Source: Candidatus Latescibacterota bacterium (GTDB lineage Bacteria; Latescibacterota; UBA2968; UBA8231). From it: a stretch of 64,000 nt of DNA. Positions 1 to 64,000 of this stretch are shown here, piece by piece; the first letter of the stretch is position 1; each line of letters opens with the position of its first letter. The translations under genes were made by a program, and so were the position numbers. Location of the stretch: positions 1,568,001 to 1,632,000 of the forward strand of contig OY730476.1 of assembly GCA_963422735.1 (NCBI GenBank). Reading direction: 5' to 3'. Below the pieces are notes generated by a model that had not been told where the DNA came from, did not search any database, and saw only the letters and a list, made by a program, of their open reading frames with translations.

Positions 1-720
1 CTCGACATCTTCGACTGGCAGAGTATCTTCGTGCAGGGGCTGCACCGTCTGTCCCCAGGCCGTCAGCACCTGTGCATTCCGCGTTAGTTCAGCGCTGCGT
101 TGGGCCACTTGCTCGGGATTCCAACCAGCATAGAGTTGGGCGAGTAGATTTTGCCGCAGGGCAGCGCAGGCGCGAGCGCTACCTAAGTCGTTCCATTCTC
201 CTGGGTCGTCCACCAGATTGAACAAAGCCGGCGGGGTGTCGTCGTGGTATTTGTAGAGCTTCCACGGTTCCTGCCGGATCATCCGCGAAGGAGAAGCACC
301 GCGAGAGGGCCCTAGTTCGCTGAAAGCAGTATCGGGACGGGCGTCATCCGCATGGCCCTGTAGTTCGCGCCACAGAGAATGGCCGCCGGCCGCTTCTACG
401 GCGGTGGGTACCCAATCGAGCAAATTGCACAGTACCGGGTTTTCTACGCCCGCCGGTACAAATCCGGGCAAACGGGCGATGAGGGGTACGTCCACCGAGC
501 CTTCGTAGTAGTTGCTTTTCCACCAGCAGCCGTGTTCACCGGCCATCTCGCCGTGGTCGCTATTGTCGCGCAAGCCGGTCTCGTCGAGTTTGTCAAGGAG
601 CTGGCCGATTTTGCGGTCGAAGTATTCGCACAGACCAAAATAGGCCGCTCGCGCCACGTGGATGCGCTCTTTGGGCAGAGGCTCGTCAATGAGGCGGTGC
701 TTTTTGAAAATGTGAGGAGA
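1..720 (-). pseudogene. Sulfatase (choline-sulfatase-like) C-terminal half, 5'-truncated, runs off the window edge
   Basis: Own minus-strand translation: ...ARAAYFGLCEYFDRKIGQLLDKLDETGLRDN-SDHGEMAGEHGCWWKSNYYEGSVDVPLI...RMIRQEPWKLY...LFNLVDDPGEWNDL. These are sulfatase motifs. No N-terminal CxPxR region before the divergent gene, and the strand normally preceding SDHG is missing. Confidence 0.75.
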
Positions 721-919
721 TGTACTCCTAAGGTTCCTCGACGCGGAGGACTTGGTCGGCGGCGACGTCGTCGAGGGTCTGCACTTGACCGGAAGGCCAA
801 GTGATTTCGACGCGGGCGTAGGTGGCCGTTCCCAAGCCGAAGTGCAGCCGCGGATCGTGGCTGGCTAGGTAGCTGCCGCCCGACTGGCTGTATTTGGAGG
901 TGGGACTTATTTTTTTGCG

Positions 920-2740
920 ATGAACAGCTACGCCTATTATCCATCCATTCTGCTCCCGACCTTGATTTTTTTTCTACTGTGCTGCGGCTGTGGCGCACCC
1001 GAGCACTCGGCCTTTTTCGTCGAGGTGGTTGCCGAGGCCAAGCTGGATTTCCGCCACACCAGCGGGGCCAGCGGCGATTACTTCCTGATTGAGACGATGG
1101 GAGCTGGCGCGGCCCTTTTCGATTACGATAACGACGGCTGGCTGGATGTGTATTTAGTGGATGGCTTCGACCTGTCGCCGTGGCGCGAGCGCTTAGTGCC
1201 GGTCAATCTCGTGGCCGGAGATTCAGCGGGGACTTGGGTCGTCAAGGGGTTCCGGCCGCCTCTGCGCTACGACGGCCGAGTGGATACTTCGGTGTTGGCG
1301 TTGCGTCAAGATCCCGGCTTAGGCCAGACGCAAAACCGCCTCTACCAGAATATCGACGGAGCCTTCCGAGAGATCACCTCCCAAACCGGGACTGGCGATC
1401 TGGGCTACGGCATGGGGGTCGCAGTCGGCGATTACGACAACGACGGTCGCGCGGACCTCTATGTGACCAACTATGGCCGCAATGCCTTCTATCACAATCA
1501 GGAGGACGGTACCTTTGCCGAGCGGGCGCAGGAAGTCGGTGTGGCCGATCCTCACTGGAGCACGAGCGCGGCCTTTTTCGACTACGACAACGATGGTGAT
1601 CTCGACCTATATGTGGCTAACTACCTCGACTTGACGCCGGACACCAACCGCTTGTGCGGCGGCGCGGTCGCTAGTGAGGGGGCCACCTTGCGCGTTCCAG
1701 CTAGCCAGCGGACCTATTGCAGCCCGAGGCGCTACAACGGCGCACCAGACGCGCTTTTTCGCAACGAGGGGGACGAGCATTTCTCTGACGTGGCGCAGGC
1801 CAGCGGGGTCTTCAGTCCCTTTGGCAAGGGACTAGGGGTAGCGGCCGCCGATTTTGACTCCGATGGATACCCCGATGTGTATGTGGCCAACGACGGCACG
1901 CGCAATTTTTTATATCGCAACCGCGGCAACGGCACGTTTGCCGAGGCCGGGCTGGTGGCTGGGGCTGCGTACAATGGCGACGGCCAAGCCGAGGCCGGCA
2001 TGGGGGTCGCGGTCGGCGATGGGGATGCCGATGGGGATGCCGACCTGTTGGTGACCAACTTTTCCCGCGAGAGCAACACGCTTTACCGCAACGAGGGCAC
2101 TGGCCGCTTTGTCGATGCGACTGAAGCAACCGGCCTGCGTGCCCCGACCTTGCTGCCTCTGGGGTTTGGCACGTTTTTTGCCGATGTCGATAACGACGCC
2201 GACTTGGATTTGTTCGTGGCCAACGGCCACGTCCTCGATCGCATCGCCTTACAGGACTCGGAGTTGAGCCACGCCCAGCCCAACCAGCTTTTTGCCAACG
2301 ATGGCCACGGCACATTCGCCGATGTGTCAGCCCGCAGCGGCCCGGCTTTTGAACTGTCTGCGGTGTCGCGCGGGGCCGCTTATGGCGATTACGACAACGA
2401 CGGCGACTTGGATGCGCTGGTGACCAACGTCGATGGCGCGGCGCGGCTGTACCGCAACGAGCTGAGGTCAGAACATCACTGGCTGTCCCTGCGGTTGGTG
2501 GGGACGCGGGTGAACCGCGACGCTGTTGGTGCACGGGTGCGGGTGTTCTATGGCGGCGCGGTACAAACGCGCCAGCGGATTGGCGGGGGCACCTATCTGT
2601 CGGCGAGCGATAGCCGATTGCACTTTGGCTTGGGCGACTGCGCGCTCGTGGAGCGGATCGAAATTACGTGGCCCGATGGCAGCGTACAAGAGCGGCGTAG
2701 CGAGCCGGTCGATCAGTTCTTAGTTGTGGAGCAGGAGTAG
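920..2740 (+). CDS. CRTAC1-family protein (FG-GAP repeats + ASPIC/UnbV C-terminal domain), secreted or lipoprotein
   Basis: Repeated DYDNDGxxDLYV motifs, C-terminal NRDAVGARV...GGTYLS.SD.RLHFGLG...WPDG, N-terminal hydrophobic signal with Cys. Confidence 0.92.
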   Translation: MNSYAYYPSILLPTLIFFLLCCGCGAPEHSAFFVEVVAEAKLDFRHTSGASGDYFLIETMGAGAALFDYDNDGWLDVYLVDGFDLSPWRERLVPVNLVAGDSAGTWVVKGFRPPLRYDGRVDTSVLALRQDPGLGQTQNRLYQNIDGAFREITSQTGTGDLGYGMGVAVGDYDNDGRADLYVTNYGRNAFYHNQEDGTFAERAQEVGVADPHWSTSAAFFDYDNDGDLDLYVANYLDLTPDTNRLCGGAVASEGATLRVPASQRTYCSPRRYNGAPDALFRNEGDEHFSDVAQASGVFSPFGKGLGVAAADFDSDGYPDVYVANDGTRNFLYRNRGNGTFAEAGLVAGAAYNGDGQAEAGMGVAVGDGDADGDADLLVTNFSRESNTLYRNEGTGRFVDATEATGLRAPTLLPLGFGTFFADVDNDADLDLFVANGHVLDRIALQDSELSHAQPNQLFANDGHGTFADVSARSGPAFELSAVSRGAAYGDYDNDGDLDALVTNVDGAARLYRNELRSEHHWLSLRLVGTRVNRDAVGARVRVFYGGAVQTRQRIGGGTYLSASDSRLHFGLGDCALVERIEITWPDGSVQERRSEPVDQFLVVEQE

Positions 2741-4383
2741 TGGGTGCGTTGATACTGTGCGTGGTCGGGTGCCTCGTCGGAGCCGCCAGTGGGTGGAGCG
2801 AGCCGCTCGCCGCGCAGTTCGTCGATCGGGCGGCGGCCGCCGGCCTGACGCAGCGCAATGTCTCGGGCACCGACCAAAGTTACATAGTCGAGGGGATAAT
2901 GGGCGGTGCCGCCTTTTTCGATTACGACCGCGATGGGGACGTGGATTTGTACGTAGCCAACGGCTCTTCCTTTGCGGGCTTTCCCGCTGGCGCATATCCG
3001 GCCAACCAGCTCTACCGCAACGACGGAAGCCGCTTTGCCGATGTGACGGTCGCAGCAGACGTGGGCGATACGAGTTGGTCGATGGGATGCGCGGCGGCCG
3101 ATTACGACAACGATGGCCACACCGACCTCTACGTTACCAACTTTGGCCGCAATACCCTATATCGCAACCTCGGCGCGGGCCGTTTTGCCGATGTGACGGC
3201 GACGACAGGCGTGGGCGATATGGGGTGGGGCACTGGTGCAAGTTTTGGGGATTACGACCGCGATGGGGACGTGGATTTGTACGTGGCCAACTACGTGGAT
3301 TTCTCCCTCGACTACGAATCCCCGATACCCTGCCTGTGGAAGAACGTGAAGGTGTACTGCGGGCCAGTGGGCCTGCTGCCGGCTACGGACGTGTTTTACC
3401 GCAACAACGGCGACGGGACCTTTGCGGAGTACGGAGAAGAGGCTGGTTTACAAGGAGAGGCATTTTACGGCATGAGTGCCCTGTTCGGCGACTACGACAA
3501 CGACGGGTGGCCCGACCTGCTCGTGGCCGACGACTCCACGCCCAACCTGCTTTTTCGCAATCGCCAAGACGGTCGCTTCACCGAGGAGGGGCTTGTAGCC
3601 GGAGTGGCGTACAGCGGAGAAGGGGTGGCGCAAGGATGCATGGGGGTCGCTTGGGGCGATTACGACAACGACGGCCTATTCGACCTCTTCGTCACCAATT
3701 TCGCCGACGAGTATAACGCGCTGTACAGGAACGAGGGTGGGGGCTTTTTTGCTGACGTGTCTTTTACTGTAGGGATCGGGGCTGCGCCGGCCGAATTGGT
3801 CTCGTGGGGCACGGGCTTTTTCGACTACGACAACGACGGCGACCGAGATCTTTTCGTGGCCAACGGCCACACCTATCCGCAGGCCGATCTGCCAAGGGTC
3901 AACTCCAGCTACGAACAAACCAACTCGCTGTTTGAAAATAGGGACGGGCGGCTGGTGGAGGTGTCGGCCGCAGCCGGCCCGGGCTTTGCCTTGAGTCACG
4001 TTAGTCGCGGGACCAGTTTCGCCGACTACGACAGCGACGGCGACATCGACGTATTCGTCCTCAATCTCAATGGCCCGCCAACTCTGTTGCGCAACGACGG
4101 CGATCACGACAATCACTATCTGCTGGTGCGCACAGTGGGCACGGCGAGCAACCGCGACGGAATTGGTACGCGGGTGATCATTAGTGCTGGTGGGCGGAGC
4201 CATCACGCCGAAGTGCAAAGCGGGGGTAGCTATTTGTCCCACAGCGATCTGCGGCTGCACTTTGGCTTGGGCCAGGCCGAGCGCGTTGACCGACTCGAAG
4301 TGCGCTGGCCCAGCGGAGCGGTTCAGGTGCTGAACGATATTGCCGCTGACCAGGTACTGACCGTCGTCGAGCCGCGTCAATAG
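2740..4383 (+). CDS. CRTAC1-family protein (FG-GAP + ASPIC/UnbV), second copy
   Basis: Same motifs (DYDNDG, NRDGIGTRV, SGGSYLSHSDLRLHFGLG). GTG start overlaps the upstream TAG. Confidence 0.92.
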   Translation: MGALILCVVGCLVGAASGWSEPLAAQFVDRAAAAGLTQRNVSGTDQSYIVEGIMGGAAFFDYDRDGDVDLYVANGSSFAGFPAGAYPANQLYRNDGSRFADVTVAADVGDTSWSMGCAAADYDNDGHTDLYVTNFGRNTLYRNLGAGRFADVTATTGVGDMGWGTGASFGDYDRDGDVDLYVANYVDFSLDYESPIPCLWKNVKVYCGPVGLLPATDVFYRNNGDGTFAEYGEEAGLQGEAFYGMSALFGDYDNDGWPDLLVADDSTPNLLFRNRQDGRFTEEGLVAGVAYSGEGVAQGCMGVAWGDYDNDGLFDLFVTNFADEYNALYRNEGGGFFADVSFTVGIGAAPAELVSWGTGFFDYDNDGDRDLFVANGHTYPQADLPRVNSSYEQTNSLFENRDGRLVEVSAAAGPGFALSHVSRGTSFADYDSDGDIDVFVLNLNGPPTLLRNDGDHDNHYLLVRTVGTASNRDGIGTRVIISAGGRSHHAEVQSGGSYLSHSDLRLHFGLGQAERVDRLEVRWPSGAVQVLNDIAADQVLTVVEPRQ

Positions 4384-6299
4384 ATGACGGAAACGAGGCC
4401 TTGGTGCTGCTGTTGGCCGCGATCGGTCTCTGCGGTGAGGCGGCACGAGGTAGGTCCCCGGCGGCACGAGGCGGCCGCTGGGGGTCCATCCCACTGGACG
4501 GCAAAGCGGCCCCTGGTAGCCGGCCCGGCGTAGAAGACCCCCACCTTGCGGCCGGCGAGATCGAAGACCGCGAGCTCCACGCGAATTGCATCCATATTTG
4601 CATCCATATTATAGAGAAGGTCGTATTCGATCCGCACGGTACGTTGCGGCCGTCGCCATTGGGGGTGAAGACCGCCGGGTGCAGGGCGAAGCGGCCGATG
4701 AGCGGCTGGTCTAGGCTAAGTAAAGCCACTTGCAGACTGTTGGTTGCCTTCGGGGTCACAGGCTGGGCGACTTCAAACGGGCGAGTGTTGTCGCGGATTC
4801 GCCCTGCAAAGCGGGTGCTGTACGCGAATACCTCGGCCCGGAAATCGATCTCGATCTGTTCGCCGGTCCGCTGCTGGTCCATGCGCGGCAGCGCGACTTC
4901 AAATCCCTCGGCTGTGTGCTGCGCGATGGTGTAGGCGACATCTACCCCACCGATCCGCACAGCCTCCACGGCCTGCACCTGTGCGGTGGTAGCGATGGCT
5001 AGGTGGTCGAACCCGAGATCGTCGGCTGCGATGTGCGGCTCTAGATAGAAGGTGAAGAGGGTTGGGATCAGGGTCGGGGCCTGCAGCGGGTGAATTTGTC
5101 CGAGGACTTGGGAGGCTGGCGGCGGGATGGACGCGCTGAACTGCAAGTAAGCGAGATGGCCCGTCGCCTCGGCGGTCGAGTGGAATTCGGCCCTAAATTG
5201 CGCGTAGCGACGCAGTCGATCGCCCGGCATCGGCCCGCGACCTGCGGCAAAGGCAAAGGGCGCGCTCCAGAAGTTCCAGTCCTCGATGTCTGGGGTGAAG
5301 CCGGCCTGCTCGCCCCTTTGTAAGCGGTTGTAAGTGCGTAGGTTAAGCGGTTGACCAGCGGCGTCGAAGCGGGTGAGCTCATCGCCGCGGAACGTGCGTC
5401 GCCAATAGGGTTGGGGGCGTCGTCGCCCGTATGCGCACTCACATGCAGGCCTCGGCGTCGAGATGGCCGCCCCAAGTCAATGCGCCCAAGTCGGCCGGTT
5501 ACCCCAAGTCGATGATATCGGAGGTATAGCGCGAAAAGGCGGCTGGTCCGGCTCCGTAGATCTCGAATTCGGCGATTTCCCAGATGCCGCGATTGTTTTC
5601 GGGTAGCTCGATGAACACTTGCTGGATGGGTTCGTCGGGCAGGGCCAACTCCATGACGACTTGAGTGTTCTCGCTCACGCGGTGGACGATATCGAAGTCG
5701 AACGAGCTGTTGCGCCAGCTAGCCGCGTACTCGCGGGTGCCGTCGGCTAGAGGGTCGCCGTCGCTGGTACCCACGATGAAGTGCTCGACAAAGCGGGTCG
5801 CTGCAAAGCGCGGACGCGGATAAAAGCGCACACGATCGACAAAGAATCGCCCGCCAAAGTCGAAGACCCAGTACTTGTGCTGGGGGCCATAGCCGGCAAC
5901 GCGAAGATAGTGTCCATCCCCCAGATAGGCGGTTTCCGGGTCGCCATCGAAGATCAGGACGTCGTCTTCGTACCACTGCCGCCAGCCATTCCACTCTATG
6001 ACGAGGATGCGGCCACCAAGGGACTCCACGAGTGGTGCTAAGTTGACCGAGGGAGTTAGCGGCAACGGGCCGATGCGTTCTGGCTGCAGCGCGATTCATT
6101 GGGCCTGGCCGTGCCGCTTGGGATCAACGGCTTCCCAAGATAGCTGCACGAACTCGTACTCGGCTTTCAGCGTCGGTTTGGGCAGGTCGGCCCCGCCGAT
6201 GCGATAGATGGTGAGCGCGTGAGACGGGAAGGCCACCGCAAGGTAGCAGGCCGCCCAGTAGAAGATGCGTTGATACGGCACAGGACTACGGAGCCTCAT
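4377..6299 (-). pseudogene. Fragmented paralog of the FlgD-Ig/CHU_C-tailed secreted protein at 20475-22400
   Basis: ORF pieces 6096-6299 (ALTIYRIGGADLP...YEFVQLSWEAVDPKRHG), 5499-6065 (FDFGGRFF..R.RF.PR, GIWEIAEFEIYG), part of 4181-5230 (DDLGFDHLAI, VFTPNGDG) and 4377-4637 are colinear with 20475-22400 but lie in different frames. Confidence 0.88.
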
Positions 6300-6302
6300 G
6301 TG

Positions 6303-7621
6303 CTAGCTGTCGCGCCTTTTCGCGGTGTGCTTTGCTTTTTTCAGGCGTCCCAATTGCTGGTATGCGTCGCTGAGGTAGAGATGGGCGCGTTCATTGGCTG
6401 GATCCAGCTCGACGGCACGGTCATACGCACGGGCGGCCTCGGCAAAGTGGGCGACGGCCCCGGCCAAATCGCCCGTGCGAGCCGCGGCCAAGCCGAGTCC
6501 GTAGGCGGCCTCGTGCAAGCTAGAGTCGAGTGCGGCGGCGTGCAGGAGGCTAGCCCGAGCCTCCGCATAGTGCTGCTGCTTGAGGAGAGCCATTCCCAGC
6601 CGAGCGTGACTGAGCGGATCTTCTTTGTCGAGGGCGAGGGCTTGGCGAAAGCTCTCGGCTGCGGCGGTCAAATTGCTCTGATAGGTGAAGAGGACGTCTA
6701 GGCTGCTGTGGGCGTCTTTTAGTTCGGGGTTGATGGCGAGGGCGTTTTGATATTCGAGGATGGCGAGGGCGTTTTGGCCTTGCAGGGCGAGATTGTAGCG
6801 GGCCGTGGCCGAGCCGATGGCCACCGCGCTCATCTCGGGCGGAGATTGCTCCGAGCCGATGCCCCGGTGGTGCTGGCGGAGGATTTCCGAGCGCGCTAGA
6901 GCCTTTCCTCCTTGTGCACGCCTCCCGCTGCGCAGGTAGAGTTGGGACAGATTGAAGTGGACTTGGGGCGAATAAGGGTTGAGTTCGATGGCCCACTCTA
7001 GGGCCTTCACAGCTTGGTCGTAGTGCCCTTGAGCTCGGTGCAGCAAGCCGCGGTGGAAATGCGCTTCGGCGTCTTCGGGCGCGTACTGCACGGCGAGTTG
7101 TAGGTGATGTAGGGCTTGGTCTAAGGCGCCCTGTCGTCGGTAGTACAGGCCCAATTTCTTGTGGGCTGGCGCGAGAGTGGAATCCACCTGCAACGCGGCC
7201 AGATAAGCGCGCTCGGCGCGGTGTGCGCTGTCGCGGTAGCTGTACACGAGGCCGAGGTAGTGGCGCGTTGCGGATCGAGTTCGATGGCCCGTTGGAAGGC
7301 TCGCAAGGCCGCGTCGGTTTCGCTGTAGCGGGCTTCGGCGAATGCGCGGGTCATCTCGATGGCACAGAGTAGGTCGTAGAGTTCGGGGGCGCGGGCTAGG
7401 CCGGCGTGCGCTGTTTCCCGCGCTTGCTCGTACTGGCCGACTTGGAGGTAGCAACGCCCTAGATAGCGATAGACAGCCTGCGGTGGGGACGGGCCTTGCA
7501 CGACACGCTGCAAGATCTCAATTGCGGCTTGGTACTCTCGGTTGTGGAAGTGCTGCCGGCCCTCGGCTAGAAGGGGGTCGTCGCGGGCGCAGCTCCAAGC
7601 GAACAAAAAGAGCAGGAGCAC
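6303..7621 (-). pseudogene. Tetratricopeptide-repeat lipoprotein, frameshifted
   Basis: 7121-7621 has a lipobox (FAWSC) and TPRs. The TPRs continue in another frame (6303-7454: HYLGLVY...AHFHRGLL...VHFNL). Frameshift near 7270. Confidence 0.75.
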
Positions 7622-7635
7622 GGCTCAGTTCAATT

Positions 7636-9339
7636 TTAATTAGGTGCGCCAAGGGCGCGTTCTATCGCGTCTGCAAATTCCTCAACCGGGTACTGCTCCC
7701 GCAGGCCGCGCACATAGCGCACGTAGCCGCGCTTGGACTTGTCGATCTTTACGTAAGCCGTGGCGCGGCGACGGGATGTGGCGTCGTAGGGATGTTTTCT
7801 CTCGTGGCGGTCGAGGACCTTGAAGACCGAATATCCGCTTTGGACCTGCACTGGACCGCCGACTTGGCCGACGGGCAGGGAATGCGCCAAGTCGTAGATG
7901 CCCTGATAGTATGCCTTGGTGTAGGGGCTGAGGGTCAAGTGCCCGTCGTGGTGGTCGGCACCGGGGCGGAGGGTGTGGGCGCGAGCCAATGGCTCTGGGT
8001 CAGCACCGGCGAGGATCTCGCGCTTGAGCCGCTGGGCCAACGAATCGGAAGCCACGAGGATTTCTACTACTTCGGTCGTCAGAGGCGCGGTGAATTTCTC
8101 TGGATGGCTATCGTAGAAGGCGTGGGCTTCCTCTGGAGTGGCTGTGATGTGCTGATCGACGTAGCGCTGCCGCAGGGCGTTGAGGAGCAGGTCGTCCCGC
8201 TTGTCGCTAATGCGCTGCCGCAGGTTGGGGTCTTCTTCTAGATCGTGGGCCCGGGCCTCGGCGGCGAAGAGAAAGGCCGGGATGATCGCAGTTTCTAGGA
8301 GGAAGACGACGCGAGCAGAATCGGCCAATTCCGGCCGGCCGGTGCGCATTTGCCGCGCCACTTGTATGAACTCGTGGCAACTGATGTGACCGCCGCGAAA
8401 GGAGACTATAGACTCGTCGCGCAACGCGGTCGGCAGGGCGTACAGATCGCCTTCGGCCTGCTGGCTGTGCTGGTTGAGGTAGCGAATCTGCTCGGGGTGC
8501 AATTCGGGGCTGTACGCGCCTTTGAGCGAGTCGAGGAGGGCTTGGTAGCGGGCGGCCCGCTTGCGGCCAAAAATTTCCTCCCGCACCTTGCGCTCGGAAG
8601 CGGCCAGCGGCAGCGGCATCTCGTCGGTGACTTGAAAGACCGTGTAGTGGGGCTTGCCGGCAAACTGGAAGCGGATGGGTTTGGATACCTCGCCCACGGC
8701 GAGGGGAAAGATCGCTTCGGCAATAGCCGGAAGGACCTTGTCTTTGAGCTTGTAGCCTCCCACATCGCCGCCCTGTTCGCCGCTATCGCGGTGCAGAGAA
8801 CGTCCCTTGGCCAGTTCCATGAACTGCGCCCCGTCGGCCACGGCCTGCAAAATTTCCTCGGCTTCTTCCCAGGTCTTTAGCATGATGCCGCTAAAGCGGA
8901 GGGCGCGATCGCGGTGAGTAGCTCGATAATGCGCTTCCATCTCCTCGTCGGTAACGACGATATTTTGGACTATTTCGCGCTGAGTGTACAAGTCGAGCAA
9001 GCGGTTTTTGGCGAAAAAGGCCAGCTCGGCTTGGAGCGCGGGATCGTCGGCTAGCTGAATGGTTTCGGCCTCGGTGAGCAAGATCTGCTTGTCGATCAAG
9101 CTGTTGAGGACTTGGAGGTTCTTGTCCAGCAAGGTATCGCCCTTTCTCATGCCCTCTGGGATGAGTGCGCTGAATTTGGTGAAAGCCGAGAGGGTAATGG
9201 GGGCACCGGCTACGGTCGCCAAGACGACATCCTGAGCTCCGGGTTGTTCGGGTTGTCCATTGCAGGACGCGAGGAAAAGGGCCGATATATAAAGGAACGA
9301 GAGGATGTAATCGCACGGAAAGGACTGGGTCGTGGTCAT
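7636..9339 (-). CDS. Parvulin/PpiC-type peptidyl-prolyl isomerase lipoprotein (SurA/PrsA-like, two rotamase modules)
   Basis: Lipobox FLASC, VLATVAGAPIT, F.ELAK..S...S..QGGDVG...AIFPLAVGEVSKP, second module ...LPVGQVGGPV..GYSVFKV. Confidence 0.88.
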   Translation of the reverse strand: MTTTQSFPCDYILSFLYISALFLASCNGQPEQPGAQDVVLATVAGAPITLSAFTKFSALIPEGMRKGDTLLDKNLQVLNSLIDKQILLTEAETIQLADDPALQAELAFFAKNRLLDLYTQREIVQNIVVTDEEMEAHYRATHRDRALRFSGIMLKTWEEAEEILQAVADGAQFMELAKGRSLHRDSGEQGGDVGGYKLKDKVLPAIAEAIFPLAVGEVSKPIRFQFAGKPHYTVFQVTDEMPLPLAASERKVREEIFGRKRAARYQALLDSLKGAYSPELHPEQIRYLNQHSQQAEGDLYALPTALRDESIVSFRGGHISCHEFIQVARQMRTGRPELADSARVVFLLETAIIPAFLFAAEARAHDLEEDPNLRQRISDKRDDLLLNALRQRYVDQHITATPEEAHAFYDSHPEKFTAPLTTEVVEILVASDSLAQRLKREILAGADPEPLARAHTLRPGADHHDGHLTLSPYTKAYYQGIYDLAHSLPVGQVGGPVQVQSGYSVFKVLDRHERKHPYDATSRRRATAYVKIDKSKRGYVRYVRGLREQYPVEEFADAIERALGAPN

Positions 9340-9489
9340 TGAAAATCTCTTGCTCTAGTGGACACTATTCTCTTATTTAACAGGCATTTAATTTAGGATT
9401 TGATGGATTTTTGGGCAACAATGCAGGGGCATTCGGTGTTACGAGATGCCCCACCAGCCCATCCTGCTCACTACTTATAGAGTCGGTTT

Positions 9490-11745
9490 ATGCGAACAGC
9501 TTTTCGATCTGCTTGCCTCGTAGGCGGCCTCTTGCTCGCCGCTTTCGCGGCGGGAAAATCAGCGGTTGCGGAAGTCGTGGTCATCGGCGGTGCAGAGGGC
9601 CTGAGTTGGGAGAGCGGCGGGGGCGATCTCCCAGCCGCGGTCATCCGCAGCACGACGGCGATCGAAAAAACCAACGCCCCTGGGGGCGTCATCGACTTCA
9701 AGCCCGAGGGCCGGCCCCGCTTCATCGCTCCCCAGCGCGCCGATACCACCCGCAACATAGCGGTCGGCATTAACTCGCCATTGCGCGGCGGGAGCATTGA
9801 GTCGCCGAACAATCGCTCCATTGGCGCGGCCTTGGCCAGTTTGATCGACAACGACGGCGACACGGCCTTGGACATGCGCGCTTCCGGAGGCACCCAAAGT
9901 GCCCGGGTACTGGGGCTAATCATCGACTTGGATCTCGGTGCGCGCTTTGGCCTCAACCGCTTCAAATTCTTTCCGCGCAACGGCGACCCGGATTTCCCTT
10001 CGGTAGGATTTCCCTTCCAAAACGAATTTTTACGGGGGTATGAGATTTTCATCAATGATGGCACGCCGGAAAATTTCTTTGAAGGTGTGCCAATTTTGCA
10101 AACCGTCGCGGTCGAGACCCAAAACGACCAATCCGTGGTGGATGTGCGTATCCCTCCGCAATACGTGCGCTTCGTGCGGCTGAAGGTGCTGACCGCGGCC
10201 GGCTTCGACATGGCCGAGTTCCAGATTTTTGGCACGGGCTTTGTGCCCGAAGCGAGCTATGTGTCCAATATTTTTGACTTTGGCGACTTGGCCTTGTTCG
10301 GCAACTTGCGCTGGATCCAAGACGCGGAAGGCGACGCGAATCTGTCCAGCTTGCGGATTCGCACGCGTACGGGCGTGGATCCGAACCCGGTCGAATTCAA
10401 CAAGGTGCGCCCGGGTGAGCGCATCTTCCGCGTGGGTGGCGGCGCCCAAGCCGGCAATCGGTCGGGCACCTCGACGGCCAATGTGGAGGTGCCGTGGAAG
10501 TGGGCTGAGGACGTCGACGATGCTGAGTTAAAGGGCTTGGTCGAAGACATGCTGGACAACGACGAGGTGGATGTGCGCGAGGCGATTGGGGTGTTCAAGG
10601 ATCTGCCGTTGAACCAGCAGGCCCTCATCACCCTCGACGAGGCCGATTACAGCGCGCTGCGGGGCGAGGACAAAGGTACCATCCGCGACGATGTCAACAA
10701 CTGGAGCGGCTGGTCGCCTCCTTATCCAGCGTCCGGTATCGTCGGCCAAGACCAGCTCCCAATAGATGGTGCCGGCGTCCCAATTACCTCGCCTGGCCCC
10801 CGGCGCTACTTCCAGTTTTCTATCGACTTTTTTAGCGATGACTTCGAGTCGGCGGCCGCAGTCGGCGGCTTGGCCTTTGACGTGATTTCGTCGCCCTTTG
10901 CCCAAGAGTTGATCGCCGAGATCTCACCGCGCTCAGCGGCCGTGGGGAAGAACACCCGGTTTTTGTACGCAGTGCGCAACAAGTCCTCTGGTCAGCAGCG
11001 CGGCTTTGACGCCTTTGAGATCGAGACCCCCTTGCGCGTCGAGTCCATTGGGCGCGTGCGAATCCAGCGGCCCGGTGGCGAGGTGCAAGAGGCGGATTTT
11101 TCTGGTGCGCCACTGGCGAGCTTGCCCCAGGCCAGCAATGGTATCTCCATCGACGAAGTGCGCGACGACCGCTTTGCTATCTCCTTCCCGCTCATAGAGG
11201 AAGATGGGACGGTCTTGGAGGTGGAATTCGACAACGGGGTGTTGCGCTTTGGCACAACCTTTGTCGGCCGCGCCTTCAACCGCTCGGTCGAGACGACCAT
11301 CGGGCAGGGCGTCGTGGCTGGCAATGCTGCCGACTTGAGCCAGTCTGGCTTTGCCGACTCCGATATCCAACCGGTGGGCACACCGATAGCGGAAAACCTT
11401 TCGGTGGCCGTGCCTATTAGCAAGGAGCTCTTGGCCAATCTGGCCGTGAATTCGCCGGTGTTTACGCCCAACGGCGATGGGGTCAACGACCGTGCCCTCA
11501 TCCAGTACGACATCACCAATATCGTGCGGCCCTCGCCGGTGAAAGTCTCGATTTTCGATCTGTCCAGCCGCTTGGTCCGAGCCTTAGTCGATAGCGAGGC
11601 TATCAGTGGCCGCTTTGTCCAGCCTTGGGACGGCCGGGACGACGACGGGGTGTACGTGCCGCCGGGGCATTATGCTTTTAGCGTCTCGCTACAAGCCGGC
11701 ACGGGCCAAGTGAGGGAGATCGGGGTTATAGGGGTGGCTTACTAA
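9490..11745 (+). CDS. Secreted protein with jelly-roll-like core and FlgD-Ig/CHU_C-like C-terminal domain
   Basis: Signal peptide, DLDLGARFGLNRFKFFPR, AEFQIFGTG, C-terminal VFTPNGDGVND...IFDLSSRLVR...WDGRDDDG..VPPGHY. Confidence 0.85.
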   Translation: MRTAFRSACLVGGLLLAAFAAGKSAVAEVVVIGGAEGLSWESGGGDLPAAVIRSTTAIEKTNAPGGVIDFKPEGRPRFIAPQRADTTRNIAVGINSPLRGGSIESPNNRSIGAALASLIDNDGDTALDMRASGGTQSARVLGLIIDLDLGARFGLNRFKFFPRNGDPDFPSVGFPFQNEFLRGYEIFINDGTPENFFEGVPILQTVAVETQNDQSVVDVRIPPQYVRFVRLKVLTAAGFDMAEFQIFGTGFVPEASYVSNIFDFGDLALFGNLRWIQDAEGDANLSSLRIRTRTGVDPNPVEFNKVRPGERIFRVGGGAQAGNRSGTSTANVEVPWKWAEDVDDAELKGLVEDMLDNDEVDVREAIGVFKDLPLNQQALITLDEADYSALRGEDKGTIRDDVNNWSGWSPPYPASGIVGQDQLPIDGAGVPITSPGPRRYFQFSIDFFSDDFESAAAVGGLAFDVISSPFAQELIAEISPRSAAVGKNTRFLYAVRNKSSGQQRGFDAFEIETPLRVESIGRVRIQRPGGEVQEADFSGAPLASLPQASNGISIDEVRDDRFAISFPLIEEDGTVLEVEFDNGVLRFGTTFVGRAFNRSVETTIGQGVVAGNAADLSQSGFADSDIQPVGTPIAENLSVAVPISKELLANLAVNSPVFTPNGDGVNDRALIQYDITNIVRPSPVKVSIFDLSSRLVRALVDSEAISGRFVQPWDGRDDDGVYVPPGHYAFSVSLQAGTGQVREIGVIGVAY

Positions 11746-11771
11746 TTGCTCAATAAATAGGGAGAGATGAT

Positions 11772-14555
11772 TTGCAAGCGTTTAGACTATGGGGGCTGAT
11801 TGGTTGGGCCACGCTGGTGCTGGCGGTCGGAACGGCTGAGGCCCAAGAGTATGGCAACCGCTTAGGTCGTCAGCGCGGCGGGGCAGTCAGCTTTGAGCCG
11901 CGCGGGCCTGGGGTCCTGTTTGGCGCGCTCGATCCAGCAGTCAAGAAATGGTACATTCCCCAAGAGCTTTTCAACGAATATGGCTGGCGACAGTGGGAGT
12001 ACTCCAACTACGCTAGGGACGAATTCCGACGCTACGTCAACATCCACCGCGAAGGCGATTACTTCTACGATTTCTACGGCAACTTCATCGGCCGCGGCTG
12101 GCTGATTTACGACTGGAGCCAAAACCAGCCCGGACAGCTCGGTAGCAGCATCTTCCAGAACGCCCGTTTCGACTCTTGGTTCAACGGGGTCACCATTGGC
12201 GGCGACTCGCAGAGCCAATACTACTATTCCATTACGGTCGGCAATCTGCTGCGCACGACTCTCACGCCGATGACCTTCTCTAGGCCCCGTTACAATGGCG
12301 TCCAGATCGACTTCATGGCCGACAAATACGCCGGCACGATCCTCGCCTCGCGAATCAGCGACCCGATCTTGGGCGAGACTAGGGAGCCGGAGACCCGCAC
12401 CAATACCACTACCATGTTCGGCGGCCGCGGCACGGTCCAGGTCGGCGACTTCATCGAGGTGGGTGCGACCCTAGTCGATGCCCGCAATACCAACACCACG
12501 CTCGACCTGTTCAGTGGCGACTTGATCGCCGGCAGCCTCACTTCCGGCCAGAGCAGCACTCCGCTGACGGCCATTGCCATCATCCTCAGCGACGACACGC
12601 CCGAGGATGGCGAGGGGGGCGCGGCTTTGTTCCGCCACAAGGTGCACATCATCAGCCGCGACTTCGAGACGAACAAAAAACAGGCTTTCGAGGCGGAGGA
12701 GGTCGTCCGTGCCGGCGCGGAGTGGCCGATTAAATTCGGTGGTTTTGAACGTCAAGGTTACACGGCCGCCGACGGCAACGAGCGCATCGTCCTCAACTAC
12801 GACTTCAACGATCCGGCGTATATCGGCCCAGACCCCACCTCGATCGTGGCGGTGGAATTCGAATACGTCTTGGGCAATGACTTCAAGGTGGAGATGTGGT
12901 CCGACCGGCAGACGGGCCGCCGCGCCATGCCCTCCGCGCCCCTGAGTGCGGAAACCATAGACGCCAGCGAGCCAGCACTGATTACCCTACGGCGAGCCGA
13001 GGGCAACGTGAAGGACATTTCCAATCTCCAACTCGTCAAATTTGACTACGGCCTGCCGACGGGCAACCTAGTCGGCGGATTTACGGTGGAGGGCAAAGGG
13101 CTATGGGGATTTGACTTCTACGGAGAGTGGAACCGCAACAAGCGCTACTTTCAGTATCCCAACGCCGCGCTGTTTACGGCTGGCAAGAACCACAAAATTG
13201 CCACTGAGCAGTCCGACGCTTGGTTTTTCAATCTCTCCCGTCAGTTCCATCCGTGGTTCTTCTTCGGCGAGATCTATGCGATGGACGACGCGTATTCGAC
13301 CACAGCTTTTTTGGTAGATGCCAACGGCGACATCCAATACGATAATTCCCAGCGCAACTTCTACGAGTTCGTCGAGGACAACGACGACCAAGACCAATAT
13401 CCCGACTGGATCCGCGCGGGTTCGGCCAACGATCGGCTCATCTTTCCCGGGTGGGACGAGAATAACGACTTTATCTCGGATTTCAACCAAAACGACAATG
13501 GCACAGTCAACAATCTCATTCCGGACTACGAAGAGCCTTTCTTGCGCTATGCGGTTGATCGGCCCGAATTCCTCTTTGGCATCGACCTGAACAACAACGA
13601 TTGGATCGATCGCTTTGAAGACGACGACTTACCGGATTACCCCTACAAGACCGACCGGCAGGGCTATAATGTGTTCGCCGGTGCCGAGCTCGTACTAGGG
13701 ATGAGGCTGACCTTGGGACAGGCGGACGAGCAGATGATTTCGGCCGACCGCTCGAATCGCGTTCAGTACGCGCTCTTTACCTTTGACCGAGACGTGCCGG
13801 GCGTAGGTCGTTTGCGGGTTTTTGACTCGCTGAAAAAGGTCGCCGACACCATTCCAGACGACCGGCGCGCCCCCACGCCTTATGTCGATGCCCCACCGAT
13901 CCAACCCCTCGTCCCCGATATCTTGCCGGCCCAAGACACTTGGGTCAATTCACTGTGGCTCGGGTTCGACTACGCGGGCATTGACCGGCTCAACATCACC
14001 AACAAGTTCAAATACGAATTCTATCGCCAAAAACAAAACGATCCACGCGATATAGATGGACGCCGCCTACGCACCGACACGAGTTTCTTCGGCTTGATCA
14101 ACAAGTTCGACTACACCTACGACGTAGGTCCCTTTAGTCTCCAGCCCAAATTCAAGAGCGAATACTTGCGGCGTACGCCATTTTTGGCGCAAGAGGATGA
14201 GCGCAAAGGGTGGACCGGCAGCTTCATGCTGCTGGCTCAACTGCCGGTGCTTCAGCACACCGTGCTGATGGGGGGGATAGAGCAACTGCTGCTGCGGGAT
14301 TTGATGCGCGACGAGGACGCCATGGTCGCCAGCGGCGTCACCACGGAAACGGGCGACTTAAGCAGCATAAACGTGGCGGTGCAGTTATCCAATACTTCGG
14401 ATTATATGGGTTATCGCCTGACGCACCAGCTCGGTCTGCGCTACGGCCGCACTCAGACCGAGCTGGTGCGAGAGACAGACAGCGGTTTTGCCAAGGGCAG
14501 CGAGAGCAGCAATTCGACGACTAGCTTCATCACCGTGTATGCCGGAATTCAGTAA
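11772..14555 (+). CDS. Large secreted, putative outer-membrane beta-barrel protein (uncharacterised family)
   Basis: TTG start after GGAGA, signal peptide, amphipathic strands, ends FITVYAGIQ. Paralog of the next gene. Confidence 0.8.
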   Translation: MQAFRLWGLIGWATLVLAVGTAEAQEYGNRLGRQRGGAVSFEPRGPGVLFGALDPAVKKWYIPQELFNEYGWRQWEYSNYARDEFRRYVNIHREGDYFYDFYGNFIGRGWLIYDWSQNQPGQLGSSIFQNARFDSWFNGVTIGGDSQSQYYYSITVGNLLRTTLTPMTFSRPRYNGVQIDFMADKYAGTILASRISDPILGETREPETRTNTTTMFGGRGTVQVGDFIEVGATLVDARNTNTTLDLFSGDLIAGSLTSGQSSTPLTAIAIILSDDTPEDGEGGAALFRHKVHIISRDFETNKKQAFEAEEVVRAGAEWPIKFGGFERQGYTAADGNERIVLNYDFNDPAYIGPDPTSIVAVEFEYVLGNDFKVEMWSDRQTGRRAMPSAPLSAETIDASEPALITLRRAEGNVKDISNLQLVKFDYGLPTGNLVGGFTVEGKGLWGFDFYGEWNRNKRYFQYPNAALFTAGKNHKIATEQSDAWFFNLSRQFHPWFFFGEIYAMDDAYSTTAFLVDANGDIQYDNSQRNFYEFVEDNDDQDQYPDWIRAGSANDRLIFPGWDENNDFISDFNQNDNGTVNNLIPDYEEPFLRYAVDRPEFLFGIDLNNNDWIDRFEDDDLPDYPYKTDRQGYNVFAGAELVLGMRLTLGQADEQMISADRSNRVQYALFTFDRDVPGVGRLRVFDSLKKVADTIPDDRRAPTPYVDAPPIQPLVPDILPAQDTWVNSLWLGFDYAGIDRLNITNKFKYEFYRQKQNDPRDIDGRRLRTDTSFFGLINKFDYTYDVGPFSLQPKFKSEYLRRTPFLAQEDERKGWTGSFMLLAQLPVLQHTVLMGGIEQLLLRDLMRDEDAMVASGVTTETGDLSSINVAVQLSNTSDYMGYRLTHQLGLRYGRTQTELVRETDSGFAKGSESSNSTTSFITVYAGIQ

Positions 14556-17506
14556 TGGGTGCGCCGCGAGCTAAATGCGCATTGCTACTGGGCGTCGTAG
14601 TCCTGTGTGCCCTTGAGGTCGGTGCCCAGACAGACTACGGCAACCGCCTTGGTCGCCGGGTTGACGAGCACCGCGTGTTCTCGGCCGCGGGCCGGTCGGT
14701 GCTGATCGACGCCCTGGACCCAACCATTCAGCGCTGGTACTTGCCGCAGGAGCTGTTTACCGAGTACGGCCGCCGCCAGTGGCAGTACACCAACTATGCG
14801 CGGGAACCTTTTCTCCGCTACGTGTCGCGCAGCCAAGAGGGTTTCTACTTTTACGATCCCTACGGCGATTTGATCACCCGCGGCTGGCTCATCTACGACT
14901 GGCGGCAGACCCAGCCGCTTACCAGTGCCAGCAATCAGCTCACCAAGCGCGGCGAGTACCTAAGCTGGTTCAACCGCCTTATCATCTCTTCGGACAGCAG
15001 CGGAGACTACAGCTATTCAATCGTGGTCGGGGATGAGCTTTTTACGACGCTGACGCCCCTGACTTTCCGCAAGACTGGCTTCAATGGCGTAGTGACTAGT
15101 TTGGCCAGCCAGCGCTTGCGGGCGACCGGGCTATTTTCGCGGATCTCGTCGCCGATTATCGACATCAGTGCGGATTTTCCGACTCGGCAGCTAGAAAACG
15201 CGACGAACCTATCGGCACTTCGCATTGAGGCCGATGTCGGCGATCACCTGACCTTAGGTACGACCTTTATCAATTCCCACAGCAACAACGGGGCCTTGGA
15301 GAGCTTCCAGGAAAGTCCCTTTACGGGTTTGCTGACCTCGGGCCAGTTAGACCGGCGGCTCGAATTACTGGTGGTGAGGCTGTTCGACGATTCGCCCGAA
15401 GACGGCGAGGGAGGTGCCGTCCTCTTCAGCGACGATGTGGAAATCACGACGACCTTGATGCGCGAGGTCGTCGCGGGCGACAGCGTGACTTTGGTGCCGC
15501 GGGATACGGTCATCACCGGCAGTAGCATAGGCTACCGCCCGTTGCGCGAAGGGGGCAAGCTGCGCGACGGCTTTCTCACGGCCGATGGCTCCGAGCGCAT
15601 AACGCTCAAATATCCGCTCGCAGTCGAAGATGGGGACGACGAAGCGGGGACCTTGCGTCTGCTATTGCAGCAGAGTTTGGGGCTGAGCTTGGCCGAGGCC
15701 GAGGACGCGGTGACCGCGATTAAGAAGGTACGCTTCCGGCTCATTCTGGCCAACGACTACCGAGTGGAGGTGGCGTCCGACCGACAGACTAATCCGGTGG
15801 ATCAGCCGCAATTTCTACAGGTCGCGCGAGCGGCAGGCAACATCAAGAACCGCCTCAACCAGCAAGAGGTGGCCTTTGACTACGGGCTGCCCACCGCGAG
15901 CCAGATATACGGCGTTACCGCTGAGATGCGAGATTGGTACGGGTTCGACTTCTACGGAGAATTCAACGTCAGCACCCGGTATCGCAAGCATCCCACGACG
16001 ACTCTAAAGAAGCACGAGGCCATCGCCGGCATTGTCGGAGACAAGCACGACGTGGCCTACATGGTCAACTTGGCGCGGAACATCGGCCCTTGGTGCTTTT
16101 TTTTCGAAGGCTTCGGCATGGACGACGGATACAGCACCAACGTGCGGCCAGTGGATGGCCGCGGCTTGGTTGACTACTCGCCCGAAGCCATCATCCAGTC
16201 CTATGACTTTGTCGATGACAACGACGACAACGACCGGCACCCAGATCAGTTGCGCCGCTTTCAGGGCAGTTTGATTCCCATTCCGGGTCAGACTTTCCGG
16301 ATCCGGGCCAACGGCGTGGCCGATCCAGCGGTTTTCCCCGGTTACGACGAAAACGGGGATTTCCTTTCCGATTTCAACCAAAACAGCAACGGCGAGCGGC
16401 AAAACTTCTTCCCGGACTACGATGAGCCTTTTCTGCGCTACGAGGTCGATCGGCCCGAGTTTCTCTTTGGCATCGATTTGAACAACAACGGCTGGGTCGA
16501 TCGCTTTGAAAACGACGAAGAGCCAGACTACCCCTATAAGAAAGACCACTGGGGCTACAATTTTTACACCAGCGTCCAAGTCAATCCCGAAATCCGACTC
16601 ACGGCCGGCCGCCTGCGCCAAGCCATGCACCAAGCCGCGCGCGACAACGATACCTTCTACGGGATCTTTACCTTTACCAAGAGCCACCCCACGCTGGGTC
16701 GCTGGCGGCTCTTCGACATGGTGCGGAAGGCCGAAGACAACATCGAAGATCACCTCGTGCAGTGGATCGTGCCCCGAGCGGAGTTCGGCCAATTCAGCGA
16801 GACAACGGGCAGCAATGTGCCCATGCCCGACCTATTGGCCGCCGAGAACACGTGGATCAACACGCTGTACTCGGACTGGGAGTACGACAGCCCTAGGGGC
16901 TGGAGCACCCGCCACCGGTTCAAAATGGACGTGTGGAAGCAACAGGAGGCCGAGGTGATATTGGCCCGGGACGAGGAGGACCGTGTGCTCTTAGACGACG
17001 AGGGCGCACCGGTGGTGGCCTTCGATCCCTTGGGCCCCGAGGGCCGCAATGGTCGCGAGTCGTCCAGTTTTGTCGGGTTGATAGACAAGGTCTCCTATGC
17101 GTTCTCGTGGAAGTCGATCGCCATTTCCCTGCGCATCAAAAGCGAATTTATGCATCAAATCCCCTTCAGCCGTAGCGCGCCGCAGGAACGCAGTTACGAC
17201 ATGCTCTACATAGTGCTGGCGAATTTCCCGATTCTCCACCGCTCTTATGTGCAGCTAGGAATTGAGGGGCGCTATTTCTACGACCTCGAAGGCGACGAGA
17301 GGCAACTCGCGGCCGGAGAGCGGACTGGCGACTTTCGCGGCACGGTCTTGGCCTGCCAACTGACGAGCACTCGTGCCTATTCTGGATACGAGTTGACCAC
17401 GCAGATGGGGGTTCGCTTCGACCGTCGCTCGTTGGAGGTCAAAGATGGAGATGGGGAGCGGAAGACCTCGGGCCTAGTGTTCCTTTCGGTATTTGCCGGA
17501 TTGTAG
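14555..17506 (+). CDS. Large secreted, putative outer-membrane beta-barrel protein, paralog of 11772-14555
   Basis: Shared YGNRLGR, ALDP...WY.PQELF.EYG.RQW.Y.NYAR and PDY.EPFLRY.VDRPEFLFGIDLNNN.W.DRFE. TAATG stop/start overlap. Confidence 0.8.
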   Translation: MGAPRAKCALLLGVVVLCALEVGAQTDYGNRLGRRVDEHRVFSAAGRSVLIDALDPTIQRWYLPQELFTEYGRRQWQYTNYAREPFLRYVSRSQEGFYFYDPYGDLITRGWLIYDWRQTQPLTSASNQLTKRGEYLSWFNRLIISSDSSGDYSYSIVVGDELFTTLTPLTFRKTGFNGVVTSLASQRLRATGLFSRISSPIIDISADFPTRQLENATNLSALRIEADVGDHLTLGTTFINSHSNNGALESFQESPFTGLLTSGQLDRRLELLVVRLFDDSPEDGEGGAVLFSDDVEITTTLMREVVAGDSVTLVPRDTVITGSSIGYRPLREGGKLRDGFLTADGSERITLKYPLAVEDGDDEAGTLRLLLQQSLGLSLAEAEDAVTAIKKVRFRLILANDYRVEVASDRQTNPVDQPQFLQVARAAGNIKNRLNQQEVAFDYGLPTASQIYGVTAEMRDWYGFDFYGEFNVSTRYRKHPTTTLKKHEAIAGIVGDKHDVAYMVNLARNIGPWCFFFEGFGMDDGYSTNVRPVDGRGLVDYSPEAIIQSYDFVDDNDDNDRHPDQLRRFQGSLIPIPGQTFRIRANGVADPAVFPGYDENGDFLSDFNQNSNGERQNFFPDYDEPFLRYEVDRPEFLFGIDLNNNGWVDRFENDEEPDYPYKKDHWGYNFYTSVQVNPEIRLTAGRLRQAMHQAARDNDTFYGIFTFTKSHPTLGRWRLFDMVRKAEDNIEDHLVQWIVPRAEFGQFSETTGSNVPMPDLLAAENTWINTLYSDWEYDSPRGWSTRHRFKMDVWKQQEAEVILARDEEDRVLLDDEGAPVVAFDPLGPEGRNGRESSSFVGLIDKVSYAFSWKSIAISLRIKSEFMHQIPFSRSAPQERSYDMLYIVLANFPILHRSYVQLGIEGRYFYDLEGDERQLAAGERTGDFRGTVLACQLTSTRAYSGYELTTQMGVRFDRRSLEVKDGDGERKTSGLVFLSVFAGL

Positions 17507-17518
17507 GGGCGGGAAGCG

Positions 17519-19273
17519 ATGACGACCACCGCGCAGCAGGGCTGGATCATCAGCCGCCAATGGGATTTCTTGTTTTTCATTGGCACCCCGCTGCTTTCTC
17601 TCGCGGTGCTGCTGCTCGCCGCCAACTACTTCACCTCTGCTGACATAGCTCTCTTTGTGCTGGCCTTTTTCGCGGTGGGGCACCACCTACCCGGGCTGAT
17701 GCGTGCCTATGGCGAGCGGGAGCTGTTTGGCCGCTACAAGACCCGCTTCATCGTCGCTCCGCTGGTGATCGCTTCCTTCGTTAGCTGGAGCGTGTTCAAC
17801 GGCCATCTCGGGTTTTTTATTTTCTTGGCCCTGTGGGACATGTGGCACTTCTTTATGCAGCACTACGGCTTCATGCGGATCTACGAGGTCAAGCGACGCC
17901 GACCCTCGCAGTTGAGTGCGCGGCTGGACTGGTGGCTGACGGCCGTCTGGTTCGGATACGTGATAGCAGCCAGTCCCCACTATCTGATCAATTTTTTAGA
18001 GCGCTGCCACCGCTATGGCTTTGGGCTGTACTCTTGGATCAAGCCCGAATACGTCTTCTCGCTGCGGGATGCCTTGTTGTACTTGGCGCTGGTCTTGTCA
18101 GTGGTCTACATCGGTAACATGGTCGTCGAAAGGCGTCGCGGTGCATCCATCGTCTGGCCCAAGCTGGCGATTTCGGCCACTACGTTCGCCACGGTCTATT
18201 ACGCTTACATCATTCTCGAAGACGTCATCTTGGGCTATGCGGTCACCGCGCTGGCACACGATATTCAGTACTTCGCCATCGTGTGGATCTACAATCACGG
18301 AGTGCTCAGGCGCTCGCGTGACTTGGGGCGGTCCTTCTTTCGCTTCCTATTCGCCGATGGGCGCTTGCGGATCGTCCTGTTTTACCTAGTGCTGATATTG
18401 GCGTACGGCGGCATAGAGGCCCTCGCACGGGCGACCCAGAACTTCCTGATTTACGATATAGTCAAGGTGCTCATCGCCACCTCGGCCTTTATGCACTACT
18501 ACTACGATGGGTTCATGTGGAAGGTCGGCAAGAAAGAGATCCGGCAGAACTTGATAGACGAGGCTTCCGCAGAGGCGCCGCGTGAGGAGGCCCTGCCGCG
18601 CCGTGGCTGGAACGCGCTAGCGATGCGCTGGCAGAAGGCGCGGGCGCAGTGGACGGTGCTCTCCTATGGGTTTGAGACCGGCAAGCAGGTGCTGTACTTT
18701 GGGGTGCCCATCTTCTTCTTGGCTTGGACCGACGCCCAGTATTCGCTGTCGGACGTAAACGCCAAAGAATACTTGGCCCGGCTGGCACCGAGCGTGGCCA
18801 AAGCCCACGACGACTTGGGGGTGGCCTATAGTAGGCAGGGGGATTTCGACCGCGGCATCTCCGCCCACCAACAGGCCATTGCCGCGGATTCTACTTATGC
18901 CCAAGCCTATACGCACTTGGGGATCGCCCATTCGCTCCAAGGCGATATAAAGGCCGCCATCGGCCTGCACCAACAGGCCATCGCGCTAGATCCCGAGCTG
19001 GCGCAGGCCCATTTCAACCTAGGGGTGGAATACACGAAAATGGAACGACTCAGGGAGGCGATTGGCGAGCTTGAGCGCGCGGTGTCCTTAGACGCGAACT
19101 ACGACCGTGCCCACTTGGCCCTCGCGCAGACGTACAAAAAGATGGGTAACCAGCCCCTCGCAAAAAGGCACTGGAACCGGGCACGCCACTTGCAGGCCTC
19201 CGCACAGCGGAAGGATTTGAGCCTCAGTGCCATGCCTTGGGCTACCGGAACGCCGCTCAAAGGCGATTCTTGA
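17519..19273 (+). CDS. Polytopic membrane protein with four His motifs, fused to C-terminal TPRs
   Basis: Many TM segments with GHHLPG, WHFFMQHYG, HDIQY and HYYYDG. TPRs AHDDLGVAY, AYTHLGIA, AHFNLGV, AHLALAQ. Confidence 0.85.
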   Translation: MTTTAQQGWIISRQWDFLFFIGTPLLSLAVLLLAANYFTSADIALFVLAFFAVGHHLPGLMRAYGERELFGRYKTRFIVAPLVIASFVSWSVFNGHLGFFIFLALWDMWHFFMQHYGFMRIYEVKRRRPSQLSARLDWWLTAVWFGYVIAASPHYLINFLERCHRYGFGLYSWIKPEYVFSLRDALLYLALVLSVVYIGNMVVERRRGASIVWPKLAISATTFATVYYAYIILEDVILGYAVTALAHDIQYFAIVWIYNHGVLRRSRDLGRSFFRFLFADGRLRIVLFYLVLILAYGGIEALARATQNFLIYDIVKVLIATSAFMHYYYDGFMWKVGKKEIRQNLIDEASAEAPREEALPRRGWNALAMRWQKARAQWTVLSYGFETGKQVLYFGVPIFFLAWTDAQYSLSDVNAKEYLARLAPSVAKAHDDLGVAYSRQGDFDRGISAHQQAIAADSTYAQAYTHLGIAHSLQGDIKAAIGLHQQAIALDPELAQAHFNLGVEYTKMERLREAIGELERAVSLDANYDRAHLALAQTYKKMGNQPLAKRHWNRARHLQASAQRKDLSLSAMPWATGTPLKGDS

Positions 19274-19397
19274 GACTGAAAGAGAAAATGCTTGACAAAA
19301 AAGGTGACTCATTATTTTTTAGATACTTTTGCATTATGCGTCTTAAAAGGGCGTTTTTCATCATTCACTCAACCAACAATAGATAGGGGGTTGTAGC

Positions 19398-20360
19398 ATG
19401 AGCAAGAAAATTGCGGTGCTGGCTGCTATTATGGGCTTAGTAAGCTCGTCCGCTTTCGCCCATATTCCCGAAGGACGGGTATTAGCTGCCTTCCAGTGGC
19501 CGACTGATAAGCTGCCCGTCCTCGACGGCGACATCTCAGAGTGGGAAATCATGCCAGCCGAGGTATGGATTGACAGCGACGATCCCGACATCGTCGTTGG
19601 CGAAGGCGACGTCGGGCGTGAAAAGGACCGTTCTAATCTGTTCTTTCGTTTTGCCATGGGCTGGAACGACGAATTGAATCGCATCTACTATGTCTTCGAC
19701 CGCTTTGATGACGTTTGGGATCGCGATGCCGGCGGCATTGGCTGCTGCGGCCAAGACGACTCGATTGAGATCGGTCTGGACTCCGACCACTCCGGTGGTT
19801 GGTTCCACGCCGGCGGCGCTGGCATTGCTGGCGACTTGACCGAAGAAGAGAACAAGCTCTTCACCGGCGGCCAGACCCAGACCTCGCATTACCGCTGGCC
19901 GGCTATCACGTCTGGCAGTGATCCTAATGGCTGGAGTTGGTTTTGGATGTCCAGTTCGACTTGGCACGGCGACGAGCCGTACCAGTGCTGCGCGGACTCC
20001 TTCAAACTCGACGGTGTCCATGGTGCTGAGGCCAATTTCCAAGCCGAGTGGTACACCATTGGCTGGGACGATTTCAACTGGCAGGGTCCCGAGCTAAGCA
20101 CCCCGCACGACTTCGTCGAGATGGAAATTGTCGGCGCTGGTTTGCAGGTCGTCGATAACGACAACGGCCCGGAAGATGCCGAATCCAACACCCCTTGGAC
20201 GGCCAAGTGGACGTTAGGCGGCCAGTCTGACATCTTCGGTAACGCCAGTTCGTTTTCCGACTTTGTTTTGATGCCACTCGACGAAGCCGCTCTCGCTAAT
20301 CTCCCGACCGCGGTCGAGAACGATAGCTGGGGCCATATCAAGGCTTCCGTCGCTAGGTAA
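19398..20360 (+). CDS. Secreted CBM9/DOMON-like protein with C-terminal PTAVENDSWGHIKA motif
   Basis: Signal peptide (SAFA|H), PVLDGDISEW, DSIEIGLDSD. Followed by a terminator. Confidence 0.8.
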   Translation: MSKKIAVLAAIMGLVSSSAFAHIPEGRVLAAFQWPTDKLPVLDGDISEWEIMPAEVWIDSDDPDIVVGEGDVGREKDRSNLFFRFAMGWNDELNRIYYVFDRFDDVWDRDAGGIGCCGQDDSIEIGLDSDHSGGWFHAGGAGIAGDLTEEENKLFTGGQTQTSHYRWPAITSGSDPNGWSWFWMSSSTWHGDEPYQCCADSFKLDGVHGAEANFQAEWYTIGWDDFNWQGPELSTPHDFVEMEIVGAGLQVVDNDNGPEDAESNTPWTAKWTLGGQSDIFGNASSFSDFVLMPLDEAALANLPTAVENDSWGHIKASVAR

Positions 20361-20394
20361 ATCACTCGCTTAAAGCAGCAAATATCCGTATGTG

Positions 20395-20432
20395 GAACGG
20401 GTAGGTCTTTATTGATCTACCCGTTCTTTTTT
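20395..20432 (+). terminator. Intrinsic terminator
   Basis: GAACGGGTAG-gtctttattgat-CTACCCGTTC followed by TTTTTT. Confidence 0.9.
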
Positions 20433-20474
20433 GTCATATTTTTTTCATTTCCTCAGTCAAGTCACAAGGCCGTT

Positions 20475-22400
20475 ATGCCCCAGCGCATTGGGATTCTCCT
20501 CGCATTTGGATGGTGTTTTTGGGGTCGGCCGGCTTCCGTTGCCGCCCTGACCGTAATCCGCCTCGGAGGGGAGGATCTGCCCCCGCCCGATTTGGAGGTT
20601 CCCTACGAGTTCGTGCAGTTGTCATGGGCCGGAGTGGACCCCAAGAGGCATGGCTTGGCCGAACTAGTAAAAATAGATACCGGCTTTGTCGAGCCGCTGC
20701 ACTTGGATCCCACTGTCAATTTGGTGCCGATGCTCAAAGAGCGCGGCGGACAGATCCTGTCCCTGACTTGGATCGGCTGGGGGCCGGCTAGCGGTAACGA
20801 CTTAGCCATATTCGATGGCGACCCCACGACGGCTTTTTTGGGCGATGGCGATTGGGGCGGGGATTACGGCGTCATTCGCCAGAAATCGCTAATTTTCGAC
20901 TTTGGGGGCCGCTTTTTCCTCGAGCGCATTCGCTTTTCCCCTCGCGAGCGATTTTTGGCCGACCGGTTTGTGCAACGCTTCATCATCGGCATCAGCGACG
21001 GCGATCCGCTCAAGAAAGGCACTCGGGAATTCACGCAGGGCATCCGGGGTAGCTTCTTTGACTTCGACCTTCCGTACGATGTCTTCGAGAACATCGAGTC
21101 CGTCATTGATATGCCCTTGCCGACCGTGCCGGTGCAGCAGTTGCTATTTGAAGCGCCTGAGAACACGACCGGTATCTGGGAGATCGCGGAGTTGGAAATC
21201 TACGGCAATGGTTTTGCGCCGTTTGCCAGCTATGTGTCGAACGTGATCGACCTGGGTGGCCCTGCCAGCCTCGGTAGTCTGACGTGGGCTGGCCAACAGG
21301 GTGAAGGAGCCACGCTGGCGTTGAGTACGCGCAGTGGCCACGACGACGATCCCAACACCTACTGGCGCTACACCTTTCGCGGCGGTGAGCGCACCCGCTT
21401 CGACGCCAAGGGGCACCCGCTAACCTTGGCGTCATACAACAGACTTGCCAGCGGTGCGCAGGCGGGCATCACCCACGACACAGCCGGGTGGACCTTCTGG
21501 AGCACCGCACAGGACTTTGCCGCTGGCGAGGGGGTCATCGCCGGGGCCGGTCCACGCCAGTTTGTGCAGGTGCGCATCGACTTCACCTCGGGGCAGAGTG
21601 TCAGTGGTCGGCTCGACTGGGTGGCACTGGCGGTGTCGATCCCGCCGGTGGCGCAACAAGCCGTCGCCGAGATCATGCCTTCGGTGGTGCCACCGGGGGC
21701 TGCCGCCGCGTTCACCTATAAGGTCAAGGCGTCGATGGCCAGCGATGACTTGGGCTTTGACCGGTTAGCCATCGATACGCCGGCACGGGTGCAGCGCGTG
21801 GATGAGGTGCGCTTGTCGGGTCAGCCGGTGGCCTTCGATGTGGTCCAGAGCGACGACACCGGAGTGGTGTTGGCCGTGCCCTTAGTGGATACGCAGCGCA
21901 CCGAAGAGGTGTTAGAGGTGGACTTTCACGCGTCGGTATTCCAGTTTGGCACGGTGTTTACGGGTCGCATTTTCAACAGCCAGCATCCGGCGGAAGTGCC
22001 GCAAGCGTTAGCCTGGGGCGATGCCGATGGGGTGCCTTCCAGCGAGCGGCTGCGGGTGGATTTGACGGGGTTGGGTACGGGTCCGTTGGGTGCATTGTCG
22101 GTGGATCCTGGGGTGTTTAGTCCCAATGGGGATGGGATTAACGATGTAGTAGAGGTCGGCTGCGATGTGCTGAATTTGTCGGGGTTGTCGTCGGTGATTT
22201 GTTGGGTGTATGATGTGTCGGGTCGTCGCGTGGGCTTGGTGGGTGAGTCCTGGTTGGGTAGTGGTCGGTATGTGGGGGTGTGGGAGGGTCGGGATGAGAA
22301 AGGTTCTTTGTTGCCTCCGGGATTGTATGTGGTGGGTTTGAGTGTGGAGACGGATCAGGGGACGACGCAGAGGCAGGCTGTCGTCTCCTTGGTATACTAA
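20475..22400 (+). CDS. Secreted protein with FlgD-Ig/CHU_C-like C-terminal domain
   Basis: Start moved to ATG 20475 because the ORF-track start lies inside the terminator. IFDFGGRFFLERIRFSPR, GIWEIAELEIYG, VFSPNGDGIND...WEGRDEKG..LPPGLY. Confidence 0.85.
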   Translation: MPQRIGILLAFGWCFWGRPASVAALTVIRLGGEDLPPPDLEVPYEFVQLSWAGVDPKRHGLAELVKIDTGFVEPLHLDPTVNLVPMLKERGGQILSLTWIGWGPASGNDLAIFDGDPTTAFLGDGDWGGDYGVIRQKSLIFDFGGRFFLERIRFSPRERFLADRFVQRFIIGISDGDPLKKGTREFTQGIRGSFFDFDLPYDVFENIESVIDMPLPTVPVQQLLFEAPENTTGIWEIAELEIYGNGFAPFASYVSNVIDLGGPASLGSLTWAGQQGEGATLALSTRSGHDDDPNTYWRYTFRGGERTRFDAKGHPLTLASYNRLASGAQAGITHDTAGWTFWSTAQDFAAGEGVIAGAGPRQFVQVRIDFTSGQSVSGRLDWVALAVSIPPVAQQAVAEIMPSVVPPGAAAAFTYKVKASMASDDLGFDRLAIDTPARVQRVDEVRLSGQPVAFDVVQSDDTGVVLAVPLVDTQRTEEVLEVDFHASVFQFGTVFTGRIFNSQHPAEVPQALAWGDADGVPSSERLRVDLTGLGTGPLGALSVDPGVFSPNGDGINDVVEVGCDVLNLSGLSSVICWVYDVSGRRVGLVGESWLGSGRYVGVWEGRDEKGSLLPPGLYVVGLSVETDQGTTQRQAVVSLVY

Positions 22401-22468
22401 AGGAGACGAGTATAGCGGACGATGCACAATTTCCGTACCCTAAACGAGTTAAAACACCTCAGAACATA

Positions 22469-25054
22469 ATGGGAAACGCTATGAATATCTTCGGACGCGT
22501 CCTTTTTATTGGGCTAGCTATCGCACTGGCTGGGACTGCCGTGTGCGCCCAGCAGCCCGGCCATCGGGTCGGCGGCAATCGAGTCGTGATCAATGGCCGC
22601 AACCATTGGCAGAACTGGGAATCCGCCCCGGGGACCTTGACGATTTCTCCGGACGGAGAAGTGCGCACCCGGCGCATTCAAAAAAATACCAATGCAATGT
22701 TCGACATTGTCGATTACTTGCGCTTTAATCCGCCGGTGTCTTTCGGCGGCAAAGAACCCGAGGAAATTGTCCTCGCCGATGCCGTCAAGGGCGGCTCTAA
22801 TGTCGCTGATGTGGTCAACCTGCTCGACGGCGATATCACCACCTATTGGCAGCCCGACCCGCTCTCGGCCGACAGGGACTTGGCTTCGCAGTGGTGGTTT
22901 GTGATCGACTTAGGCCGCGTGGTTTTTGCCAAAGAACTCGTGGTGCGCTTTGTCGAGGAGGGCATGGGCGATCCCTTTCTCCTCTTCGAGGTGCTCATCT
23001 CCGACGGGCTGAAGCCAGCGCGTTTGCAAAACAGCGAAAACCCAGCCTTTAAGACCGTGTTGCGGACCTTGAGCAAAAGCAAGAGCCAGCGGGTCTTTAC
23101 TGTTGATCTGACGAACCAACAGCCCAACGTGCAGGCCGCGGCCGTGCGCTTTGTGCAAATTTTGGTCACGGATACCGATGGGATGCTTGGCACGGAAGTC
23201 TCTGCCGGTGAATACGAAACCCTCAGTGAAGAGACGCGTGGCGCGATCCAGTACTTCAAGCGCCAGCCCGATGGCCGCGAGGTGCCCGTTGATCAAGACC
23301 TGTACTACATATTGGATGAGGAACGCCGGGGCAGCATCCGCTACTTTCGCCGGGAATTGCCCCGCTTGGCCGAGTTGGAAGTATGGAACGAAGGGGACGA
23401 ACTAACCGCTGGCATCCTCGCGCGCGGCGGCGTCATCTCCACCAATGCGAAGCAGCCGCTGGCCTTGACCAAGTTTGTCGATGGCGACTTGGCGACCTTC
23501 AATCGCATCTTTTACGGGGTCTCCACAGCGGTGGCTGATCCCGAGTTGGAGTTGGTCTTCGACTTGGGCTCCTTTTATTGGGTCGATACCTTCCGCCTGA
23601 TTTACAACGGCGGTTTGTTCCCTAGCTATCGGATGGATTTTTCCGACGGCACCCTTGCGCCGGACGGCAGTCTCCAGTGGACCACCAAGGCGTCGCTGGG
23701 TTCGCGGCCCCACTCGCGGTTTGAAGGCGAGGCGTTCGAGCCGATTAAGGCGCGGTTTGGCCGCTTTCAGTGGACCTTGAATGCCATTGGTGCCCGCACG
23801 GCCGATATAGCTGAACTACAGTTCTACGGCGAAGGCTTCCAACCGGAGGTCTCGCTGCGGTCAGACCTGATTCGCTTGGGCGGCAGCCGCAATCTGCTGT
23901 CGATTGAGTGGGATGCCGACGCCCCTCCCGGCACCCAAGTGCTGATTCAGACTCGCACGGGCAATGAATTGGGCGAGATACTGCACTATTTCAAAAAAGA
24001 CGGCACAGAAGTGACCGAAAGCGAGTACAACAAGCTGCTGTCGCTGTTCAAGGGCGACACTGTCGCCGAGCAGGTGCCCGGCAGCGATTGGAGCAATTGG
24101 AGCGAGCCCTACGAGGATCCGGCGGGCAGTCCAATTACCTCGCCATCGCCACGGGAATTCCTGACCGTACAGGCGACCTTACTGTCGGAAGACCCAGAGG
24201 TAAGCCCAACGTTGCGCTCGGTCCATCTCAACTTCGCCAATCCCGTTGCACAGCAGCTACTGGGAGAGATCGGCCTGTTCGAGGTGGACGAACTCGGGGT
24301 GCAACGGCCGTTTTCGCTTTATGTGCGGCCGGAATTTGACCGCCGCGATTCGGGTTTTGACGAGTTGTTGTTATTCGCGCCGTCGAACATGGAACTGGAT
24401 ATGGTGGGCCTTTACGGTGGTCGGGTGGCGGATTTCGACAGCGAGACGGGGCCCAGCGCACTGACCGGGGTCGAGGTTCTGCCTACGGGCCGGGACTCGT
24501 TGCACATGCGCTTTGATGCGATACAGCCCAATGGATCTACGGAAGTGCTGAGGCTGGATTTTGAGACTGCGCTTTTTGTCACCGGCGCGGTGTTACAGGC
24601 GGCCCTGCGCAATAGCAGCGCAGACGGCGGTGCTTGGCAGCGGATCGACCCGGGGGAGGCTCTAACGCAGGTCGTCGGCAACACCACGACGATTGTCGCT
24701 GCTGTGGAGCACAACGCTCTGCTTACAAATGTGGCTGTGTTGCCGGAGGCCTTTTCGCCCAACGGCGACGGGATCAACGACCGCACGGTCTTTGCCTTCA
24801 ATGTTGTGCGAGTCGGCGACGATAGCCCGGTAGCCGCCGAGATCTACGATTTGGGAGGCCGCCAAATACGGCGTCTCGCGCAAGAGCGCCCATTTAGCAC
24901 CGGGCCTTATGAGATTGAATGGGATGGTCGGGACGACGGTGGGCGCATGGTGCCGCCGGGTCTGTATTTAGTGCAGCTAAGCGTGGATACTGATATCGAG
25001 GGAACGCAGGTTAAAGACGCGCATATATTCAAGACGGTCTCTGTGGCGTATTGA
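22469..25054 (+). CDS. Secreted protein with two discoidin/jelly-roll-like modules and FlgD-Ig/CHU_C-like C-terminal domain
   Basis: Signal peptide, LLDGDITTYW...WFVIDLGR, LVFDLGS...IAELQFYG, AFSPNGDGIND...WDGRDDGG..VPPGLY. Confidence 0.85.
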   Translation: MGNAMNIFGRVLFIGLAIALAGTAVCAQQPGHRVGGNRVVINGRNHWQNWESAPGTLTISPDGEVRTRRIQKNTNAMFDIVDYLRFNPPVSFGGKEPEEIVLADAVKGGSNVADVVNLLDGDITTYWQPDPLSADRDLASQWWFVIDLGRVVFAKELVVRFVEEGMGDPFLLFEVLISDGLKPARLQNSENPAFKTVLRTLSKSKSQRVFTVDLTNQQPNVQAAAVRFVQILVTDTDGMLGTEVSAGEYETLSEETRGAIQYFKRQPDGREVPVDQDLYYILDEERRGSIRYFRRELPRLAELEVWNEGDELTAGILARGGVISTNAKQPLALTKFVDGDLATFNRIFYGVSTAVADPELELVFDLGSFYWVDTFRLIYNGGLFPSYRMDFSDGTLAPDGSLQWTTKASLGSRPHSRFEGEAFEPIKARFGRFQWTLNAIGARTADIAELQFYGEGFQPEVSLRSDLIRLGGSRNLLSIEWDADAPPGTQVLIQTRTGNELGEILHYFKKDGTEVTESEYNKLLSLFKGDTVAEQVPGSDWSNWSEPYEDPAGSPITSPSPREFLTVQATLLSEDPEVSPTLRSVHLNFANPVAQQLLGEIGLFEVDELGVQRPFSLYVRPEFDRRDSGFDELLLFAPSNMELDMVGLYGGRVADFDSETGPSALTGVEVLPTGRDSLHMRFDAIQPNGSTEVLRLDFETALFVTGAVLQAALRNSSADGGAWQRIDPGEALTQVVGNTTTIVAAVEHNALLTNVAVLPEAFSPNGDGINDRTVFAFNVVRVGDDSPVAAEIYDLGGRQIRRLAQERPFSTGPYEIEWDGRDDGGRMVPPGLYLVQLSVDTDIEGTQVKDAHIFKTVSVAY

Positions 25055-25166
25055 GCGCGGGCGGTAAAGTGTTGCCGTAGGTTTAGCCTTGGAAACTATT
25101 AGCGACGGCCATCCTTTGTTTGGCAACACCGACCTCGCCCGGCTAAACAGCCAACGCTGACGGACC

Positions 25167-26051
25167 TTATTCACCTTCTTCAAACAACCCTTCCTCGATC
25201 GGCATCAGCTCAAAGTCGCCGATAAATTCTCCGCTACAGTACATTTTCGGGTGTTGCGTCAGCGCCCAAAAGGCATCGAAGGTGTCTTCTTTGGTGTCCG
25301 CGTCGAGAAAGGACCAGCCGAGGCCGATGATTGCGCCTTCTTGCAGCGAGTGTCGGCGGCTCAAATGTGGCCCTTCCGGGTGCAGGTCGTCGAAGGGCGT
25401 CAGATAGCATTCGTAGATGACGGTGCCCGGGGAGAGGTGCTCGACCGCGCCCTGCCATCCCACGGTCGAATAGCGTTCCTCTTTGGTCCACAGGGCCTTG
25501 CCCCACAGCCAGTGCCAGTAGTGGCCGTTGAGTGGCGGGATGTAGAGGTGGTAGTTCTGAGTATAGGCGCTGCGGTGGCGCAATTCCACGTGGGGCGCTT
25601 CTGCTTGATCTGCGAAGTGGATGACTTTGTCGCCGCCGTGGTCGGCGTCAATGACGATTTCCCAGATGTCCGCGCCGTGGACGTGGGCACCGGTCAAGCG
25701 GCTGTGGGGAGTGTCGAGCGAGTCGGTGATGCCCTTGTAGAAGCGCCAGATGTCGTCGTACACCTCGGCCATGAAGTATAGACGGTTGAGGGTTTTGTTC
25801 CAGCCGACGGCCGAGCGGCGCACGTAGAAATCCGTGGTGTCGGGTGCGCCGCGCTCGCGGTGCAGTTCCGCGTATTGGGTGTAGTCGTAGAAGTACTCGG
25901 CGGGCACCTTGGCCCAATCGGCCGCATCGCCGTCCATCTGCGGGACGTGGTCGTCGGGGAACTGGAAGACCTTGAAAATGGTGTCTTCGGGGTAGTGGGC
26001 GAGAGCGGGCAGGGCCAACAGCAAAACGCCGACAGTCGCAATCAGATACAT
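25167..26051 (-). CDS. Secreted CBM9/DOMON-like protein, paralog of 19398-20360
   Basis: ATG 26051 after AAGGAG. FQFPDDHVPQMDGDAADW, VGWNKTLNRLYF, DIWEIVIDADHGG and GDFELMPI align with the 19398 protein. Confidence 0.8.
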   Translation of the reverse strand: MYLIATVGVLLLALPALAHYPEDTIFKVFQFPDDHVPQMDGDAADWAKVPAEYFYDYTQYAELHRERGAPDTTDFYVRRSAVGWNKTLNRLYFMAEVYDDIWRFYKGITDSLDTPHSRLTGAHVHGADIWEIVIDADHGGDKVIHFADQAEAPHVELRHRSAYTQNYHLYIPPLNGHYWHWLWGKALWTKEERYSTVGWQGAVEHLSPGTVIYECYLTPFDDLHPEGPHLSRRHSLQEGAIIGLGWSFLDADTKEDTFDAFWALTQHPKMYCSGEFIGDFELMPIEEGLFEEGE

Positions 26052-26156
26052 GATAGAGCTCCTTTTGGGTTTGGACGGCAAAGTAGGCCAAAGCGGGGAT
26101 TAGCTCAAGATGTGTGGGAATGGTTATATTGCAAAACCGGAAAGGAGACAGCCTTT

Positions 26157-27170
26157 ATGCGCCTGCTACTAATTTGGGTCGCCGCGCTTGTTGCCGTCGG
26201 GTGCGGTGGGTCCGGCGAATCGGGCGACAAGCCCACGGAGAAAAAAATTGTCTGGTACGCCCTGATGGTGCATCCCTATGTCGAAGAGGTACAAAAAGGG
26301 GTGATCGGCTATGAGCGCGACACCGGAATCAAGATCAAGCGCCAGATCGGCCAAAGCTGGACCCAAGACAATGAAAACGCCAACGTCGAGCCGCTGGCAG
26401 CTCAGGGCTACAAGGGCTTCTCGATCTACCCAGCCGACGCCAGCGCCGCCAACGGACTCTACGAGGAATTGGTGCAAAACGGGGCCTATGTCGTCAGCTA
26501 TGGAGCGCCGACGACACTGCCGACGCCTGCTTCGTTTTGCGTGGCGACCGATGTGAAACAGGCGGCAATGGAGGCCACCGAGGCGCTGATCGGCTTCATG
26601 GGCGGTAAGGGCAACATCCTCAATGTGCTCGAACTGGTCGAAGACCCCAATACCATCTTGCGCAAAGAAGGCGTTGAGGCGGCGGTGGCCAAATACCCGG
26701 AGGTCCAGATCGTCCAGGAAATCGCTGGCATGGAGTCGATTGAGACCAGTACCGCCAAGATCCAGGACGCGCTCTCGGCGCGAATCGAGGAGATTGACGG
26801 CGTGATTTGCACGGGGTACACGCCGACTGTGGCCGCGGCGACCATCCTAGCGGAGTGGAACCAAGCTCCGGATAACAAGCGCATCCACTTCGTCGGCATC
26901 GACACAGACTCGGTGGTGCTCGACGCGATCCGCCGGGGGGCCATTGACGCGACCATCTCGCAAAACCCCTACGGACACGGCTACATCACGTGCGCCCTCT
27001 TGAGCTATCTGCTCAACGGCTGGCAGGCCAATCCCGACCACTACTTCGTCAACTCGGGTACCGTGCTAGTAACCAAAGACAACGTCGATACCTTCGCGGA
27101 CGAAGTCATGGCCATCACCGCGCGGATTATGGGCGAGTTAGAGACCAAATACCTCAGCCCGCCCCGCTGA
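26157..27170 (+). CDS. Sugar ABC transporter substrate-binding lipoprotein (RbsB-like, CUT2)
   Basis: AGGAG RBS, lipobox VAVGC, Peripla_BP motifs (FVGID...AIRRG.IDATISQNPYGHG). Confidence 0.9.
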   Translation: MRLLLIWVAALVAVGCGGSGESGDKPTEKKIVWYALMVHPYVEEVQKGVIGYERDTGIKIKRQIGQSWTQDNENANVEPLAAQGYKGFSIYPADASAANGLYEELVQNGAYVVSYGAPTTLPTPASFCVATDVKQAAMEATEALIGFMGGKGNILNVLELVEDPNTILRKEGVEAAVAKYPEVQIVQEIAGMESIETSTAKIQDALSARIEEIDGVICTGYTPTVAAATILAEWNQAPDNKRIHFVGIDTDSVVLDAIRRGAIDATISQNPYGHGYITCALLSYLLNGWQANPDHYFVNSGTVLVTKDNVDTFADEVMAITARIMGELETKYLSPPR

Positions 27171-27173
27171 CTC

Positions 27174-28682
27174 GTGCTCGAACTGCAATCCATCAGCAAG
27201 CACTTCCCCGGCGTCCGGGCACTGGACGACGTCTCGCTCTCTTTCCTGCCGGGCCAGATCCACTCCCTAGTCGGCGAAAACGGCGCTGGCAAGAGCACTT
27301 TGCTCAAAATTGTCATCGGGATATACCAGCCCGACGCCGGGCGGATGCTCTTCGATGGCACACTGCTGCGCGTGCGCAACTGTCGCGACTGCCTCGACCG
27401 CGGCATCGGCTTGGTCCACCAAGAGATCCAGGTAGTGGCCGAAGCCAGCGTTGCCGAGAACATCATGCTCGACAAGTTAGACGCCTTCAGCCGGTGGGGC
27501 CGCCTCGACTGGCCACGGCTCGACGACCAAGCGCGGGCCGCGATGGCGCGGGTCGGGCTGGACATTGACCCGCAAGCGCCCATTGGCGATTTAAGCGCGG
27601 CCCACAAACAGCTCGTGCAGATTGCCCGGGTGTTGTCGGCCGAGGCGCGGGTCCTGCTATTAGACGAGCCGACTTCGTCGCTTACTGAGCACGAAGCGGC
27701 CCGGCTCTTTGGCATTTTGCGCCAGTTACAGGAGGCAGGCGTGGCCATCGTCTTTGTCTCGCACAAGTTCGACGAGGTCTATCAGATCGCCGACCAAGTC
27801 AGCGTGTTGCGGGACGGACGACACGTGGGCACGAGGGAGTTGGCCGGGCTGCCGCGCGCCGAGCTTATTGAGATGATGATCGGTCGGCGCGTGGAGACGG
27901 CTTCGTTTGGCACACCGGCGGTGGATCGGGCGCGGGAAGTGCTCAGGGTCGAGGGGCTGTACGCGCCGGGCCGAGCGCACCGAGTGAGCTTTTCTCTCTA
28001 CGCTGGCGAGATTTTGGGCTTGTACGGCTTGGTGGGGGCCGGGCGCACCGAGTTGGCGCGGCTGCTGGTGGGGGCCGAGCAGGCCGAGCGCGGTGCCGTC
28101 TATATCCAAGGGACAAAAGCGCGGATCGGGTCGGTGGCCGACAGCCTGTACAAATACAGCATGGGCTACGTAACCGAAAACCGCAAAGAGGAAGGCCTAC
28201 TATTGGACTCCACCGTGCGGACTAACCTCGGCATTGCGATATGGGAGCGGATCGTCGGCAAGTTCACCCGTCGGATCGACGACCGGGCGGAGACCCAAGC
28301 CGTGCAGGCGATGGTCGCGGCGCTGGATATTCGCACGACAGGCTTAGAGCAGGTGGTAGCGCAACTCAGCGGTGGCAATCAGCAGAAAGTCAGCTTGGGC
28401 AAGTGGCTGGCCGCCGGCTGCGACATCCTGATCGTCGATGAGCCGACCGTCGGGGTGGACATCCAGGCCAAGGCACAGATCCACCGCTTGCTGTGGGACT
28501 TGGCGGCCAAAGAAGGCAAGGCCATCATTTTGATCTCGTCGGACATGCCGGAGATCATCAGCTTAGCGGGGCGGATCCTCGTCTTTAAGGACAAGCAGAT
28601 CGTCCACGAAATCGCCGAGATCCACGAGCAGGAATTGAGCTACGACGCGATAAGCCGCCGCATCGGCCTGCATCTGAACTGA
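27174..28682 (+). CDS. Sugar ABC transporter ATP-binding protein (RbsA-like, two NBDs)
   Basis: GENGAGKSTL, LLLDEPT, LSGGNQQK, DEPTVGVD. Confidence 0.95.
   Translation: MLELQSISKHFPGVRALDDVSLSFLPGQIHSLVGENGAGKSTLLKIVIGIYQPDAGRMLFDGTLLRVRNCRDCLDRGIGLVHQEIQVVAEASVAENIMLDKLDAFSRWGRLDWPRLDDQARAAMARVGLDIDPQAPIGDLSAAHKQLVQIARVLSAEARVLLLDEPTSSLTEHEAARLFGILRQLQEAGVAIVFVSHKFDEVYQIADQVSVLRDGRHVGTRELAGLPRAELIEMMIGRRVETASFGTPAVDRAREVLRVEGLYAPGRAHRVSFSLYAGEILGLYGLVGAGRTELARLLVGAEQAERGAVYIQGTKARIGSVADSLYKYSMGYVTENRKEEGLLLDSTVRTNLGIAIWERIVGKFTRRIDDRAETQAVQAMVAALDIRTTGLEQVVAQLSGGNQQKVSLGKWLAAGCDILIVDEPTVGVDIQAKAQIHRLLWDLAAKEGKAIILISSDMPEIISLAGRILVFKDKQIVHEIAEIHEQELSYDAISRRIGLHLN
28661..28682 (+). repeat. 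22-bp direct repeat, left copy (3' end of the ABC ATPase gene)
   Basis: CATCGGCCTGCATCTGAACTGA matches 35336-35357 at 21/22. Confidence 0.9.
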
Positions 28683-28815
28683 GTCAATGGGAAGTTCTCT
28701 GGGGTGAGGGAACATCCCTGAAAACCAGATAGGTTTCTTGACAGGCAAAGCCCTTTTTTTTGATACCTAGCCCCAAAACAGATAGACATAGAAGACATAG
28801 AATTGAGGATGTGAT

Positions 28816-31800
28816 ATGTCCGACGAAAAGACACAGCCTACGGAAAACCACCAAGATACCCAGTGGACTCGTTTTCTTGAGGAATTGCGCCAGTGGCCTT
28901 GCGACGCTCCTCAATGGGAAGGAGTCCAAAGATTTATCGACCAAGTCCAACTCGTGGCAGAGCAGAAGGGTCGAGAACGGGAAGAGGCCGGACGATTCCA
29001 ACTCCAGCAGGTCTTGGAGAAATTGCAAGAGAACTACGAGGTAATTCTCGTCGATTACTTTCAATGCTCAAACCTATCCAAATGGGAAGCGGCTAGCTGC
29101 CCTATGGACCAAGTTGCCGAGCGGACGGAGGCTGTCAAAGATCTGCTAGCGCAACTGGACCGACGTCAAACGCTCGACCAAGAGGTTCCACAAAATCACT
29201 TGGAAGGCCGCAAGAAACGGACGGAATTGGGTGAAGTAGAGCTTCGGATCAGCAAGTTGGTGGAACGACTCGGCCAAGATTTTCCTACGGATCTCTTGGA
29301 GCCGCCTTTGGACGACGCTGCCGAAGAGAATGATCAGCTATCCCCGGAGCCACCAAGTTCCGAAAGAGACTCTTCTGGTGCTCCCACTGACCAAAAAGCT
29401 GAAGAAGACGCCAGCTCATTCAAAAAAGCTCTGCAAAAGGAAGCCATTCTTGAAGAAAAACCCCAAACGCCGCCTCTCCCTCAACCAGAAGACCGCGAGC
29501 CAGCCCCTGTCCAAGCTACCCCACCTGATGAGAAGCCCCTGTCTTTGCGCTCGGCTCAAGAGGTGGCGGTCCTGTTGCAAGCAGAAGACTCGGATGAACA
29601 CTGGGAATCGTTGGGATGGAGCTTACTGGCTGAAGATGACTTGGCCGGAGCCTACTGGCTGGCTCGTTCTCTGAAAGCAGCGGGCCGCGATGTGCCGGTT
29701 GCCCCGGAATTGCTTGCCGCGCTGCAAGAGGCGCACTGGTTGGAGAATGATACCGACAGTTTGGTCTCCGATATCCGGCAGATTGCTTCGGAGTATGCTC
29801 CCCAAAGTACTACTTCCGAGCGGTTGGTAGGGTTGGCTGCGGCTTTGCGTCCCAGCTTGGTTGCCCCGCACACTGGCTTGGTCGGCTGGCTCCCGCAAAA
29901 AGATGAAGTCAATCCCGGACTGGGTACGCTAGCCGAGGCTGTTCGCACTTTTGCGTCAGCAGGTCATCCCTTGCGGGCTGAAGATCAACAGGGAGCAGAA
30001 GGCAGGGCAACTCACGAGAAGGACATTAAAGAGACCGTTGAGCAGGCCCGTCGCTTCTTGGCCACTAATCAGGTTAGCAAGCTGAAGTTCAAACGGGCAA
30101 CCGATGTGTTGCATCGGTTGGTGTCCCCGGAAGGGGATTTAACCCTCTTGCTCACTCCGGTCATTAAAAATAAGGCCGACCAAGTAGCGCAAGTCCGGCA
30201 GCGCATAATCGATTTCGGGGAGCGCAAGCAGATTGAACGTTGCCTCCATCAGATTGATCAAGACTTGGCCGGGGCCAAAAAACGCAAAATCACAGGAGAT
30301 CCCATCAATCAGTTGGTGCGGAGTGTCGAAGAAGCTGTCGGTCTGGCCAATAGCTGGTGTTCCCTAATTACGCGGGAACGGGTCGCCCGAGACAAGGGCG
30401 ACTGGTGGGCCGGTCATGTGGAGAAACTGCGCCGCCGAGTACAGGAGGTCCTCCCCGATGTCAATGTCGAACTCAAGCGAATGCAAGACCAACTGCAAGA
30501 AGAAGCCGCGTTGGGCCATGTTCTACGGTGGGCCATAGGCCAAGTAACAGGTATGCTCGGCCTGGAGGAGCAAGCCGATATTGAGGGACCTGAAGAAAGG
30601 ATGAAGAGCGGGAGCAATTCACTGGGCATAGCTTTATCCCACCGCTTGTTGTATGTCCCCGAAATTTTCCTCGACGAAGATGGCCATCCTACAAAGGATC
30701 AGGAGGGCGATATTGCCAAGTATTTGCGTCAGTCCCTAGCTGAAAAACGCGCACTCCCCATGGCTTGGGAGATGCGGATTGAAGGACAGGATTTTCGTTT
30801 CACTGATGTATTGATGAATGCGTTGGAAGACTATGAGGATCGCCAACGGCTTGAAGATCGAAACGACGAGGAGCTCAAAAGTGCTCAAGCAGGGCTAAAG
30901 GACGACGTCAACCGTGTGGAAGGTGCTATCGAAAAGGGACTAGTGGACGGCCTGATCTCAGAAAAAGAACGCGCCGCTCTCAGTGCTAAACTGCCGAGAG
31001 TTGAAGAGGCTTTGTACTTCCCACCTTTGTTCCGGCGATTAGATGATATCGGAGAGCAATTGGAGCAAAAGCTCGAAGAACGGCTACGAGAGTTGGAAGT
31101 TCAATGGAAGGAAATGAGGCAAGGCTTAGCGCAGAGTATCCAAGCCGACCTAACAACCGCGGCGACATCTATTCAAAGAGCTTTTACGCAGCGCGATACT
31201 AGGGTTATAGAAGAAAGTCTGGCCCACTTGCGCGAAATTCGCGCCGGTGAACGCGAATGGCAGGATGAGTGGTTTGCCCGACCCGACAAGCTCGACATCT
31301 TCAAGAAGTTCCAAGAGGCTTGTCCTCGCATTGAAGAAGCACTTAGCAGTTTGGGTAGTGTTGCGCGACTAGCCGAAGTGATTGAGCAAGGCCAAACTTG
31401 GGCAGACATGGAGTTTGGCGAATTGCCCCAAGAATGCCAGGAAGAGGCCGCCAAAGTGCTGCGTTCTTGGCACCAGCTAAAACGCCTTGATGGACAACAG
31501 AGTAAAAACCAAAGATATATCCAAGTTCTTTTAGAGTACTTGGGTTTCCGCCCGTCGGAAGGAAAATCGGCCGTGAGCGTACGCGTGAAAAAGCGCGATC
31601 AAGATTGGCTCTACTGCCAAGTGGATGCTTTGGCCAGCGACCTAGTGCGGCCCATCCCGCAGTTGGGCTCGCAAGCCAGCGGCTGCTACAATGTGGTGTG
31701 TTTTTGGAAACGCCCTAGGGCTGCCTCCATTGGAGCGTTTTTGCGCGAATTGGGACTGGATAATCAGACGGTGGTTGTTTTTTCTTTCCAGCGATTGTCT

Positions 31801-34050
31801 GAACGATCGCGGCGCGACATTGCCGCCCGAGCCAGAGAAAAGCAATTAGCTCTGGTAGTGCTAGATGAAATTTTGCTGGTATTTTTGGCGGGGCTTGACG
31901 ATGCTCGCCTTCCAATCTTCCTACGTTGTAGTCTGCCCTACGCTGCCCTCAATCCCTATACGCCGTTCCAAGCGGGAAATGTACCACCTGAAATATACTA
32001 CGGCCGCGATGAGATGATCCGCCAGCTAAACGAGGCGTCTTGCATCGTGTTCGGCGGGCGACAGCTGGGCAAATCCTCCCTGTTGCGCCAAGTGGAGCGC
32101 GAGTTCCACCAACCCACACGCAAGCAATACGCTTGGGTTGAGGACATCAAGCTAGTGGGAGATATACTTACAGGCGAGCAGCCGGCTCGGCTGTGGATCA
32201 AATTGCGCGATGGCTTTAAGAATAACTCTCTAATAAGAGCAACAGAGGCAAACCAGCCTGAAAGGATCATCCAATACATCAAGAAAGCGATGGAGGAGTC
32301 GCCCCAGCTGCGAGTTTTGGTTCTGTTTGACGAAGCCGATCACTTTCTCTCCGCCGATGCCAAGAACGGTTTCCAAGTGGTCGAGGGCTTGCGGAACTTG
32401 ATGTCGAATACCCAAGGGCGCTTCAGAGTAGTCTTTGCTGGCCTGCACGATGTCCAGCGTTTTAACAATATCGCCAATCAGCCTCTGGCCCATTTCGGTC
32501 AGAGCTTATTGATAGGACCTCTAGAGGCTGAGCCAGCCCAGCAGTTAGTGCAAGAGCCGCTAGATATATTGGGCTACCGGTTCGCCGATGAGACCACCGT
32601 GCTCAAAGTTTTGTCCTACACCAATTACCACCCGGGTTTGATACAGTACTTCTGTCACGAACTCGTCAACCGGCTCCAGGAAAAAAAGTATTCGTCGGGA
32701 CCGCCCTATGAAGTGCTCGCAGACGATGTAGAGGCAGTATATCGCACCCCTAGAGCACGGCAGATCATTCGGGAACGGCTTGACTGGACCTTGGCCCTAG
32801 ATCATCGCTACCAGTGCATCGCTTGGACTATGATCTATGCCCAGAAAGAGACGCGCGATAGCTATGTCCGTTCATTCAGCGCAGCCGAACTTCTCGAACT
32901 AGCGCATGAGGAGTGGTCGCAGGGTTTCGAGAAATGCGATAGCCAAGTTTTTAGGGTATTGCTCGAAGAAATGGTTGGCTTGGGTATATTGGTGCGCAAT
33001 TTGGAAAACCAATATCTGCTACGCAGTCCCAATCTGGTTCGCCTCATGGGTACCGTAGAGGATATAGAGTACCGTTTGCTAGAACTGGCTGAAAAATCTC
33101 CACCGTCTCAACTTCGTCCCGAAAGTCAGCATGTGTTGCTAGAGGCCCAAAACCGCCTGTATAGTCCCTTGACGTTGACGCAGCAAAGCGATTTGCAAGA
33201 AAGTGGGGAGTCGGGCGTAGCTTTAGTTTTTTGCTCTCCAGCATTGGGGCTGAATGTGTTGGACCAAGCCTTAAACCGCATAGGCGGAAGCGAGATTCCC
33301 GCCCAAGAATTGACCCGAGTCGAACGAACCTGTGCGTGGTTGCAAGACTATGCTGCCCGGAAACGACCCGGGGCCGACCAGTCCTTGGTGTATGGCCAAC
33401 TCAAGGGCACAGGAGGCAATATGGCCCAATGCGTCTGGCGCGTATGGCAAATGTGCGAAATTTTTAAGCAGGGGCGAAGACGGCCGCTAAAAGTGGTTTT
33501 TGCTTTCAATCCAGCGGCCACTCGGTCTTGGCTGAAGGTAGATGCAGACCAGCGCACAGATCGGGAAAATCGGGCGGAGCTCATGTATCTGCGCCGTTGG
33601 GACGAAGTAGGCATTCAGCAGGCGTTGAGCCAAGCCGAGAAAATGGATTCGCCCGAGGTCTGTCAAAAGGTACTGGAAGCTACGGGGGGATGGCCTTTCT
33701 TGCTGGACGCTCTTTTGCGCCGGTGTGGCGACGATACCAACCCTCGACCTTATGCAGATACCTTGATCGAGGAGACGGGGTCTGAGTTGCTACGTCAGGT
33801 TGGATTGGATTATCAGGAGTCTCTGGTTTTGCGGAAGCTCGCCGAGCTTGGCACAGTCCAAGATACGGATGAAGATTTAGAGACCTTGAGAAGTTTTATA
33901 AATGAAGACACTCTCGAAGATGACGCTCCTCTTACGATAGATGCCTGTAGGCTGACTGTGGAGTTTTTGCACCGAATGCAATGCCTTAAAAAGAATAACG
34001 AGGAGTACCGCGTTGAGTCCGTCTTGGGTCAAGTAGTTAGCCTTCTATGA
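28816..34050 (+). CDS. 1744-aa STAND-like P-loop NTPase with long helical N-terminus and a second, degenerate STAND-like module
   Basis: NPYTPF...YYGRD, Walker A GGRQLGKS (~32053-32076), Walker B VLVLFDEAD, TNYHPGLIQ, winged-helix-like LLEEMVGLGIL, and a later ATGGWPFLL. Confidence 0.85.
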   Translation: MSDEKTQPTENHQDTQWTRFLEELRQWPCDAPQWEGVQRFIDQVQLVAEQKGREREEAGRFQLQQVLEKLQENYEVILVDYFQCSNLSKWEAASCPMDQVAERTEAVKDLLAQLDRRQTLDQEVPQNHLEGRKKRTELGEVELRISKLVERLGQDFPTDLLEPPLDDAAEENDQLSPEPPSSERDSSGAPTDQKAEEDASSFKKALQKEAILEEKPQTPPLPQPEDREPAPVQATPPDEKPLSLRSAQEVAVLLQAEDSDEHWESLGWSLLAEDDLAGAYWLARSLKAAGRDVPVAPELLAALQEAHWLENDTDSLVSDIRQIASEYAPQSTTSERLVGLAAALRPSLVAPHTGLVGWLPQKDEVNPGLGTLAEAVRTFASAGHPLRAEDQQGAEGRATHEKDIKETVEQARRFLATNQVSKLKFKRATDVLHRLVSPEGDLTLLLTPVIKNKADQVAQVRQRIIDFGERKQIERCLHQIDQDLAGAKKRKITGDPINQLVRSVEEAVGLANSWCSLITRERVARDKGDWWAGHVEKLRRRVQEVLPDVNVELKRMQDQLQEEAALGHVLRWAIGQVTGMLGLEEQADIEGPEERMKSGSNSLGIALSHRLLYVPEIFLDEDGHPTKDQEGDIAKYLRQSLAEKRALPMAWEMRIEGQDFRFTDVLMNALEDYEDRQRLEDRNDEELKSAQAGLKDDVNRVEGAIEKGLVDGLISEKERAALSAKLPRVEEALYFPPLFRRLDDIGEQLEQKLEERLRELEVQWKEMRQGLAQSIQADLTTAATSIQRAFTQRDTRVIEESLAHLREIRAGEREWQDEWFARPDKLDIFKKFQEACPRIEEALSSLGSVARLAEVIEQGQTWADMEFGELPQECQEEAAKVLRSWHQLKRLDGQQSKNQRYIQVLLEYLGFRPSEGKSAVSVRVKKRDQDWLYCQVDALASDLVRPIPQLGSQASGCYNVVCFWKRPRAASIGAFLRELGLDNQTVVVFSFQRLSERSRRDIAARAREKQLALVVLDEILLVFLAGLDDARLPIFLRCSLPYAALNPYTPFQAGNVPPEIYYGRDEMIRQLNEASCIVFGGRQLGKSSLLRQVEREFHQPTRKQYAWVEDIKLVGDILTGEQPARLWIKLRDGFKNNSLIRATEANQPERIIQYIKKAMEESPQLRVLVLFDEADHFLSADAKNGFQVVEGLRNLMSNTQGRFRVVFAGLHDVQRFNNIANQPLAHFGQSLLIGPLEAEPAQQLVQEPLDILGYRFADETTVLKVLSYTNYHPGLIQYFCHELVNRLQEKKYSSGPPYEVLADDVEAVYRTPRARQIIRERLDWTLALDHRYQCIAWTMIYAQKETRDSYVRSFSAAELLELAHEEWSQGFEKCDSQVFRVLLEEMVGLGILVRNLENQYLLRSPNLVRLMGTVEDIEYRLLELAEKSPPSQLRPESQHVLLEAQNRLYSPLTLTQQSDLQESGESGVALVFCSPALGLNVLDQALNRIGGSEIPAQELTRVERTCAWLQDYAARKRPGADQSLVYGQLKGTGGNMAQCVWRVWQMCEIFKQGRRRPLKVVFAFNPAATRSWLKVDADQRTDRENRAELMYLRRWDEVGIQQALSQAEKMDSPEVCQKVLEATGGWPFLLDALLRRCGDDTNPRPYADTLIEETGSELLRQVGLDYQESLVLRKLAELGTVQDTDEDLETLRSFINEDTLEDDAPLTIDACRLTVEFLHRMQCLKKNNEEYRVESVLGQVVSLL

Positions 34051-35333
34051 GCTTGGGACTGACTAATTCCCTCGTGCAGATGCCCACGGCCCGGCAACTG
34101 CTCAACCTCATGCTGCGCGACCTGAGGAGCGGCCGCAGTGTGTTGGGCTTGCTACCCGAAGGAGTTGATTCCAGTCTGCTGCGGTCGGCTTTGTGGGATG
34201 GTCTGGAGCACTTGCATCTGCATATTGAAGAGATTGCTATATCCGATTTAGACGCCCAAATACCAATAGCGGCTTTAGGTCAAGCTATGGGAGTAGATTG
34301 GGGTGCTCCTACTACAGCGCGCACGGTAGGCAATCTCTTAAAACAAGCAGACTGGCTCGAAATTTTGTTCCTCGAGGGCTTTAACGAATTAACTGAAGAA
34401 AGCCGAGTACAGTGGCTGCAACTTATGGAGAGGTGGGCACGAGAATGCCAAGGTGGGGACTATGCTGACGCGAGCCCCCCGGCACTATGTCTGCTGGCTG
34501 AAGCATCGAAAATACCTTACTCACTTCCCGCAGCGAATGTATTGCTGTCCATCCATGTCTGGAGGGGCATCCCCACTACTGCGGAAATGCGGTTGTTGTG
34601 CCAATTGGCCGGTGAGCAGGATACTACTCCTTTAAGCTGCTGGAAAGAGCACACGATTCCATCCCTTGCGGGTTCTGATTTGGAATTGGTCGATTATTTG
34701 TGGGCAGAAGAGTATTGCGATGGAAGAGAATTGGCGGGTGTACTACAGATTTTTGCTGAGAGGCGCGGCTGGAATCAGGATGAGTTAGAGGCTTGGTCGG
34801 CTCATAGACTGCCCCAAGATGCGACTACTTGGCTAGATGACTGGCCGTTGTCTCCTCGTTTATACAGGGCTTGGGCCCGGGGGATAGTGCATTGGACCCC
34901 GGAGCACGGTCTGGAACGCCACAGCGCGGTCTTGGCCATGCTGGATCAACAAGAAGCCTTGGATCATCGATTGTGGCGTGGTCAGGCAGAATTTCTCTTG
35001 GCCCAAATTGACCAAATACGATTGGGTTTGTGTGCTCACCTCAACGAAACCTATGGACCAGCTTGGCCTTATAAGTGGCAAAAACCGGAGACCGATATAG
35101 AATGTCAGGAGGTAAGAGAAACGCCCTTTGCCTGTCAGTGGGGGCACCTGAAATTTTTGCTGCAAAACTGCTCGGAACTGCATAGAGAACGACGGTGGTC
35201 TTCCTTAGTGCAATACTCGTGGCACATTCGCACGAAACTAGCGCACTATCGCCCTATATCCCTCCAAGAATACGAAAAATTCTACCGGGAACGAATGCTT
35301 AGTCATCGGAACGGTCCATTGACCGCTTGGTGA
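34047..35333 (+). CDS. 428-aa protein with degenerate P-loop-like N-terminus and C-terminal HEPN-like domain
   Basis: ATGA overlap with the NTPase gene. C-terminal ...LNETYG..W...WGHLKFLL...IRTKLAHYRPIS contains R-x4-H. Confidence 0.7.
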   Translation: MSLGLTNSLVQMPTARQLLNLMLRDLRSGRSVLGLLPEGVDSSLLRSALWDGLEHLHLHIEEIAISDLDAQIPIAALGQAMGVDWGAPTTARTVGNLLKQADWLEILFLEGFNELTEESRVQWLQLMERWARECQGGDYADASPPALCLLAEASKIPYSLPAANVLLSIHVWRGIPTTAEMRLLCQLAGEQDTTPLSCWKEHTIPSLAGSDLELVDYLWAEEYCDGRELAGVLQIFAERRGWNQDELEAWSAHRLPQDATTWLDDWPLSPRLYRAWARGIVHWTPEHGLERHSAVLAMLDQQEALDHRLWRGQAEFLLAQIDQIRLGLCAHLNETYGPAWPYKWQKPETDIECQEVRETPFACQWGHLKFLLQNCSELHRERRWSSLVQYSWHIRTKLAHYRPISLQEYEKFYRERMLSHRNGPLTAW

Positions 35334-35335
35334 TA

Positions 35336-35357
35336 CATCGGCCTGCATCTGAATTGA
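35336..35357 (+). repeat. 22-bp direct repeat, right copy
   Basis: CATCGGCCTGCATCTGAATTGA, 2 nt before the permease ATG at 35360. Confidence 0.9.
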
Positions 35358-35359
35358 CT

Positions 35360-36319
35360 ATGGAACGCCTACGCAGACTCATGCGGCACAACGACTCCGG
35401 AATCGCCTTGTCGGCGGGGTTGTTGTTTATGGGATGTGCGCTCAGCTCGGAGAGCTTTCTATCGGCGTACAACCTCTTCAATATCTCCCGGATCGTTGCG
35501 TTTTCCGCGTTGGTGGCGCTGGCGCAGGCGGTAGTGCTGGTCGCCGGGGGGATGAACCTATCCGTGGGGGCCATCGGCGGCTTGGCGACCATCGCCACTG
35601 GGTACTGCATCGAGGTGTTGGGTCTGCCGGGGTGGTTAGCGGCGTTGGTGGCACTGGGGATCGGAGGCGTGGCCGGGTGGGTCAACGGGGTCATCATCAC
35701 GCGGTTGCAGATCAATTCCTTTATCGCCACGCTGGCTACGCTCTTTGTCTTTACGGGGTTGGTACATGGGTTTTCCGAAGGCTACGCCTATACGGACATC
35801 CCTCGGGAATTCACGTTTTTAGGGCGACAGAAGTTTTTGGGGCTGTCGAATTTGTTCTGGACGATGGGGCTGGTGCTGCTGGCGACGCACTACGCATTTC
35901 GGCACACGGTTTTCGGGCGGCGGCTGTTGGCGACCGGGGGGAATCAGGAGGCGGCTAGGCTAGCGGGGATCCATACCGACCGGATGATTTTGCTGTCGCA
36001 CGTGCTGTCGGGTGGAGTGGGTGCGCTGGCCGCGGTGTTGTGGGTCTCGCGGATGGGCTCGGCGCAACCGGCGACTGGTAAGGACTGGCTGATTACCAGC
36101 TTTGCGGTAGCCATTGTTGGGGGGACTGGGCTGGCGGGTGGGCGCATCTCGGCACTGGGCCTGCTATTAGGGGCAGTCATCATCGTTCTCATCAAGAACG
36201 GCTTGGTGATGCTGGAGGCCAACGTCTATTACGAGCAGGCGTTTTTGGGGTCGATCATCCTGTTGGCCGTGGTGGTGAGCCGGGTGCGGGAGCTGTATGG
36301 CGGGCGAGGCGGAGGTTAG
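35360..36319 (+). CDS. Sugar ABC transporter permease (RbsC-like)
   Basis: GGMNLSVG, FIATLA, TVFGRRLLATGGNQEAARLAGI, AIVGGTGLAGG. Confidence 0.93.
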   Translation: MERLRRLMRHNDSGIALSAGLLFMGCALSSESFLSAYNLFNISRIVAFSALVALAQAVVLVAGGMNLSVGAIGGLATIATGYCIEVLGLPGWLAALVALGIGGVAGWVNGVIITRLQINSFIATLATLFVFTGLVHGFSEGYAYTDIPREFTFLGRQKFLGLSNLFWTMGLVLLATHYAFRHTVFGRRLLATGGNQEAARLAGIHTDRMILLSHVLSGGVGALAAVLWVSRMGSAQPATGKDWLITSFAVAIVGGTGLAGGRISALGLLLGAVIIVLIKNGLVMLEANVYYEQAFLGSIILLAVVVSRVRELYGGRGGG

Positions 36320-36403
36320 CGAGCCGATCCAATCGGTCGCGAAGGCAGAGACGTTCATTAGGCCAGATAGTGGCTAGGGAAGCTAAGGCTGTCGCTCTAT
36401 CTC

Positions 36404-36440
36404 TTGACTAGTAGAGAATGATCTCACATGATGAGATCAT
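36404..36440 (+). promoter_or_regulatory. Sigma70-like promoter with overlapping palindromic operator
   Basis: TTGACT-N17-CATGAT. Inverted repeat ATGATCTCA-catga-TGAGATCAT (36418-36440) covers the -10. Confidence 0.7.
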
Positions 36441-36492
36441 ATTGCCCGCACATATTAGTTGTATCTCAAGGAGGTACGCCTTGGCGGATGTT

Positions 36493-36695
36493 CTGAAGAG
36501 CATGACCCTGCGTGGGCTGGATCCCCAGCTTGCCGCCAAGTTGAGGAAAGTGGCCGAACAGGAAGGCAAGAGCGTGAACCTAGCGGCACCAGAAGCCCTC
36601 CGCAAGCAGTTCGGATTGGACAAACTCCGTCGGTTCACGAAGATCACCTGTTCGGACGCTGGGACGAGGATGAGTTCACTCAGATTCAAAAGTAG
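36493..36695 (+). pseudogene. Ribbon-helix-helix (FitA-like) antitoxin remnant, toxin gene absent
   Basis: (L)KSMTLRGLDPQLAAKLRKVAEQEGKSVN...LRKQFGL, then in another frame DHLFGRWDEDEF. The apparent start codon reads CTG. Confidence 0.65.
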
Positions 36696-36708
36696 CCCAA
36701 TAATTACT

Positions 36709-39576
36709 TCATTTTTTATAAGCCCCTTCTTCTCCCGGCTCGCCTGACTCCTCTGGATAGAGCACTACCCGCACGTAGCGGTCCATATTGAAATACTTCT
36801 GCGCCGCCTGCTGCACCGCCTCCCCCGTCAGCGAATCGACCAACGCTGGATACTGAATCAGCAGCCTCGGATCGACCCCGTTGAAGTCGAGCGCCTCCAA
36901 AGACCCAGCCCAGAAGCTGTTCTCCTTGAGGTCGGTCTCGCGCTGGCGCTTGCGCATTTCCTTGACCTTATCGACATAGAGGTCGGTAGTGCCGACGGTT
37001 TTTAGGCTGTCGATCTGCTCAAAGACCACCTGAGTCAGCTCTTCGACGCGCCCGGGATCGCTGCCAAAGGTGATGGAAATGCGGTATTCCTCATCTGGGT
37101 AGCGCGCGCCGCTGCTGCTGACCCATACCCCATAGGTGCCGCCCAAATCCTCGCGCAACACCTCGCGCAGCTTGATCTGCAGCACGGAGGTCATGGCCCT
37201 GAGTTCGAGGTTGTTTTTCCAGCCGTCGTATTCAAAAGGACCAGTGAAAATCAGCCGCGATTGGCTCTTGGGTTCGATGCCGCGATAGACCGCTTTGTCG
37301 ATCACGCCCTCCGGGGCCTCAATGCCGACATCGCGCCAAGTCTCCTCCCGTCCCGTAGTCGGCAAACCGCCCAAATAGGTGCACACCAGCGGCTCCATCT
37401 CGTCGAGGGTGAAATTGCCGACAAAGAAAAACGAGAAGTCGCCGACATCGGCAAAGCGATCTTGGTACACGGCCATGGACGTGGCCAAGTCCATCTCGTC
37501 GAGCAACTCCAGCGACCAAGGACGCGCCCGGTGGTGATACTGCGCCATGGTGACCGCAATGGTGTCGCCGAAAGCCGTCTCCGGGCGCACACTGCGATTC
37601 TGGATGGAGCCTCTCATGCGCGTCTGATAGGCTTGGAAGGCCGTGCTGTCCTGTCGCGGCGCGGTGAAGAAGGCGTAGATCAGCTCGAACAGGGTCTGGA
37701 TATCTTCGGGCGAGGCCGAGCCAGAAATGCCCTCCCGCAAGCTGCTGATCCACGGCGATACTCGCACCACTTTGCCGGCCAGTTTCTTCTCCAGTGCGAT
37801 CTTGTCAAACGGCCCGACGCCGCCTTCGCTCACCACGGCGGTCGCCGTCGAGGCCGCCACGTAGTCCGCGTCGGGGACCAACGAATGCCCGCCGGGGCTA
37901 TAGGCCCGGAAGAGGATCTCATCGTTTTTGAAGTCCGTTGGTTTCAGGCACACTCGGATGCCATTGGCGAGGGTCCACCAAGTCGCGCCGATCTCGGGGA
38001 TTTGGCTGCGTTCGACGACTTCAGCCGGAGCTGGCACTTGCGCCACCAGCGGCTCGTCGGACACCTCGTCGGCGTATGGCGCGATTTCCTGCTGCGCCAC
38101 CTCGGCGAAGATCGCCAGCATATCTTGCTCGCTGGGCACGGCAATGTCCTCTTGCTCGGGTGCCTCTACGGCGATCACCCGGTTCTTTTCGCTCGTCCAC
38201 TCGCTGGCCAGCGCATTGACCTCCTCCAGAGCAATGCCGGGGACCAACTCTTGGTAGAGTTCGTACTCCTTGGCAATGCCGGGGATGGCCTCGTCGGTCA
38301 GCAGGTGGCGCACGTATTCGGCGGCAAAACCGCTCGACTGCTGCTTGTCGCGCTCGCGGTAGGACTGCTCCATGCCGCGCAGCATTTCCTTTTTCTCGCG
38401 CTCCAGCTCAGAGGCAGTAAAGCCGTATTCTCGCACTCGAGCCGCTTCAATCAACAGGGCATCAAGCCCGGCGTCGAAACCGTTGTTTTGCACCCCAGCG
38501 CCGAGGATGAAGAACTCCTTGGAGCGCAGCCAGCGTCCCTGGCCCGAATAAGCACCCAAAAAGGGCGGCTCGGGCCGCTTGGTCAGTTCGTGCAGCCGCT
38601 GGTTGAACATCCGGTGATATAGGGCCTCAATCAGCGAGCGGCGGTAGGTGCTCACCGTTCCTTGGGGCCGCACATCCATTTTGTAGTAGATGCTGACGCT
38701 GTTGTACGTGGCTTCTGGATCGGTGGCAATGGCGAAGAGCGTCTCCTCGTGGTCGGGCACGGGGAACACCGTGCGTTCGCCGGGGCTTGCTGCCGCCGGG
38801 ATGCGCGCAAAATACTCCTGCACTAGCGCCTCTATTGCCGCTGGCTCAATGTCGCCGACGGCCACAAAACCCATCAGATCGGGCCGGTACCAAGTGCGGT
38901 AAAAGCGGCGTAGAGCCTCGTGTTGAAAGGTGTCGAGCACGGCCTTCTGGCCGATGGGCAAGCGCACGGCGTAGCGCGAATCTTTTAGGAGGATGGGCAA
39001 TTGCTGGTCGAACATGCGCTGCTGAGCACCGCGCCTCAGCCGCCACTCTTCGATGACTACGCCCCGTTCCTTGTCGATCTCCTCGGTCTCAAAGCTGATC
39101 TGGTGCGCCCAATCCTCCAAAATTTGGAAGGCTGTCTGCACCACCTCGGCGCTGTCGGTGGGTACCGTCAGCATGTACACTGTTTCGTCGAAGCTGGTGT
39201 ACGCATTGAGGTCCGGCCCAAAGCGCATGCCGATTAGCTCCAGATAGTCCACCAACTCCTGCTTGGCAAAGTTTTTGGTGCCATTGAAGGCCATGTGCTC
39301 GGCAAAGTGCGCCAGCCCCTGCTGATTCTCGTCCTCCAAAACCGAGCCTACATCAACCACCAGCCGCAGTTCGACCCGGTTTTCGGGCTTCTGATTTTTG
39401 CGGATGACGTAGCGCAGGCCGTTGTCTAGCTGGCCGACGGTCACCAGCGAATCAATGGGCAGCTTTTCCTCGATCGTCTCCTCCACCGCGGCTTGCTGCA
39501 TGGGCGTTGGCGATGTGCTGGCGCAGGCGCACAGCAGCATTGGAAACACAACGAACAGCATCAAAACTCGTCTCAT
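36709..39576 (-). CDS. M16 family zinc peptidase (PqqL/insulinase-like) lipoprotein
   Basis: GLAHFAEHMAFNG (HxxEH), NAYTSFDETVY, lipobox-like LCAC. Confidence 0.95.
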   Translation of the reverse strand: MRRVLMLFVVFPMLLCACASTSPTPMQQAAVEETIEEKLPIDSLVTVGQLDNGLRYVIRKNQKPENRVELRLVVDVGSVLEDENQQGLAHFAEHMAFNGTKNFAKQELVDYLELIGMRFGPDLNAYTSFDETVYMLTVPTDSAEVVQTAFQILEDWAHQISFETEEIDKERGVVIEEWRLRRGAQQRMFDQQLPILLKDSRYAVRLPIGQKAVLDTFQHEALRRFYRTWYRPDLMGFVAVGDIEPAAIEALVQEYFARIPAAASPGERTVFPVPDHEETLFAIATDPEATYNSVSIYYKMDVRPQGTVSTYRRSLIEALYHRMFNQRLHELTKRPEPPFLGAYSGQGRWLRSKEFFILGAGVQNNGFDAGLDALLIEAARVREYGFTASELEREKKEMLRGMEQSYRERDKQQSSGFAAEYVRHLLTDEAIPGIAKEYELYQELVPGIALEEVNALASEWTSEKNRVIAVEAPEQEDIAVPSEQDMLAIFAEVAQQEIAPYADEVSDEPLVAQVPAPAEVVERSQIPEIGATWWTLANGIRVCLKPTDFKNDEILFRAYSPGGHSLVPDADYVAASTATAVVSEGGVGPFDKIALEKKLAGKVVRVSPWISSLREGISGSASPEDIQTLFELIYAFFTAPRQDSTAFQAYQTRMRGSIQNRSVRPETAFGDTIAVTMAQYHHRARPWSLELLDEMDLATSMAVYQDRFADVGDFSFFFVGNFTLDEMEPLVCTYLGGLPTTGREETWRDVGIEAPEGVIDKAVYRGIEPKSQSRLIFTGPFEYDGWKNNLELRAMTSVLQIKLREVLREDLGGTYGVWVSSSGARYPDEEYRISITFGSDPGRVEELTQVVFEQIDSLKTVGTTDLYVDKVKEMRKRQRETDLKENSFWAGSLEALDFNGVDPRLLIQYPALVDSLTGEAVQQAAQKYFNMDRYVRVVLYPEESGEPGEEGAYKK

Positions 39577-39619
39577 CTAAGACTCCTGTTTTAAGTGGTT
39601 AATAGCCGATTAATCCACT

Positions 39620-39946
39620 TCAATTAGCGGTTCGCTCTAGGATGGAAATTTTCGCTTTGGGATGCGTACGGAGGATGCCGTGCATCCCCTGAACGGTGCG
39701 TCGATCCACTTCTCGGGCGTAAACTTGGTCCCAGAACGCTGCATTCTCTTGCTGCTCTTTGCTCAGATCTTCGAGGTATATTTCGTCTTCTTCTGCCGAA
39801 AATAGCAAATCAAAGACCTGATCGGGTACAGCGTATCGTTCAAAACGGCTGTTCAGTGCTTCATCGACAATGGCGGTATGGTTTTCTTGGTCGAGGCATG
39901 CATCATATAATTTCGCTCTTGTATAAGAATAGTGCCAGACCACCAA
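39620..39946 (-). CDS. Hypothetical protein or 5'-truncated gene remnant
   Basis: 108-aa acidic ORF in an AT-richer stretch, TTG start with no RBS. Confidence 0.4.
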   Translation of the reverse strand: MVVWHYSYTRAKLYDACLDQENHTAIVDEALNSRFERYAVPDQVFDLLFSAEEDEIYLEDLSKEQQENAAFWDQVYAREVDRRTVQGMHGILRTHPKAKISILERTAN

Positions 39947-39952
39947 GGCATC

Positions 39953-41443
39953 TCATTTGACGCTTGACGCTACTGGCGCAGAAGAGGGGCCACTGACAAA
40001 CGCCGCGCTCGCTTCGGCAATGGAGCCAAACGCGCCGTCGGCCACGGCGGCGCACAGCGCAGCACCAACGGCCGCCTCTTCGCCGTGCGAGCCTACGTGC
40101 AGCGGCATAGCAAACTCAGCCTCCAACGCCGCCCGCAGCACGGGATTCAGCTCGACGCCGTTGCCCGCGCCAACCAGCTTGGAGCGCACACCCGCGCCCA
40201 GCCTGATGGCCGCGCGATACGAGTCGGCCAGTTCGGCGGCCATGCCTTCCAGCAGCGCACGCGTTAAATGCCCGGCAGTCAGCGTCGCAGCGGTCAGCTC
40301 GCGGAAGGCAGCTTTGGCGCGTGGCCTGCTGCGCGACCCGGAAAACAGCGGGTCGGCGCGCACGCCCTCGGCCCCGGCCGGCACGTCGGCCGCTAAGGCT
40401 ACGAGCCGCTCGTAGAGGGCCTCGCTGTCGGGTTGGATATCGGCGAGGACATAGAGGGTGTCGGCGAAGAAGTCGCGCAAGGTTCTGAACGTCCGTCCGC
40501 CAACGGCCCCCACGCCGGCGAGCAGATAGCCGCGCTGCATATAGGGACGGAGTTCGAGCCAGCCGCACGGCAATGGAGCTTCGATGTGCAGTGCGGCTTG
40601 CCCGCCGGTGCCGACATTGACGGCCACGGTGTTGGCGCAATCGGCGACCGTGCCGGCAAAGCTGCACTGGTGATCGCCGGATGCCACGGCGACAGGCAGC
40701 CCCGCTGGAACGCCGAGCTTGTGGGCCATCGCTGCGGTTAGGGAGCCGGCCATGGTACACGATGAGACGAGATCGGGAAACAGCGACTGGTCCAGGCCGA
40801 GCGCGGCGATAAGCTCGTCCGCCCAGCCGCGCTGGGCCACGTCATAGACGCCCCAGCCGAGCGCATCTGTGGGATCGACAACCGGTCGTTTGCCCACCAA
40901 GCGCGACACCACAAACTCAGGGGCCGTTGTGCCGCTGACGCCGCTGGGAAGCTGATGGTTGGCTTGCAGCCAAAACAGGTGCGGCGCAGCATGGCCAGCC
41001 ACGAGGGGGCAGCCGGTATGGGCAAAGGCGAGCAGCTCTCCCTCGGCGGCGGTAGCACCCCCGCGCTGGGCCATGGCGTCGAGGTAAGTGTGCCGATGAT
41101 CCGGTAGAGGGTCTTGGGCACGTTGGTCCTGCCAAGAGAAAAAAGGACCTACGGCATTGAGCGCGGCGTCGAGGAGCTGCAGGCCCTGTTGCTGCCCGGT
41201 GACGCCGATGGCCGCTGGCCGGGCGCTGGTGCGGGCTACGAGTGCGGCGGCGTTGTCAATGGCTAGCTCGGTCATCGCGTCGAGGTCCCACTCCGAGCGG
41301 CTGATTCGCTTGTCCGCTGCGGAGGTTACTTCGGATAAATTGGCCGTACTGGCTGCGCCGACGACGGCGTTGGTGTCGAGGTCAATGACGATGGCGACGA
41401 CGGTCGTAGAGCCGATGTCTAGCGCGAGATAGTGCATTGACAT
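39953..41443 (-). CDS. FGGY-family carbohydrate kinase (sedoheptulokinase/xylulokinase-like)
   Basis: LALDIGSTT, IGVTGQQQG, SWQDQRA, SGDHQCS, VNVGTGGQ, EEAAVGAAL. Confidence 0.9.
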   Translation of the reverse strand: MSMHYLALDIGSTTVVAIVIDLDTNAVVGAASTANLSEVTSAADKRISRSEWDLDAMTELAIDNAAALVARTSARPAAIGVTGQQQGLQLLDAALNAVGPFFSWQDQRAQDPLPDHRHTYLDAMAQRGGATAAEGELLAFAHTGCPLVAGHAAPHLFWLQANHQLPSGVSGTTAPEFVVSRLVGKRPVVDPTDALGWGVYDVAQRGWADELIAALGLDQSLFPDLVSSCTMAGSLTAAMAHKLGVPAGLPVAVASGDHQCSFAGTVADCANTVAVNVGTGGQAALHIEAPLPCGWLELRPYMQRGYLLAGVGAVGGRTFRTLRDFFADTLYVLADIQPDSEALYERLVALAADVPAGAEGVRADPLFSGSRSRPRAKAAFRELTAATLTAGHLTRALLEGMAAELADSYRAAIRLGAGVRSKLVGAGNGVELNPVLRAALEAEFAMPLHVGSHGEEAAVGAALCAAVADGAFGSIAEASAAFVSGPSSAPVASSVK

Positions 41444-41447
41444 GAGA

Positions 41448-42467
41448 TTAAGAAAGGCGCGACCAGTCGAAGACCACGCCGAGGTATTCCTCTTTATTGG
41501 CGGTAAGTCCCTCGTACATCTGCTGACAGTCTGCCGGGGACGCTAGGTGCGTGAGCAGGGGTTCGACGACGAGCTGGCCGCCGGCGATCCACGCGGCGAT
41601 CTGGCGATAATTCGCGTCGAGATCGCGGCAGCGCTCGGTGGCGTGCTGCGGCCAGCGCCACTCGAGAGCGCCGATCATGCGAATCGCTTCTAGGTGAATG
41701 TGCAGCAGCATGGGCGTCACATCGAAGTGGGCCGGGGCGCGCGGACTGCCGAGGAGGATGAGTTCGCCGTGGCGGGCAATGCACATCGCGGTCTGGGCGA
41801 TGACTTCGCTGATGCCAATGGCCTCGACGCCGATGTGCGCACCGGTGCCGCCGGTCCAGTCGCGCACCACTTTTTCCAGATCGTCGCGGCCGGGATTGAC
41901 CGTGTGCTCAATGCCGCAGGCTTGCGCTTGGCGCAGGCGTAGCTCGGACAAATCTGCGAGCATGACGTCGGCACCGGCTAGGCGGAAGAGCTGGGCGGCG
42001 AAGTTGCCCACTAGGCCGCCGCCGACTATGAGCACGGTGTCTCCAGGCTGAACGCTAGAAGAGCGCAAAGCCGAGATGCTGACGCCGGCCATGCGAGCAA
42101 ACGCGAGGTGCTGGCCGGAGGCCTCGCGCGAGACGGGCAGCACCATGCGCTGTGCATCCGCCTTGACAATGGAAGCGTGGCGGGCAAAGGACAGCACGCG
42201 GTCGCCCGGTTGTATGCCGGTGACTGCGTCGCCGACTATGAGCACTTGACCGAGGTTGCCGTACCCGGTGTGGCGGGGATACTGGCCAGCGTCGCCAAAA
42301 GGCATCTGCTTGACGAGGCCGGTAAAGCCCGCGCCTTCGGTGCCGGCGCTGACGATGGAGTATTCGGTCTCTATCAGTACTTCCGAGGGATGCAGGCGGT
42401 CGTCGAGTTCGGTCTTGGCGACTTCAATCCGCCCCGGCTCTACGACGGTGAGTCCATGGATTAGCAC
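41448..42467 (-). CDS. MDR-superfamily (zinc-binding alcohol dehydrogenase-like) oxidoreductase
   Basis: GTG 42467 after AAGGAGG, SAGTE, GYGNLG.V, Rossmann GGGLVG. Confidence 0.88.
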   Translation of the reverse strand: MLIHGLTVVEPGRIEVAKTELDDRLHPSEVLIETEYSIVSAGTEGAGFTGLVKQMPFGDAGQYPRHTGYGNLGQVLIVGDAVTGIQPGDRVLSFARHASIVKADAQRMVLPVSREASGQHLAFARMAGVSISALRSSSVQPGDTVLIVGGGLVGNFAAQLFRLAGADVMLADLSELRLRQAQACGIEHTVNPGRDDLEKVVRDWTGGTGAHIGVEAIGISEVIAQTAMCIARHGELILLGSPRAPAHFDVTPMLLHIHLEAIRMIGALEWRWPQHATERCRDLDANYRQIAAWIAGGQLVVEPLLTHLASPADCQQMYEGLTANKEEYLGVVFDWSRLS

Positions 42468-42569
42468 GCCGATCAATCCTCCTTGAACGGGCCGCAGTGG
42501 AAGCAAGTGAGAAGTATAAAGGGCCTTTAGGGGAGCAGCGTCAAGCCGTGCAGCGGCGGTGAAAGCTGC

Positions 42570-42599
42570 TTGACGAAAAATGCCGACCTTTTCTATTTT
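42570..42599 (+). promoter_or_regulatory. Putative sigma70 promoter for mltF
   Basis: TTGACG-N18-TATTTT upstream of an AAAGGAGG RBS. Confidence 0.45.
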
Positions 42600-42670
42600 T
42601 ATCATTTTTTAGAGACTAAGACACCGCTGAGGCCCGGCCGAGCAGGCTGTTAGAAAGGAGGCGCATCGCG

Positions 42671-44767
42671 TTGTTTTGCACCCGAACGCTTCTTCCCACA
42701 GGACTTATTGCTCTTTCTGTCTTTGTGCAATGTAGCCGGTCGGCGACCCCGGCGACCCCACCGCCGCCCAAATACACCGGCGATCTGCCGGTGTTGCGAT
42801 CTCACGGCAAGTTGCGCGTCATAGTCCCCCCAGAGCCGATTGCTCACATACCCAAGTCCGCAGAACCGGTGACGATTGACTACGACCTCGCCTACGGCTT
42901 GGCCGAGGTGCTCAAGCTGGAGCTCATGCTGGTAAAGGCTGAAGATTATGCCCAGATGGTACAGAAACTACTAGAAGGCGAGGGCGACATCGTCGCTGCT
43001 AGCCTGACGATTACGCCAGCGCGACAGAAGCAAGCGGCGTTTTCCGTGCCGTATCTCTATGTGGATGAATATCTGATTACCGCGGCCGGCGACAGTCTGC
43101 CGATGGCGATTGAGGACTTGGCCGGCATGAAAATCGGCGTCCGGCACTCCAGCTCTCACTATCAGACCCTGTTGGATATTCAGCAACAGGTACCGTCGTT
43201 GCACATAGATGCCGCGCCGGAAAAGCTCGGGCTCGAACATCTCCTCGACGGCATTGTCCGCGGCGAATACCAAGCGACCGTAGCCGACGAGCATTTGTGG
43301 CGGGTGGTGGAAAGCTATTACGACAGCATGGTCACGCCGCTAATAGTGGCCGAAAACCGCCCGATTGCCCTAATGATGCGGCCCGATGATGTGCAGCTCA
43401 AGACCAAGGTCAATGAATATCTGATCGCCCAGCAGTTTACGCGCCAGTCCCAGCAGGCCTTCACCGACGACCTGCCCGGCTTAAAAGAGCGTCAGCGGCT
43501 GCGCATGATCACGCGCAATAATGCGATGACCTATTTCATCCACCGCGGCCGGCAGGTGGGCTTTGAATACGAGCTTATCAAGGGATTCGCCGACCGGCAC
43601 GACCTGCGGCTCGATATTGTCATTCCGGAAAGCCACGCCGACCTGCTGTCGCATTTGAACGAAGGCAAAGGCGACCTCGTAGCCGTGGCAATGACCATTA
43701 CCGAGGAGCGACGGGCACAGGCGGCATTTACCCTGCCCTATAACGAGGTAGAAGAGCTCGTGGTCGTGCGTGCGGAGGAGGATTCGATTGCCAGCGTCCA
43801 AGACTTGGCCGGACGCACGGTCCACGTGCGCCCAAGCTCTTCTTTTTACGCCACCCTGATGGCCCTCGCCGATTCCATAGAGGGTTTGCAGATCGCGCTA
43901 CTACCCGACTCCCTCGAAACCGAAGACATCCTAGCCGGCGTCGAGGAGGGGCGCTACGACATTACTCTGTGCGACTCCAATCTGCTCGACGTGGAACTTG
44001 CCTACGGACGCCAGCTAAAGGCGGCCTTTAGCATCAAGCCGACGTCTTTGGGATGGGCGGTGCGCGAGGACAATCCGGCCTTATTGGCGGCGCTTAACCA
44101 GTATATAAAAAAAGAAAAAGGTGGCTTGTTTTTTAACATGATGAAGAAGCGATACTTCAAAAACAAGCGCACCATCGCCAAGGCGAAGGACTCGCTGCGG
44201 GTCGATTTGAGCGGTCGCCTGTCGCCCTATGATGAGTTAGTAAAAAAATACGCCCAACAGTACGGTCAGGATTGGCGGTTGATTACCGCGCAGATGTACC
44301 AGGAATCCAAATTCGATCCCGAGGCCACCAGTTGGGTCGGCGCTCGCGGGCTGATGCAGATCATGCCGGGCACCGGGCACGAGTTGGGATTTACCGATCT
44401 GCACGACCCTGAAAAGAATATTCACGCGGGGGTGAAGTACATGTACCAACTGCTCAACCGCTTCGATTCAAAAATCCCCATGGATGAGCGGATGCGCTTT
44501 GCGCTGGCCGCCTACAATGTCGGGTACGGGCACGTGCTTGACGCGCGCCGCCTAGCCCGCGAAAAAGGGTGGAATCCCGACAGGTGGTTTGGCCATGTGG
44601 AACAGGCAATGCGGCTGCTGGCCAAGCCGGCCTACTACAAGCGAGCGCGCTACGGCTTCTGTCGCGGCGGACAGCCCGTGCATTACGTGAGCAACATTCA
44701 GAATAGGTACGACGCCTATGTCGGGATGCTGACTTTGGCGCAGCGGGACAGCCAAACGCGCATCTGA
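42671..44767 (+). CDS. mltF: Membrane-bound lytic murein transglycosylase F with tandem SBP_bac_3 domains
   Basis: Two family-3 substrate-binding modules, then SLT motifs YQESKF, GARGLMQIMP, ALAAYNVG. Confidence 0.9.
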   Translation: MFCTRTLLPTGLIALSVFVQCSRSATPATPPPPKYTGDLPVLRSHGKLRVIVPPEPIAHIPKSAEPVTIDYDLAYGLAEVLKLELMLVKAEDYAQMVQKLLEGEGDIVAASLTITPARQKQAAFSVPYLYVDEYLITAAGDSLPMAIEDLAGMKIGVRHSSSHYQTLLDIQQQVPSLHIDAAPEKLGLEHLLDGIVRGEYQATVADEHLWRVVESYYDSMVTPLIVAENRPIALMMRPDDVQLKTKVNEYLIAQQFTRQSQQAFTDDLPGLKERQRLRMITRNNAMTYFIHRGRQVGFEYELIKGFADRHDLRLDIVIPESHADLLSHLNEGKGDLVAVAMTITEERRAQAAFTLPYNEVEELVVVRAEEDSIASVQDLAGRTVHVRPSSSFYATLMALADSIEGLQIALLPDSLETEDILAGVEEGRYDITLCDSNLLDVELAYGRQLKAAFSIKPTSLGWAVREDNPALLAALNQYIKKEKGGLFFNMMKKRYFKNKRTIAKAKDSLRVDLSGRLSPYDELVKKYAQQYGQDWRLITAQMYQESKFDPEATSWVGARGLMQIMPGTGHELGFTDLHDPEKNIHAGVKYMYQLLNRFDSKIPMDERMRFALAAYNVGYGHVLDARRLAREKGWNPDRWFGHVEQAMRLLAKPAYYKRARYGFCRGGQPVHYVSNIQNRYDAYVGMLTLAQRDSQTRI

Positions 44768-45030
44768 GCTGGTGGGCTGCTACTTGGCCTCGCAGATGGC
44801 AAGAAGCCCGTGGCATTCCGATGCTGATAGCGTGCGCCGTCAGGTGGTTTACCGCATGCGCGACCCCGTATCCCGCACTCGTCGTATTTCCCCTCTCTCA
44901 CCAGCTTAGCAATTATCCGCTGCGGCGGCTCTGATTCCATTTTACATAGCTGAGGCCGTCACCTTTTGCGTCGCGGTCGGCCCGGATTGGGCGCGGACAA
45001 AACAGGCCAGCAGTGCGCTATACTTGGTGC

Positions 45031-45320
45031 GGCAACCCCACCAACCTTTACCCGCGTCCTAACACCCTCGCCGGCAGATGCGTAGCCAGCTCCGGCACGA
45101 ACCACAGCCCCACCAACAGCAGCACCTGAATCGCGATAAAGGGCACGACTCCCCGATAGATATGTTGAACTGCCCTTTGGCCAGCGCCAAGAGCATGGCC
45201 CCCACCGCGCCAACCGAAGCCGCCTCAGTCGGCGTAGCCACCCCGAAGAGGATGGAGCCGAGCCACCCCACAGATGAGGACTAGGGGCGGCACGAGCGCT
45301 GCGCCGAGGCGGCGGATGAA
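45031..45320 (-). repeat. Decayed duplicate of the dctM 3' region
   Basis: 45031-45161 matches 49993-50123 and 45164-45320 matches 50526-~50683. About 400 bp between them is deleted, with scattered substitutions. Confidence 0.92.
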
Positions 45321-45362
45321 GTGAACGGAACCCGGTCCGCACCTAGGAAGGAGATGGGGACA

Positions 45363-46874
45363 GTGAATAAAAACATCTCGAGATATCTATTACCGGCTGT
45401 GCTGATTTCGGCTATGGCAAGTGCCGACACGCCAGCATCGTACGATCTGATGGCAGGAGCGTGTTTGTGGCCCTTAAGATCAGGGACGATATCTCTGTCT
45501 TAGGAGAGGCTGGCTTCTCGCGTACTTGGAACGACGATGCTGTAGAGGTCTACTTCGCCTCGGACCCTCTGACCTCCGGCGACAAATACGAGTCCAATGA
45601 TGGACAAGTGCGCATTTCATCGCATGATGGGCAGACCGCAAGCCTTGAGGGTGCGGTGGCTATTTTCGGCACACCAACACAATTGCCCTTTCTGTGGGAC
45701 GTGTTGGGAGTCCGGGCGGCCTTCTTGCGAGAAGGCGAGGTGACGAGCTACGAGGTTGAGCTGCCATCCCAAGTGTTAGGCAGGCCATGGCTTCCAAGCG
45801 GCGTAACTATAGGTCTGAATGTCAAGGTCACGGATGACGATGACGGGGGGGGGCTAGACCATGTGCTGAGTTGGATGCCAGACGAGAAGAGTAACAGTTG
45901 GATCGCCACAGACGGCTTCGCAGAAGTGCAATTCTCAGGCAATGTCTCCTCGGTGGACGAGGGTGAGGCACAGATGACGGAAGCTAGAGCGACAGAAGTC
46001 GCTATAGCTGAGAAAGCCATCGGAGCCCTCCGGTCCTATCAGGACGGTCGCCTTTCGCAAGCCTATACGGAGTTCTCAGAGATCCGTGCGGAAGGCACTG
46101 TCGCAGAGCAGGCGCTGAGCATCTTTGTTCTAGCTGAGATCGCAGAAGCGCGGGGCCACAGCGACAAGAAGGCCGAGTTGCTTGAAGATCTGATACAGCT
46201 TCGCCTCGGCCCGGGATGGTCTTCGTGGAGGGCGTCGTATGCCCTGTGGGAGCTAGGTTGGGCATACGTTGACATGGGCGAGCCTAGCAGGGCTAGAAGC
46301 ACCTTCACGGAGGGCCGTGACGTCGTGGCTGGTATTCTTGGAAGCGGAGTATTACTTCCACAGAGCACTCTCCTATTGCTTGCCGGTCGAGGGAGGAAGC
46401 ACCAACGATCAAGATCGCTATTCAAGTGAGGTGGTTCCGGTGCTCGAAGCGAAGGCGCGGAGCCGCAGCCCTCGGGCCTTCGCCGCGGCGAAGGTTCTGG
46501 CGCGCCATTATTTAGATAGCGAGCAATATGAGGATGCAGTGAGAGTTGCTGATATAGGGCTCGGAATTGATCCGCTGTATGATGGAACGCGGCTAGTCAG
46601 AGCGCACGCCTACGAACGCAGCGGAGACTACGAGAGCGCAATGGAGGACTTCCGCTTCGTCCACGAACAGGGAATGGATCCCGTCAAACGAGGATCCGCT
46701 ACCCTTGGAATTGCGAGGTGCCTAGCGGCAGCGGGCGACTGGTCTGGCGTTACGACCCTATTCAATAGCAACACGGGTCAATTCACGACCGCAGATCAGC
46801 AGATAAGTGCGGAAAGTCTTCTTCAGCGAGCCACAGCCGGTGGTAGGAGCGGCGGATGGTGGATCACCGAATGA
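45363..46874 (+). pseudogene. Secreted CBM9-like + TPR protein, two frameshifts
   Basis: Signal peptide in 45321-45503, CBM9-like motifs (VFVALKIRDD, DAVEVYF, IGLNVKVTDDDDG) in 45461-46429, TPRs continue in 46269-46874. Confidence 0.7.
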
Positions 46875-46923
46875 GGCACACACTGGATACTCACTCAGAC
46901 CATGGAATAGGAGGAAAAGGCAA

Positions 46924-47970
46924 ATGTACTGGTTCAGCTTAGATCGAGGGGCTCATTTAGGCTCGTGCAAGGCCACGCGGATCGGTTCTCTGCTCATAGG
47001 AGCTTGCGTGGCATTTTCGTCACCAACGCAGGTGGAGGCAGTCAGTGCTGAGGAGGCCGTTGCATCCGCGATTGGACAGTGGGATAGAGTGCAAAACGGA
47101 CACGGTCACTCTGTGGCTGAGTACCGTTGGGCAACTGGCAATATAGACACTCTGTCCGTGCTTTGGCAGCGAGAGCAGTGGGTTGCATTTGACAAGGAGC
47201 GTCTGCTCTCACAGACGGAGATGACTTTTTGGGGAGATAATGGAGAGCGAAAGACGTTCCATGTTGAAGAGTTCGATGGCGAAACGTGGACTCGTCTTGT
47301 GGGGAGTGACACTAGTAGGGTAGAGAGTGCATCAAGCGGGAACAGGCCGATGCCACACTCATACGAAGGTCATCCCGTTGGTTGGAGCGGCCTTCTCCCG
47401 GGCGATCCCAAGAGCCTTTTGGAAGAGGCTGCGAAACGCGGCGATTTTGAGGCCCAAGGTGTGGTGACGGAGAAAGGGCTACAGCGCCTTCTCCTCAAAG
47501 GCTCCGTTGTGGTTGATGATGTTGTTCGCAACATCGAATTCTGGCTGGCAGAAGAACGTGGGTATCTTCCGGTGAAAATCAGGATGCCCTTGGGCCCTGA
47601 TTACCCAGGGGAGTGCGTGGTACGGCTTGAATATCGGCAGTACGGCAGTGGAGTGTGGACCCTATCAGCAGGCAGGAGTACAATGACTGACAATGAGACG
47701 TATTTGACGGAACATACGGTCGCGTTCCAGCCGGACTTTAGTGTCAACACAGGCGCACATCCTCGCTTGGAAGAGGGGCTTCAGATCCCTCCAGGTACGC
47801 TCATCATTGATGAAAGCACGGGTAATCGTAGCATCAGGCATTCCGGAGGAGGACAGGGCTTCCTTGAAGACACCGGTCCACAGAACTGGGTGGCAATGGA
47901 GCCTCAGCTTCTCGATGACGAGCAGTTGGAGAAGGTGGTTGGTAGAGGGACAAGAGTGAAATGCAGCTAG
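46924..47970 (+). CDS. Secreted beta-rich (LolA/lipoprotein-sorting-like) protein ending in a double-glycine-type leader
   Basis: AGGAGG RBS, signal peptide, FWLAEERGYLPVKI, IPPGTLIIDE, tail LLDDEQLEKVVGRGTRVKCS*. Confidence 0.7.
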   Translation: MYWFSLDRGAHLGSCKATRIGSLLIGACVAFSSPTQVEAVSAEEAVASAIGQWDRVQNGHGHSVAEYRWATGNIDTLSVLWQREQWVAFDKERLLSQTEMTFWGDNGERKTFHVEEFDGETWTRLVGSDTSRVESASSGNRPMPHSYEGHPVGWSGLLPGDPKSLLEEAAKRGDFEAQGVVTEKGLQRLLLKGSVVVDDVVRNIEFWLAEERGYLPVKIRMPLGPDYPGECVVRLEYRQYGSGVWTLSAGRSTMTDNETYLTEHTVAFQPDFSVNTGAHPRLEEGLQIPPGTLIIDESTGNRSIRHSGGGQGFLEDTGPQNWVAMEPQLLDDEQLEKVVGRGTRVKCS

Positions 47971-48147
47971 ATATGCAACGAGTGCGAAGTCTCGTGGCCG
48001 TGCGATTGGGGTAGCTTTTGGTGCCGTGCGGGATGCGCCTCGGGGTCAAGCAATTGTAATCTGTCAAACAAGACGGACCTGTGTTGGTGGCAATGTCCGG
48101 GACTATATCCGCAGGTTGTTACGGGTTACGCAGGGTGTGGGAGTTGA
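47896..48147 (+). pseudogene. Putative Cys-rich precursor peptide interrupted by an in-frame TAG (47968-47970)
   Basis: MEPQLLDDEQLEKVVGRG-TRVKCS*ICNECEVSWPCDWGSFWCRAGCASGSSNCNLSNKTDLCWWQCPGLYPQVVTGYAGCGS* (10 Cys). Confidence 0.65.
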
Positions 48148-48262
48148 TCCTGCAGGGCAAGAAATAGCTAGGGGGTGAGTTCTTGTTACAACCTGCGGAT
48201 GGCGGTCCACAGGGCTTCACGGTGAGGGACCACGTGTGGTGTTCCACCGATAGACGTAAACA

Positions 48263-48720
48263 GTGAGACCATCGCGAGAGAAACCAGTTGCATTGGGCCG
48301 TGGCATCCTTACTGTGCTTGTTGCAGTGTTGCTATGGGTCCACCTAAGCCACGCGGAAAACGGTGTGTTGTGTGGTCCGAGGTCCCTCCTTGCGTGGTTG
48401 CATTTATCCGGAAAGCGAGCGTCTCTGGACGATGTCTTGACAGCAGTTCGGTACAAACCGGGAGCTGCCGTCAGTATGTTGAGTCTAAAGTCGGCGGCTG
48501 ATTATGGACTTGCCTTAGAGGGCTTGAGGATCAACCTAGAGGACTACGTGAATGAAGGGCTCCGGGGAATCGTGTTCCTCGACGGTGGCCACTTCGCCAC
48601 TGTAGTGGGGCATACAACCGACGCAGTTGCCTTAGTAGACCCCCGACAGCTTGGTGGTTGAAGTGTCTCAGGACACGCTGAGACGGCGTTGGGGAGGGAT
48701 AGTTCTCGTGCCTAAGAGTA
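48263..48720 (+). pseudogene. Standalone peptidase C39 domain with signal peptide, frameshifted at the 3' end
   Basis: CGPRSL...SMLSLKSAA...HFATVVG...VDP gives the Cys/His/Asp triad. The expected tail VEVSQDTLRRRWEG / IVLVP lies in other frames after 48650. Confidence 0.75.
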
Positions 48721-48762
48721 GTGCTGAAGTGCTGACTCCTCCTGCAACACCAACCTTGGCCG

Positions 48763-49872
48763 ATGATTTGTGATTCCCTAGCCACCTCAAGGGCGGGCTC
48801 AATTCTCGTCGGAGTGTGGCTGATAATCGGAGTCTCGGTGCTTTCTAGCTGTGACTTTCTCTTATTTTCTGAATTAGAAGATGGCAAGGACGCGGGGTTA
48901 GAGTTCGCAGGCTGGCTACCAGCTTGGGCAGGAGATGCCGGATACCTAAGTGTGCTTGAAAACCGGGAGATGTTAACTACCGTCTCTCCTGTGTGGTACC
49001 AAGTGAACGAGAGCGGAGAGATAAGGTTCGTTGGTCCAGATAATCATCGGCGGATCGTGGACTCACTGCAGGATATGGACATCGGCATCCTTCCTTCGGT
49101 GCCTCTCTTCGATCATGAGCTTTTCACGACGATTGTAACAGACTCAATGCGCTTCGAGCGGCACGTTGCTGGTCTTGTCGATATCGGCCCTGATCCGGCA
49201 AATGACGGGATTGACCTCAACTATGAGTCCATCAAGCTCACAGATGGATCGGCCTACTATGAGATCCTCAAGCGTGTGGCAGCGTCTCTACAGGCCGAGG
49301 GGAAGACCGTCTCGGTGACTGTATTAGCGGAGTGGTCTGACTCCTCAGATGTATATCCGTCGTTCAAGGAGACGCATGAGGTCATTGACTACGCAAAGAT
49401 CGCGGCGGTAGCAGATGAACTACGCATTATGGCCTATGACTTCACTTCTGCGTATATGCAGTCTCCTGGCCCGATCGGGCCGCTCACTTGGCAACATCAG
49501 GTCCTCAATTATGCGATTGCTAAGGGAGTACCAAGAGGGAAGATTGTTCTAGGAGTCCATCTCTACGGGTACGAGTGGCACGTAGTCGTCCGAGGAGAGT
49601 CAAGGGATGAGAAAGAAGAAAGGCCCTCGTTCACGCCAGACTTTAGAGACAACAGCATTACTGACGTCCGAGTGCGTACATACGATTACCGCCTTGTCAA
49701 GAAAGCACTGTCGATCGCCTCAAGGTCAGCCACTTCCGAGCAAACGGCCCATCAGGGAGAGCAGATTCTCCGCTATACCCGGGTGTACGAAGGAGGACGC
49801 CCAACAGAGGTCGGAGCTATCGCTGATGGCTTGGAATCTCGTCACTTCATAGTTGAACGATCCGACAAATGA
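48763..49872 (+). CDS. Glycoside hydrolase family 18 lipoprotein, probably C-terminally truncated
   Basis: VSPVWY, DGIDLNYE, IMAYDF, PGPIGP, KIVLGVHLYGYEW, lipobox LSSC. The last barrel strand is not seen. Confidence 0.8.
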   Translation: MICDSLATSRAGSILVGVWLIIGVSVLSSCDFLLFSELEDGKDAGLEFAGWLPAWAGDAGYLSVLENREMLTTVSPVWYQVNESGEIRFVGPDNHRRIVDSLQDMDIGILPSVPLFDHELFTTIVTDSMRFERHVAGLVDIGPDPANDGIDLNYESIKLTDGSAYYEILKRVAASLQAEGKTVSVTVLAEWSDSSDVYPSFKETHEVIDYAKIAAVADELRIMAYDFTSAYMQSPGPIGPLTWQHQVLNYAIAKGVPRGKIVLGVHLYGYEWHVVVRGESRDEKEERPSFTPDFRDNSITDVRVRTYDYRLVKKALSIASRSATSEQTAHQGEQILRYTRVYEGGRPTEVGAIADGLESRHFIVERSDK

Positions 49873-50009
49873 CGGAGACGTGGTCCAGTCAGTTGCCACG
49901 CCATCAAGGACATGGGCCTCGGAGATTGGCAGTAGGGGGATGGATGTGTTCCAGTCTGCCGGGTAAGCAGGGACAGACGCTATGATCAGGAAGGCAACCC
50001 CACCAACCC

Positions 50010-51404
50010 TTACCCGCGTCCTAACACCCTCGCCGGCAGATACGTAGCCAGCTCCGGCACGAACCACAGCCCCACCAACAGCAGCACCTGAATCGCGATA
50101 AAGGGCACGACTCCCCGGTAGATCTGCGGCGTGCTGATCTGAGGGGGAGCGACGCCGCGCAAGTAAAAGAGCGAAAAGCCAAACGGGGGCGTGAGAAAAG
50201 AGGTCTGCAAATTAAGGGCGATCATCACGCCCAACCACACGGGATCCAAGCCCATCGCCAAGAGGATCGGGCCGACGATGGGCACGACGACGAAGATGAT
50301 CTCGAAGAAGTCGAGAAAGAAGCCGAGCAAAAACATCACGACCATCACCAGCGCGAAAGAGCCGACCACGCCGCCGGTCACCTCATGGGTCAGAAAGTGC
50401 TCGACCGCTTCGTCGCCTCCGTAGCCGCGAAAGACCAACGAAAACGCGCTCGCGCCGATGAGGATGATAAAGACCATGGCGTTAATCTCGGTGGTGGTGC
50501 GCATGACTTGTTTGAGCGCGGCGCGGTTGAACTGCCCTTTGGCCAGCGCCAAGAGCATGGCCCCCACCGCGCCAACTGAAGCCGCCTCAGTCGGCGTAGC
50601 CACTCCGAAGAGGATGGAGCCGAGCACCCCACAGATGAGGACTAACGGCGGCACGAGCGCTGCGCCGAGGCGGCGGAGGAAAGCCGCGCTGAGAATTTGC
50701 ACGCGCTCCTCGGCCGGCACGGCCGGCACGGCGGCTGGTTTGAACAGGCCGAGACCGACTATATAGAGGATATAGAGACTCATCAGCACGAGGCCGGGCA
50801 AGAGCGCGCCCATAAAGAGGTCCCCGACCGAGACCGAGACCGGGGCGAAGTTGCCCATTTTGATCTGGGCCTGCTGATACGCTGAGGAGACCGTATCGCC
50901 GAGGATGACTAAGACGATGCTGGGCGGGATGATCTGGCCGAGCGTCCCCGAAGCGCAGATGATGCCGGTGGAAGCCGCTGGGGAGTACGCACGTTTGAGC
51001 ATGGCCGGCAGCGAAATAAGCCCCATGGTGACGACCGTCGCGCCGACGATGCCGGTGGAAGCCGCCAACAGGCCCCCGACCAGACAAACCGAAATCCCTA
51101 GCCCCCCGCACAAGCTGCCGCAGAGTTGGGCCATGGTTTCGAGTAGGTCCTCGGCGATTTTCGAGCGCTCTAGCACGACCCCCATAAAGACGAACAGCGG
51201 CACGGCCATCAGGGTCTCGTTGGCCATGATGCCGTAGATGCGGGCTGGCAAAGCCGAGAGAAAAGCCGCGTCAAAGTCGCCGGTGAGGACGCCGAGGCCG
51301 GCAAAGCCGAGGGCTGTACCCGCAAGGCAAAAGGCCACCGGGAAGCCGGATAGCAGCACCGCGAAGGTGCAGAGGAACATGGCCAGCGGCGCGAGTTCGC
51401 TCAT
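50010..51404 (-). CDS. dctM: TRAP transporter large permease
   Basis: GFPVAF, AVPLFVFMG, ASGTLGQIIPPS, ATPTEAA, FLTPPFG. ATG 51404 overlaps the dctQ stop. Confidence 0.95.
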   Translation of the reverse strand: MSELAPLAMFLCTFAVLLSGFPVAFCLAGTALGFAGLGVLTGDFDAAFLSALPARIYGIMANETLMAVPLFVFMGVVLERSKIAEDLLETMAQLCGSLCGGLGISVCLVGGLLAASTGIVGATVVTMGLISLPAMLKRAYSPAASTGIICASGTLGQIIPPSIVLVILGDTVSSAYQQAQIKMGNFAPVSVSVGDLFMGALLPGLVLMSLYILYIVGLGLFKPAAVPAVPAEERVQILSAAFLRRLGAALVPPLVLICGVLGSILFGVATPTEAASVGAVGAMLLALAKGQFNRAALKQVMRTTTEINAMVFIILIGASAFSLVFRGYGGDEAVEHFLTHEVTGGVVGSFALVMVVMFLLGFFLDFFEIIFVVVPIVGPILLAMGLDPVWLGVMIALNLQTSFLTPPFGFSLFYLRGVAPPQISTPQIYRGVVPFIAIQVLLLVGLWFVPELATYLPARVLGRG

Positions 51405-51877
51405 TGGGTGCGGAGGGTTTGCACACTGTGGTAAATGATGGCTAGGGCTTGCAAAAACAGCAACGCGAAGCACAAGGGAATGGCGGTTTTGAGCAGATAG
51501 ACCGCCTCCAAGCCGCCGCCGTCTTGGGAGCCTTCGAATACGGCCCAAGAGTCGGCGACAAAGGGCAGCGACTGGTAGAGCAGGACCAAGCAGCAGGGGA
51601 TCAGCAGCAGCAAGCTGCCCAAAAGATCGACTAGGGCCTTGCGCCGGACGCCCAAGGGCCGATAGAGGATATCGACGCGGACGTGCGCGTCGCGCGAGAG
51701 GGTATAGCCGGCCGCGAGGAGGAAAGTAAAGGCATGCATATACAGAGCTATTTCCTGCATCCAGACCCAGCCGCGCCCAAAGAGGTAGCGCAAGATCACG
51801 ATGACAAAGGTCACCAAGACCATGCCCAGCGTCAGCCAAGGCACGGTGTGGGCAATGAAGCGGTTGAGGCGTTCCAT
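51401..51877 (-). CDS. dctQ: TRAP transporter small permease
   Basis: 4 TM segments, HVRVDILY, located between dctP and dctM. Confidence 0.93.
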   Translation of the reverse strand: MERLNRFIAHTVPWLTLGMVLVTFVIVILRYLFGRGWVWMQEIALYMHAFTFLLAAGYTLSRDAHVRVDILYRPLGVRRKALVDLLGSLLLLIPCCLVLLYQSLPFVADSWAVFEGSQDGGGLEAVYLLKTAIPLCFALLFLQALAIIYHSVQTLRTQ

Positions 51878-51883
51878 CCGGGG

Positions 51884-53008
51884 TCAGCCAAAGGTCAGGG
51901 CGCGGGCCTGAGCATAGGCTTCCTCGGAGATGCGCGTGTACGCGATGGAGTTTTTGCGAAAGGCATCAAACGAGCTATAGACCCGGCTGGAAAAGGGATC
52001 TTGCCCCGCGATCTCGGCTACGACTTCGGCGGCCACTTTGCCGATTTGCGCCAAGAGTTCGTCGGAGAAGCGCCGGAGCTGGACGCCGTGTTCGTCGACC
52101 AACGTCTTGAGGGCGTGGCTATTGCGCGCGGTGAACTCGCTGAGCATGTCGTCGTTGGCCGCTTGGCAGGCGCATGCGACGACGGCTTGGAGGTCTGCGG
52201 GGAGGGCTTCTAAGGCCTGTTTGTTGACCATGCACTCTAGCGCTGTCCCCGGCTCGTGCCAGCCCGGCCAGTAGTAGTATTTGGCGGCTTGGTGCAGCCC
52301 AAAGGCGAGATCGTTGTACGGGCCGACCCATTCGGTGGCGTCGATGGCACCGGTCTTGAGAGCTTGGAAGATCTCGCCACCGGGCAGGGCTTTGACCGTG
52401 ACTTCAAGGCGGCGCAGGACCTCACCGCCCAAACCCGGCATCCGCATGACCAAGCCGGAGAAGTCGGCTAGGGTGTTGATTTCCCGGTTGAACCAACCGC
52501 CCATCTGCACGCCCGTGTTGCCGACGGGAAAGGCCCGGAGGTTGAACGGAGCGTAGAGTTCGTCCCACAGACTCTGGCCGCCGCCATAGCGCAGCCAGCC
52601 GTTGATCTCGGCCGCGTTTAGCCCAAAGGGGACGGCCGAGAAAAATTGGGTCGCCTCGTGCTTGCCCTTCCAGTAGTAAGCGGCTCCGTGGCCCATCTCG
52701 GCGGTGCCGCCGGAGACCGCGTCGAATACGCCCGAGGCCGGCACCAGCTCACCCGCGCCGTACACTTTGACGTGCAGGCGTCCCTCGGACAGGGCCGCAA
52801 TGCTGCGGGCGAGGTTGTTGGCCCCGGTGCCCAAGGCCGGAAAGTCCTTGGGCCACGTGGTGACCATCTTCCATTTGAAATGCTGTTGGGATTGGACGGC
52901 AGGGGCTGCTTGCTGTTGGGATTCGCCACAGGCGACCAAGGTGCCGGCCGCAAGGAGCGGGGCGCGTTGCAGAAAGGAGCGGCGCGAGCGTGGTGCAGAA
53001 TCGTGCAT
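51884..53008 (-). CDS. dctP: TRAP substrate-binding protein (TakP/alpha-keto-acid type), Tat lipoprotein
   Basis: SRRSFL Tat motif, WKMVTTWP, GNTGVQMGGWF, EWVGPYND, YYYWPGWHEPG. Confidence 0.93.
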   Translation of the reverse strand: MHDSAPRSRRSFLQRAPLLAAGTLVACGESQQQAAPAVQSQQHFKWKMVTTWPKDFPALGTGANNLARSIAALSEGRLHVKVYGAGELVPASGVFDAVSGGTAEMGHGAAYYWKGKHEATQFFSAVPFGLNAAEINGWLRYGGGQSLWDELYAPFNLRAFPVGNTGVQMGGWFNREINTLADFSGLVMRMPGLGGEVLRRLEVTVKALPGGEIFQALKTGAIDATEWVGPYNDLAFGLHQAAKYYYWPGWHEPGTALECMVNKQALEALPADLQAVVACACQAANDDMLSEFTARNSHALKTLVDEHGVQLRRFSDELLAQIGKVAAEVVAEIAGQDPFSSRVYSSFDAFRKNSIAYTRISEEAYAQARALTFG

Positions 53009-53015
53009 GGAAATC

Positions 53016-53696
53016 TCAGCTTTTGTTGATCAGGTGGCAGGAGCCGTCGTCTTGGCCGACGATCACGAGGTGGGTCATCCCGACAAAAAGCCCGTTTTCC
53101 ACGACTCCGGGCAAGGCGTTGAGCCAGCGCTCGGTGGCGTGGGCGTCGTCGATTCCGGCGGGAAAACGAGCGTCGATGACGTAATGGCCGTTGTCAGTGA
53201 CATACGGGATGTCCGGGGCGCGCAAGCGCAAGGCCGGGGCGAGGCCCCGCTCTTTGAGGCCCCGCGCGACGAGGGGATGGGACCAAGGGACGACCTCGAC
53301 CGGCAGCGGGGCCTTGGTGCCGAGCTGATCGACTAGCTTGGATGGATCGGCGACAATGATTTGGCGCGCGGTGATGGAGGCGACGACTTTCTCGCGCAGG
53401 AGCGCACCGCCGAGGCCCTTGATTAAGTCGAGGCTGGGATCGACCTCGTCGGCCCCGTCGATGGTCAAATCGACGCTGGACACCTCGGCGAGCGTCGTCA
53501 GTCCAATGCCGAGGGAGCGGGCCAAGGCGGTCGTAGCTTCCGAGGTGGGGATGGCTTTAGCCGCTAGCCCGGCCGCGACGCGTTCCCCGAGGGCGCGGAT
53601 GGCCCACTCGGCGGTCGAGCCAGTGCCTAGCCCCACGATCATACCGGCTTCAATGTACTCGGCGGCGCGGCGGCCTGCGGCTTCTTTCGGAGTCAT
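53016..53696 (-). CDS. rpiA: Ribose-5-phosphate isomerase A
   Basis: GLGTGSTA, DGADEVD, IKGLGGALLREK. Confidence 0.97.
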   Translation of the reverse strand: MTPKEAAGRRAAEYIEAGMIVGLGTGSTAEWAIRALGERVAAGLAAKAIPTSEATTALARSLGIGLTTLAEVSSVDLTIDGADEVDPSLDLIKGLGGALLREKVVASITARQIIVADPSKLVDQLGTKAPLPVEVVPWSHPLVARGLKERGLAPALRLRAPDIPYVTDNGHYVIDARFPAGIDDAHATERWLNALPGVVENGLFVGMTHLVIVGQDDGSCHLINKS

Positions 53697-53708
53697 GTCT
53701 CTATCAAT

Positions 53709-54176
53709 TTACAGGCGCGTGCAATAGTGAATCTGGCGAGCGACTTCCTCAAAGCCGAGGCTGGGATACAAGTGTGCGCCGATGGGGTTTTGCGCCAGCG
53801 TCTCGATCTTGGCGCACTCCATACCCTCGGCGCGCAAATGCGCTAGCCCGCGCTCTATAAGCTGGCGGCCCATGCCCTCGCCTTGGCGGTGCGGCAGGAC
53901 GGCGATGTTGGGAATCCCGCCGATTTTGCTCTCGCGGTCGATGCGGGTGGTGATGTAGCCGACAACCTCGCCGTCTTCCTCCCACACAAAAACGCCGCTT
54001 GCCCGCTCGCCGGCCACATCGTCGTCAATGTGGCGCAGCTTGCGAAATTGCCAGTCGCGCTCGCCGATTAGCCCGAAGCGCTGCTCGATGTTGTGATCGA
54101 TGGATACCCCGGAGAAGCAAACGGCCGTGACGCGCTTGAGCGCGGGCAAGTCCTCTGGGCGATAGGGGCGGATCAC
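53709..54176 (-). CDS. GNAT N-acetyltransferase
   Basis: GTG start (IRPYRPEDL), NIAVLPHRQGEGMGRQL, LYPSLGF. Confidence 0.9.
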   Translation of the reverse strand: MIRPYRPEDLPALKRVTAVCFSGVSIDHNIEQRFGLIGERDWQFRKLRHIDDDVAGERASGVFVWEEDGEVVGYITTRIDRESKIGGIPNIAVLPHRQGEGMGRQLIERGLAHLRAEGMECAKIETLAQNPIGAHLYPSLGFEEVARQIHYCTRL

Positions 54177-54190
54177 GGGAAGTTTAGCTT

Positions 54191-57100
54191 CTAGGTGGAT
54201 GCGGAGATCTGCAACAGCGCTGGGTTCGGGGCGGCCTCGCGCCCGGCTAGCAACTCGGCAGCCCGCTTTTTGGCCGCCTCCATTTTGGGCTGCCGAACGC
54301 CGCGGTAGCCGCGCACCTCCTCGGGCAGGGACAGGACTTGCACCCAAGTGTCGTACTCGTCTGCGGAGCGCGGGGAAAAATCGGCGAGCAGGCTTTCGTA
54401 CCAAGCGGCAAAGTCGCGCTCTTCGCGGTGCCACCACGAGGAGCAGAGCCGACGGAGGAACTTCATGCGGGCGATCCACTTCAGCGGCCCATCGCCCAGC
54501 TTGAGATCCGGGCGGAAATCGCGGCCCAACAGGCGCAGATGCGGTCGATTTAGATGGCGGTAGCGGATGCGGTCGCCGCGGCCTGGGTCGATGTTGTAGC
54601 GGCGGCGGTCGCGGCGGTACTTTTCCTCGCAGGTGAGCAAATAGGCCACGTATATTTCGTCCTTGATGGCGAGGACCTTGGCGAGTTGGTAGATGACCGC
54701 GCGGGTCGCCGCGAAACTGTACTCAGGTCCGTCTTTGGCCTGCACGGCGAGCACTTGACGGATATAGCGGTCAGCGTACGCAAGGTCTTCGTACTGGATC
54801 AGGTCGTACACTCGCAGCGCGAAGTGCCGCCGCGCTGCGACGATGGGCATCTCGCGGATGCGTTGGCGGTAGCCCTCGGCGACGCGCTTGCCCCGCGTCT
54901 GGGCCAGCAGCGCAATTTTGTCGGCGACGAGTTCGGCGTAGCTAAGTGGTTTTTCTTCGACCGGAAAGTGGTTAGGATTGAGCGCCAGATACCGCCCCAT
55001 GTTAAAGGCTTTTAGGTTGGTCTCGAGGTCGCGGCGCACGGCCCGGCCTATGGCCCACAGCAAGGTGTCTAGCTCTAGGAAGAGCAACCCGCGCTGGAAG
55101 GCTACGCCGAGCATCATGATGTTGGCGTAGAGCTTGTTGCCCAAGTAGTGCTCGCAGATGCGGAAGAGATCCGCTCCGAAGTACGCGTCTTGGCGGGTGT
55201 GTTGGCGGATGAGGTCGGTTTGGGTCTCAGCCGAGAAGTCCTCTTGGCCGATGAGGGTGTCGATCGTGGGGGTCTTGGCGGTATTGACGATGGCTGCGGT
55301 GCGCTGCGGGTGGGCGATGCGATAGCGGCCTTGGGGTTCGAGGCCCCGCGCCGCTTCGAGTACGTCGAGTCCGAGGAGCAAGTCGGCCTTACCGCAGGGA
55401 ATCAGCGGGGAAACCGGGGTTCCCTTGGGCGCGTAGCTCAAATGCGAATAGACCGAGCCGTTGCGGATGGCCAGCCCCTTCTTGTTGGTCAGCCGCACCT
55501 CGTAGCCCTGCCGCACCCCGGCTTGCGCCAGCACTGAGGCCACCACGTTGACGCCCATGCCACCGACTCCTGCTATATAGGTGTACCAGATGTCGGCGAG
55601 GGGGTGGGATGTGGGTGCGGGCAACTCACCGACGTCAATGGGAGGGATAGAGACGGTGGGGGGGGCTTGGCGATAGACGGTGATCTCCTCAAAGGAGGGA
55701 CAGGTTTTGTCGCCATCGCCGACTTCGACCCGGGTACAGGCACCGTCGGCAACGCAAGAGGAAGGATCGATGGCGATCTTGGGGCCGTACTCGGTGGCGG
55801 ATGCGACCGTCAGGCCGCTGCACCCGGTGGCGCGGGTGCATTCGAGGCAGTACTCGCAGACATCTTCGCTGATGTTGATGTGCTTTTCGGCCGGCAGGAA
55901 GCCCCGTTCTTTTGCGATCGCGCTCTGGTGCGCCCGCTCACGGCGGTGGTAGGTGATGCCGCATTCCTTGTCGGCGATGATGATTTTAACCCCGTCGCGG
56001 AGCAAGGTTTCGCGAACGAGGGCGTCGTAGTCTTGGCGTTGGGATGGGTCCATGCGGGCGATAAAGGTCGGCGAGTCGCCCGCTAAGCCAGCGACGGTCT
56101 TTTCAATATCTTGGGCAAAGGTCGGTTTGCCCAAGACGTCGACGTCCACGCCCGGGGTGGGCTGGTGTCCGGTCATGGCCGTAGTCTTGTTATCGAGGAT
56201 GATGTAGGTGATGTCTTGGCCGTTTTTGATGGAGTCGGAGATGGCGATCATGCCGGTGTGGAAGAAGGTCGAATCCCCCATGAAGACGAGCTGTTTGTTG
56301 TCGATGAAGGGATCGATGCCCGCACCGGTGCCGCCGCCCAAGCCCATGCCGGAAAGATTGTGCATCAGCTCGGAAAACGGCGCGTACTTGAGCATGGAAT
56401 AGCAACCAATATCGCCGTGGAAGACCAAATCTACCGGAGCTTGGCCCTCAGGCGGCGCAGCTAGGTCGGCCGAGGCTTTCTTGAGCACACTGGCCGAGTC
56501 GCGGTGCGGGCACCCCGGGCAGAAGGAGGGTGCGCGCGGCGGAACGGCCGTGGTGGCGGGCACGGGGGCCAAGGCGTCGAGTTCGGCCTGTAGTTTCTCG
56601 CGGTCAATAGGTAGCTCGGCGTCCAGTGCGGCGAAGAGGCGGGATAGGTCTTGAATGATGAGCGAGGGATGCAGACCCTGGACATCGGGAAAGCCCGGGG
56701 CGTTGCCCGGGAAGCGCTTCCCCCACAGCGCAGGGCCGAGGTCTTTTTGCCGCGCTAGCTCGGTGGCGACCTGCGGCTCGATAAAGGGCCGCTTTTCCTC
56801 GACCACGCAGAAGGCCTGCACACAATCGGCAAAGCGCGCGATCATGTGGGGATCGGTTGGGTAGGTAATGCCCAGCTTGAGGATGGGGAAGTGCCCGCTC
56901 AACCCGAGGATGTGCAGGGCGTGTTCGAGATAGCTATACGCCAAGCCGGAGGTGATAAAGCCCAGCGGCTTGGGGGCTGCGCTCGGAGGATAGAGGATTT
57001 GGTTGATGCCCGCCTCCCGCGCTAGCTGCCATAGGCGGGGATAGCGCTGGTGTACTACTTCGCGCTCTTTGTGCGCCGTGGCCGGCGGGATGATGACGCG

Positions 57101-57739
57101 GTCGTCAGAGCAAATAGCACTGGTGTCCAGCGCGATGCGCTGCTTGCGGTTGAGGACGGCAAAGCGGTTGGGATAGACACTGACGCTGCCGCCGCCGTCG
57201 GCTTGGTTGGAGGTGACCAGATAGGTCAGATAGAGACGCGAGCGCCGCGACAGCTCAAAACCCTTCCCGACCCAGTCTTTGATCTCCTGAAAGGTCGCGG
57301 GTTCGAGGACCGGCATGTAGAGATGCTGGGACAGAAAGCGCGAGTCAGCCGGCACTTGGGTCCCCTCGGACCAAGTGTCGTCGCCCACGGCGACTAGGGC
57401 GCCCCCGCTGGGCGATGCACCGACCATGTTGCCGAGGGCCAACCCGTCGGCCGCCACGTGCAGACCGACGCTCTTCATCACGGCCAAGGCGCGGATACCC
57501 TCCATCTGCGAGCCGTTGAGGCGGGCGGCGGCGAGGGCTTCATTGTTGGCGATCTGAGCGACGATGCCGTGTTCGTTAAAGAGATCCTTATTGTTTTCGA
57601 GGGTCTCGAAAAGCTCGGCCAAGGGCGAACCGGGGTACCCGGTGATGACGCCGACTTGGCTTTCTAGGGCACCCTTGACGATCAGCTCGTTGCCGGTGTA
57701 AATGCCCGTGCCTTGTTCGAGTGAGAAGCGAGGATCCAT
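54191..57739 (-). CDS. Fused indolepyruvate/2-oxoacid:ferredoxin oxidoreductase family protein
   Basis: GYPGSP, FCPGCPH, GDIGC, TPP motif MGDSTFFH...NKTTAMTGHQ, ferredoxin CEYCLEC, GVGGMGV, LAIKDEIYVA. Confidence 0.92.
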   Translation of the reverse strand: MDPRFSLEQGTGIYTGNELIVKGALESQVGVITGYPGSPLAELFETLENNKDLFNEHGIVAQIANNEALAAARLNGSQMEGIRALAVMKSVGLHVAADGLALGNMVGASPSGGALVAVGDDTWSEGTQVPADSRFLSQHLYMPVLEPATFQEIKDWVGKGFELSRRSRLYLTYLVTSNQADGGGSVSVYPNRFAVLNRKQRIALDTSAICSDDRVIIPPATAHKEREVVHQRYPRLWQLAREAGINQILYPPSAAPKPLGFITSGLAYSYLEHALHILGLSGHFPILKLGITYPTDPHMIARFADCVQAFCVVEEKRPFIEPQVATELARQKDLGPALWGKRFPGNAPGFPDVQGLHPSLIIQDLSRLFAALDAELPIDREKLQAELDALAPVPATTAVPPRAPSFCPGCPHRDSASVLKKASADLAAPPEGQAPVDLVFHGDIGCYSMLKYAPFSELMHNLSGMGLGGGTGAGIDPFIDNKQLVFMGDSTFFHTGMIAISDSIKNGQDITYIILDNKTTAMTGHQPTPGVDVDVLGKPTFAQDIEKTVAGLAGDSPTFIARMDPSQRQDYDALVRETLLRDGVKIIIADKECGITYHRRERAHQSAIAKERGFLPAEKHINISEDVCEYCLECTRATGCSGLTVASATEYGPKIAIDPSSCVADGACTRVEVGDGDKTCPSFEEITVYRQAPPTVSIPPIDVGELPAPTSHPLADIWYTYIAGVGGMGVNVVASVLAQAGVRQGYEVRLTNKKGLAIRNGSVYSHLSYAPKGTPVSPLIPCGKADLLLGLDVLEAARGLEPQGRYRIAHPQRTAAIVNTAKTPTIDTLIGQEDFSAETQTDLIRQHTRQDAYFGADLFRICEHYLGNKLYANIMMLGVAFQRGLLFLELDTLLWAIGRAVRRDLETNLKAFNMGRYLALNPNHFPVEEKPLSYAELVADKIALLAQTRGKRVAEGYRQRIREMPIVAARRHFALRVYDLIQYEDLAYADRYIRQVLAVQAKDGPEYSFAATRAVIYQLAKVLAIKDEIYVAYLLTCEEKYRRDRRRYNIDPGRGDRIRYRHLNRPHLRLLGRDFRPDLKLGDGPLKWIARMKFLRRLCSSWWHREERDFAAWYESLLADFSPRSADEYDTWVQVLSLPEEVRGYRGVRQPKMEAAKKRAAELLAGREAAPNPALLQISAST

Positions 57740-57775
57740 GGGCCTATCTAAGAGGGTTGGAGAATGAACGCAAAC

Positions 57776-57803
57776 ATAGTACGGGGTCTGGGGCAGTTGT
57801 CAA
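57776..57803 (-). promoter_or_regulatory. Putative sigma70 promoter for the oxidoreductase operon
   Basis: Minus strand TTGACA-N16-TACTAT, about 36 nt before the ATG. Confidence 0.55.
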
Positions 57804-57832
57804 GTCGGCCCGCTCGCACCGGCCCGGCGGCC

Positions 57833-58378
57833 TCACGCTTCGGCATTGAGCCAGTAGCGCTGGTATTCCTCTAAGAAGGTAAGGGTCTGCAGATCGGCCA
57901 TGCGGTCTGGGAAGAGTACGCCGTCGAGATGGTCAATTTCGTGCTGGAGGACGCGGGCGAAAAGCCCCTCGGCCGCCTGCTCCACCGCTCGCCCTTCGCG
58001 GTCGTAGCCCTGGACCTCGACGGCTGCCGAGCGCGGGACAACGCCGCGCAATTGGGGGATGCTCAAGCAGCCTTCCCAGCCGTCTAGGCGCGCTGGCGAC
58101 AGGGCGGTAAACTGCGGATTGAAGAGCACGGTCAGCGGGATGGCGGCCTCGTCTTGGGGGCCGGATTGGTCGGCTGCGGGGTCGCCGAGGACGATCAGCC
58201 GCAAGGGTTCAAATACTTGCGGCGCAGCCAAACCAATGCCCTCGTAGTCGATCATGGTCTCGATCATGTCGTCGATTAAACGCTGTATCTGGGCACACTG
58301 TATCTGGGCAGGGGAAATCTCTGCGGCGCGCTGGCGCAGCACCGGATGCCCCATCTGCGACACCTTGCGAATGGCCAC
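57833..58378 (-). CDS. def: Peptide deformylase
   Basis: GIGLAAPQV, EGCLS, QHEIDHLDG. Confidence 0.97.
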   Translation of the reverse strand: MAIRKVSQMGHPVLRQRAAEISPAQIQCAQIQRLIDDMIETMIDYEGIGLAAPQVFEPLRLIVLGDPAADQSGPQDEAAIPLTVLFNPQFTALSPARLDGWEGCLSIPQLRGVVPRSAAVEVQGYDREGRAVEQAAEGLFARVLQHEIDHLDGVLFPDRMADLQTLTFLEEYQRYWLNAEA

Positions 58379-58382
58379 GGCG

Positions 58383-58970
58383 TTACGGCACTTGGGGGGG
58401 AGCCCCCGAGCGACAGCAGCGAAACCCCACTAAGTCGAGGTGGTACTCGGGGCCGAGGAACCGGCCGTAGCGGGCGTCGGCCCGGGCTAGGTTGACGCTG
58501 TGGAAAAAGGAGCCACCGCGCACGATCCGCCAGCGATCGGCGCGCGAATACCAAGATGCGGTCCACTCCCAAACATTGCCGAGCATGTCATAGACCCCGT
58601 AGGCGTTGGTGCAGCGTTCATACGCGCCGCTGCGTGCTAGGCCCGGCCCGCGCTGCCAGATCCCATCAACGGCAAAGCGCGTATTGCAGCGCCCCAGCTC
58701 GAATTCCGCGCCATAGGAGTACGCGAAATTCTGCGGCCCGGTGCAGGCTTTCTGCCATTCCTGTTCGGTACACAGCCGCTTGCCCTGCGCCGCGCAGAGC
58801 GATTCCGCTTCGCCCCAAGTGATGTCGACTGTGGGGAGGGTGCCGCGCTGGTTGGGATACTCGTAGATGTCGATGTAGAAGTCCGGGCCGATCCATACCA
58901 TGCCTTCTTCGTCGGCCGCGGTCAGTGCCGGCAAGGCAAGCAAAAAGCAGAGGGCTAAGAGCTTATTCAT
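58383..58970 (-). CDS. Secreted FGE-sulfatase (SUMF1-like) domain protein
   Basis: GKRLCTEQEW, GVYDMLGNVWEW, RGGSF, GFRCC. Confidence 0.9.
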   Translation of the reverse strand: MNKLLALCFLLALPALTAADEEGMVWIGPDFYIDIYEYPNQRGTLPTVDITWGEAESLCAAQGKRLCTEQEWQKACTGPQNFAYSYGAEFELGRCNTRFAVDGIWQRGPGLARSGAYERCTNAYGVYDMLGNVWEWTASWYSRADRWRIVRGGSFFHSVNLARADARYGRFLGPEYHLDLVGFRCCRSGAPPQVP

Positions 58971-58976
58971 GGCTAC

Positions 58977-59771
58977 TCATTCCGCAAATTGCACCGCGCC
59001 AAAGCGGTCGGGGTGGTGAAAACCGCGCTGGTAGGTCTCGCTCCAAGCCGTGTATTCGGTCTGCTCGTGGTAGTGCTGTTGGAGCGCGTCTGCGTCTTGG
59101 AGGTCGTTTAGGCGGCTTTTTAGATTGCGCCCGCCCTTGCGTTCGATGCGATAGAGGTTGAGTCGCCAGACATCGCCTGCTGTCGGGCGCGCACCGCCGG
59201 TGACGCTATCCGCTAAAGCGGCCCAGGGAATGGCGATTTCCGCGGTCCAGCCCCAATCGAGCGCGAGCGAGTCGTTCACTGTGCCGTACGCTCGGACTGC
59301 TGTTTTAAGCCCGGCGATATCCCAGTCTTTGGACGAGTGCCACTCGGGCGACACCGAATAGATCAGCAAATCAACGACCACATTGAGCGGATTGACCTCC
59401 AGCTCTAGGTAGCGTTTGCCATCGCCGTCGGGATCGATAAAAATTTCCACGACTTCCTCTCCCCATAGCGGATCGTCTTCCTCTTCGTAAATGGCCCACA
59501 TGTCCGCATCCTGACAGACGAAGGCAAAGTAAAAGTAGTCCCCATCCCACAGCATTTTCGCCCGCGTGGGAAAAAGCACTTCGTCGTAATCGTTGAGGAT
59601 GCGCTCAAAGCGGTTGATTTGATGCGCCCTTTCCCACGAGAATTCGTCCAATTTGCCATCGACGACGACCGGTTCGAGAGCGCGCTGTACTGCGTACTGC
59701 GCCTGCGGGCCTACTTCGGCGTATGTTGCGAGTGGAAAGGCGACGAGCGCGAGAATCGTCAAGAAGCGCAT
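58977..59771 (-). CDS. Carbohydrate-binding family 9-like secreted protein
   Basis: VDGKLDE..W, EVVEIFIDPDGD...YLELEVNP, WTAEIAIPW, WRLNLYR, FHHPDRFG. Confidence 0.88.
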   Translation of the reverse strand: MRFLTILALVAFPLATYAEVGPQAQYAVQRALEPVVVDGKLDEFSWERAHQINRFERILNDYDEVLFPTRAKMLWDGDYFYFAFVCQDADMWAIYEEEDDPLWGEEVVEIFIDPDGDGKRYLELEVNPLNVVVDLLIYSVSPEWHSSKDWDIAGLKTAVRAYGTVNDSLALDWGWTAEIAIPWAALADSVTGGARPTAGDVWRLNLYRIERKGGRNLKSRLNDLQDADALQQHYHEQTEYTAWSETYQRGFHHPDRFGAVQFAE

Positions 59772-59921
59772 ACATTCTCCTTAATTTTAGGGGACTGAAT
59801 ATACGAAAATCGCGCGGGCGTAAAAGGGGCGATACCAAGCTGGCACCGCCCCTTTGTATCGTTTGTAGATAATTAACTACTGATGTTATGCAGTTTGCCG
59901 TCCAAGGCGTGGTTTCGCCCT

Positions 59922-59994
59922 GCCTCTTTCGCGGGAATGACGAGCCTTGGGTTCGAACCTCGGTCCGGGCGGGGGTCATTCCTGTAGAAACAGG
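59922..59994. repeat. Degenerate inverted pair of GTCATTCCCGCG-type palindromic (REP-like) units
   Basis: Minus strand GTCATTCCCGCGAAAGAGGC (59922-59941) and plus strand GTCATTCCTGTAGAAACAGG (59975-59994). Confidence 0.45.
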
Positions 59995-60062
59995 CTTCAC
60001 CGCGCCTTTAAGCGTGACATCCAGCGGGAGGTCGGCCCCTACTGCGTAACGTCAGTATTTGT

Positions 60063-61544
60063 TTACACGTCGTAGTATAGGGCGAACTCATAGGGATGGG
60101 GTCTGAGTCTTATGGCGTCGATTTCTTGGGTGCGCTTGTAGTCGATCCAGGCGTCGATCAGGTCGTCGGAGAACACATCGCCCTGCAACAGGAAGTCTCG
60201 GTCCTGCTCCAAGTGCTCCAACGACGCCTCCAACGACCCCGCCGTCTGCGGCACCCCAGCCCGCTCCTCAGCCGACAGATCATACAGATTCTTGTCCAGT
60301 GGGGCCCCCGGATCCAGCTGCTGCTCAATGCCGTCCAACCCCGCCATCAGCATCGCCGACAGCGCCAAGTAGATGTTGCACGACGGATCGGGACAACGAA
60401 ACTCCACCCGCTTGCTCTTGGGTGAAGGTGAATACATCGGAATGCGCACCGACGCACTGCGGTTGCGCTGCGAATAGGCCAAGTTGACCGGGGCTTCGTA
60501 GCCTGGCACCAGCCGCTTGTAGGAGTTGGTCGTCGGATTGGTAAAAGCCAACAGCGCCGGCGCGTGGTGCAACAGCCCGCCGATGTAGTGCAGTGCCATC
60601 GGGCTGAGACCGGCGTAGCCACTGCCGGCAAACAGCGGCTGATCACCCTGCCACAGGCTCTGGTGGGTGTGCATGCCCGTGCCGTTGTCCTCAAACAGCG
60701 GCTTGGGCATGAACGTAGCCGTCTTGCCGTGCTGACGCGCCACATTCTTGACGATGTACTTATACAGCATCATCCGGTCGCCGCAAACAAGCAGAGGGCA
60801 AAAGCGGATGTCGATTTCGCCTTGGCCGGCCGTGCCCACCTCGTGGTGGTGAATCTCCACGTCGATGCCGCAGGCGATCATCGTCTGCACCATCTTTGTG
60901 CGGAGGTCTTGCTGGGAGTCGGTCGGCGGCACGGGGAAGTAGCCGCCCTTGTAGTCGGGCTTGTAGCCGAGGTTGGGGCCTTCGTCGGTGCCGCTGTTCC
61001 AGCGGCCTTCCGTCGAGTCAATCGCATAGAAGGCTTGGTGGGCTTGCTGGTCGAACTGGATGTTGTCGAAGACGAAAAACTCGGCTTCGGGGCCGAAGAA
61101 GGCCGTGTCGGCAAGCTGGGTGCGCAGCAAGTAGGCTTGGGCGCGTTGGGCTACGCCCCGGGGATCGCGCCCATAGGGCTGGCGGGTGATGGGGTCTTCA
61201 ATCGAGCAGATCAGCGACAGGGTCGGCACCTCGGTGAACGGATCCATCACGGCGGTGGTTGGATCGGGCAGGACGAGCATGTCGGATTCGTTGATCTCCT
61301 GCCAGCCGCGAATGGAGGAGCCGTCGAAGCCGAGGCCGTCGTCGAACAGGTCGGGTTCGAGGCGGGCAGCCGGCATGGTGAAGTGCTGCCACGTGCCGGG
61401 CAGATCGACGAACTTGAAATCGACCATCTGCGCTTGGTGAGTGCCTGCTAAGGCCAGGGCAGACTCGACCGCACTGAGACGAGATGACTTCGTTTTGGCT
61501 TTCGTTTGAGTCTTGGCTTTAGCTTTAGCTTTGGATTTGGCCAT
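60063..61544 (-). CDS. glnA: Type I glutamine synthetase (GSI-beta, adenylylation Tyr present)
   Basis: [54 protein letters not shown]. Confidence 0.98.
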
Positions 61545-61582
61545 GAGCAATTCCTTTCGCAAAGTAGTGGTTGAGATGGGAT

Positions 61583-61616
61583 CAGGGGGCGCGCTCCCCG
61601 CAGCACGCGCCCCCTG
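61583..61616. promoter_or_regulatory. GC-rich stem-loop between the porin gene and glnA
   Basis: CAGGGGGCGCG...CGCGCCCCCTG, 11-bp stem, no U-tract. Confidence 0.5.
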
Positions 61617-61664
61617 CTTCCGATCGGCTCCCGCCGTTTAGGCGCGGGATGTGCCGACCAAGTT

Positions 61665-62312
61665 TTAGAAGCTCCTACCAAAGACGAGGAAGGTGGATTC
61701 CCTGTTGGGGTTGAGGATGTACGAGGCGAAGTAATCGCCTTTGCCGAAGTTGAGGCCGACGCTGACCAAGGCCGGGTCGGTATCTGTGGTGTAAACCCCG
61801 TTGCCGAGGCCGACGCTGACGCTGACGGCGGTTTCTTCCATCTCTCCCAAGTCGTAGGTCGCTTCCGCCCAGAACGAATTGTCGGCGTCGCCGGAGAAGT
61901 TATAGGCAACCAAGGCGCTCAAGGGTACGCCGTCGGGGGCGAGGGACGCGCTGACTTCGAGGATGTGTACTGCGTCTTCGTCGCTGTAGCTGAAGAACAT
62001 GTCGTCTTCGGTCAGGCCCGGGAAGTAGTAGTCGGTCAGGGTAATGCCTATGGGGCCGGAGGAGAAGCTGGCGTAGAGGTCGTTCTCGTTGGCACCGCCG
62101 CCGGAGATCGCCCACGACGACCAAGCACCGACTTCGATGTTGCCGTGGCTGATGGACATGCCCGGCTGGACGCTGACGGCGTTGCCAAAGTCCGTGCCGC
62201 GCCACACGTAGCGGTTGACTACGTCGGCACCAAAGCCGACCCCGGCATCGGTCGGAACAGGGGCTAAGGTCAGCGCGAAGAGAAGGGGTGCGGCAAAAAG
62301 CAAACGGTTCAT
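61665..62312 (-). CDS. Putative outer-membrane porin (TorF-like) of the amt-PII-glnA cluster
   Basis: Signal peptide, RYVWRG..FG..VSVQPG, ENDLY, C-terminal Phe. Alternative in-frame start at 62354. Confidence 0.8.
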   Translation of the reverse strand: MNRLLFAAPLLFALTLAPVPTDAGVGFGADVVNRYVWRGTDFGNAVSVQPGMSISHGNIEVGAWSSWAISGGGANENDLYASFSSGPIGITLTDYYFPGLTEDDMFFSYSDEDAVHILEVSASLAPDGVPLSALVAYNFSGDADNSFWAEATYDLGEMEETAVSVSVGLGNGVYTTDTDPALVSVGLNFGKGDYFASYILNPNRESTFLVFGRSF

Positions 62313-62375
62313 CAATTTCTCCTTATGGATTGAGGCAAAAAGCAAGCGGTTCATCAATTTCTCCTTATGGATTGA
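62292..62375 (-). repeat. 42-bp tandem duplication of RBS + start + first codons of the porin gene
   Basis: GGCAAAAAGCAA(A/G)CGGTTCATCAATTTCTCCTTATGGATTGA twice, one mismatch. Confidence 0.95.
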
Positions 62376-62430
62376 GGTAAAAGGTAAGAGGTGGGGCCGG
62401 TGCAGCCGGGCCACGCCGGCCCCTTGCTTA

Positions 62431-62769
62431 TCACAGGGCGCCTTCGCCCGTCTCGCCGGTGCGGATGCGCACAGCTTCCTGAATCGGTGAGGCAAAGACC
62501 TTGCCGTCGCCGACTTTGCCGGACTTGGCCGCCTCGACGATGGTGTTGATCGCCTGCTCGAGGTCTGCGTCCTTGACGACGACCTCGACTTTGATCTTAG
62601 GGACGAAATCAATGCGGTACTCAGCGCCGCGATAGACCTCGCGGTGACCGCGCTGGCGGCCAAAGCCCCGCACTTCGGTTACGGACATGCCGGCGATGCC
62701 CCGTTCGCCGAGGGCCTTCTGCACGTCCTCAAGGGCCGATGGCCGGAGAAATGCTTCAATTTTATACAT
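62431..62769 (-). CDS. glnK: P-II nitrogen regulatory protein (amtB-linked)
   Basis: 112 aa, GFGRQRG, YRGAEY, GKVGDGKVF, RIRTGE. Confidence 0.95.
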   Translation of the reverse strand: MYKIEAFLRPSALEDVQKALGERGIAGMSVTEVRGFGRQRGHREVYRGAEYRIDFVPKIKVEVVVKDADLEQAINTIVEAAKSGKVGDGKVFASPIQEAVRIRTGETGEGAL

Positions 62770-62787
62770 CGTTAGTTCTCCCCTCGC

Positions 62788-63999
62788 TTAGTTGTTGATG
62801 TGCTGGAAATCCGCGTACGCGGGCTGGCCGTGCTCGCCTAGGTCGAGGCCTTCTTCCTCGTCCTCCTCATCGACGCGGAACCCAAGTATCGCCTTGACAA
62901 TGGTCGCGAGGACAAAGGAGAAGATAAAGGCGAAGGCTGCATACGACAGGGCGCCTAGGATCTGGATGCCCAAGGTGTGGTCGGCGTTGGTGCTGAACAG
63001 CCCGACCGCGACCGTGCCCCAGATGCCGCAGATGCCGTGGACGGAAATCGCGCCTACCGGGTCGTCGATCTTGATGCGGTCGATAAAGACGATGGCAAAT
63101 ACGACGATGATCCCGGCGACCAGCCCAATCCAGATGGCCCCGGCCCAAGTGACCACGTCGGCACCAGCCGTGATGCCAACTAGCCCGGCGAGGATGCCGT
63201 TGAGCGCCATGGTGATGTCGGGCTTTTTAAGGTAGATATAAGAGGTGAAAATCGAGGCCATACAACCGGCCGCAGCGGCGAGGGTCGTGGTGACAAAGAC
63301 CAGCGAGACGCTCGCTGGGTCCGCGCTGAGCACCGAACCGCCGTTGAAGCCGAACCAGCCGAGCCAGAGCATGAAAACGCCGATAGTCGATAGCGGCATA
63401 CTGTGCCCGAGGATGGGCCTGATTTCCCCATTGACGTACTTGCCCTTGCGCGCCCCTAGCACCAAGACTGCGGCGAGGGCCGAGAAGCCGCCAAAGGCGT
63501 GGACTACCGACGAGCCAGCGAAGTCGTAGAAACCGAGGTCGTCGAGCCAGCCGGCACCCCACTTCCAAGAGCCTGCTATGGTGTAGCCAAAGGCCACCAA
63601 GAACGCGGCGTAGAGCATGAAGCCCGACAGCTTGACGCGCTCGGCCACAGCACCGGAGACGATGGTGGCGGCCGTGGCAGCGAACATGGCTTGGAAGATG
63701 AAGTCCGACCAGTAGGTGTAATCTGCGTACTGGTTGGTCAGGTTGGCCACATCGTCGTCAAAGCCGATCCAGCCCTTGAGGGCCAGCACATCGGCGATGA
63801 GCCAATCGTCGCCCGGATACATGATGTTGAAGCCGCACAAGGCGTAGGTGAGGATGCCGGCCGAGAGGATAAAGAGGTTCTTGAAGAGGATGTTGACCGT
63901 ATTCTTCTGCCGGGTCAGGCCGGATTCGAGCATGGCAAAGCCCAAGTGCATGATGAAGACCAAGGCTGCGGCGATGAGAATCCACAGGTTGTCCACCAT
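62788..63999 (-). CDS. amtB: Ammonium transporter (5' end probably beyond the window)
   Basis: FQAMFAATAATIVSGAVAER, DFAGSSVVH, LWLGWFGFNGGS, DDPVGAISVHG. Confidence 0.97.
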   Translation of the reverse strand: MVDNLWILIAAALVFIMHLGFAMLESGLTRQKNTVNILFKNLFILSAGILTYALCGFNIMYPGDDWLIADVLALKGWIGFDDDVANLTNQYADYTYWSDFIFQAMFAATAATIVSGAVAERVKLSGFMLYAAFLVAFGYTIAGSWKWGAGWLDDLGFYDFAGSSVVHAFGGFSALAAVLVLGARKGKYVNGEIRPILGHSMPLSTIGVFMLWLGWFGFNGGSVLSADPASVSLVFVTTTLAAAAGCMASIFTSYIYLKKPDITMALNGILAGLVGITAGADVVTWAGAIWIGLVAGIIVVFAIVFIDRIKIDDPVGAISVHGICGIWGTVAVGLFSTNADHTLGIQILGALSYAAFAFIFSFVLATIVKAILGFRVDEEDEEEGLDLGEHGQPAYADFQHINN

Positions 64000-64000
64000 G

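What the first reader, a model, noticed from the sequence alone, without database searches (positions are those of the whole stretch)
28816..35333. Candidate undescribed NLR-like defence system: giant STAND NTPase plus a separate HEPN-tailed partner
Seen: two translationally coupled genes (ATGA overlap) are the whole cargo of an insert. Gene 1 has intact Walker A/B and STAND-type helical and winged-helix motifs. Gene 2 has a Walker-B-like strand (LEILFLEG) with no GKS/T and ends YG..W...WGHL..LL...IRTKLAHYRPIS. Established: R-x4-H in an RNxxAH.RP context is the HEPN (Swt1-like) RNase signature, and STAND NTPases sense phage in Avs/NACHT systems, normally with the effector on the same chain. 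Inference: sensor and RNase effector are split here, with the effector on an inactive STAND-like adaptor, resembling paired sensor/helper NLRs. I do not recognise it as a named system. RT in place of RN may mean attenuation.
Basis: partly seen in the sequence, partly recalled or inferred. Interest (0 to 1): 0.88.

Follow-up and report, generated by a model that had tools for sequence, protein, structure and literature searches.

The report
Mobile STAND ATPase plus dead-STAND–HEPN pair
A two-gene cassette inserted into a sugar-transporter operon encodes a giant ATPase and a smaller partner that joins an ATPase-dead copy of the same kind of fold to a likely RNA-cutting domain. It looks like an uncharacterised relative of a predicted bacterial immune system.

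Summary
Window 28816-34050 (1744 aa) and 34047-35333 (428 aa) overlap by ATGA. They are the only genes of a 6.65-kb lower-GC insert between the ATPase and permease genes of a sugar ABC operon. The insert is flanked by a 22-bp host repeat, and 5 of 5 checked relatives have an empty site.

Gene 1 is an AAA+/STAND-class NTPase with invariant Walker A and B motifs. Gene 2 folds as a STAND-like module without a P-loop, followed by a helical C-terminal domain. That domain has R-[N/T/S]-x-x-A-H with R and H in 165 of 165 relatives. It matches Swt1-like HEPN domains weakly but consistently.

The genes are adjacent in 17 of 18 fetched loci from four phyla. In several loci they lie beside restriction systems. 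They occur in only 8 of 31 genomes of the genus.

PADLOC, Pfam and NCBIfam do not name the pair. The design, however, was predicted in 2021: the nSTAND2 two-gene system (Kaur et al., eLife), an active STAND plus an inactive STAND fused to HEPN. The Pfam nSTAND2 model does not hit either gene. I read the pair as a new variant of a known kind. It is probably an abortive-infection RNase system. Binding, RNase activity and defence are all untested.

The parts
28661..28682 (+). Left copy of the 22-bp host-derived direct repeat. It is the last 22 bases, stop included, of the ABC ATPase gene.
   Evidence: family D7. Empty-site alignment.
28683..28815 (+). Left non-coding end of the cassette, with a TTGACA hexamer at 28738-28743 and a GAGGA ribosome-binding site at 28807-28811. 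The last ~40 bases are conserved at different insertion sites.
   Evidence: The promoter scan did not call a full sigma-70 site here, and its counts did not exceed shuffles.
28816..34050 (+). Gene 1: a 1744-aa AAA+/STAND-class NTPase. It has about 1000 aa of uncharacterised N-terminal sequence (no family hit, not folded here) that includes a poorly conserved acidic/Pro-rich stretch at about aa 150-250. The NTPase module lies at about aa 1050-1430. A C-terminal region of about 300 aa has no assigned fold.
32053..32076 (+). Gene 1 Walker A, GGRQLGKS (aa 1080-1087).
   Evidence: G1080, G1081, G1085, K1086 and S1087 are invariant in 22 sequences.
32314..32340 (+). Gene 1 Walker B, VLVLFDEAD (aa 1167-1175).
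   Evidence: D1172, E1173, A1174 and D1175 are invariant.
34047..34925 (+). Gene 2, aa 1-293: an inactive STAND-like module (nucleotide-binding-domain fold, helical lid and a winged-helix-like hairpin). It has no P-loop, and its Walker-B position is degenerate.
   Evidence: AF2 model with pLDDT 87.3. Fold matches over model residues 1-301. Column counts.
34926..35330 (+). Gene 2, aa 294-428: an all-helical, HEPN-like (nearest to Swt1-like) putative RNase domain.
   Evidence: Model with pLDDT 87.6. VIA hits to HEPN entries at Z 5.0-6.0. hhalign P 1.4e-4. HEPN_Swt1 below threshold in 4 of 31 members. Atlas neighbour cluster named Swt1-like HEPN.
35229..35246 (+). Putative catalytic motif R395-T-K-L-A-H400 (Rx4H).
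   Evidence: R in 165/165, H in 165/165, A in 160/165. Position 396 is N 142, T 21, S 2.
35336..35357 (+). Right copy of the 22-bp direct repeat. It lies directly before the permease start (ATG at 35360).
27174..28682 (+). Flank, not part of the system: the ABC transporter ATPase gene, intact.
   Evidence: ABC_tran, E 1e-53.
35360..36319 (+). Flank, not part of the system: the ABC permease gene, intact.
   Evidence: BPD_transp_2, E 1.1e-35. Start read.

Best explanation
This is a horizontally mobile, two-gene conflict (most likely anti-phage, abortive-infection) cassette.

Gene 1 is a giant STAND-class AAA+ NTPase that can bind and hydrolyse NTP. It is the switch and probably the sensor. Gene 2 is a catalytically dead STAND module (NBD-lid-winged helix without a P-loop) fused to a C-terminal HEPN-type RNase domain. 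That domain has one Rx4H motif per chain.

Proposed mechanism:
1. A trigger from an invader is sensed. The sensor is either one of gene 1's unassigned regions (about 1000 aa N-terminal, about 300 aa C-terminal) or nucleic-acid binding by the dead STAND.
2. NTP-dependent oligomerisation of gene 1 follows.
3. The dead STAND module of gene 2 docks on or co-assembles with that oligomer.
4. HEPN domains come into dimers, forming the composite RNase site.
5. RNA is cut, which stops growth and phage production.

Shown here: the domain assignments (predicted, at varying strength), invariance of the motifs, strict gene pairing, the insertion with empty sites, patchy distribution, fast divergence relative to the flanks, and restriction-system neighbours.

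Inferred: physical binding, RNase activity, the trigger, and the defence phenotype.
For: Anatomy
- The ATGA overlap is in the window. A 4-base overlap is seen in the window plus 10 Latescibacterota loci.
- Gene 1 Walker A and B are invariant in 22 homologues.
- Pfam hits among those 22: AAA_22 in 22, AAA_16 in 20, ATPase_2 in 10, TniB in 7, nSTAND6 in 5, nSTAND1 in 2.
- The gene 1 NTPase module aligns with nSTAND2 domains at hhalign probability 93.9, P 1.6e-7.
- The gene 2 model (pLDDT 87.3) matches over residues 1-~300: Cdc6 7jgr_G Z 11.7 (rmsd 4.7, 223 aligned), 2qen Z 11.2, TnsC 7mbw Z 10.9, TIR-NLR 9qlv Z 10.6, CED-4 Z 9.9. Foldseek also finds Apaf-1 and ORC, with E down to 2.8e-5.
- Gene 2 has no GK[ST]. 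The Walker-B acidic position is D 51, E 32, S 14, R 12 of 165.

HEPN assignment
- R395 and H400 are present in 165 of 165 relatives and A399 in 160.
- hhalign of the C-terminal domain against 16 genuine HEPN_Swt1 domains gives P 1.4e-4 over 95-109 columns, with RNxxAH in register.
- Controls: reversed sequences P 0.25, N-terminal domain P 0.24. The best of 27 unrelated comparisons was P 0.011.
- HEPN_Swt1 is the family hit by most gene 2 members in Pfam: 4 of 31, best E 0.028.
- 9 of the top 50 VIA rows are HEPN-containing entries: 4rgp, 1jog, 5yep, 7ae2, 2hsb, 4txa, 1ylm, 8oz7, 6tug.

Pairing
- A gene 1 homologue lies directly upstream of gene 2 in 17 of 18 loci, from Latescibacterota, Binatia, Blastocatellia and Chloroflexota. 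The 18th locus holds only fragments of both genes.

Mobility and conflict signals
- Empty site in 5 of 5 genomes checked.
- Present in 8 of 31 genomes of the genus, counting the window's own.
- Cassette proteins are 56-81% identical where the flanking ABC proteins are 88-97% identical.
- A type I R-M HsdM-like gene lies next to the pair in L005, L010, L013, L015 and L017. A GmrSD-like gene lies there in L015 and L017, Uma2 in L011, and transposases in L016 (by clustering; Pfam checked on L005, L015, L011 and L016).

Precedent
- Kaur et al. 2021 predicted the same logic for nSTAND2 pairs.
Against: - No experiment of any kind exists.
- The HEPN assignment is below formal thresholds. P0002 gets no Pfam hit at E <= 1.
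- Foldseek on the isolated domain found nothing (best E 3.6).
- VIA Z values of 5-7 lie under the tool's own caution line for helical bundles.
- hhalign probability is only 52.9.
- Gene 2's dead STAND shows no sequence-profile similarity to gene 1's NTPase or to nSTAND2 (P 0.087 and 0.071). Hetero-oligomerisation by paralogy is therefore not supported.
- No gene 1-gene 2 fusions were found among 119 gene 1 homologues.
- Gene 1 is conserved along most of its length and has no obviously hypervariable sensor.
- 7 of 11 Latescibacterota copies lie in a metabolic operon, not a defence island.
- No relatives were found on viral contigs or plasmids.
- Several homologues of gene 1 are split into two or three ORFs (L007, L010, L012, L015, L016). 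These are either decay or assembly errors.
Confidence: 0.6

Rival explanations
1. The pair is simply a member of the already described nSTAND2 two-gene counter-invader system (Kaur et al. 2021). Nothing beyond a divergent family member is present.
For: The logic is the same: a mobile two-gene operon, one active STAND, and one eroded STAND fused to HEPN. Gene 1's NTPase module aligns with nSTAND2 domains at hhalign probability 93.9.
Against: - The Pfam nSTAND2 model (PF20702) hits neither gene in the own genome, even at E <= 10. It hits nothing in 0 of 30 same-genus genomes, 7 of which carry the pair.
- It does not appear among Pfam hits of 22 gene 1 relatives or 31 gene 2 relatives.
- The same model finds genuine nSTAND2 pairs of about 350 + 600-900 aa in other genera of the family. 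Those sizes are quite different from 1744 + 428 aa.
- In those pairs both partners hit one model. Here the partners share no detectable sequence similarity.
- The paper's Figure 6 source data could not be opened because supplements are closed. Inclusion of this family there cannot be excluded.
Confidence: 0.12
2. The HEPN-like tail is not a nuclease. It is a ligand- or nucleic-acid-binding or purely structural helical domain. Gene 2 is then the sensor or adaptor, a 'nucleic-acid receptor' as Kaur et al. propose for inactive STANDs. Under this reading the effector activity lies in one of the unassigned regions of gene 1.
For: - All HEPN evidence is below threshold.
- About 1000 N-terminal and about 300 C-terminal residues of gene 1 have no assigned fold.
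- The suggestion that inactive STANDs act as receptors is in PMC8195603 (passage seen).
Against: - R and H of Rx4H are invariant in 165 of 165 relatives. The neighbouring N/T/S and A are also conserved. This is the pattern expected of a catalytic site.
- Non-catalytic HEPN domains usually lose this motif (from my recall of Anantharaman et al. 2013, which was not read here).
- No nuclease, protease, TIR, SIR2 or other effector family was detected in gene 1.
Confidence: 0.15
3. The cassette is a selfish addiction or toxin-regulator module, or it targets plasmids or other mobile elements rather than phages.
For: It is mobile, has patchy distribution, carries no recombinase and sits inside an operon. 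HEPN toxins are common in toxin-antitoxin pairs (titles listed).
Against: There is no MNT or other antitoxin-like small gene. A 1744-aa NTPase is far larger than any known antitoxin. Restriction-system neighbours point to defence islands.
Confidence: 0.1
4. The pair has a housekeeping or regulatory role tied to the sugar ABC transporter operon in which it lies.
For: All 7 located copies in the genus (the window plus 6 others; an 8th, broken copy in G002 was not placed) lie in the same orthologous operon, at three junctions.
Against: - 5 of 5 checked relatives have the operon intact without the pair.
- The pair occurs without any ABC genes in L003, L005, L010, L013 and in all loci from other phyla.
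- Its GC differs from the flanks.
- It diverges much faster than the operon.
Confidence: 0.03

Closest known systems
nSTAND2 two-gene counter-invader system (Kaur, Iyer, Burroughs, Aravind 2021, eLife 10:e70394; computational prediction; section 15 read)
   Same: It is a mobile two-gene operon. One protein has an intact STAND NTPase. The other has a STAND module with eroded NTP motifs, fused to a variable effector that is commonly a HEPN RNase. Gene 1's NTPase module is distantly alignable to nSTAND2 (hhalign probability 93.9).
   Different: - Neither gene is hit by Pfam nSTAND2.
- The partners here are not recognisable paralogues.
- Gene 1 is 1744 aa with about 1000 aa of extra N-terminal sequence. 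The nSTAND2 ORFs seen are about 350-940 aa.
- The effector was invariably the HEPN-like domain in the top 150 of 494 representative clusters. No GT4 variants were seen.
BREX BrxC (large ORC/Cdc6-like AAA+ ATPase) with BrxB (inactive STAND), as described in PMC12839542 (passages seen)
   Same: A large active ORC/Cdc6/STAND-type ATPase is paired with a separate inactive STAND protein. BrxC entries appear among fold matches of gene 2 (9zdx_A Z 8.7, 9zll_A Z 8.4).
   Different: No PglZ, methyltransferase, BrxA or BrxL genes are nearby. The inactive STAND here carries its own HEPN-like effector. PADLOC BREX models do not hit.
Avs/AVAST and bacterial NACHT single-chain STAND defence proteins
   Same: STAND NTPase core, with oligomerisation-activated effector logic. 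Avs3 (8dgc_A, Z 8.4), Avs5 (9jap_A, Z 9.4) and AVAST5 (9nc9_D, Z 8.7) appear among fold matches to gene 2's module.
   Different: In those systems the effector and sensor lie on one chain (recalled knowledge). Here the effector is on a second, ATPase-dead chain. No PADLOC Avs or NACHT model hits. No TPR or other repeat sensor was detected by Pfam.
Eukaryotic paired or helper NLRs (plant sensor/helper NLRs, NAIP-NLRC4)
   Same: Conceptually, there are two STAND-fold proteins with division of labour. NRC2 (8rfh_A, Z 9.3) and NAIP/NLRC4 (8fvu_B, Z 9.3) are among the fold matches.
   Different: There is no homology beyond the shared STAND fold. In the eukaryotic pairs both members generally keep nucleotide binding (recalled knowledge). 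Hetero-assembly here is untested.
Swt1-like HEPN domains (Pfam PF18731), e.g. the N-terminal domains of ~1115-aa ORFs in relatives, probably DUF499/Hma-type ATPases
   Same: They share the RNxxAH core motif and a helical domain of about 115-135 aa. The profile-profile alignment is in register.
   Different: Gene 2 is below the Pfam gathering score. It has extra conserved motifs of its own (HRLWRGQ, FACQWGH, invariant W310, R325, W340). Its domain is C-terminal to a dead STAND rather than N-terminal to an active ATPase.

Membership tests
STAND-class AAA+ NTPase (gene 1) | Walker A GxxxxGK[ST] and Walker B hhhhD[DE] | tested here: met
   GGRQLGKS at aa 1080-1087 and VLVLFDEAD at aa 1167-1175, invariant in 22 homologues.
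STAND-class AAA+ NTPase (gene 1) | Sequence membership in curated STAND/ORC-like families | tested here: met
   AAA_22 is above its cut-off for P0001 (30.4 vs 27 bits). Among 22 homologues: AAA_16 in 20, ATPase_2 in 10, TniB in 7, nSTAND6 in 5, nSTAND1 in 2. hhalign to nSTAND2 gives probability 93.9.
STAND-class AAA+ NTPase (gene 1) | NBD-helical-winged-helix tripartite module seen in structure | not tested
PDB sequence searches found nothing.
Inactive STAND (gene 2, aa 1-~300) | STAND/ORC-type AAA+ fold including lid and winged helix | tested here: met
   Model pLDDT 87.3. VIA Z 9.3-11.7 to Cdc6/ORC, TnsC, NB-ARC NLRs, CED-4 and NLRC4 over residues 1-301. Foldseek E down to 2.8e-5. This is a predicted, not solved, structure.
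Inactive STAND (gene 2, aa 1-~300) | Loss of NTP-binding motifs | tested here: met
   No GK[ST] after strand 1. The Walker-B acidic position is variable: D 51, E 32, S 14, R 12 of 165.
HEPN superfamily (gene 2, aa 294-428) | Rx4-6H motif with a small or polar residue after R | tested here: met
   R395 in 165/165 and H400 in 165/165. Position 396 is N 142, T 21, S 2.
HEPN superfamily (gene 2, aa 294-428) | All-alpha up-down helical bundle resembling solved HEPN domains | tested here: inconclusive
   The model is all-helical with pLDDT 87.6. VIA gives Z 5.0-6.0 to Csm6 (4rgp, 6tug), HI0074 (1jog), HEPN toxins (5yep_B, 7ae2_A), 2hsb, Roquin (4txa) and AbiA (8oz7). These make up 9 of the top 50 rows but fall under the tool's caution line. 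Foldseek found nothing.
Swt1-like HEPN (Pfam PF18731) | Score above the Pfam gathering cut-off (27.5 bits) | tested here: not met
   No hit for P0002 at E <= 1. Below threshold in 4 of 31 relatives, best E 0.028. No hit on gene 2 in the six-frame genome search at E <= 0.001. The profile-profile alignment gives P 1.4e-4 and probability 52.9, so this is a distant relationship at best.
nSTAND2 two-gene system (Kaur et al. 2021) | Both proteins carry an nSTAND2-family NTPase module | tested here: not met
   PF20702 gives no hit on either gene and hits 0 of 30 same-genus genomes. Gene 2 vs nSTAND2 gives hhalign P 0.071. Gene 1 is related only at profile level, probability 93.9.
nSTAND2 two-gene system (Kaur et al. 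2021) | One partner inactive and fused to a HEPN or GT4 effector; mobile two-gene operon | tested here: met
   for the architecture. for pairing and mobility.
nSTAND2 two-gene system (Kaur et al. 2021) | Conserved arginine finger in both partners | tested here: inconclusive
   Gene 1 has invariant R1193, R1202 and R1215 after Walker B. In gene 2, alignment A1 lists no invariant Arg within aa 1-290; only R16 and R240 reach >= 90%. Without a solved structure these positions cannot be assigned.
Avs / AVAST / bNACHT (PADLOC models) | Hit to a curated defence-system model | tested here: not met
   PADLOC-DB v2.0.0 gives only PDC-S01 (E 0.0034) and LmuB (E 0.012) for gene 1, both below meaningful levels, and nothing for gene 2.
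HEPN-MNT toxin-antitoxin | Adjacent minimal nucleotidyltransferase antitoxin | tested here: not met
   No NTase family in either gene or in the insert.
BREX | PglZ and a methyltransferase in the locus | tested here: not met
   The window neighbours are ABC transporter genes. No such cluster is shared among the 18 loci.

The most novel reading that the evidence does not exclude
This would be a bacterial 'sensor-executor' NLR pair: a giant, NTP-competent STAND senses infection and templates an ATPase-dead STAND partner into a hetero-oligomer. The only job of that partner is to bring HEPN RNase domains together. That would be a prokaryotic counterpart of paired/helper NLRs and NAIP-NLRC4, evolved independently and spread over at least four phyla. 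In addition, the cassette may re-enter the same operon without any recombinase of its own, using short host-derived repeats.
Probability: 0.3. Interest if true: 0.75.

Novelty: new variant of a known kind. Interest (0 to 1): 0.6.

Why it matters
If the mechanism holds, this large unnamed family would be a clean experimental model for how an inactive STAND protein is recruited and switched on by an active one. The family comprises at least 494 gene 2 clusters at 50% identity and at least 959 gene 1 clusters. That question is open for plant helper NLRs, for BrxB in BREX, and for the untested nSTAND2 and iSTAND systems predicted in 2020-2021.

It would also add a system missing from PADLOC v2 (2023). 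I did not check DefenseFinder or later catalogues. The system occurs mostly in poorly studied phyla: Latescibacterota, Binatia, Acidobacteriota and Chloroflexota.

The insertion pattern gives a natural case for studying how defence cassettes move without their own recombinase: three junctions of one operon, host-derived repeats of 22-72 bp, and no recombinase.

Tried and rejected
- Complex prediction. Gene 1 aa 1050-1744 with gene 2 aa 1-300 gave 'no answer' (score 0.00; controls not run). This is evidence neither way.
- Foldseek of the isolated C-terminal domain against PDB found no match (best E 3.6).
- PDB sequence searches found nothing useful: A2 profile, P0001, A3 profile.
- NCBIfam gave only a spurious 14-bit hit.
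- BLASTP of gene 2 against gene 1 showed no similarity. hhalign of gene 2's N-terminal part against gene 1's NTPase or C-terminal region was also negative (P 0.087-0.15 and 0.024). I therefore dropped the idea that gene 2 is a truncated paralogue of gene 1.
- Other segments of gene 1 (aa 1-260, 250-620, 600-960, 900-1060, 1440-1744) matched none of my reference alignments. Their folds remain unknown.
- Fusion (Rosetta-stone) search: a gene 2 HMM hit none of 119 gene 1 homologues.
- Viral contigs (IMG/VR): 14 pattern matches, none confirmed. Plasmids (tblastn): no match.
- Rfam and tRNA scans of the window found nothing.
- The promoter/terminator scan gave counts not above shuffles, and no site was called in 28683-28815.
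- Expression: no RNA holder was listed. Run X9 is only guessed to be RNA. Its small contigs cover parts of both genes and the flanks, so nothing can be said about transcription.
- I considered a transposon, because of TniB/TnsC/MuB-like ATPase similarity. I rejected it because there is no transposase and there are no terminal inverted repeats.
- I considered an integrase-type att site and rejected it. The repeats are host sequence, and they differ in length and place between insertions.
- Literature. The searches found no paper describing this family.
  - PMC8195603: passages and section 15 in full.
  - Passages only: PMC7159879, PMC12839542 and the bioRxiv preprint 10.64898/2026.01.04.697583.
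  - Everything else: search listings only.
  - Supplements are closed. Figure 6-source data 1 of PMC8195603 might list this family and could not be checked.
- Statements about which PDB entries contain HEPN domains rest on entry titles for 7ae2 and 2hsb, and on my recall for 1jog, 1ylm, 4txa, 8oz7, 5yep, 4rgp and 6tug.

Full report
**What is in the sequence**

Two ORFs on the + strand occupy window 28816-34050 (1744 aa, P0001) and 34047-35333 (428 aa, P0002). The stop of the first overlaps the start of the second as ATGA. A GAGGA ribosome-binding site precedes the first ATG.

The genes on either side belong to one sugar ABC transporter operon:
- periplasmic binding protein, 25860-27170
- two-domain ABC ATPase, 27174-28682
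- permease, 35360-36319

The last 22 bases of the ATPase gene (28661-28682) recur, 21 of 22 identical, at 35336-35357, immediately before the permease start. GC is 0.52-0.55 between the repeats and 0.59-0.64 outside them.

I checked five same-genus genomes that lack the pair. In all five the 22-mer occurs once, and the ATPase gene runs straight into the permease gene. In one public run, a contig at depth 392 joins 28660 to 35336, exactly repeat to repeat. Its flanks differ by about 9% from the window, so it comes from a relative. In the same run, near-identical contigs of the insert lie at depth 5-8.

**Gene 1**

Pfam gives only AAA-type hits at aa 1062-1214; AAA_22 is above its cut-off. PADLOC and NCBIfam give nothing meaningful.

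The C-terminal 745 aa have at least 959 relatives of 1000-3000 aa in the 90% cluster database. None carries an informative name. In an alignment of 22 of them, Walker A (GGRQLGKS, aa 1080-1087) and Walker B (VLVLFDEAD, aa 1167-1175) are invariant. Conservation is highest over aa 950-1450.

Among those 22 homologues, Pfam finds AAA_22 in 22, AAA_16 in 20, ATPase_2 in 10, TniB in 7, nSTAND6 in 5 and nSTAND1 in 2. The NTPase module aligns with genuine nSTAND2 domains at hhalign probability 93.9 (P 1.6e-7, 213 columns).

Gene 1 is thus an NTP-competent member of the STAND/ORC-like AAA+ assemblage. Its first ~1000 aa and last ~300 aa matched nothing I could test.

**Gene 2, N-terminal part**

The AlphaFold2 model, built on 31 relatives, is confident (pLDDT 87.3, pTM 0.83). 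Residues 1 to ~300 match AAA+ proteins of the ORC/Cdc6-STAND type:
- Cdc6 7jgr_G, Z 11.7 (rmsd 4.7, 223 aligned)
- 2qen, Z 11.2
- TnsC 7mbw, Z 10.9
- the TIR-NLR WRR4A, Z 10.6
- CED-4, Z 9.9
- NRC2 and NAIP/NLRC4, Z 9.3
- Avs5, Z 9.4
- BrxC, Z 8.4-8.7

Foldseek agrees, with E down to 2.8e-5. There is no GK[ST] after the first strand. The acidic Walker-B position is not conserved (D 51, E 32, S 14, R 12 of 165). This part is an inactive STAND module.

It has no detectable sequence similarity to gene 1 or to nSTAND2.

**Gene 2, C-terminal part**

Residues 294-428 are all-helical (separate model, pLDDT 87.6). In 165 full-length representatives:
- R395 and H400 are present in all 165, and A399 in 160.
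- Position 396 is N in 142, T in 21 and S in 2.
- W310, R325 and W340 are invariant as well.

The window's RT is therefore a clade variant of RN, not a lesion.

Evidence that this domain is HEPN is concordant, but each line is weak:
- HEPN_Swt1 is the Pfam family hit by most members, though only 4 of 31 and below threshold (best E 0.028).
- A profile of the domain aligns with 16 bona fide Swt1-like HEPN domains taken from related genomes. P is 1.4e-4 and probability 52.9 over 95-109 columns, with the RNxxAH motifs in register.
- Controls: reversed sequences gave P 0.25 and the N-terminal domain gave P 0.24. The best of 27 unrelated comparisons was P 0.011.
- 9 of the top 50 VIA-align rows are HEPN-containing entries (Csm6, HI0074, HEPN toxins, 2hsb, Roquin, AbiA) at Z 5.0-6.0. 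This is under the tool's caution line.
- A neighbouring cluster in the protein atlas is auto-named 'putative Swt1-like HEPN domain-containing protein'.

Against the assignment, Foldseek found nothing and P0002 itself gets no Pfam hit. I regard a divergent HEPN RNase domain as probable, not shown.

**Pairing and distribution**

The C-terminal domain profile finds 494 clusters at 50% identity (360 at E <= 1e-10). Nearly all of the 150 listed are ~420-430 aa with the domain at the C-terminus.

In one-genome-per-species contigs, 18 loci encode a gene 2 relative: 10 Latescibacterota, 2 Binatia, 1 Blastocatellia and 5 Chloroflexota. In 17 of the 18, a gene 1 homologue lies directly upstream. The 18th holds only fragments of both genes. 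The 4-base overlap is kept in the window and 10 Latescibacterota loci. No fused form was found among 119 gene 1 homologues.

Within the genus the pair is found in 8 of 31 genomes, counting the window's own. In one of them it is broken.

Signs that the pair is a conflict system:
- Neighbours include type I R-M genes (HsdM-like in L005, L010, L013, L015, L017; HsdS-like in the first three).
- GmrSD is next to the pair in L015 and L017, and a Uma2 nuclease in L011.
- IS481/Mu-type transposases flank it in L016.
- Neighbour families were assigned by clustering, with Pfam checks on L005, L015, L011 and L016.
- Cassette proteins are 56-81% identical between genomes whose flanking ABC proteins are 88-97% identical.

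Against a classical island context, 7 of 11 Latescibacterota copies lie in the ABC operon. None was found on viral contigs or plasmids.

**Comparison with what is known**

The closest description is in Kaur et al. 2021 (PMC8195603, section 15, read). [quoted passage not shown] One module has eroded NTP motifs and is fused to a GT4 or HEPN effector. The authors predict a toroidal hetero-multimer. The logic is the same as here.

Membership fails on the defining family, however:
- Pfam nSTAND2 (PF20702) does not hit either gene.
- It hits no genome of the genus (0 of 30), although 7 of those genomes carry the pair.
- The same model does find real nSTAND2 pairs of about 350 + 600-900 aa in other genera of the family.

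BrxC plus BrxB of BREX is a second analogue, a large ORC-like ATPase with a separate inactive STAND, but no other BREX genes are present. Avs and NACHT proteins carry the effector on the same chain and are not hit by PADLOC. My literature searches found no paper on this family. The supplementary tables of the 2021 paper could not be opened.

**Mechanism**

I propose the following sequence. Gene 1 oligomerises on NTP binding when triggered. The dead STAND of gene 2 docks on that assembly. The single-motif HEPN domains are thereby paired into an active RNase, and RNA cleavage aborts the infection.

Only the parts list and its conservation are shown. Every functional step is inferred. The one attempt to test binding in silico gave no answer.

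**Verdict**

It overstates the novelty and is unsupported on 'attenuation'. This is a new variant of a computationally predicted, experimentally untested kind of STAND system.

The recurrent, recombinase-less insertion into three junctions of one operon, with host repeats of 22-72 bp, is unexplained and deserves its own look.

Noticed in passing
window 28661-28682 / 35336-35357; L002, L004, L006, L007-L009: In the window's genus, all 7 copies whose context I saw lie in the same orthologous ABC operon, but at three different gene junctions: ATPase|permease, binding protein|ATPase, and permease|permease. Host-derived direct repeats of 22, 22, 72, 51 and 22 bp were found at 5 of the 7; none was found at L008 and L009. 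The cassette carries no recombinase. Its proteins are 56-81% identical where the flanks are 88-97% identical. One possibility is homology-facilitated illegitimate recombination, or re-entry of a repeat-excised circle.
   Followed up: partly
window 27800-36200 laid on run X7: One contig at depth 392 joins 28660 to 35336 (an empty site in a ~9% diverged relative). Near-identical insert contigs lie at depth 5-8 in the same run. Filled and empty forms therefore coexist in one sample.
   Followed up: no
L003, L004, L005, L010, L013, about 55 bp after the gene 2 stop: A conserved ~55-bp right end of the cassette is present in these loci but missing in the window, L002 and L006, where the host repeat abuts the stop codon. 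The left ~40 bp, with the ribosome-binding site, are conserved at all sites.
   Followed up: partly
L020-L049; G000:C1:4466224-4466592: 28 of 61 related genomes (the window's own included) carry genuine HEPN_Swt1 domains. Many are at the N-terminus of ~1115-aa ORFs, probably DUF499/Hma-type ATPases as described in PMC12839542. The window's own genome has one in a 378-aa ORF elsewhere.
   Followed up: no
G139:C1:1381117-1382928 and other loci L051-L062: Genuine nSTAND2 (PF20702) genes occur in 10 of 168 genomes of the phylum, some as adjacent pairs (for example 347-aa and 599-aa ORFs). None is in the window's genus.
   Followed up: partly
L010:6110-7326; G002:C1:5377058-5379459: Gene 1 of L010 is interrupted by about 1.2 kb holding a 297-aa ORF with no Pfam hit. 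Gene 2 of G002 is in two pieces about 1.25 kb apart. Gene 1 homologues in L007, L012, L015 and L016 are split into 2-3 ORFs. These are either decay or assembly errors.
   Followed up: no
window 22469-25054: An 861-aa protein with weak FlgD_ig (just above its cut-off), CHU_C (type IX secretion signal) and F5/8 type C hits (both below their cut-offs) lies upstream of the ABC operon.
   Followed up: no
run X9 contigs on window 28824-35948: Short (200-300 nt), identical contigs of a run only guessed to be RNA end in A-rich loose sequence. Their origin is unclear, and they are not usable as expression evidence.
   Followed up: no

Follow-up and report, generated by a model that had tools for sequence, protein, structure and literature searches.

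Identity of the tail beyond the stop codon

In the 64,000-nucleotide stretch of a Candidatus Latescibacterota genome analysed here (the window), an open reading frame from ATG 46924 has the C-terminus ...LLDDEQLEKVVGRGTRVKCS, with Ser348 as its last residue, and is then closed by a TAG at 47968-47970. The question raised by this locus is whether the gene really ends there. Past the TAG the same frame stays open for 58 codons, up to a TGA at 48145-48147, and this tail encodes 10 Cys and 5 Trp; the program-made ORF list ends the frame at the TAG, so the tail is not included. A first-pass annotation had described such a stretch, missed by the ORF list, and its length and composition were confirmed in the sequence. 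In the host genome (G000), 613 long frames are followed by an open stretch of 40-120 aa; only 4 of these stretches contain at least 9 Cys, and the other three are Arg-rich and 110-120 aa long. The features of the locus are as follows.

45016..45320, no strand assigned: left boundary of the island, a partial copy of the 3' end of dctM with an internal deletion (matches 49978-50126 and 50526-50681 at 93-96%)
45354..46874, + strand: CBM9-like and TPR gene, split into three near 45460 and 46332-46336
46924..48147, + strand: fused gene, cut here by one nonsense codon (the whole allele, P0003, has 407 codons)
46924..47040, + strand: Sec-type signal peptide with basic n-region, hydrophobic stretch and V-E-A box (by eye and hydropathy)
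47041..47823, + strand: predicted LolA/LolB/LprG-like beta-rich carrier domain (structure model, Foldseek, hhalign)
47824..47904, + strand: hydrophilic linker of 27 residues, containing Met 47896 (best hydropathy -0.23)
47905..47946, + strand: double-glycine-type leader helix with L-12, L-7, V-4 and G-2 kept and Arg at P1 (same in P0003 and P0005)
47947..48144, + strand: core of 66 residues, its 10 Cys placed alike in three alleles (allele alignment)
47968..47970, + strand: TAG nonsense codon, Trp in the sister alleles (contigs and allele comparison)
48263..48773, + strand: stand-alone C39 peptidase with Sec-like N-terminus, Cys/His/Asp in place (PF03412, TIGR03796, alignment)
48763..49872, + strand: GH18-like exported protein (PF00704, E 6.7e-16)

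The signal peptide reaches a best 11-residue hydropathy of 2.3, and the ribosome site of the carrier start is strong (-10.2 kcal/mol). A hydropathy scan of the linker found no second signal peptide. Two further elements were observed nearby. A 16-nt inverted repeat with arms 62 nt apart (window 48107-48200) extends from the end of the core into the gap before the C39 gene. A GGAGGAGG run at 47846-47853 could be the relic ribosome site of a lost precursor gene; no in-frame start lies at a fitting distance from it.

The TAG codon

We compared contigs from 4 of 24 sequencing runs (X1, X7, X9 and X10) with the window at the TAG. Three of them bridge the codon with 0 differences: that of X1, possibly the source sample, covers 45287-50039 at depth 95, that of X7 covers 47416-48874 at depth 6.5, and that of X10 covers 47866-48016 at depth 2. 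The X9 contig terminates at the TAG codon. The first-pass annotation had advised checking reads at 47968-47970, and the TAG was upheld there. Sequencing error was rejected at the TAG, which is present in the X1, X7 and X10 contigs, and likewise at the frameshifts in the neighboring genes, where the X1 and X7 contigs show no gap.

The sister alleles indicate what the codon has replaced. P0003 is 407 aa long, exactly 348 + 1 + 58, and reads Trp where the window has the TAG; P0005 also has Trp there and runs on to the same C-terminal end. The tail had been claimed as part of the frame of a secreted protein, and in both alleles that is how it reads. Because the two alleles have Trp at this position and continue into the same tail, the TAG is a plain nonsense mutation. 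The annotation's own preference, a nonsense mutation in a decaying island, gains support from these alleles and from the frameshifted neighboring genes.

Programmed or suppressor read-through, by which this genome would still make the long form, draws on the open frame and on the occurrence of the TAG in several samples, but TAG is an ordinary stop in G000, ending 663 of 2,085 long frames; ARAGORN found no amber-anticodon tRNA among its 49 tRNA genes, and a search for PylS gave no match. None of these marks of pyrrolysine or amber recoding was therefore found, TAG not being depleted as a stop, and amber recoding was rejected. The sister alleles carry plain Trp and the neighboring genes are frameshifted. 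Read-through had already been called unsupported, and we agree: its probability is negligible. The genome does encode a tRNA-Sec (G000:C1:3028372-3028470).

The island and its site

The fused gene lies in an island at approximately 45000-49980, between mltF and dctM, with partial dctM copies at 93-96% as flanks and a G+C content of 55% versus 59.5% for the genome. No integrase gene was found in the island. The left dctM copy joins the last 149 nt of the gene to a piece approximately 400 nt further inside, an internal deletion. Among 18 genomes of the same genus, the mltF and dctM flanks are adjacent in 9, separated by other DNA in 5 and not resolvable in 4, and none of the 18 has a match to the island genes. 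The gap between mltF and dctM (window 44770-50010; L016-L020) is a variable site; L016, L017 and L020 fill it with a two-component system and repeat-rich exported proteins, and L016 also with an ATPase gene.

The island carries at least four lesions. Given the nonsense codon in the core and the frameshifts in the C39 and CBM9-TPR genes, this copy is dead, and with it the system in this genome. In a sister strain the CBM9-like and TPR parts form one protein (P0028). The GH18-like gene was not seen in the 11 distant cassette loci described below that were read, and is a passenger of the island.

Two other regions of the window drew our attention. At 28816-35333 (approximately 52% G+C), a 1,744-aa protein that weakly matches AAA_22 and an unknown ORF of 428 aa sit between the ATPase and permease genes of a sugar ABC transporter; PADLOC gave no match for the pair, which is possibly an inserted defence-like pair. 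The region 9490-25054 encodes a series of large proteins that look exported; several of them have FlgD/CHU_C tails, and two of the series (927 and 983 aa) have no Pfam match.

The carrier domain and its relatives

For P0003, the structure model has good confidence across most of residues 40-285 but not in the tail. A Foldseek search with the carrier (residues 40-290) returned LolA-superfamily proteins, LolB, LprG and RseB at E values of 9e-9 to 1e-4, with approximately 10% identity and a TM-score by target of about 0.5. On this modeling the carrier has a LolA-like fold. It differs from these proteins in its low identity, in carrying a leader-core tail and in its lack of a Pfam match; neither the carrier nor the precursors had a Pfam or NCBIfam match over cut-off.

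The nearest relatives outside the group (P0007-P0010 and P0012, 31-35%) end shortly after the domain, and the tail is found in none of the five; in 1.6 kb of DNA from one of them (L037) there is no precursor downstream. Whole-protein Atlas matches to planctomycete clusters at 0.89-0.90 are a lead only. P0025 (Candidatus Latescibacteria) is the carrier of a genome of the same phylum. A profile search for further carriers gave only 3 proteins out of the 8,000 that were scored, a weak negative.

An unfused cassette in the phylum

Among 168 genomes of the phylum, the carrier profile has matches in 6, all of one other family. In five of the six loci found by this carrier-first search, the gene directly upstream is small and encodes a hydrophobic N-terminus, a GG leader and a Cys-rich core, and the same five have an exported C39, mostly with DUF1573, in the same gene run. 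A C39-first search added 6 loci; linkage to C39 is there by construction, and the carrier-first count of 5/6 is the unbiased one. In total, 8 genomes hold the cassette, at 11 loci that contain 12 stand-alone precursors; these genomes are kin, and the counts are not independent. A precursor stands beside the carrier in 10 of the 11 loci, CBM9-TPR is present in 7 and a BlaR1-type M56 protein in 6, some contigs ending early. All 11 precursors for which hydropathy was computed have a hydrophobic N-terminus (2.3-3.25, versus -0.23 for the window linker); the L033 precursor, with a non-ATG start, was left out of this set.

The window carrier is homologous to the cassette carriers: hhalign, comparing two carrier sets without shared rows, aligned them over 259 columns at 98.8% and E 1.3e-16. 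One window operon holds such a carrier, an exported C39 and a leader with a Cys-rich core. L072 has the gene order of the window, namely CBM9-TPR, carrier, precursor and C39, but unfused, with the carrier stop less than 30 nt before the precursor start. Since the relatives keep carrier and precursor as adjacent separate genes, the window ORF is a fusion of two cassette genes. It departs from the cassette in that its precursor is fused and without a signal of its own, in the lack of DUF1573 on its C39, in its P1 Arg, and in an island without BlaR1/BlaI or a FlgD-type gene; it shares the leader register and a core of a kind that often ends in G-C.

The first-pass annotation had proposed looking among carrier homologs for leaders and Cys-rich tails beside C39 genes. 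The linkage holds in the distant cassettes, whereas a fused Cys-rich tail occurs in 0 of the 17 distant carriers with context, 6 of which (L034, L113-L117) lie outside any cassette. Homologs that stop at or before the TAG with no Cys-rich extension and no C39 linkage, named there as contrary evidence, were not what we found. The fusion is seen only within one 90% cluster and is lineage-limited, not a trait of the family.

The full cassette comprises a FlgD-type exported protein, CBM9-TPR, C39-DUF1573, BlaI/BlaR1 (M56), a Sec + GG + Cys-rich precursor and a LolA-like protein. Whole copies, all of one family (L032:978-8149, L035:1256-7270, L036:426-7133, L069, L071, L072 and L075), suit experiments better than the window. 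In L032, L118 and L119 a BlaR1-like N-terminus leads into a paralog of the carrier, an arrangement that suggests a ligand-binding role. The outer sensor region of these BlaR1-like proteins (L032:4724-6772, L118:4007-6055 and L119) is a paralog of the LolA-like carrier, and a further BlaR1-like protein (L118:8125-10998) has a CBM9-like region in its place. A full-text search of articles outside subscription journals, judged by title and abstract opening, found no paper on the unfused cassette or the fusion.

Leader register and cleavage site

We derived a position matrix from 12 stand-alone leaders of relatives, omitting P1. The window 14-mer ranks in the top 9 of 9,906,022 six-frame genome positions and is the only one of these 9 that precedes 6 or more Cys; its score of 17.3 is within the family leave-one-out range of 3.5-23.3. 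In this register (L-12, L-7, V-4, G-2), P2 is Gly340, P1 is Arg341 and the core comprises 66 aa from Gly342; an earlier placement of the cut after GRG was one residue out of register, Arg341 being P1. The hydrophobic residues at -12, -7 and -4 are L, L and V in three alleles, a feature of PCAT substrates, and the leader region is helical in a low-confidence structure model.

In published C39 sites, as given in the cited sections, P2-P1 is GG, GA or GS and the residues at -12, -7 and -4 are hydrophobic (PMC10885120, PMC6363468). A site of this double-glycine kind had been expected here and was not borne out, since P2-P1 reads Gly-Arg in all three alleles. The stand-alone precursors of the family have GG in 11 of 12 cases and GS in the other. 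The leader is also internal (residues 328-341 of 407) and not N-terminal on a small precursor. A literature search found no paper on Arg at P1 of C39 substrates. With Gly-Arg in 3/3 alleles against GG or GS in 12/12 precursors, release of the core stays putative: either a very diverged C39 accepts Arg at P1, or the core stays tethered.

The first-pass annotation had offered, as an alternative, a stand-alone precursor that starts at Met 47896, within the frame of the carrier. This Met is kept in 3/3 alleles, three residues ahead of the leader, but its product would have no signal peptide, while the family precursors have one and the C39 is exported. Its ribosome site (-5.7) lies inside the island background (quartiles -6.7, -4.6 and -2.5; n = 70 ATGs), compared with -10.2 for the carrier, no transporter-fused C39 was matched in G000, and in the window the TAG would end the product after 24 codons. 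We regard such a precursor as very improbable.

The C39 peptidase

The annotation had placed a C39 gene immediately downstream of the tail, and it is indeed the next gene, with signal and triad, though frameshifted. The frameshift falls in a C run at 48640-48644, just past the catalytic Asp, so that the last strands are in another frame. The truncated ORF matches PF03412 below the cut-off (E 0.002; 18.4 bits versus 22), with the Cys/His/Asp triad aligned, and TIGR03796 at E 8.5e-5. The peptidase stands alone, without the ABC-transporter fusion of PCATs. At E 0.01, PF03412 had no match in G000, and no transporter-fused C39 was matched there; the sole C39-like match in the genome is the window's own gene. 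The suggestion of an extracytoplasmic logic unlike that of PCATs agrees with the Sec-like N-termini on both carrier and C39 and with the lack of a linked ABC transporter.

No DUF1573 match was found within the island, unlike in cassette C39s. The window C39 obtains better scores against C39s of the cassette and stand-alone kinds than against those fused to transporters; in a C39 tree its row is on a long branch and in no supported set, and we give no placement. Its protein cluster has 1 member, with no whole allele seen, and a search for longer forms found none, a weak negative. In the genus and family of the host, L076-L082 contain stand-alone C39 genes of 160-200 aa whose N-terminus has a hydrophobic stretch. 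Their neighbors, labeled by eye, are glycosyltransferase-like or membrane-protein genes, and no carrier or Cys-rich precursor was seen with them.

Sister alleles and selection on the core

At 90% the carrier falls in a cluster of 5 members, and over the carrier the window is 92% identical to P0003. Of the five near alleles only P0003 is whole, the other four being broken or short: P0004 and P0002 stop at the carrier end or close to it, P0002 (84%) doing so where unfused carriers stop, P0005 is split from P0006 near residue 131, and the window has the TAG.

Against the window, none of the 10 core Cys is changed in the two sister alleles, while 17/55 and 18/55 of the other core residues are (p 0.037 and 0.029). 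The core has also changed more than the carrier and leader together (17/64 vs 27/342, p 7e-5; 18/64 vs 19/212, p 2.5e-4). Leader against core differs for P0005 (0/18 vs 18/64, p 0.009); for P0003 the corresponding p is 0.22, and between P0003 and P0005 themselves there is no significant excess of change in the core (p 0.19). The excess over carrier and leader argues against drift after inactivation, which would not produce it. With Cys kept and other residues varied, the comparison points to selection on the core after fusion.

The core cysteines are even in number (10) and their spacing is fixed across three alleles; the core ends in a G-C motif, and 7 of 12 family cores likewise have G-C no more than four residues from their end. 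These cysteines may form disulfides or may instead bind metal. Searches of G000 (95% complete) for DsbA, DsbB and VKOR gave no match, and a DsbD-type match is present. Structure models of the tail are poor (pLDDT under 40 in one, 47 in another); an Atlas search with the tail had no usable match, and a PDB sequence search with leaders and cores gave nothing better than E 0.14.

A protein search with P0003 in 132 genomes of the class matched only G000, where no second core or paralog of the fused ORF was found at useful scores. P0003 had no match in metagenome contigs, viral contigs or plasmids. Its sole genome-contig match, L038 (39% over 47 residues), was taken as chance, and P0011 and its cluster were dropped as spurious, being warthog repeats.

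Release, tethering or decay

The explanation that we consider best, although we hold it tentatively and at less than an even chance, is that the intact gene encodes a fused, exported proprotein whose core would be released by a periplasmic C39. Two adjacent genes, for a LolA-like partner and for a precursor with a double-glycine-type leader and Cys-rich core, have fused, and the whole allele would be a 407-residue Sec-exported proprotein of a periplasmic peptide-processing cassette. The precursor has lost its own signal peptide, and the signal of the partner would export both parts. The most likely periplasmic role of the LolA-like domain is to bind or chaperone the tail, and the co-encoded exported C39 would dock on the leader helix and cut after Gly340-Arg341. 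The freed peptide, with 66 residues, 10 Cys and fast evolution, would act outside the cytoplasm as a ligand or antagonist. Export, binding, cleavage, disulfides and activity are all predicted for the whole allele. The more specific form, in which the LolA fold serves as a 340-residue exported pro-domain and the periplasmic C39 frees a hypervariable ten-Cys peptide at Gly-Arg through a changed P1 specificity, is possible but doubtful.

The P1 Arg might instead block C39, making a functional fusion without release. The Cys-rich domain would then stay tethered to its LolA-like partner in a single-chain complex, and the leader helix would either be a relic or serve for intramolecular docking. This Arg is fixed in 3/3 alleles and present in 0/12 stand-alone precursors, conserved Cys with a varied surface would be expected of any selected domain, and the window C39 is without the DUF1573 domains of the cassette C39s. 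However, all three recognition residues of the leader are kept, its score remains typical of the family, and the next gene is still a C39 with signal and triad; permanent tethering seems to us rather unlikely. A by-product of decay, a deletion having joined two genes in a dying island with P0003 not yet hit, would account for the state of the near alleles, 4/5 of them broken or short, for the lesions of the window island, and for a fusion confined to one 90% cluster while P0002 ends like unfused carriers. It sits poorly with a tail that is unshifted in three alleles with 10/10 Cys kept while up to a third of the remaining core residues differ, and with the clean loss of the precursor signal across an in-frame hydrophilic linker; some of the breaks in P0002, P0004 and P0005 may moreover be assembly or contig-end artefacts. 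We judge decay improbable as the origin of the fusion.

Relation to known systems and significance

The locus resembles the double-glycine/C39 systems (PCAT or AMS: ComA-ComC, LahT-LahA, PCAT1; class II bacteriocins and microcins) in its amphipathic leader with hydrophobic -12/-7/-4 and Gly at -2, in the C39 (Cys/His/Asp) next door, and in the pairing of a conserved leader with a variable core. It differs in that the C39 is stand-alone with a Sec-like signal and no ABC transporter, and in that the leader starts at residue 328 of 407 in an exported protein and has Arg at P1. It works like a double-glycine/C39 system, but its P1, internal leader and lack of an ABC transporter place it outside the class.

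FapD of the Pseudomonas Fap amyloid operon is described as a periplasmic, Sec-exported C39 that needs its catalytic Cys, and its authors suggest that the class may use another recognition sequence (cited sections of PMC5557850). The window C39 is likewise stand-alone, of the Sec-exported type and periplasmic by prediction. Unlike here, the FapD substrate is unsettled (FapE or FapF) and amyloid-related, and the same sections mention no LolA-like partner or Cys-rich core (PMC5557850). Polymorphic toxins, as far as the cited portion of PMC3482391 describes them, share the exported carrier, the internal cleavage motif and the variable C-terminus, which in the toxins a peptidase releases; the window tail differs in being a small Cys-rich peptide, and C39 is listed there among toxin domains and does not have the releasing role. 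We found no immunity gene or orphan tail cassettes: the next gene is the C39, and G000 holds no second core or paralog.

Genome-mining tools seek small precursors with N-terminal leaders that neighbor ABC-fused C39s. They miss a precursor that forms the C-terminal end of an exported protein of 400 residues, and likewise a cassette whose precursors are exported by Sec. The window copy is dead, the fusion occurs in one small cluster only, and the larger discovery is the unfused cassette. The natural fusion is nevertheless a single-chain construct with which to probe the role of the LolA-like protein, and it offers a direct test of the substrate of a periplasmic C39, which the FapD paper left open. 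If the more specific form with release at Gly-Arg is true, double-glycine chemistry would have moved outside the cytoplasm, freed from ABC transport. The fusion would then be a Rosetta-stone clue that the LolA-like protein of the unfused cassette is the dedicated binding partner of the peptide, and the BlaR1-like receptors with the same LolA-like domain would sense such peptides.
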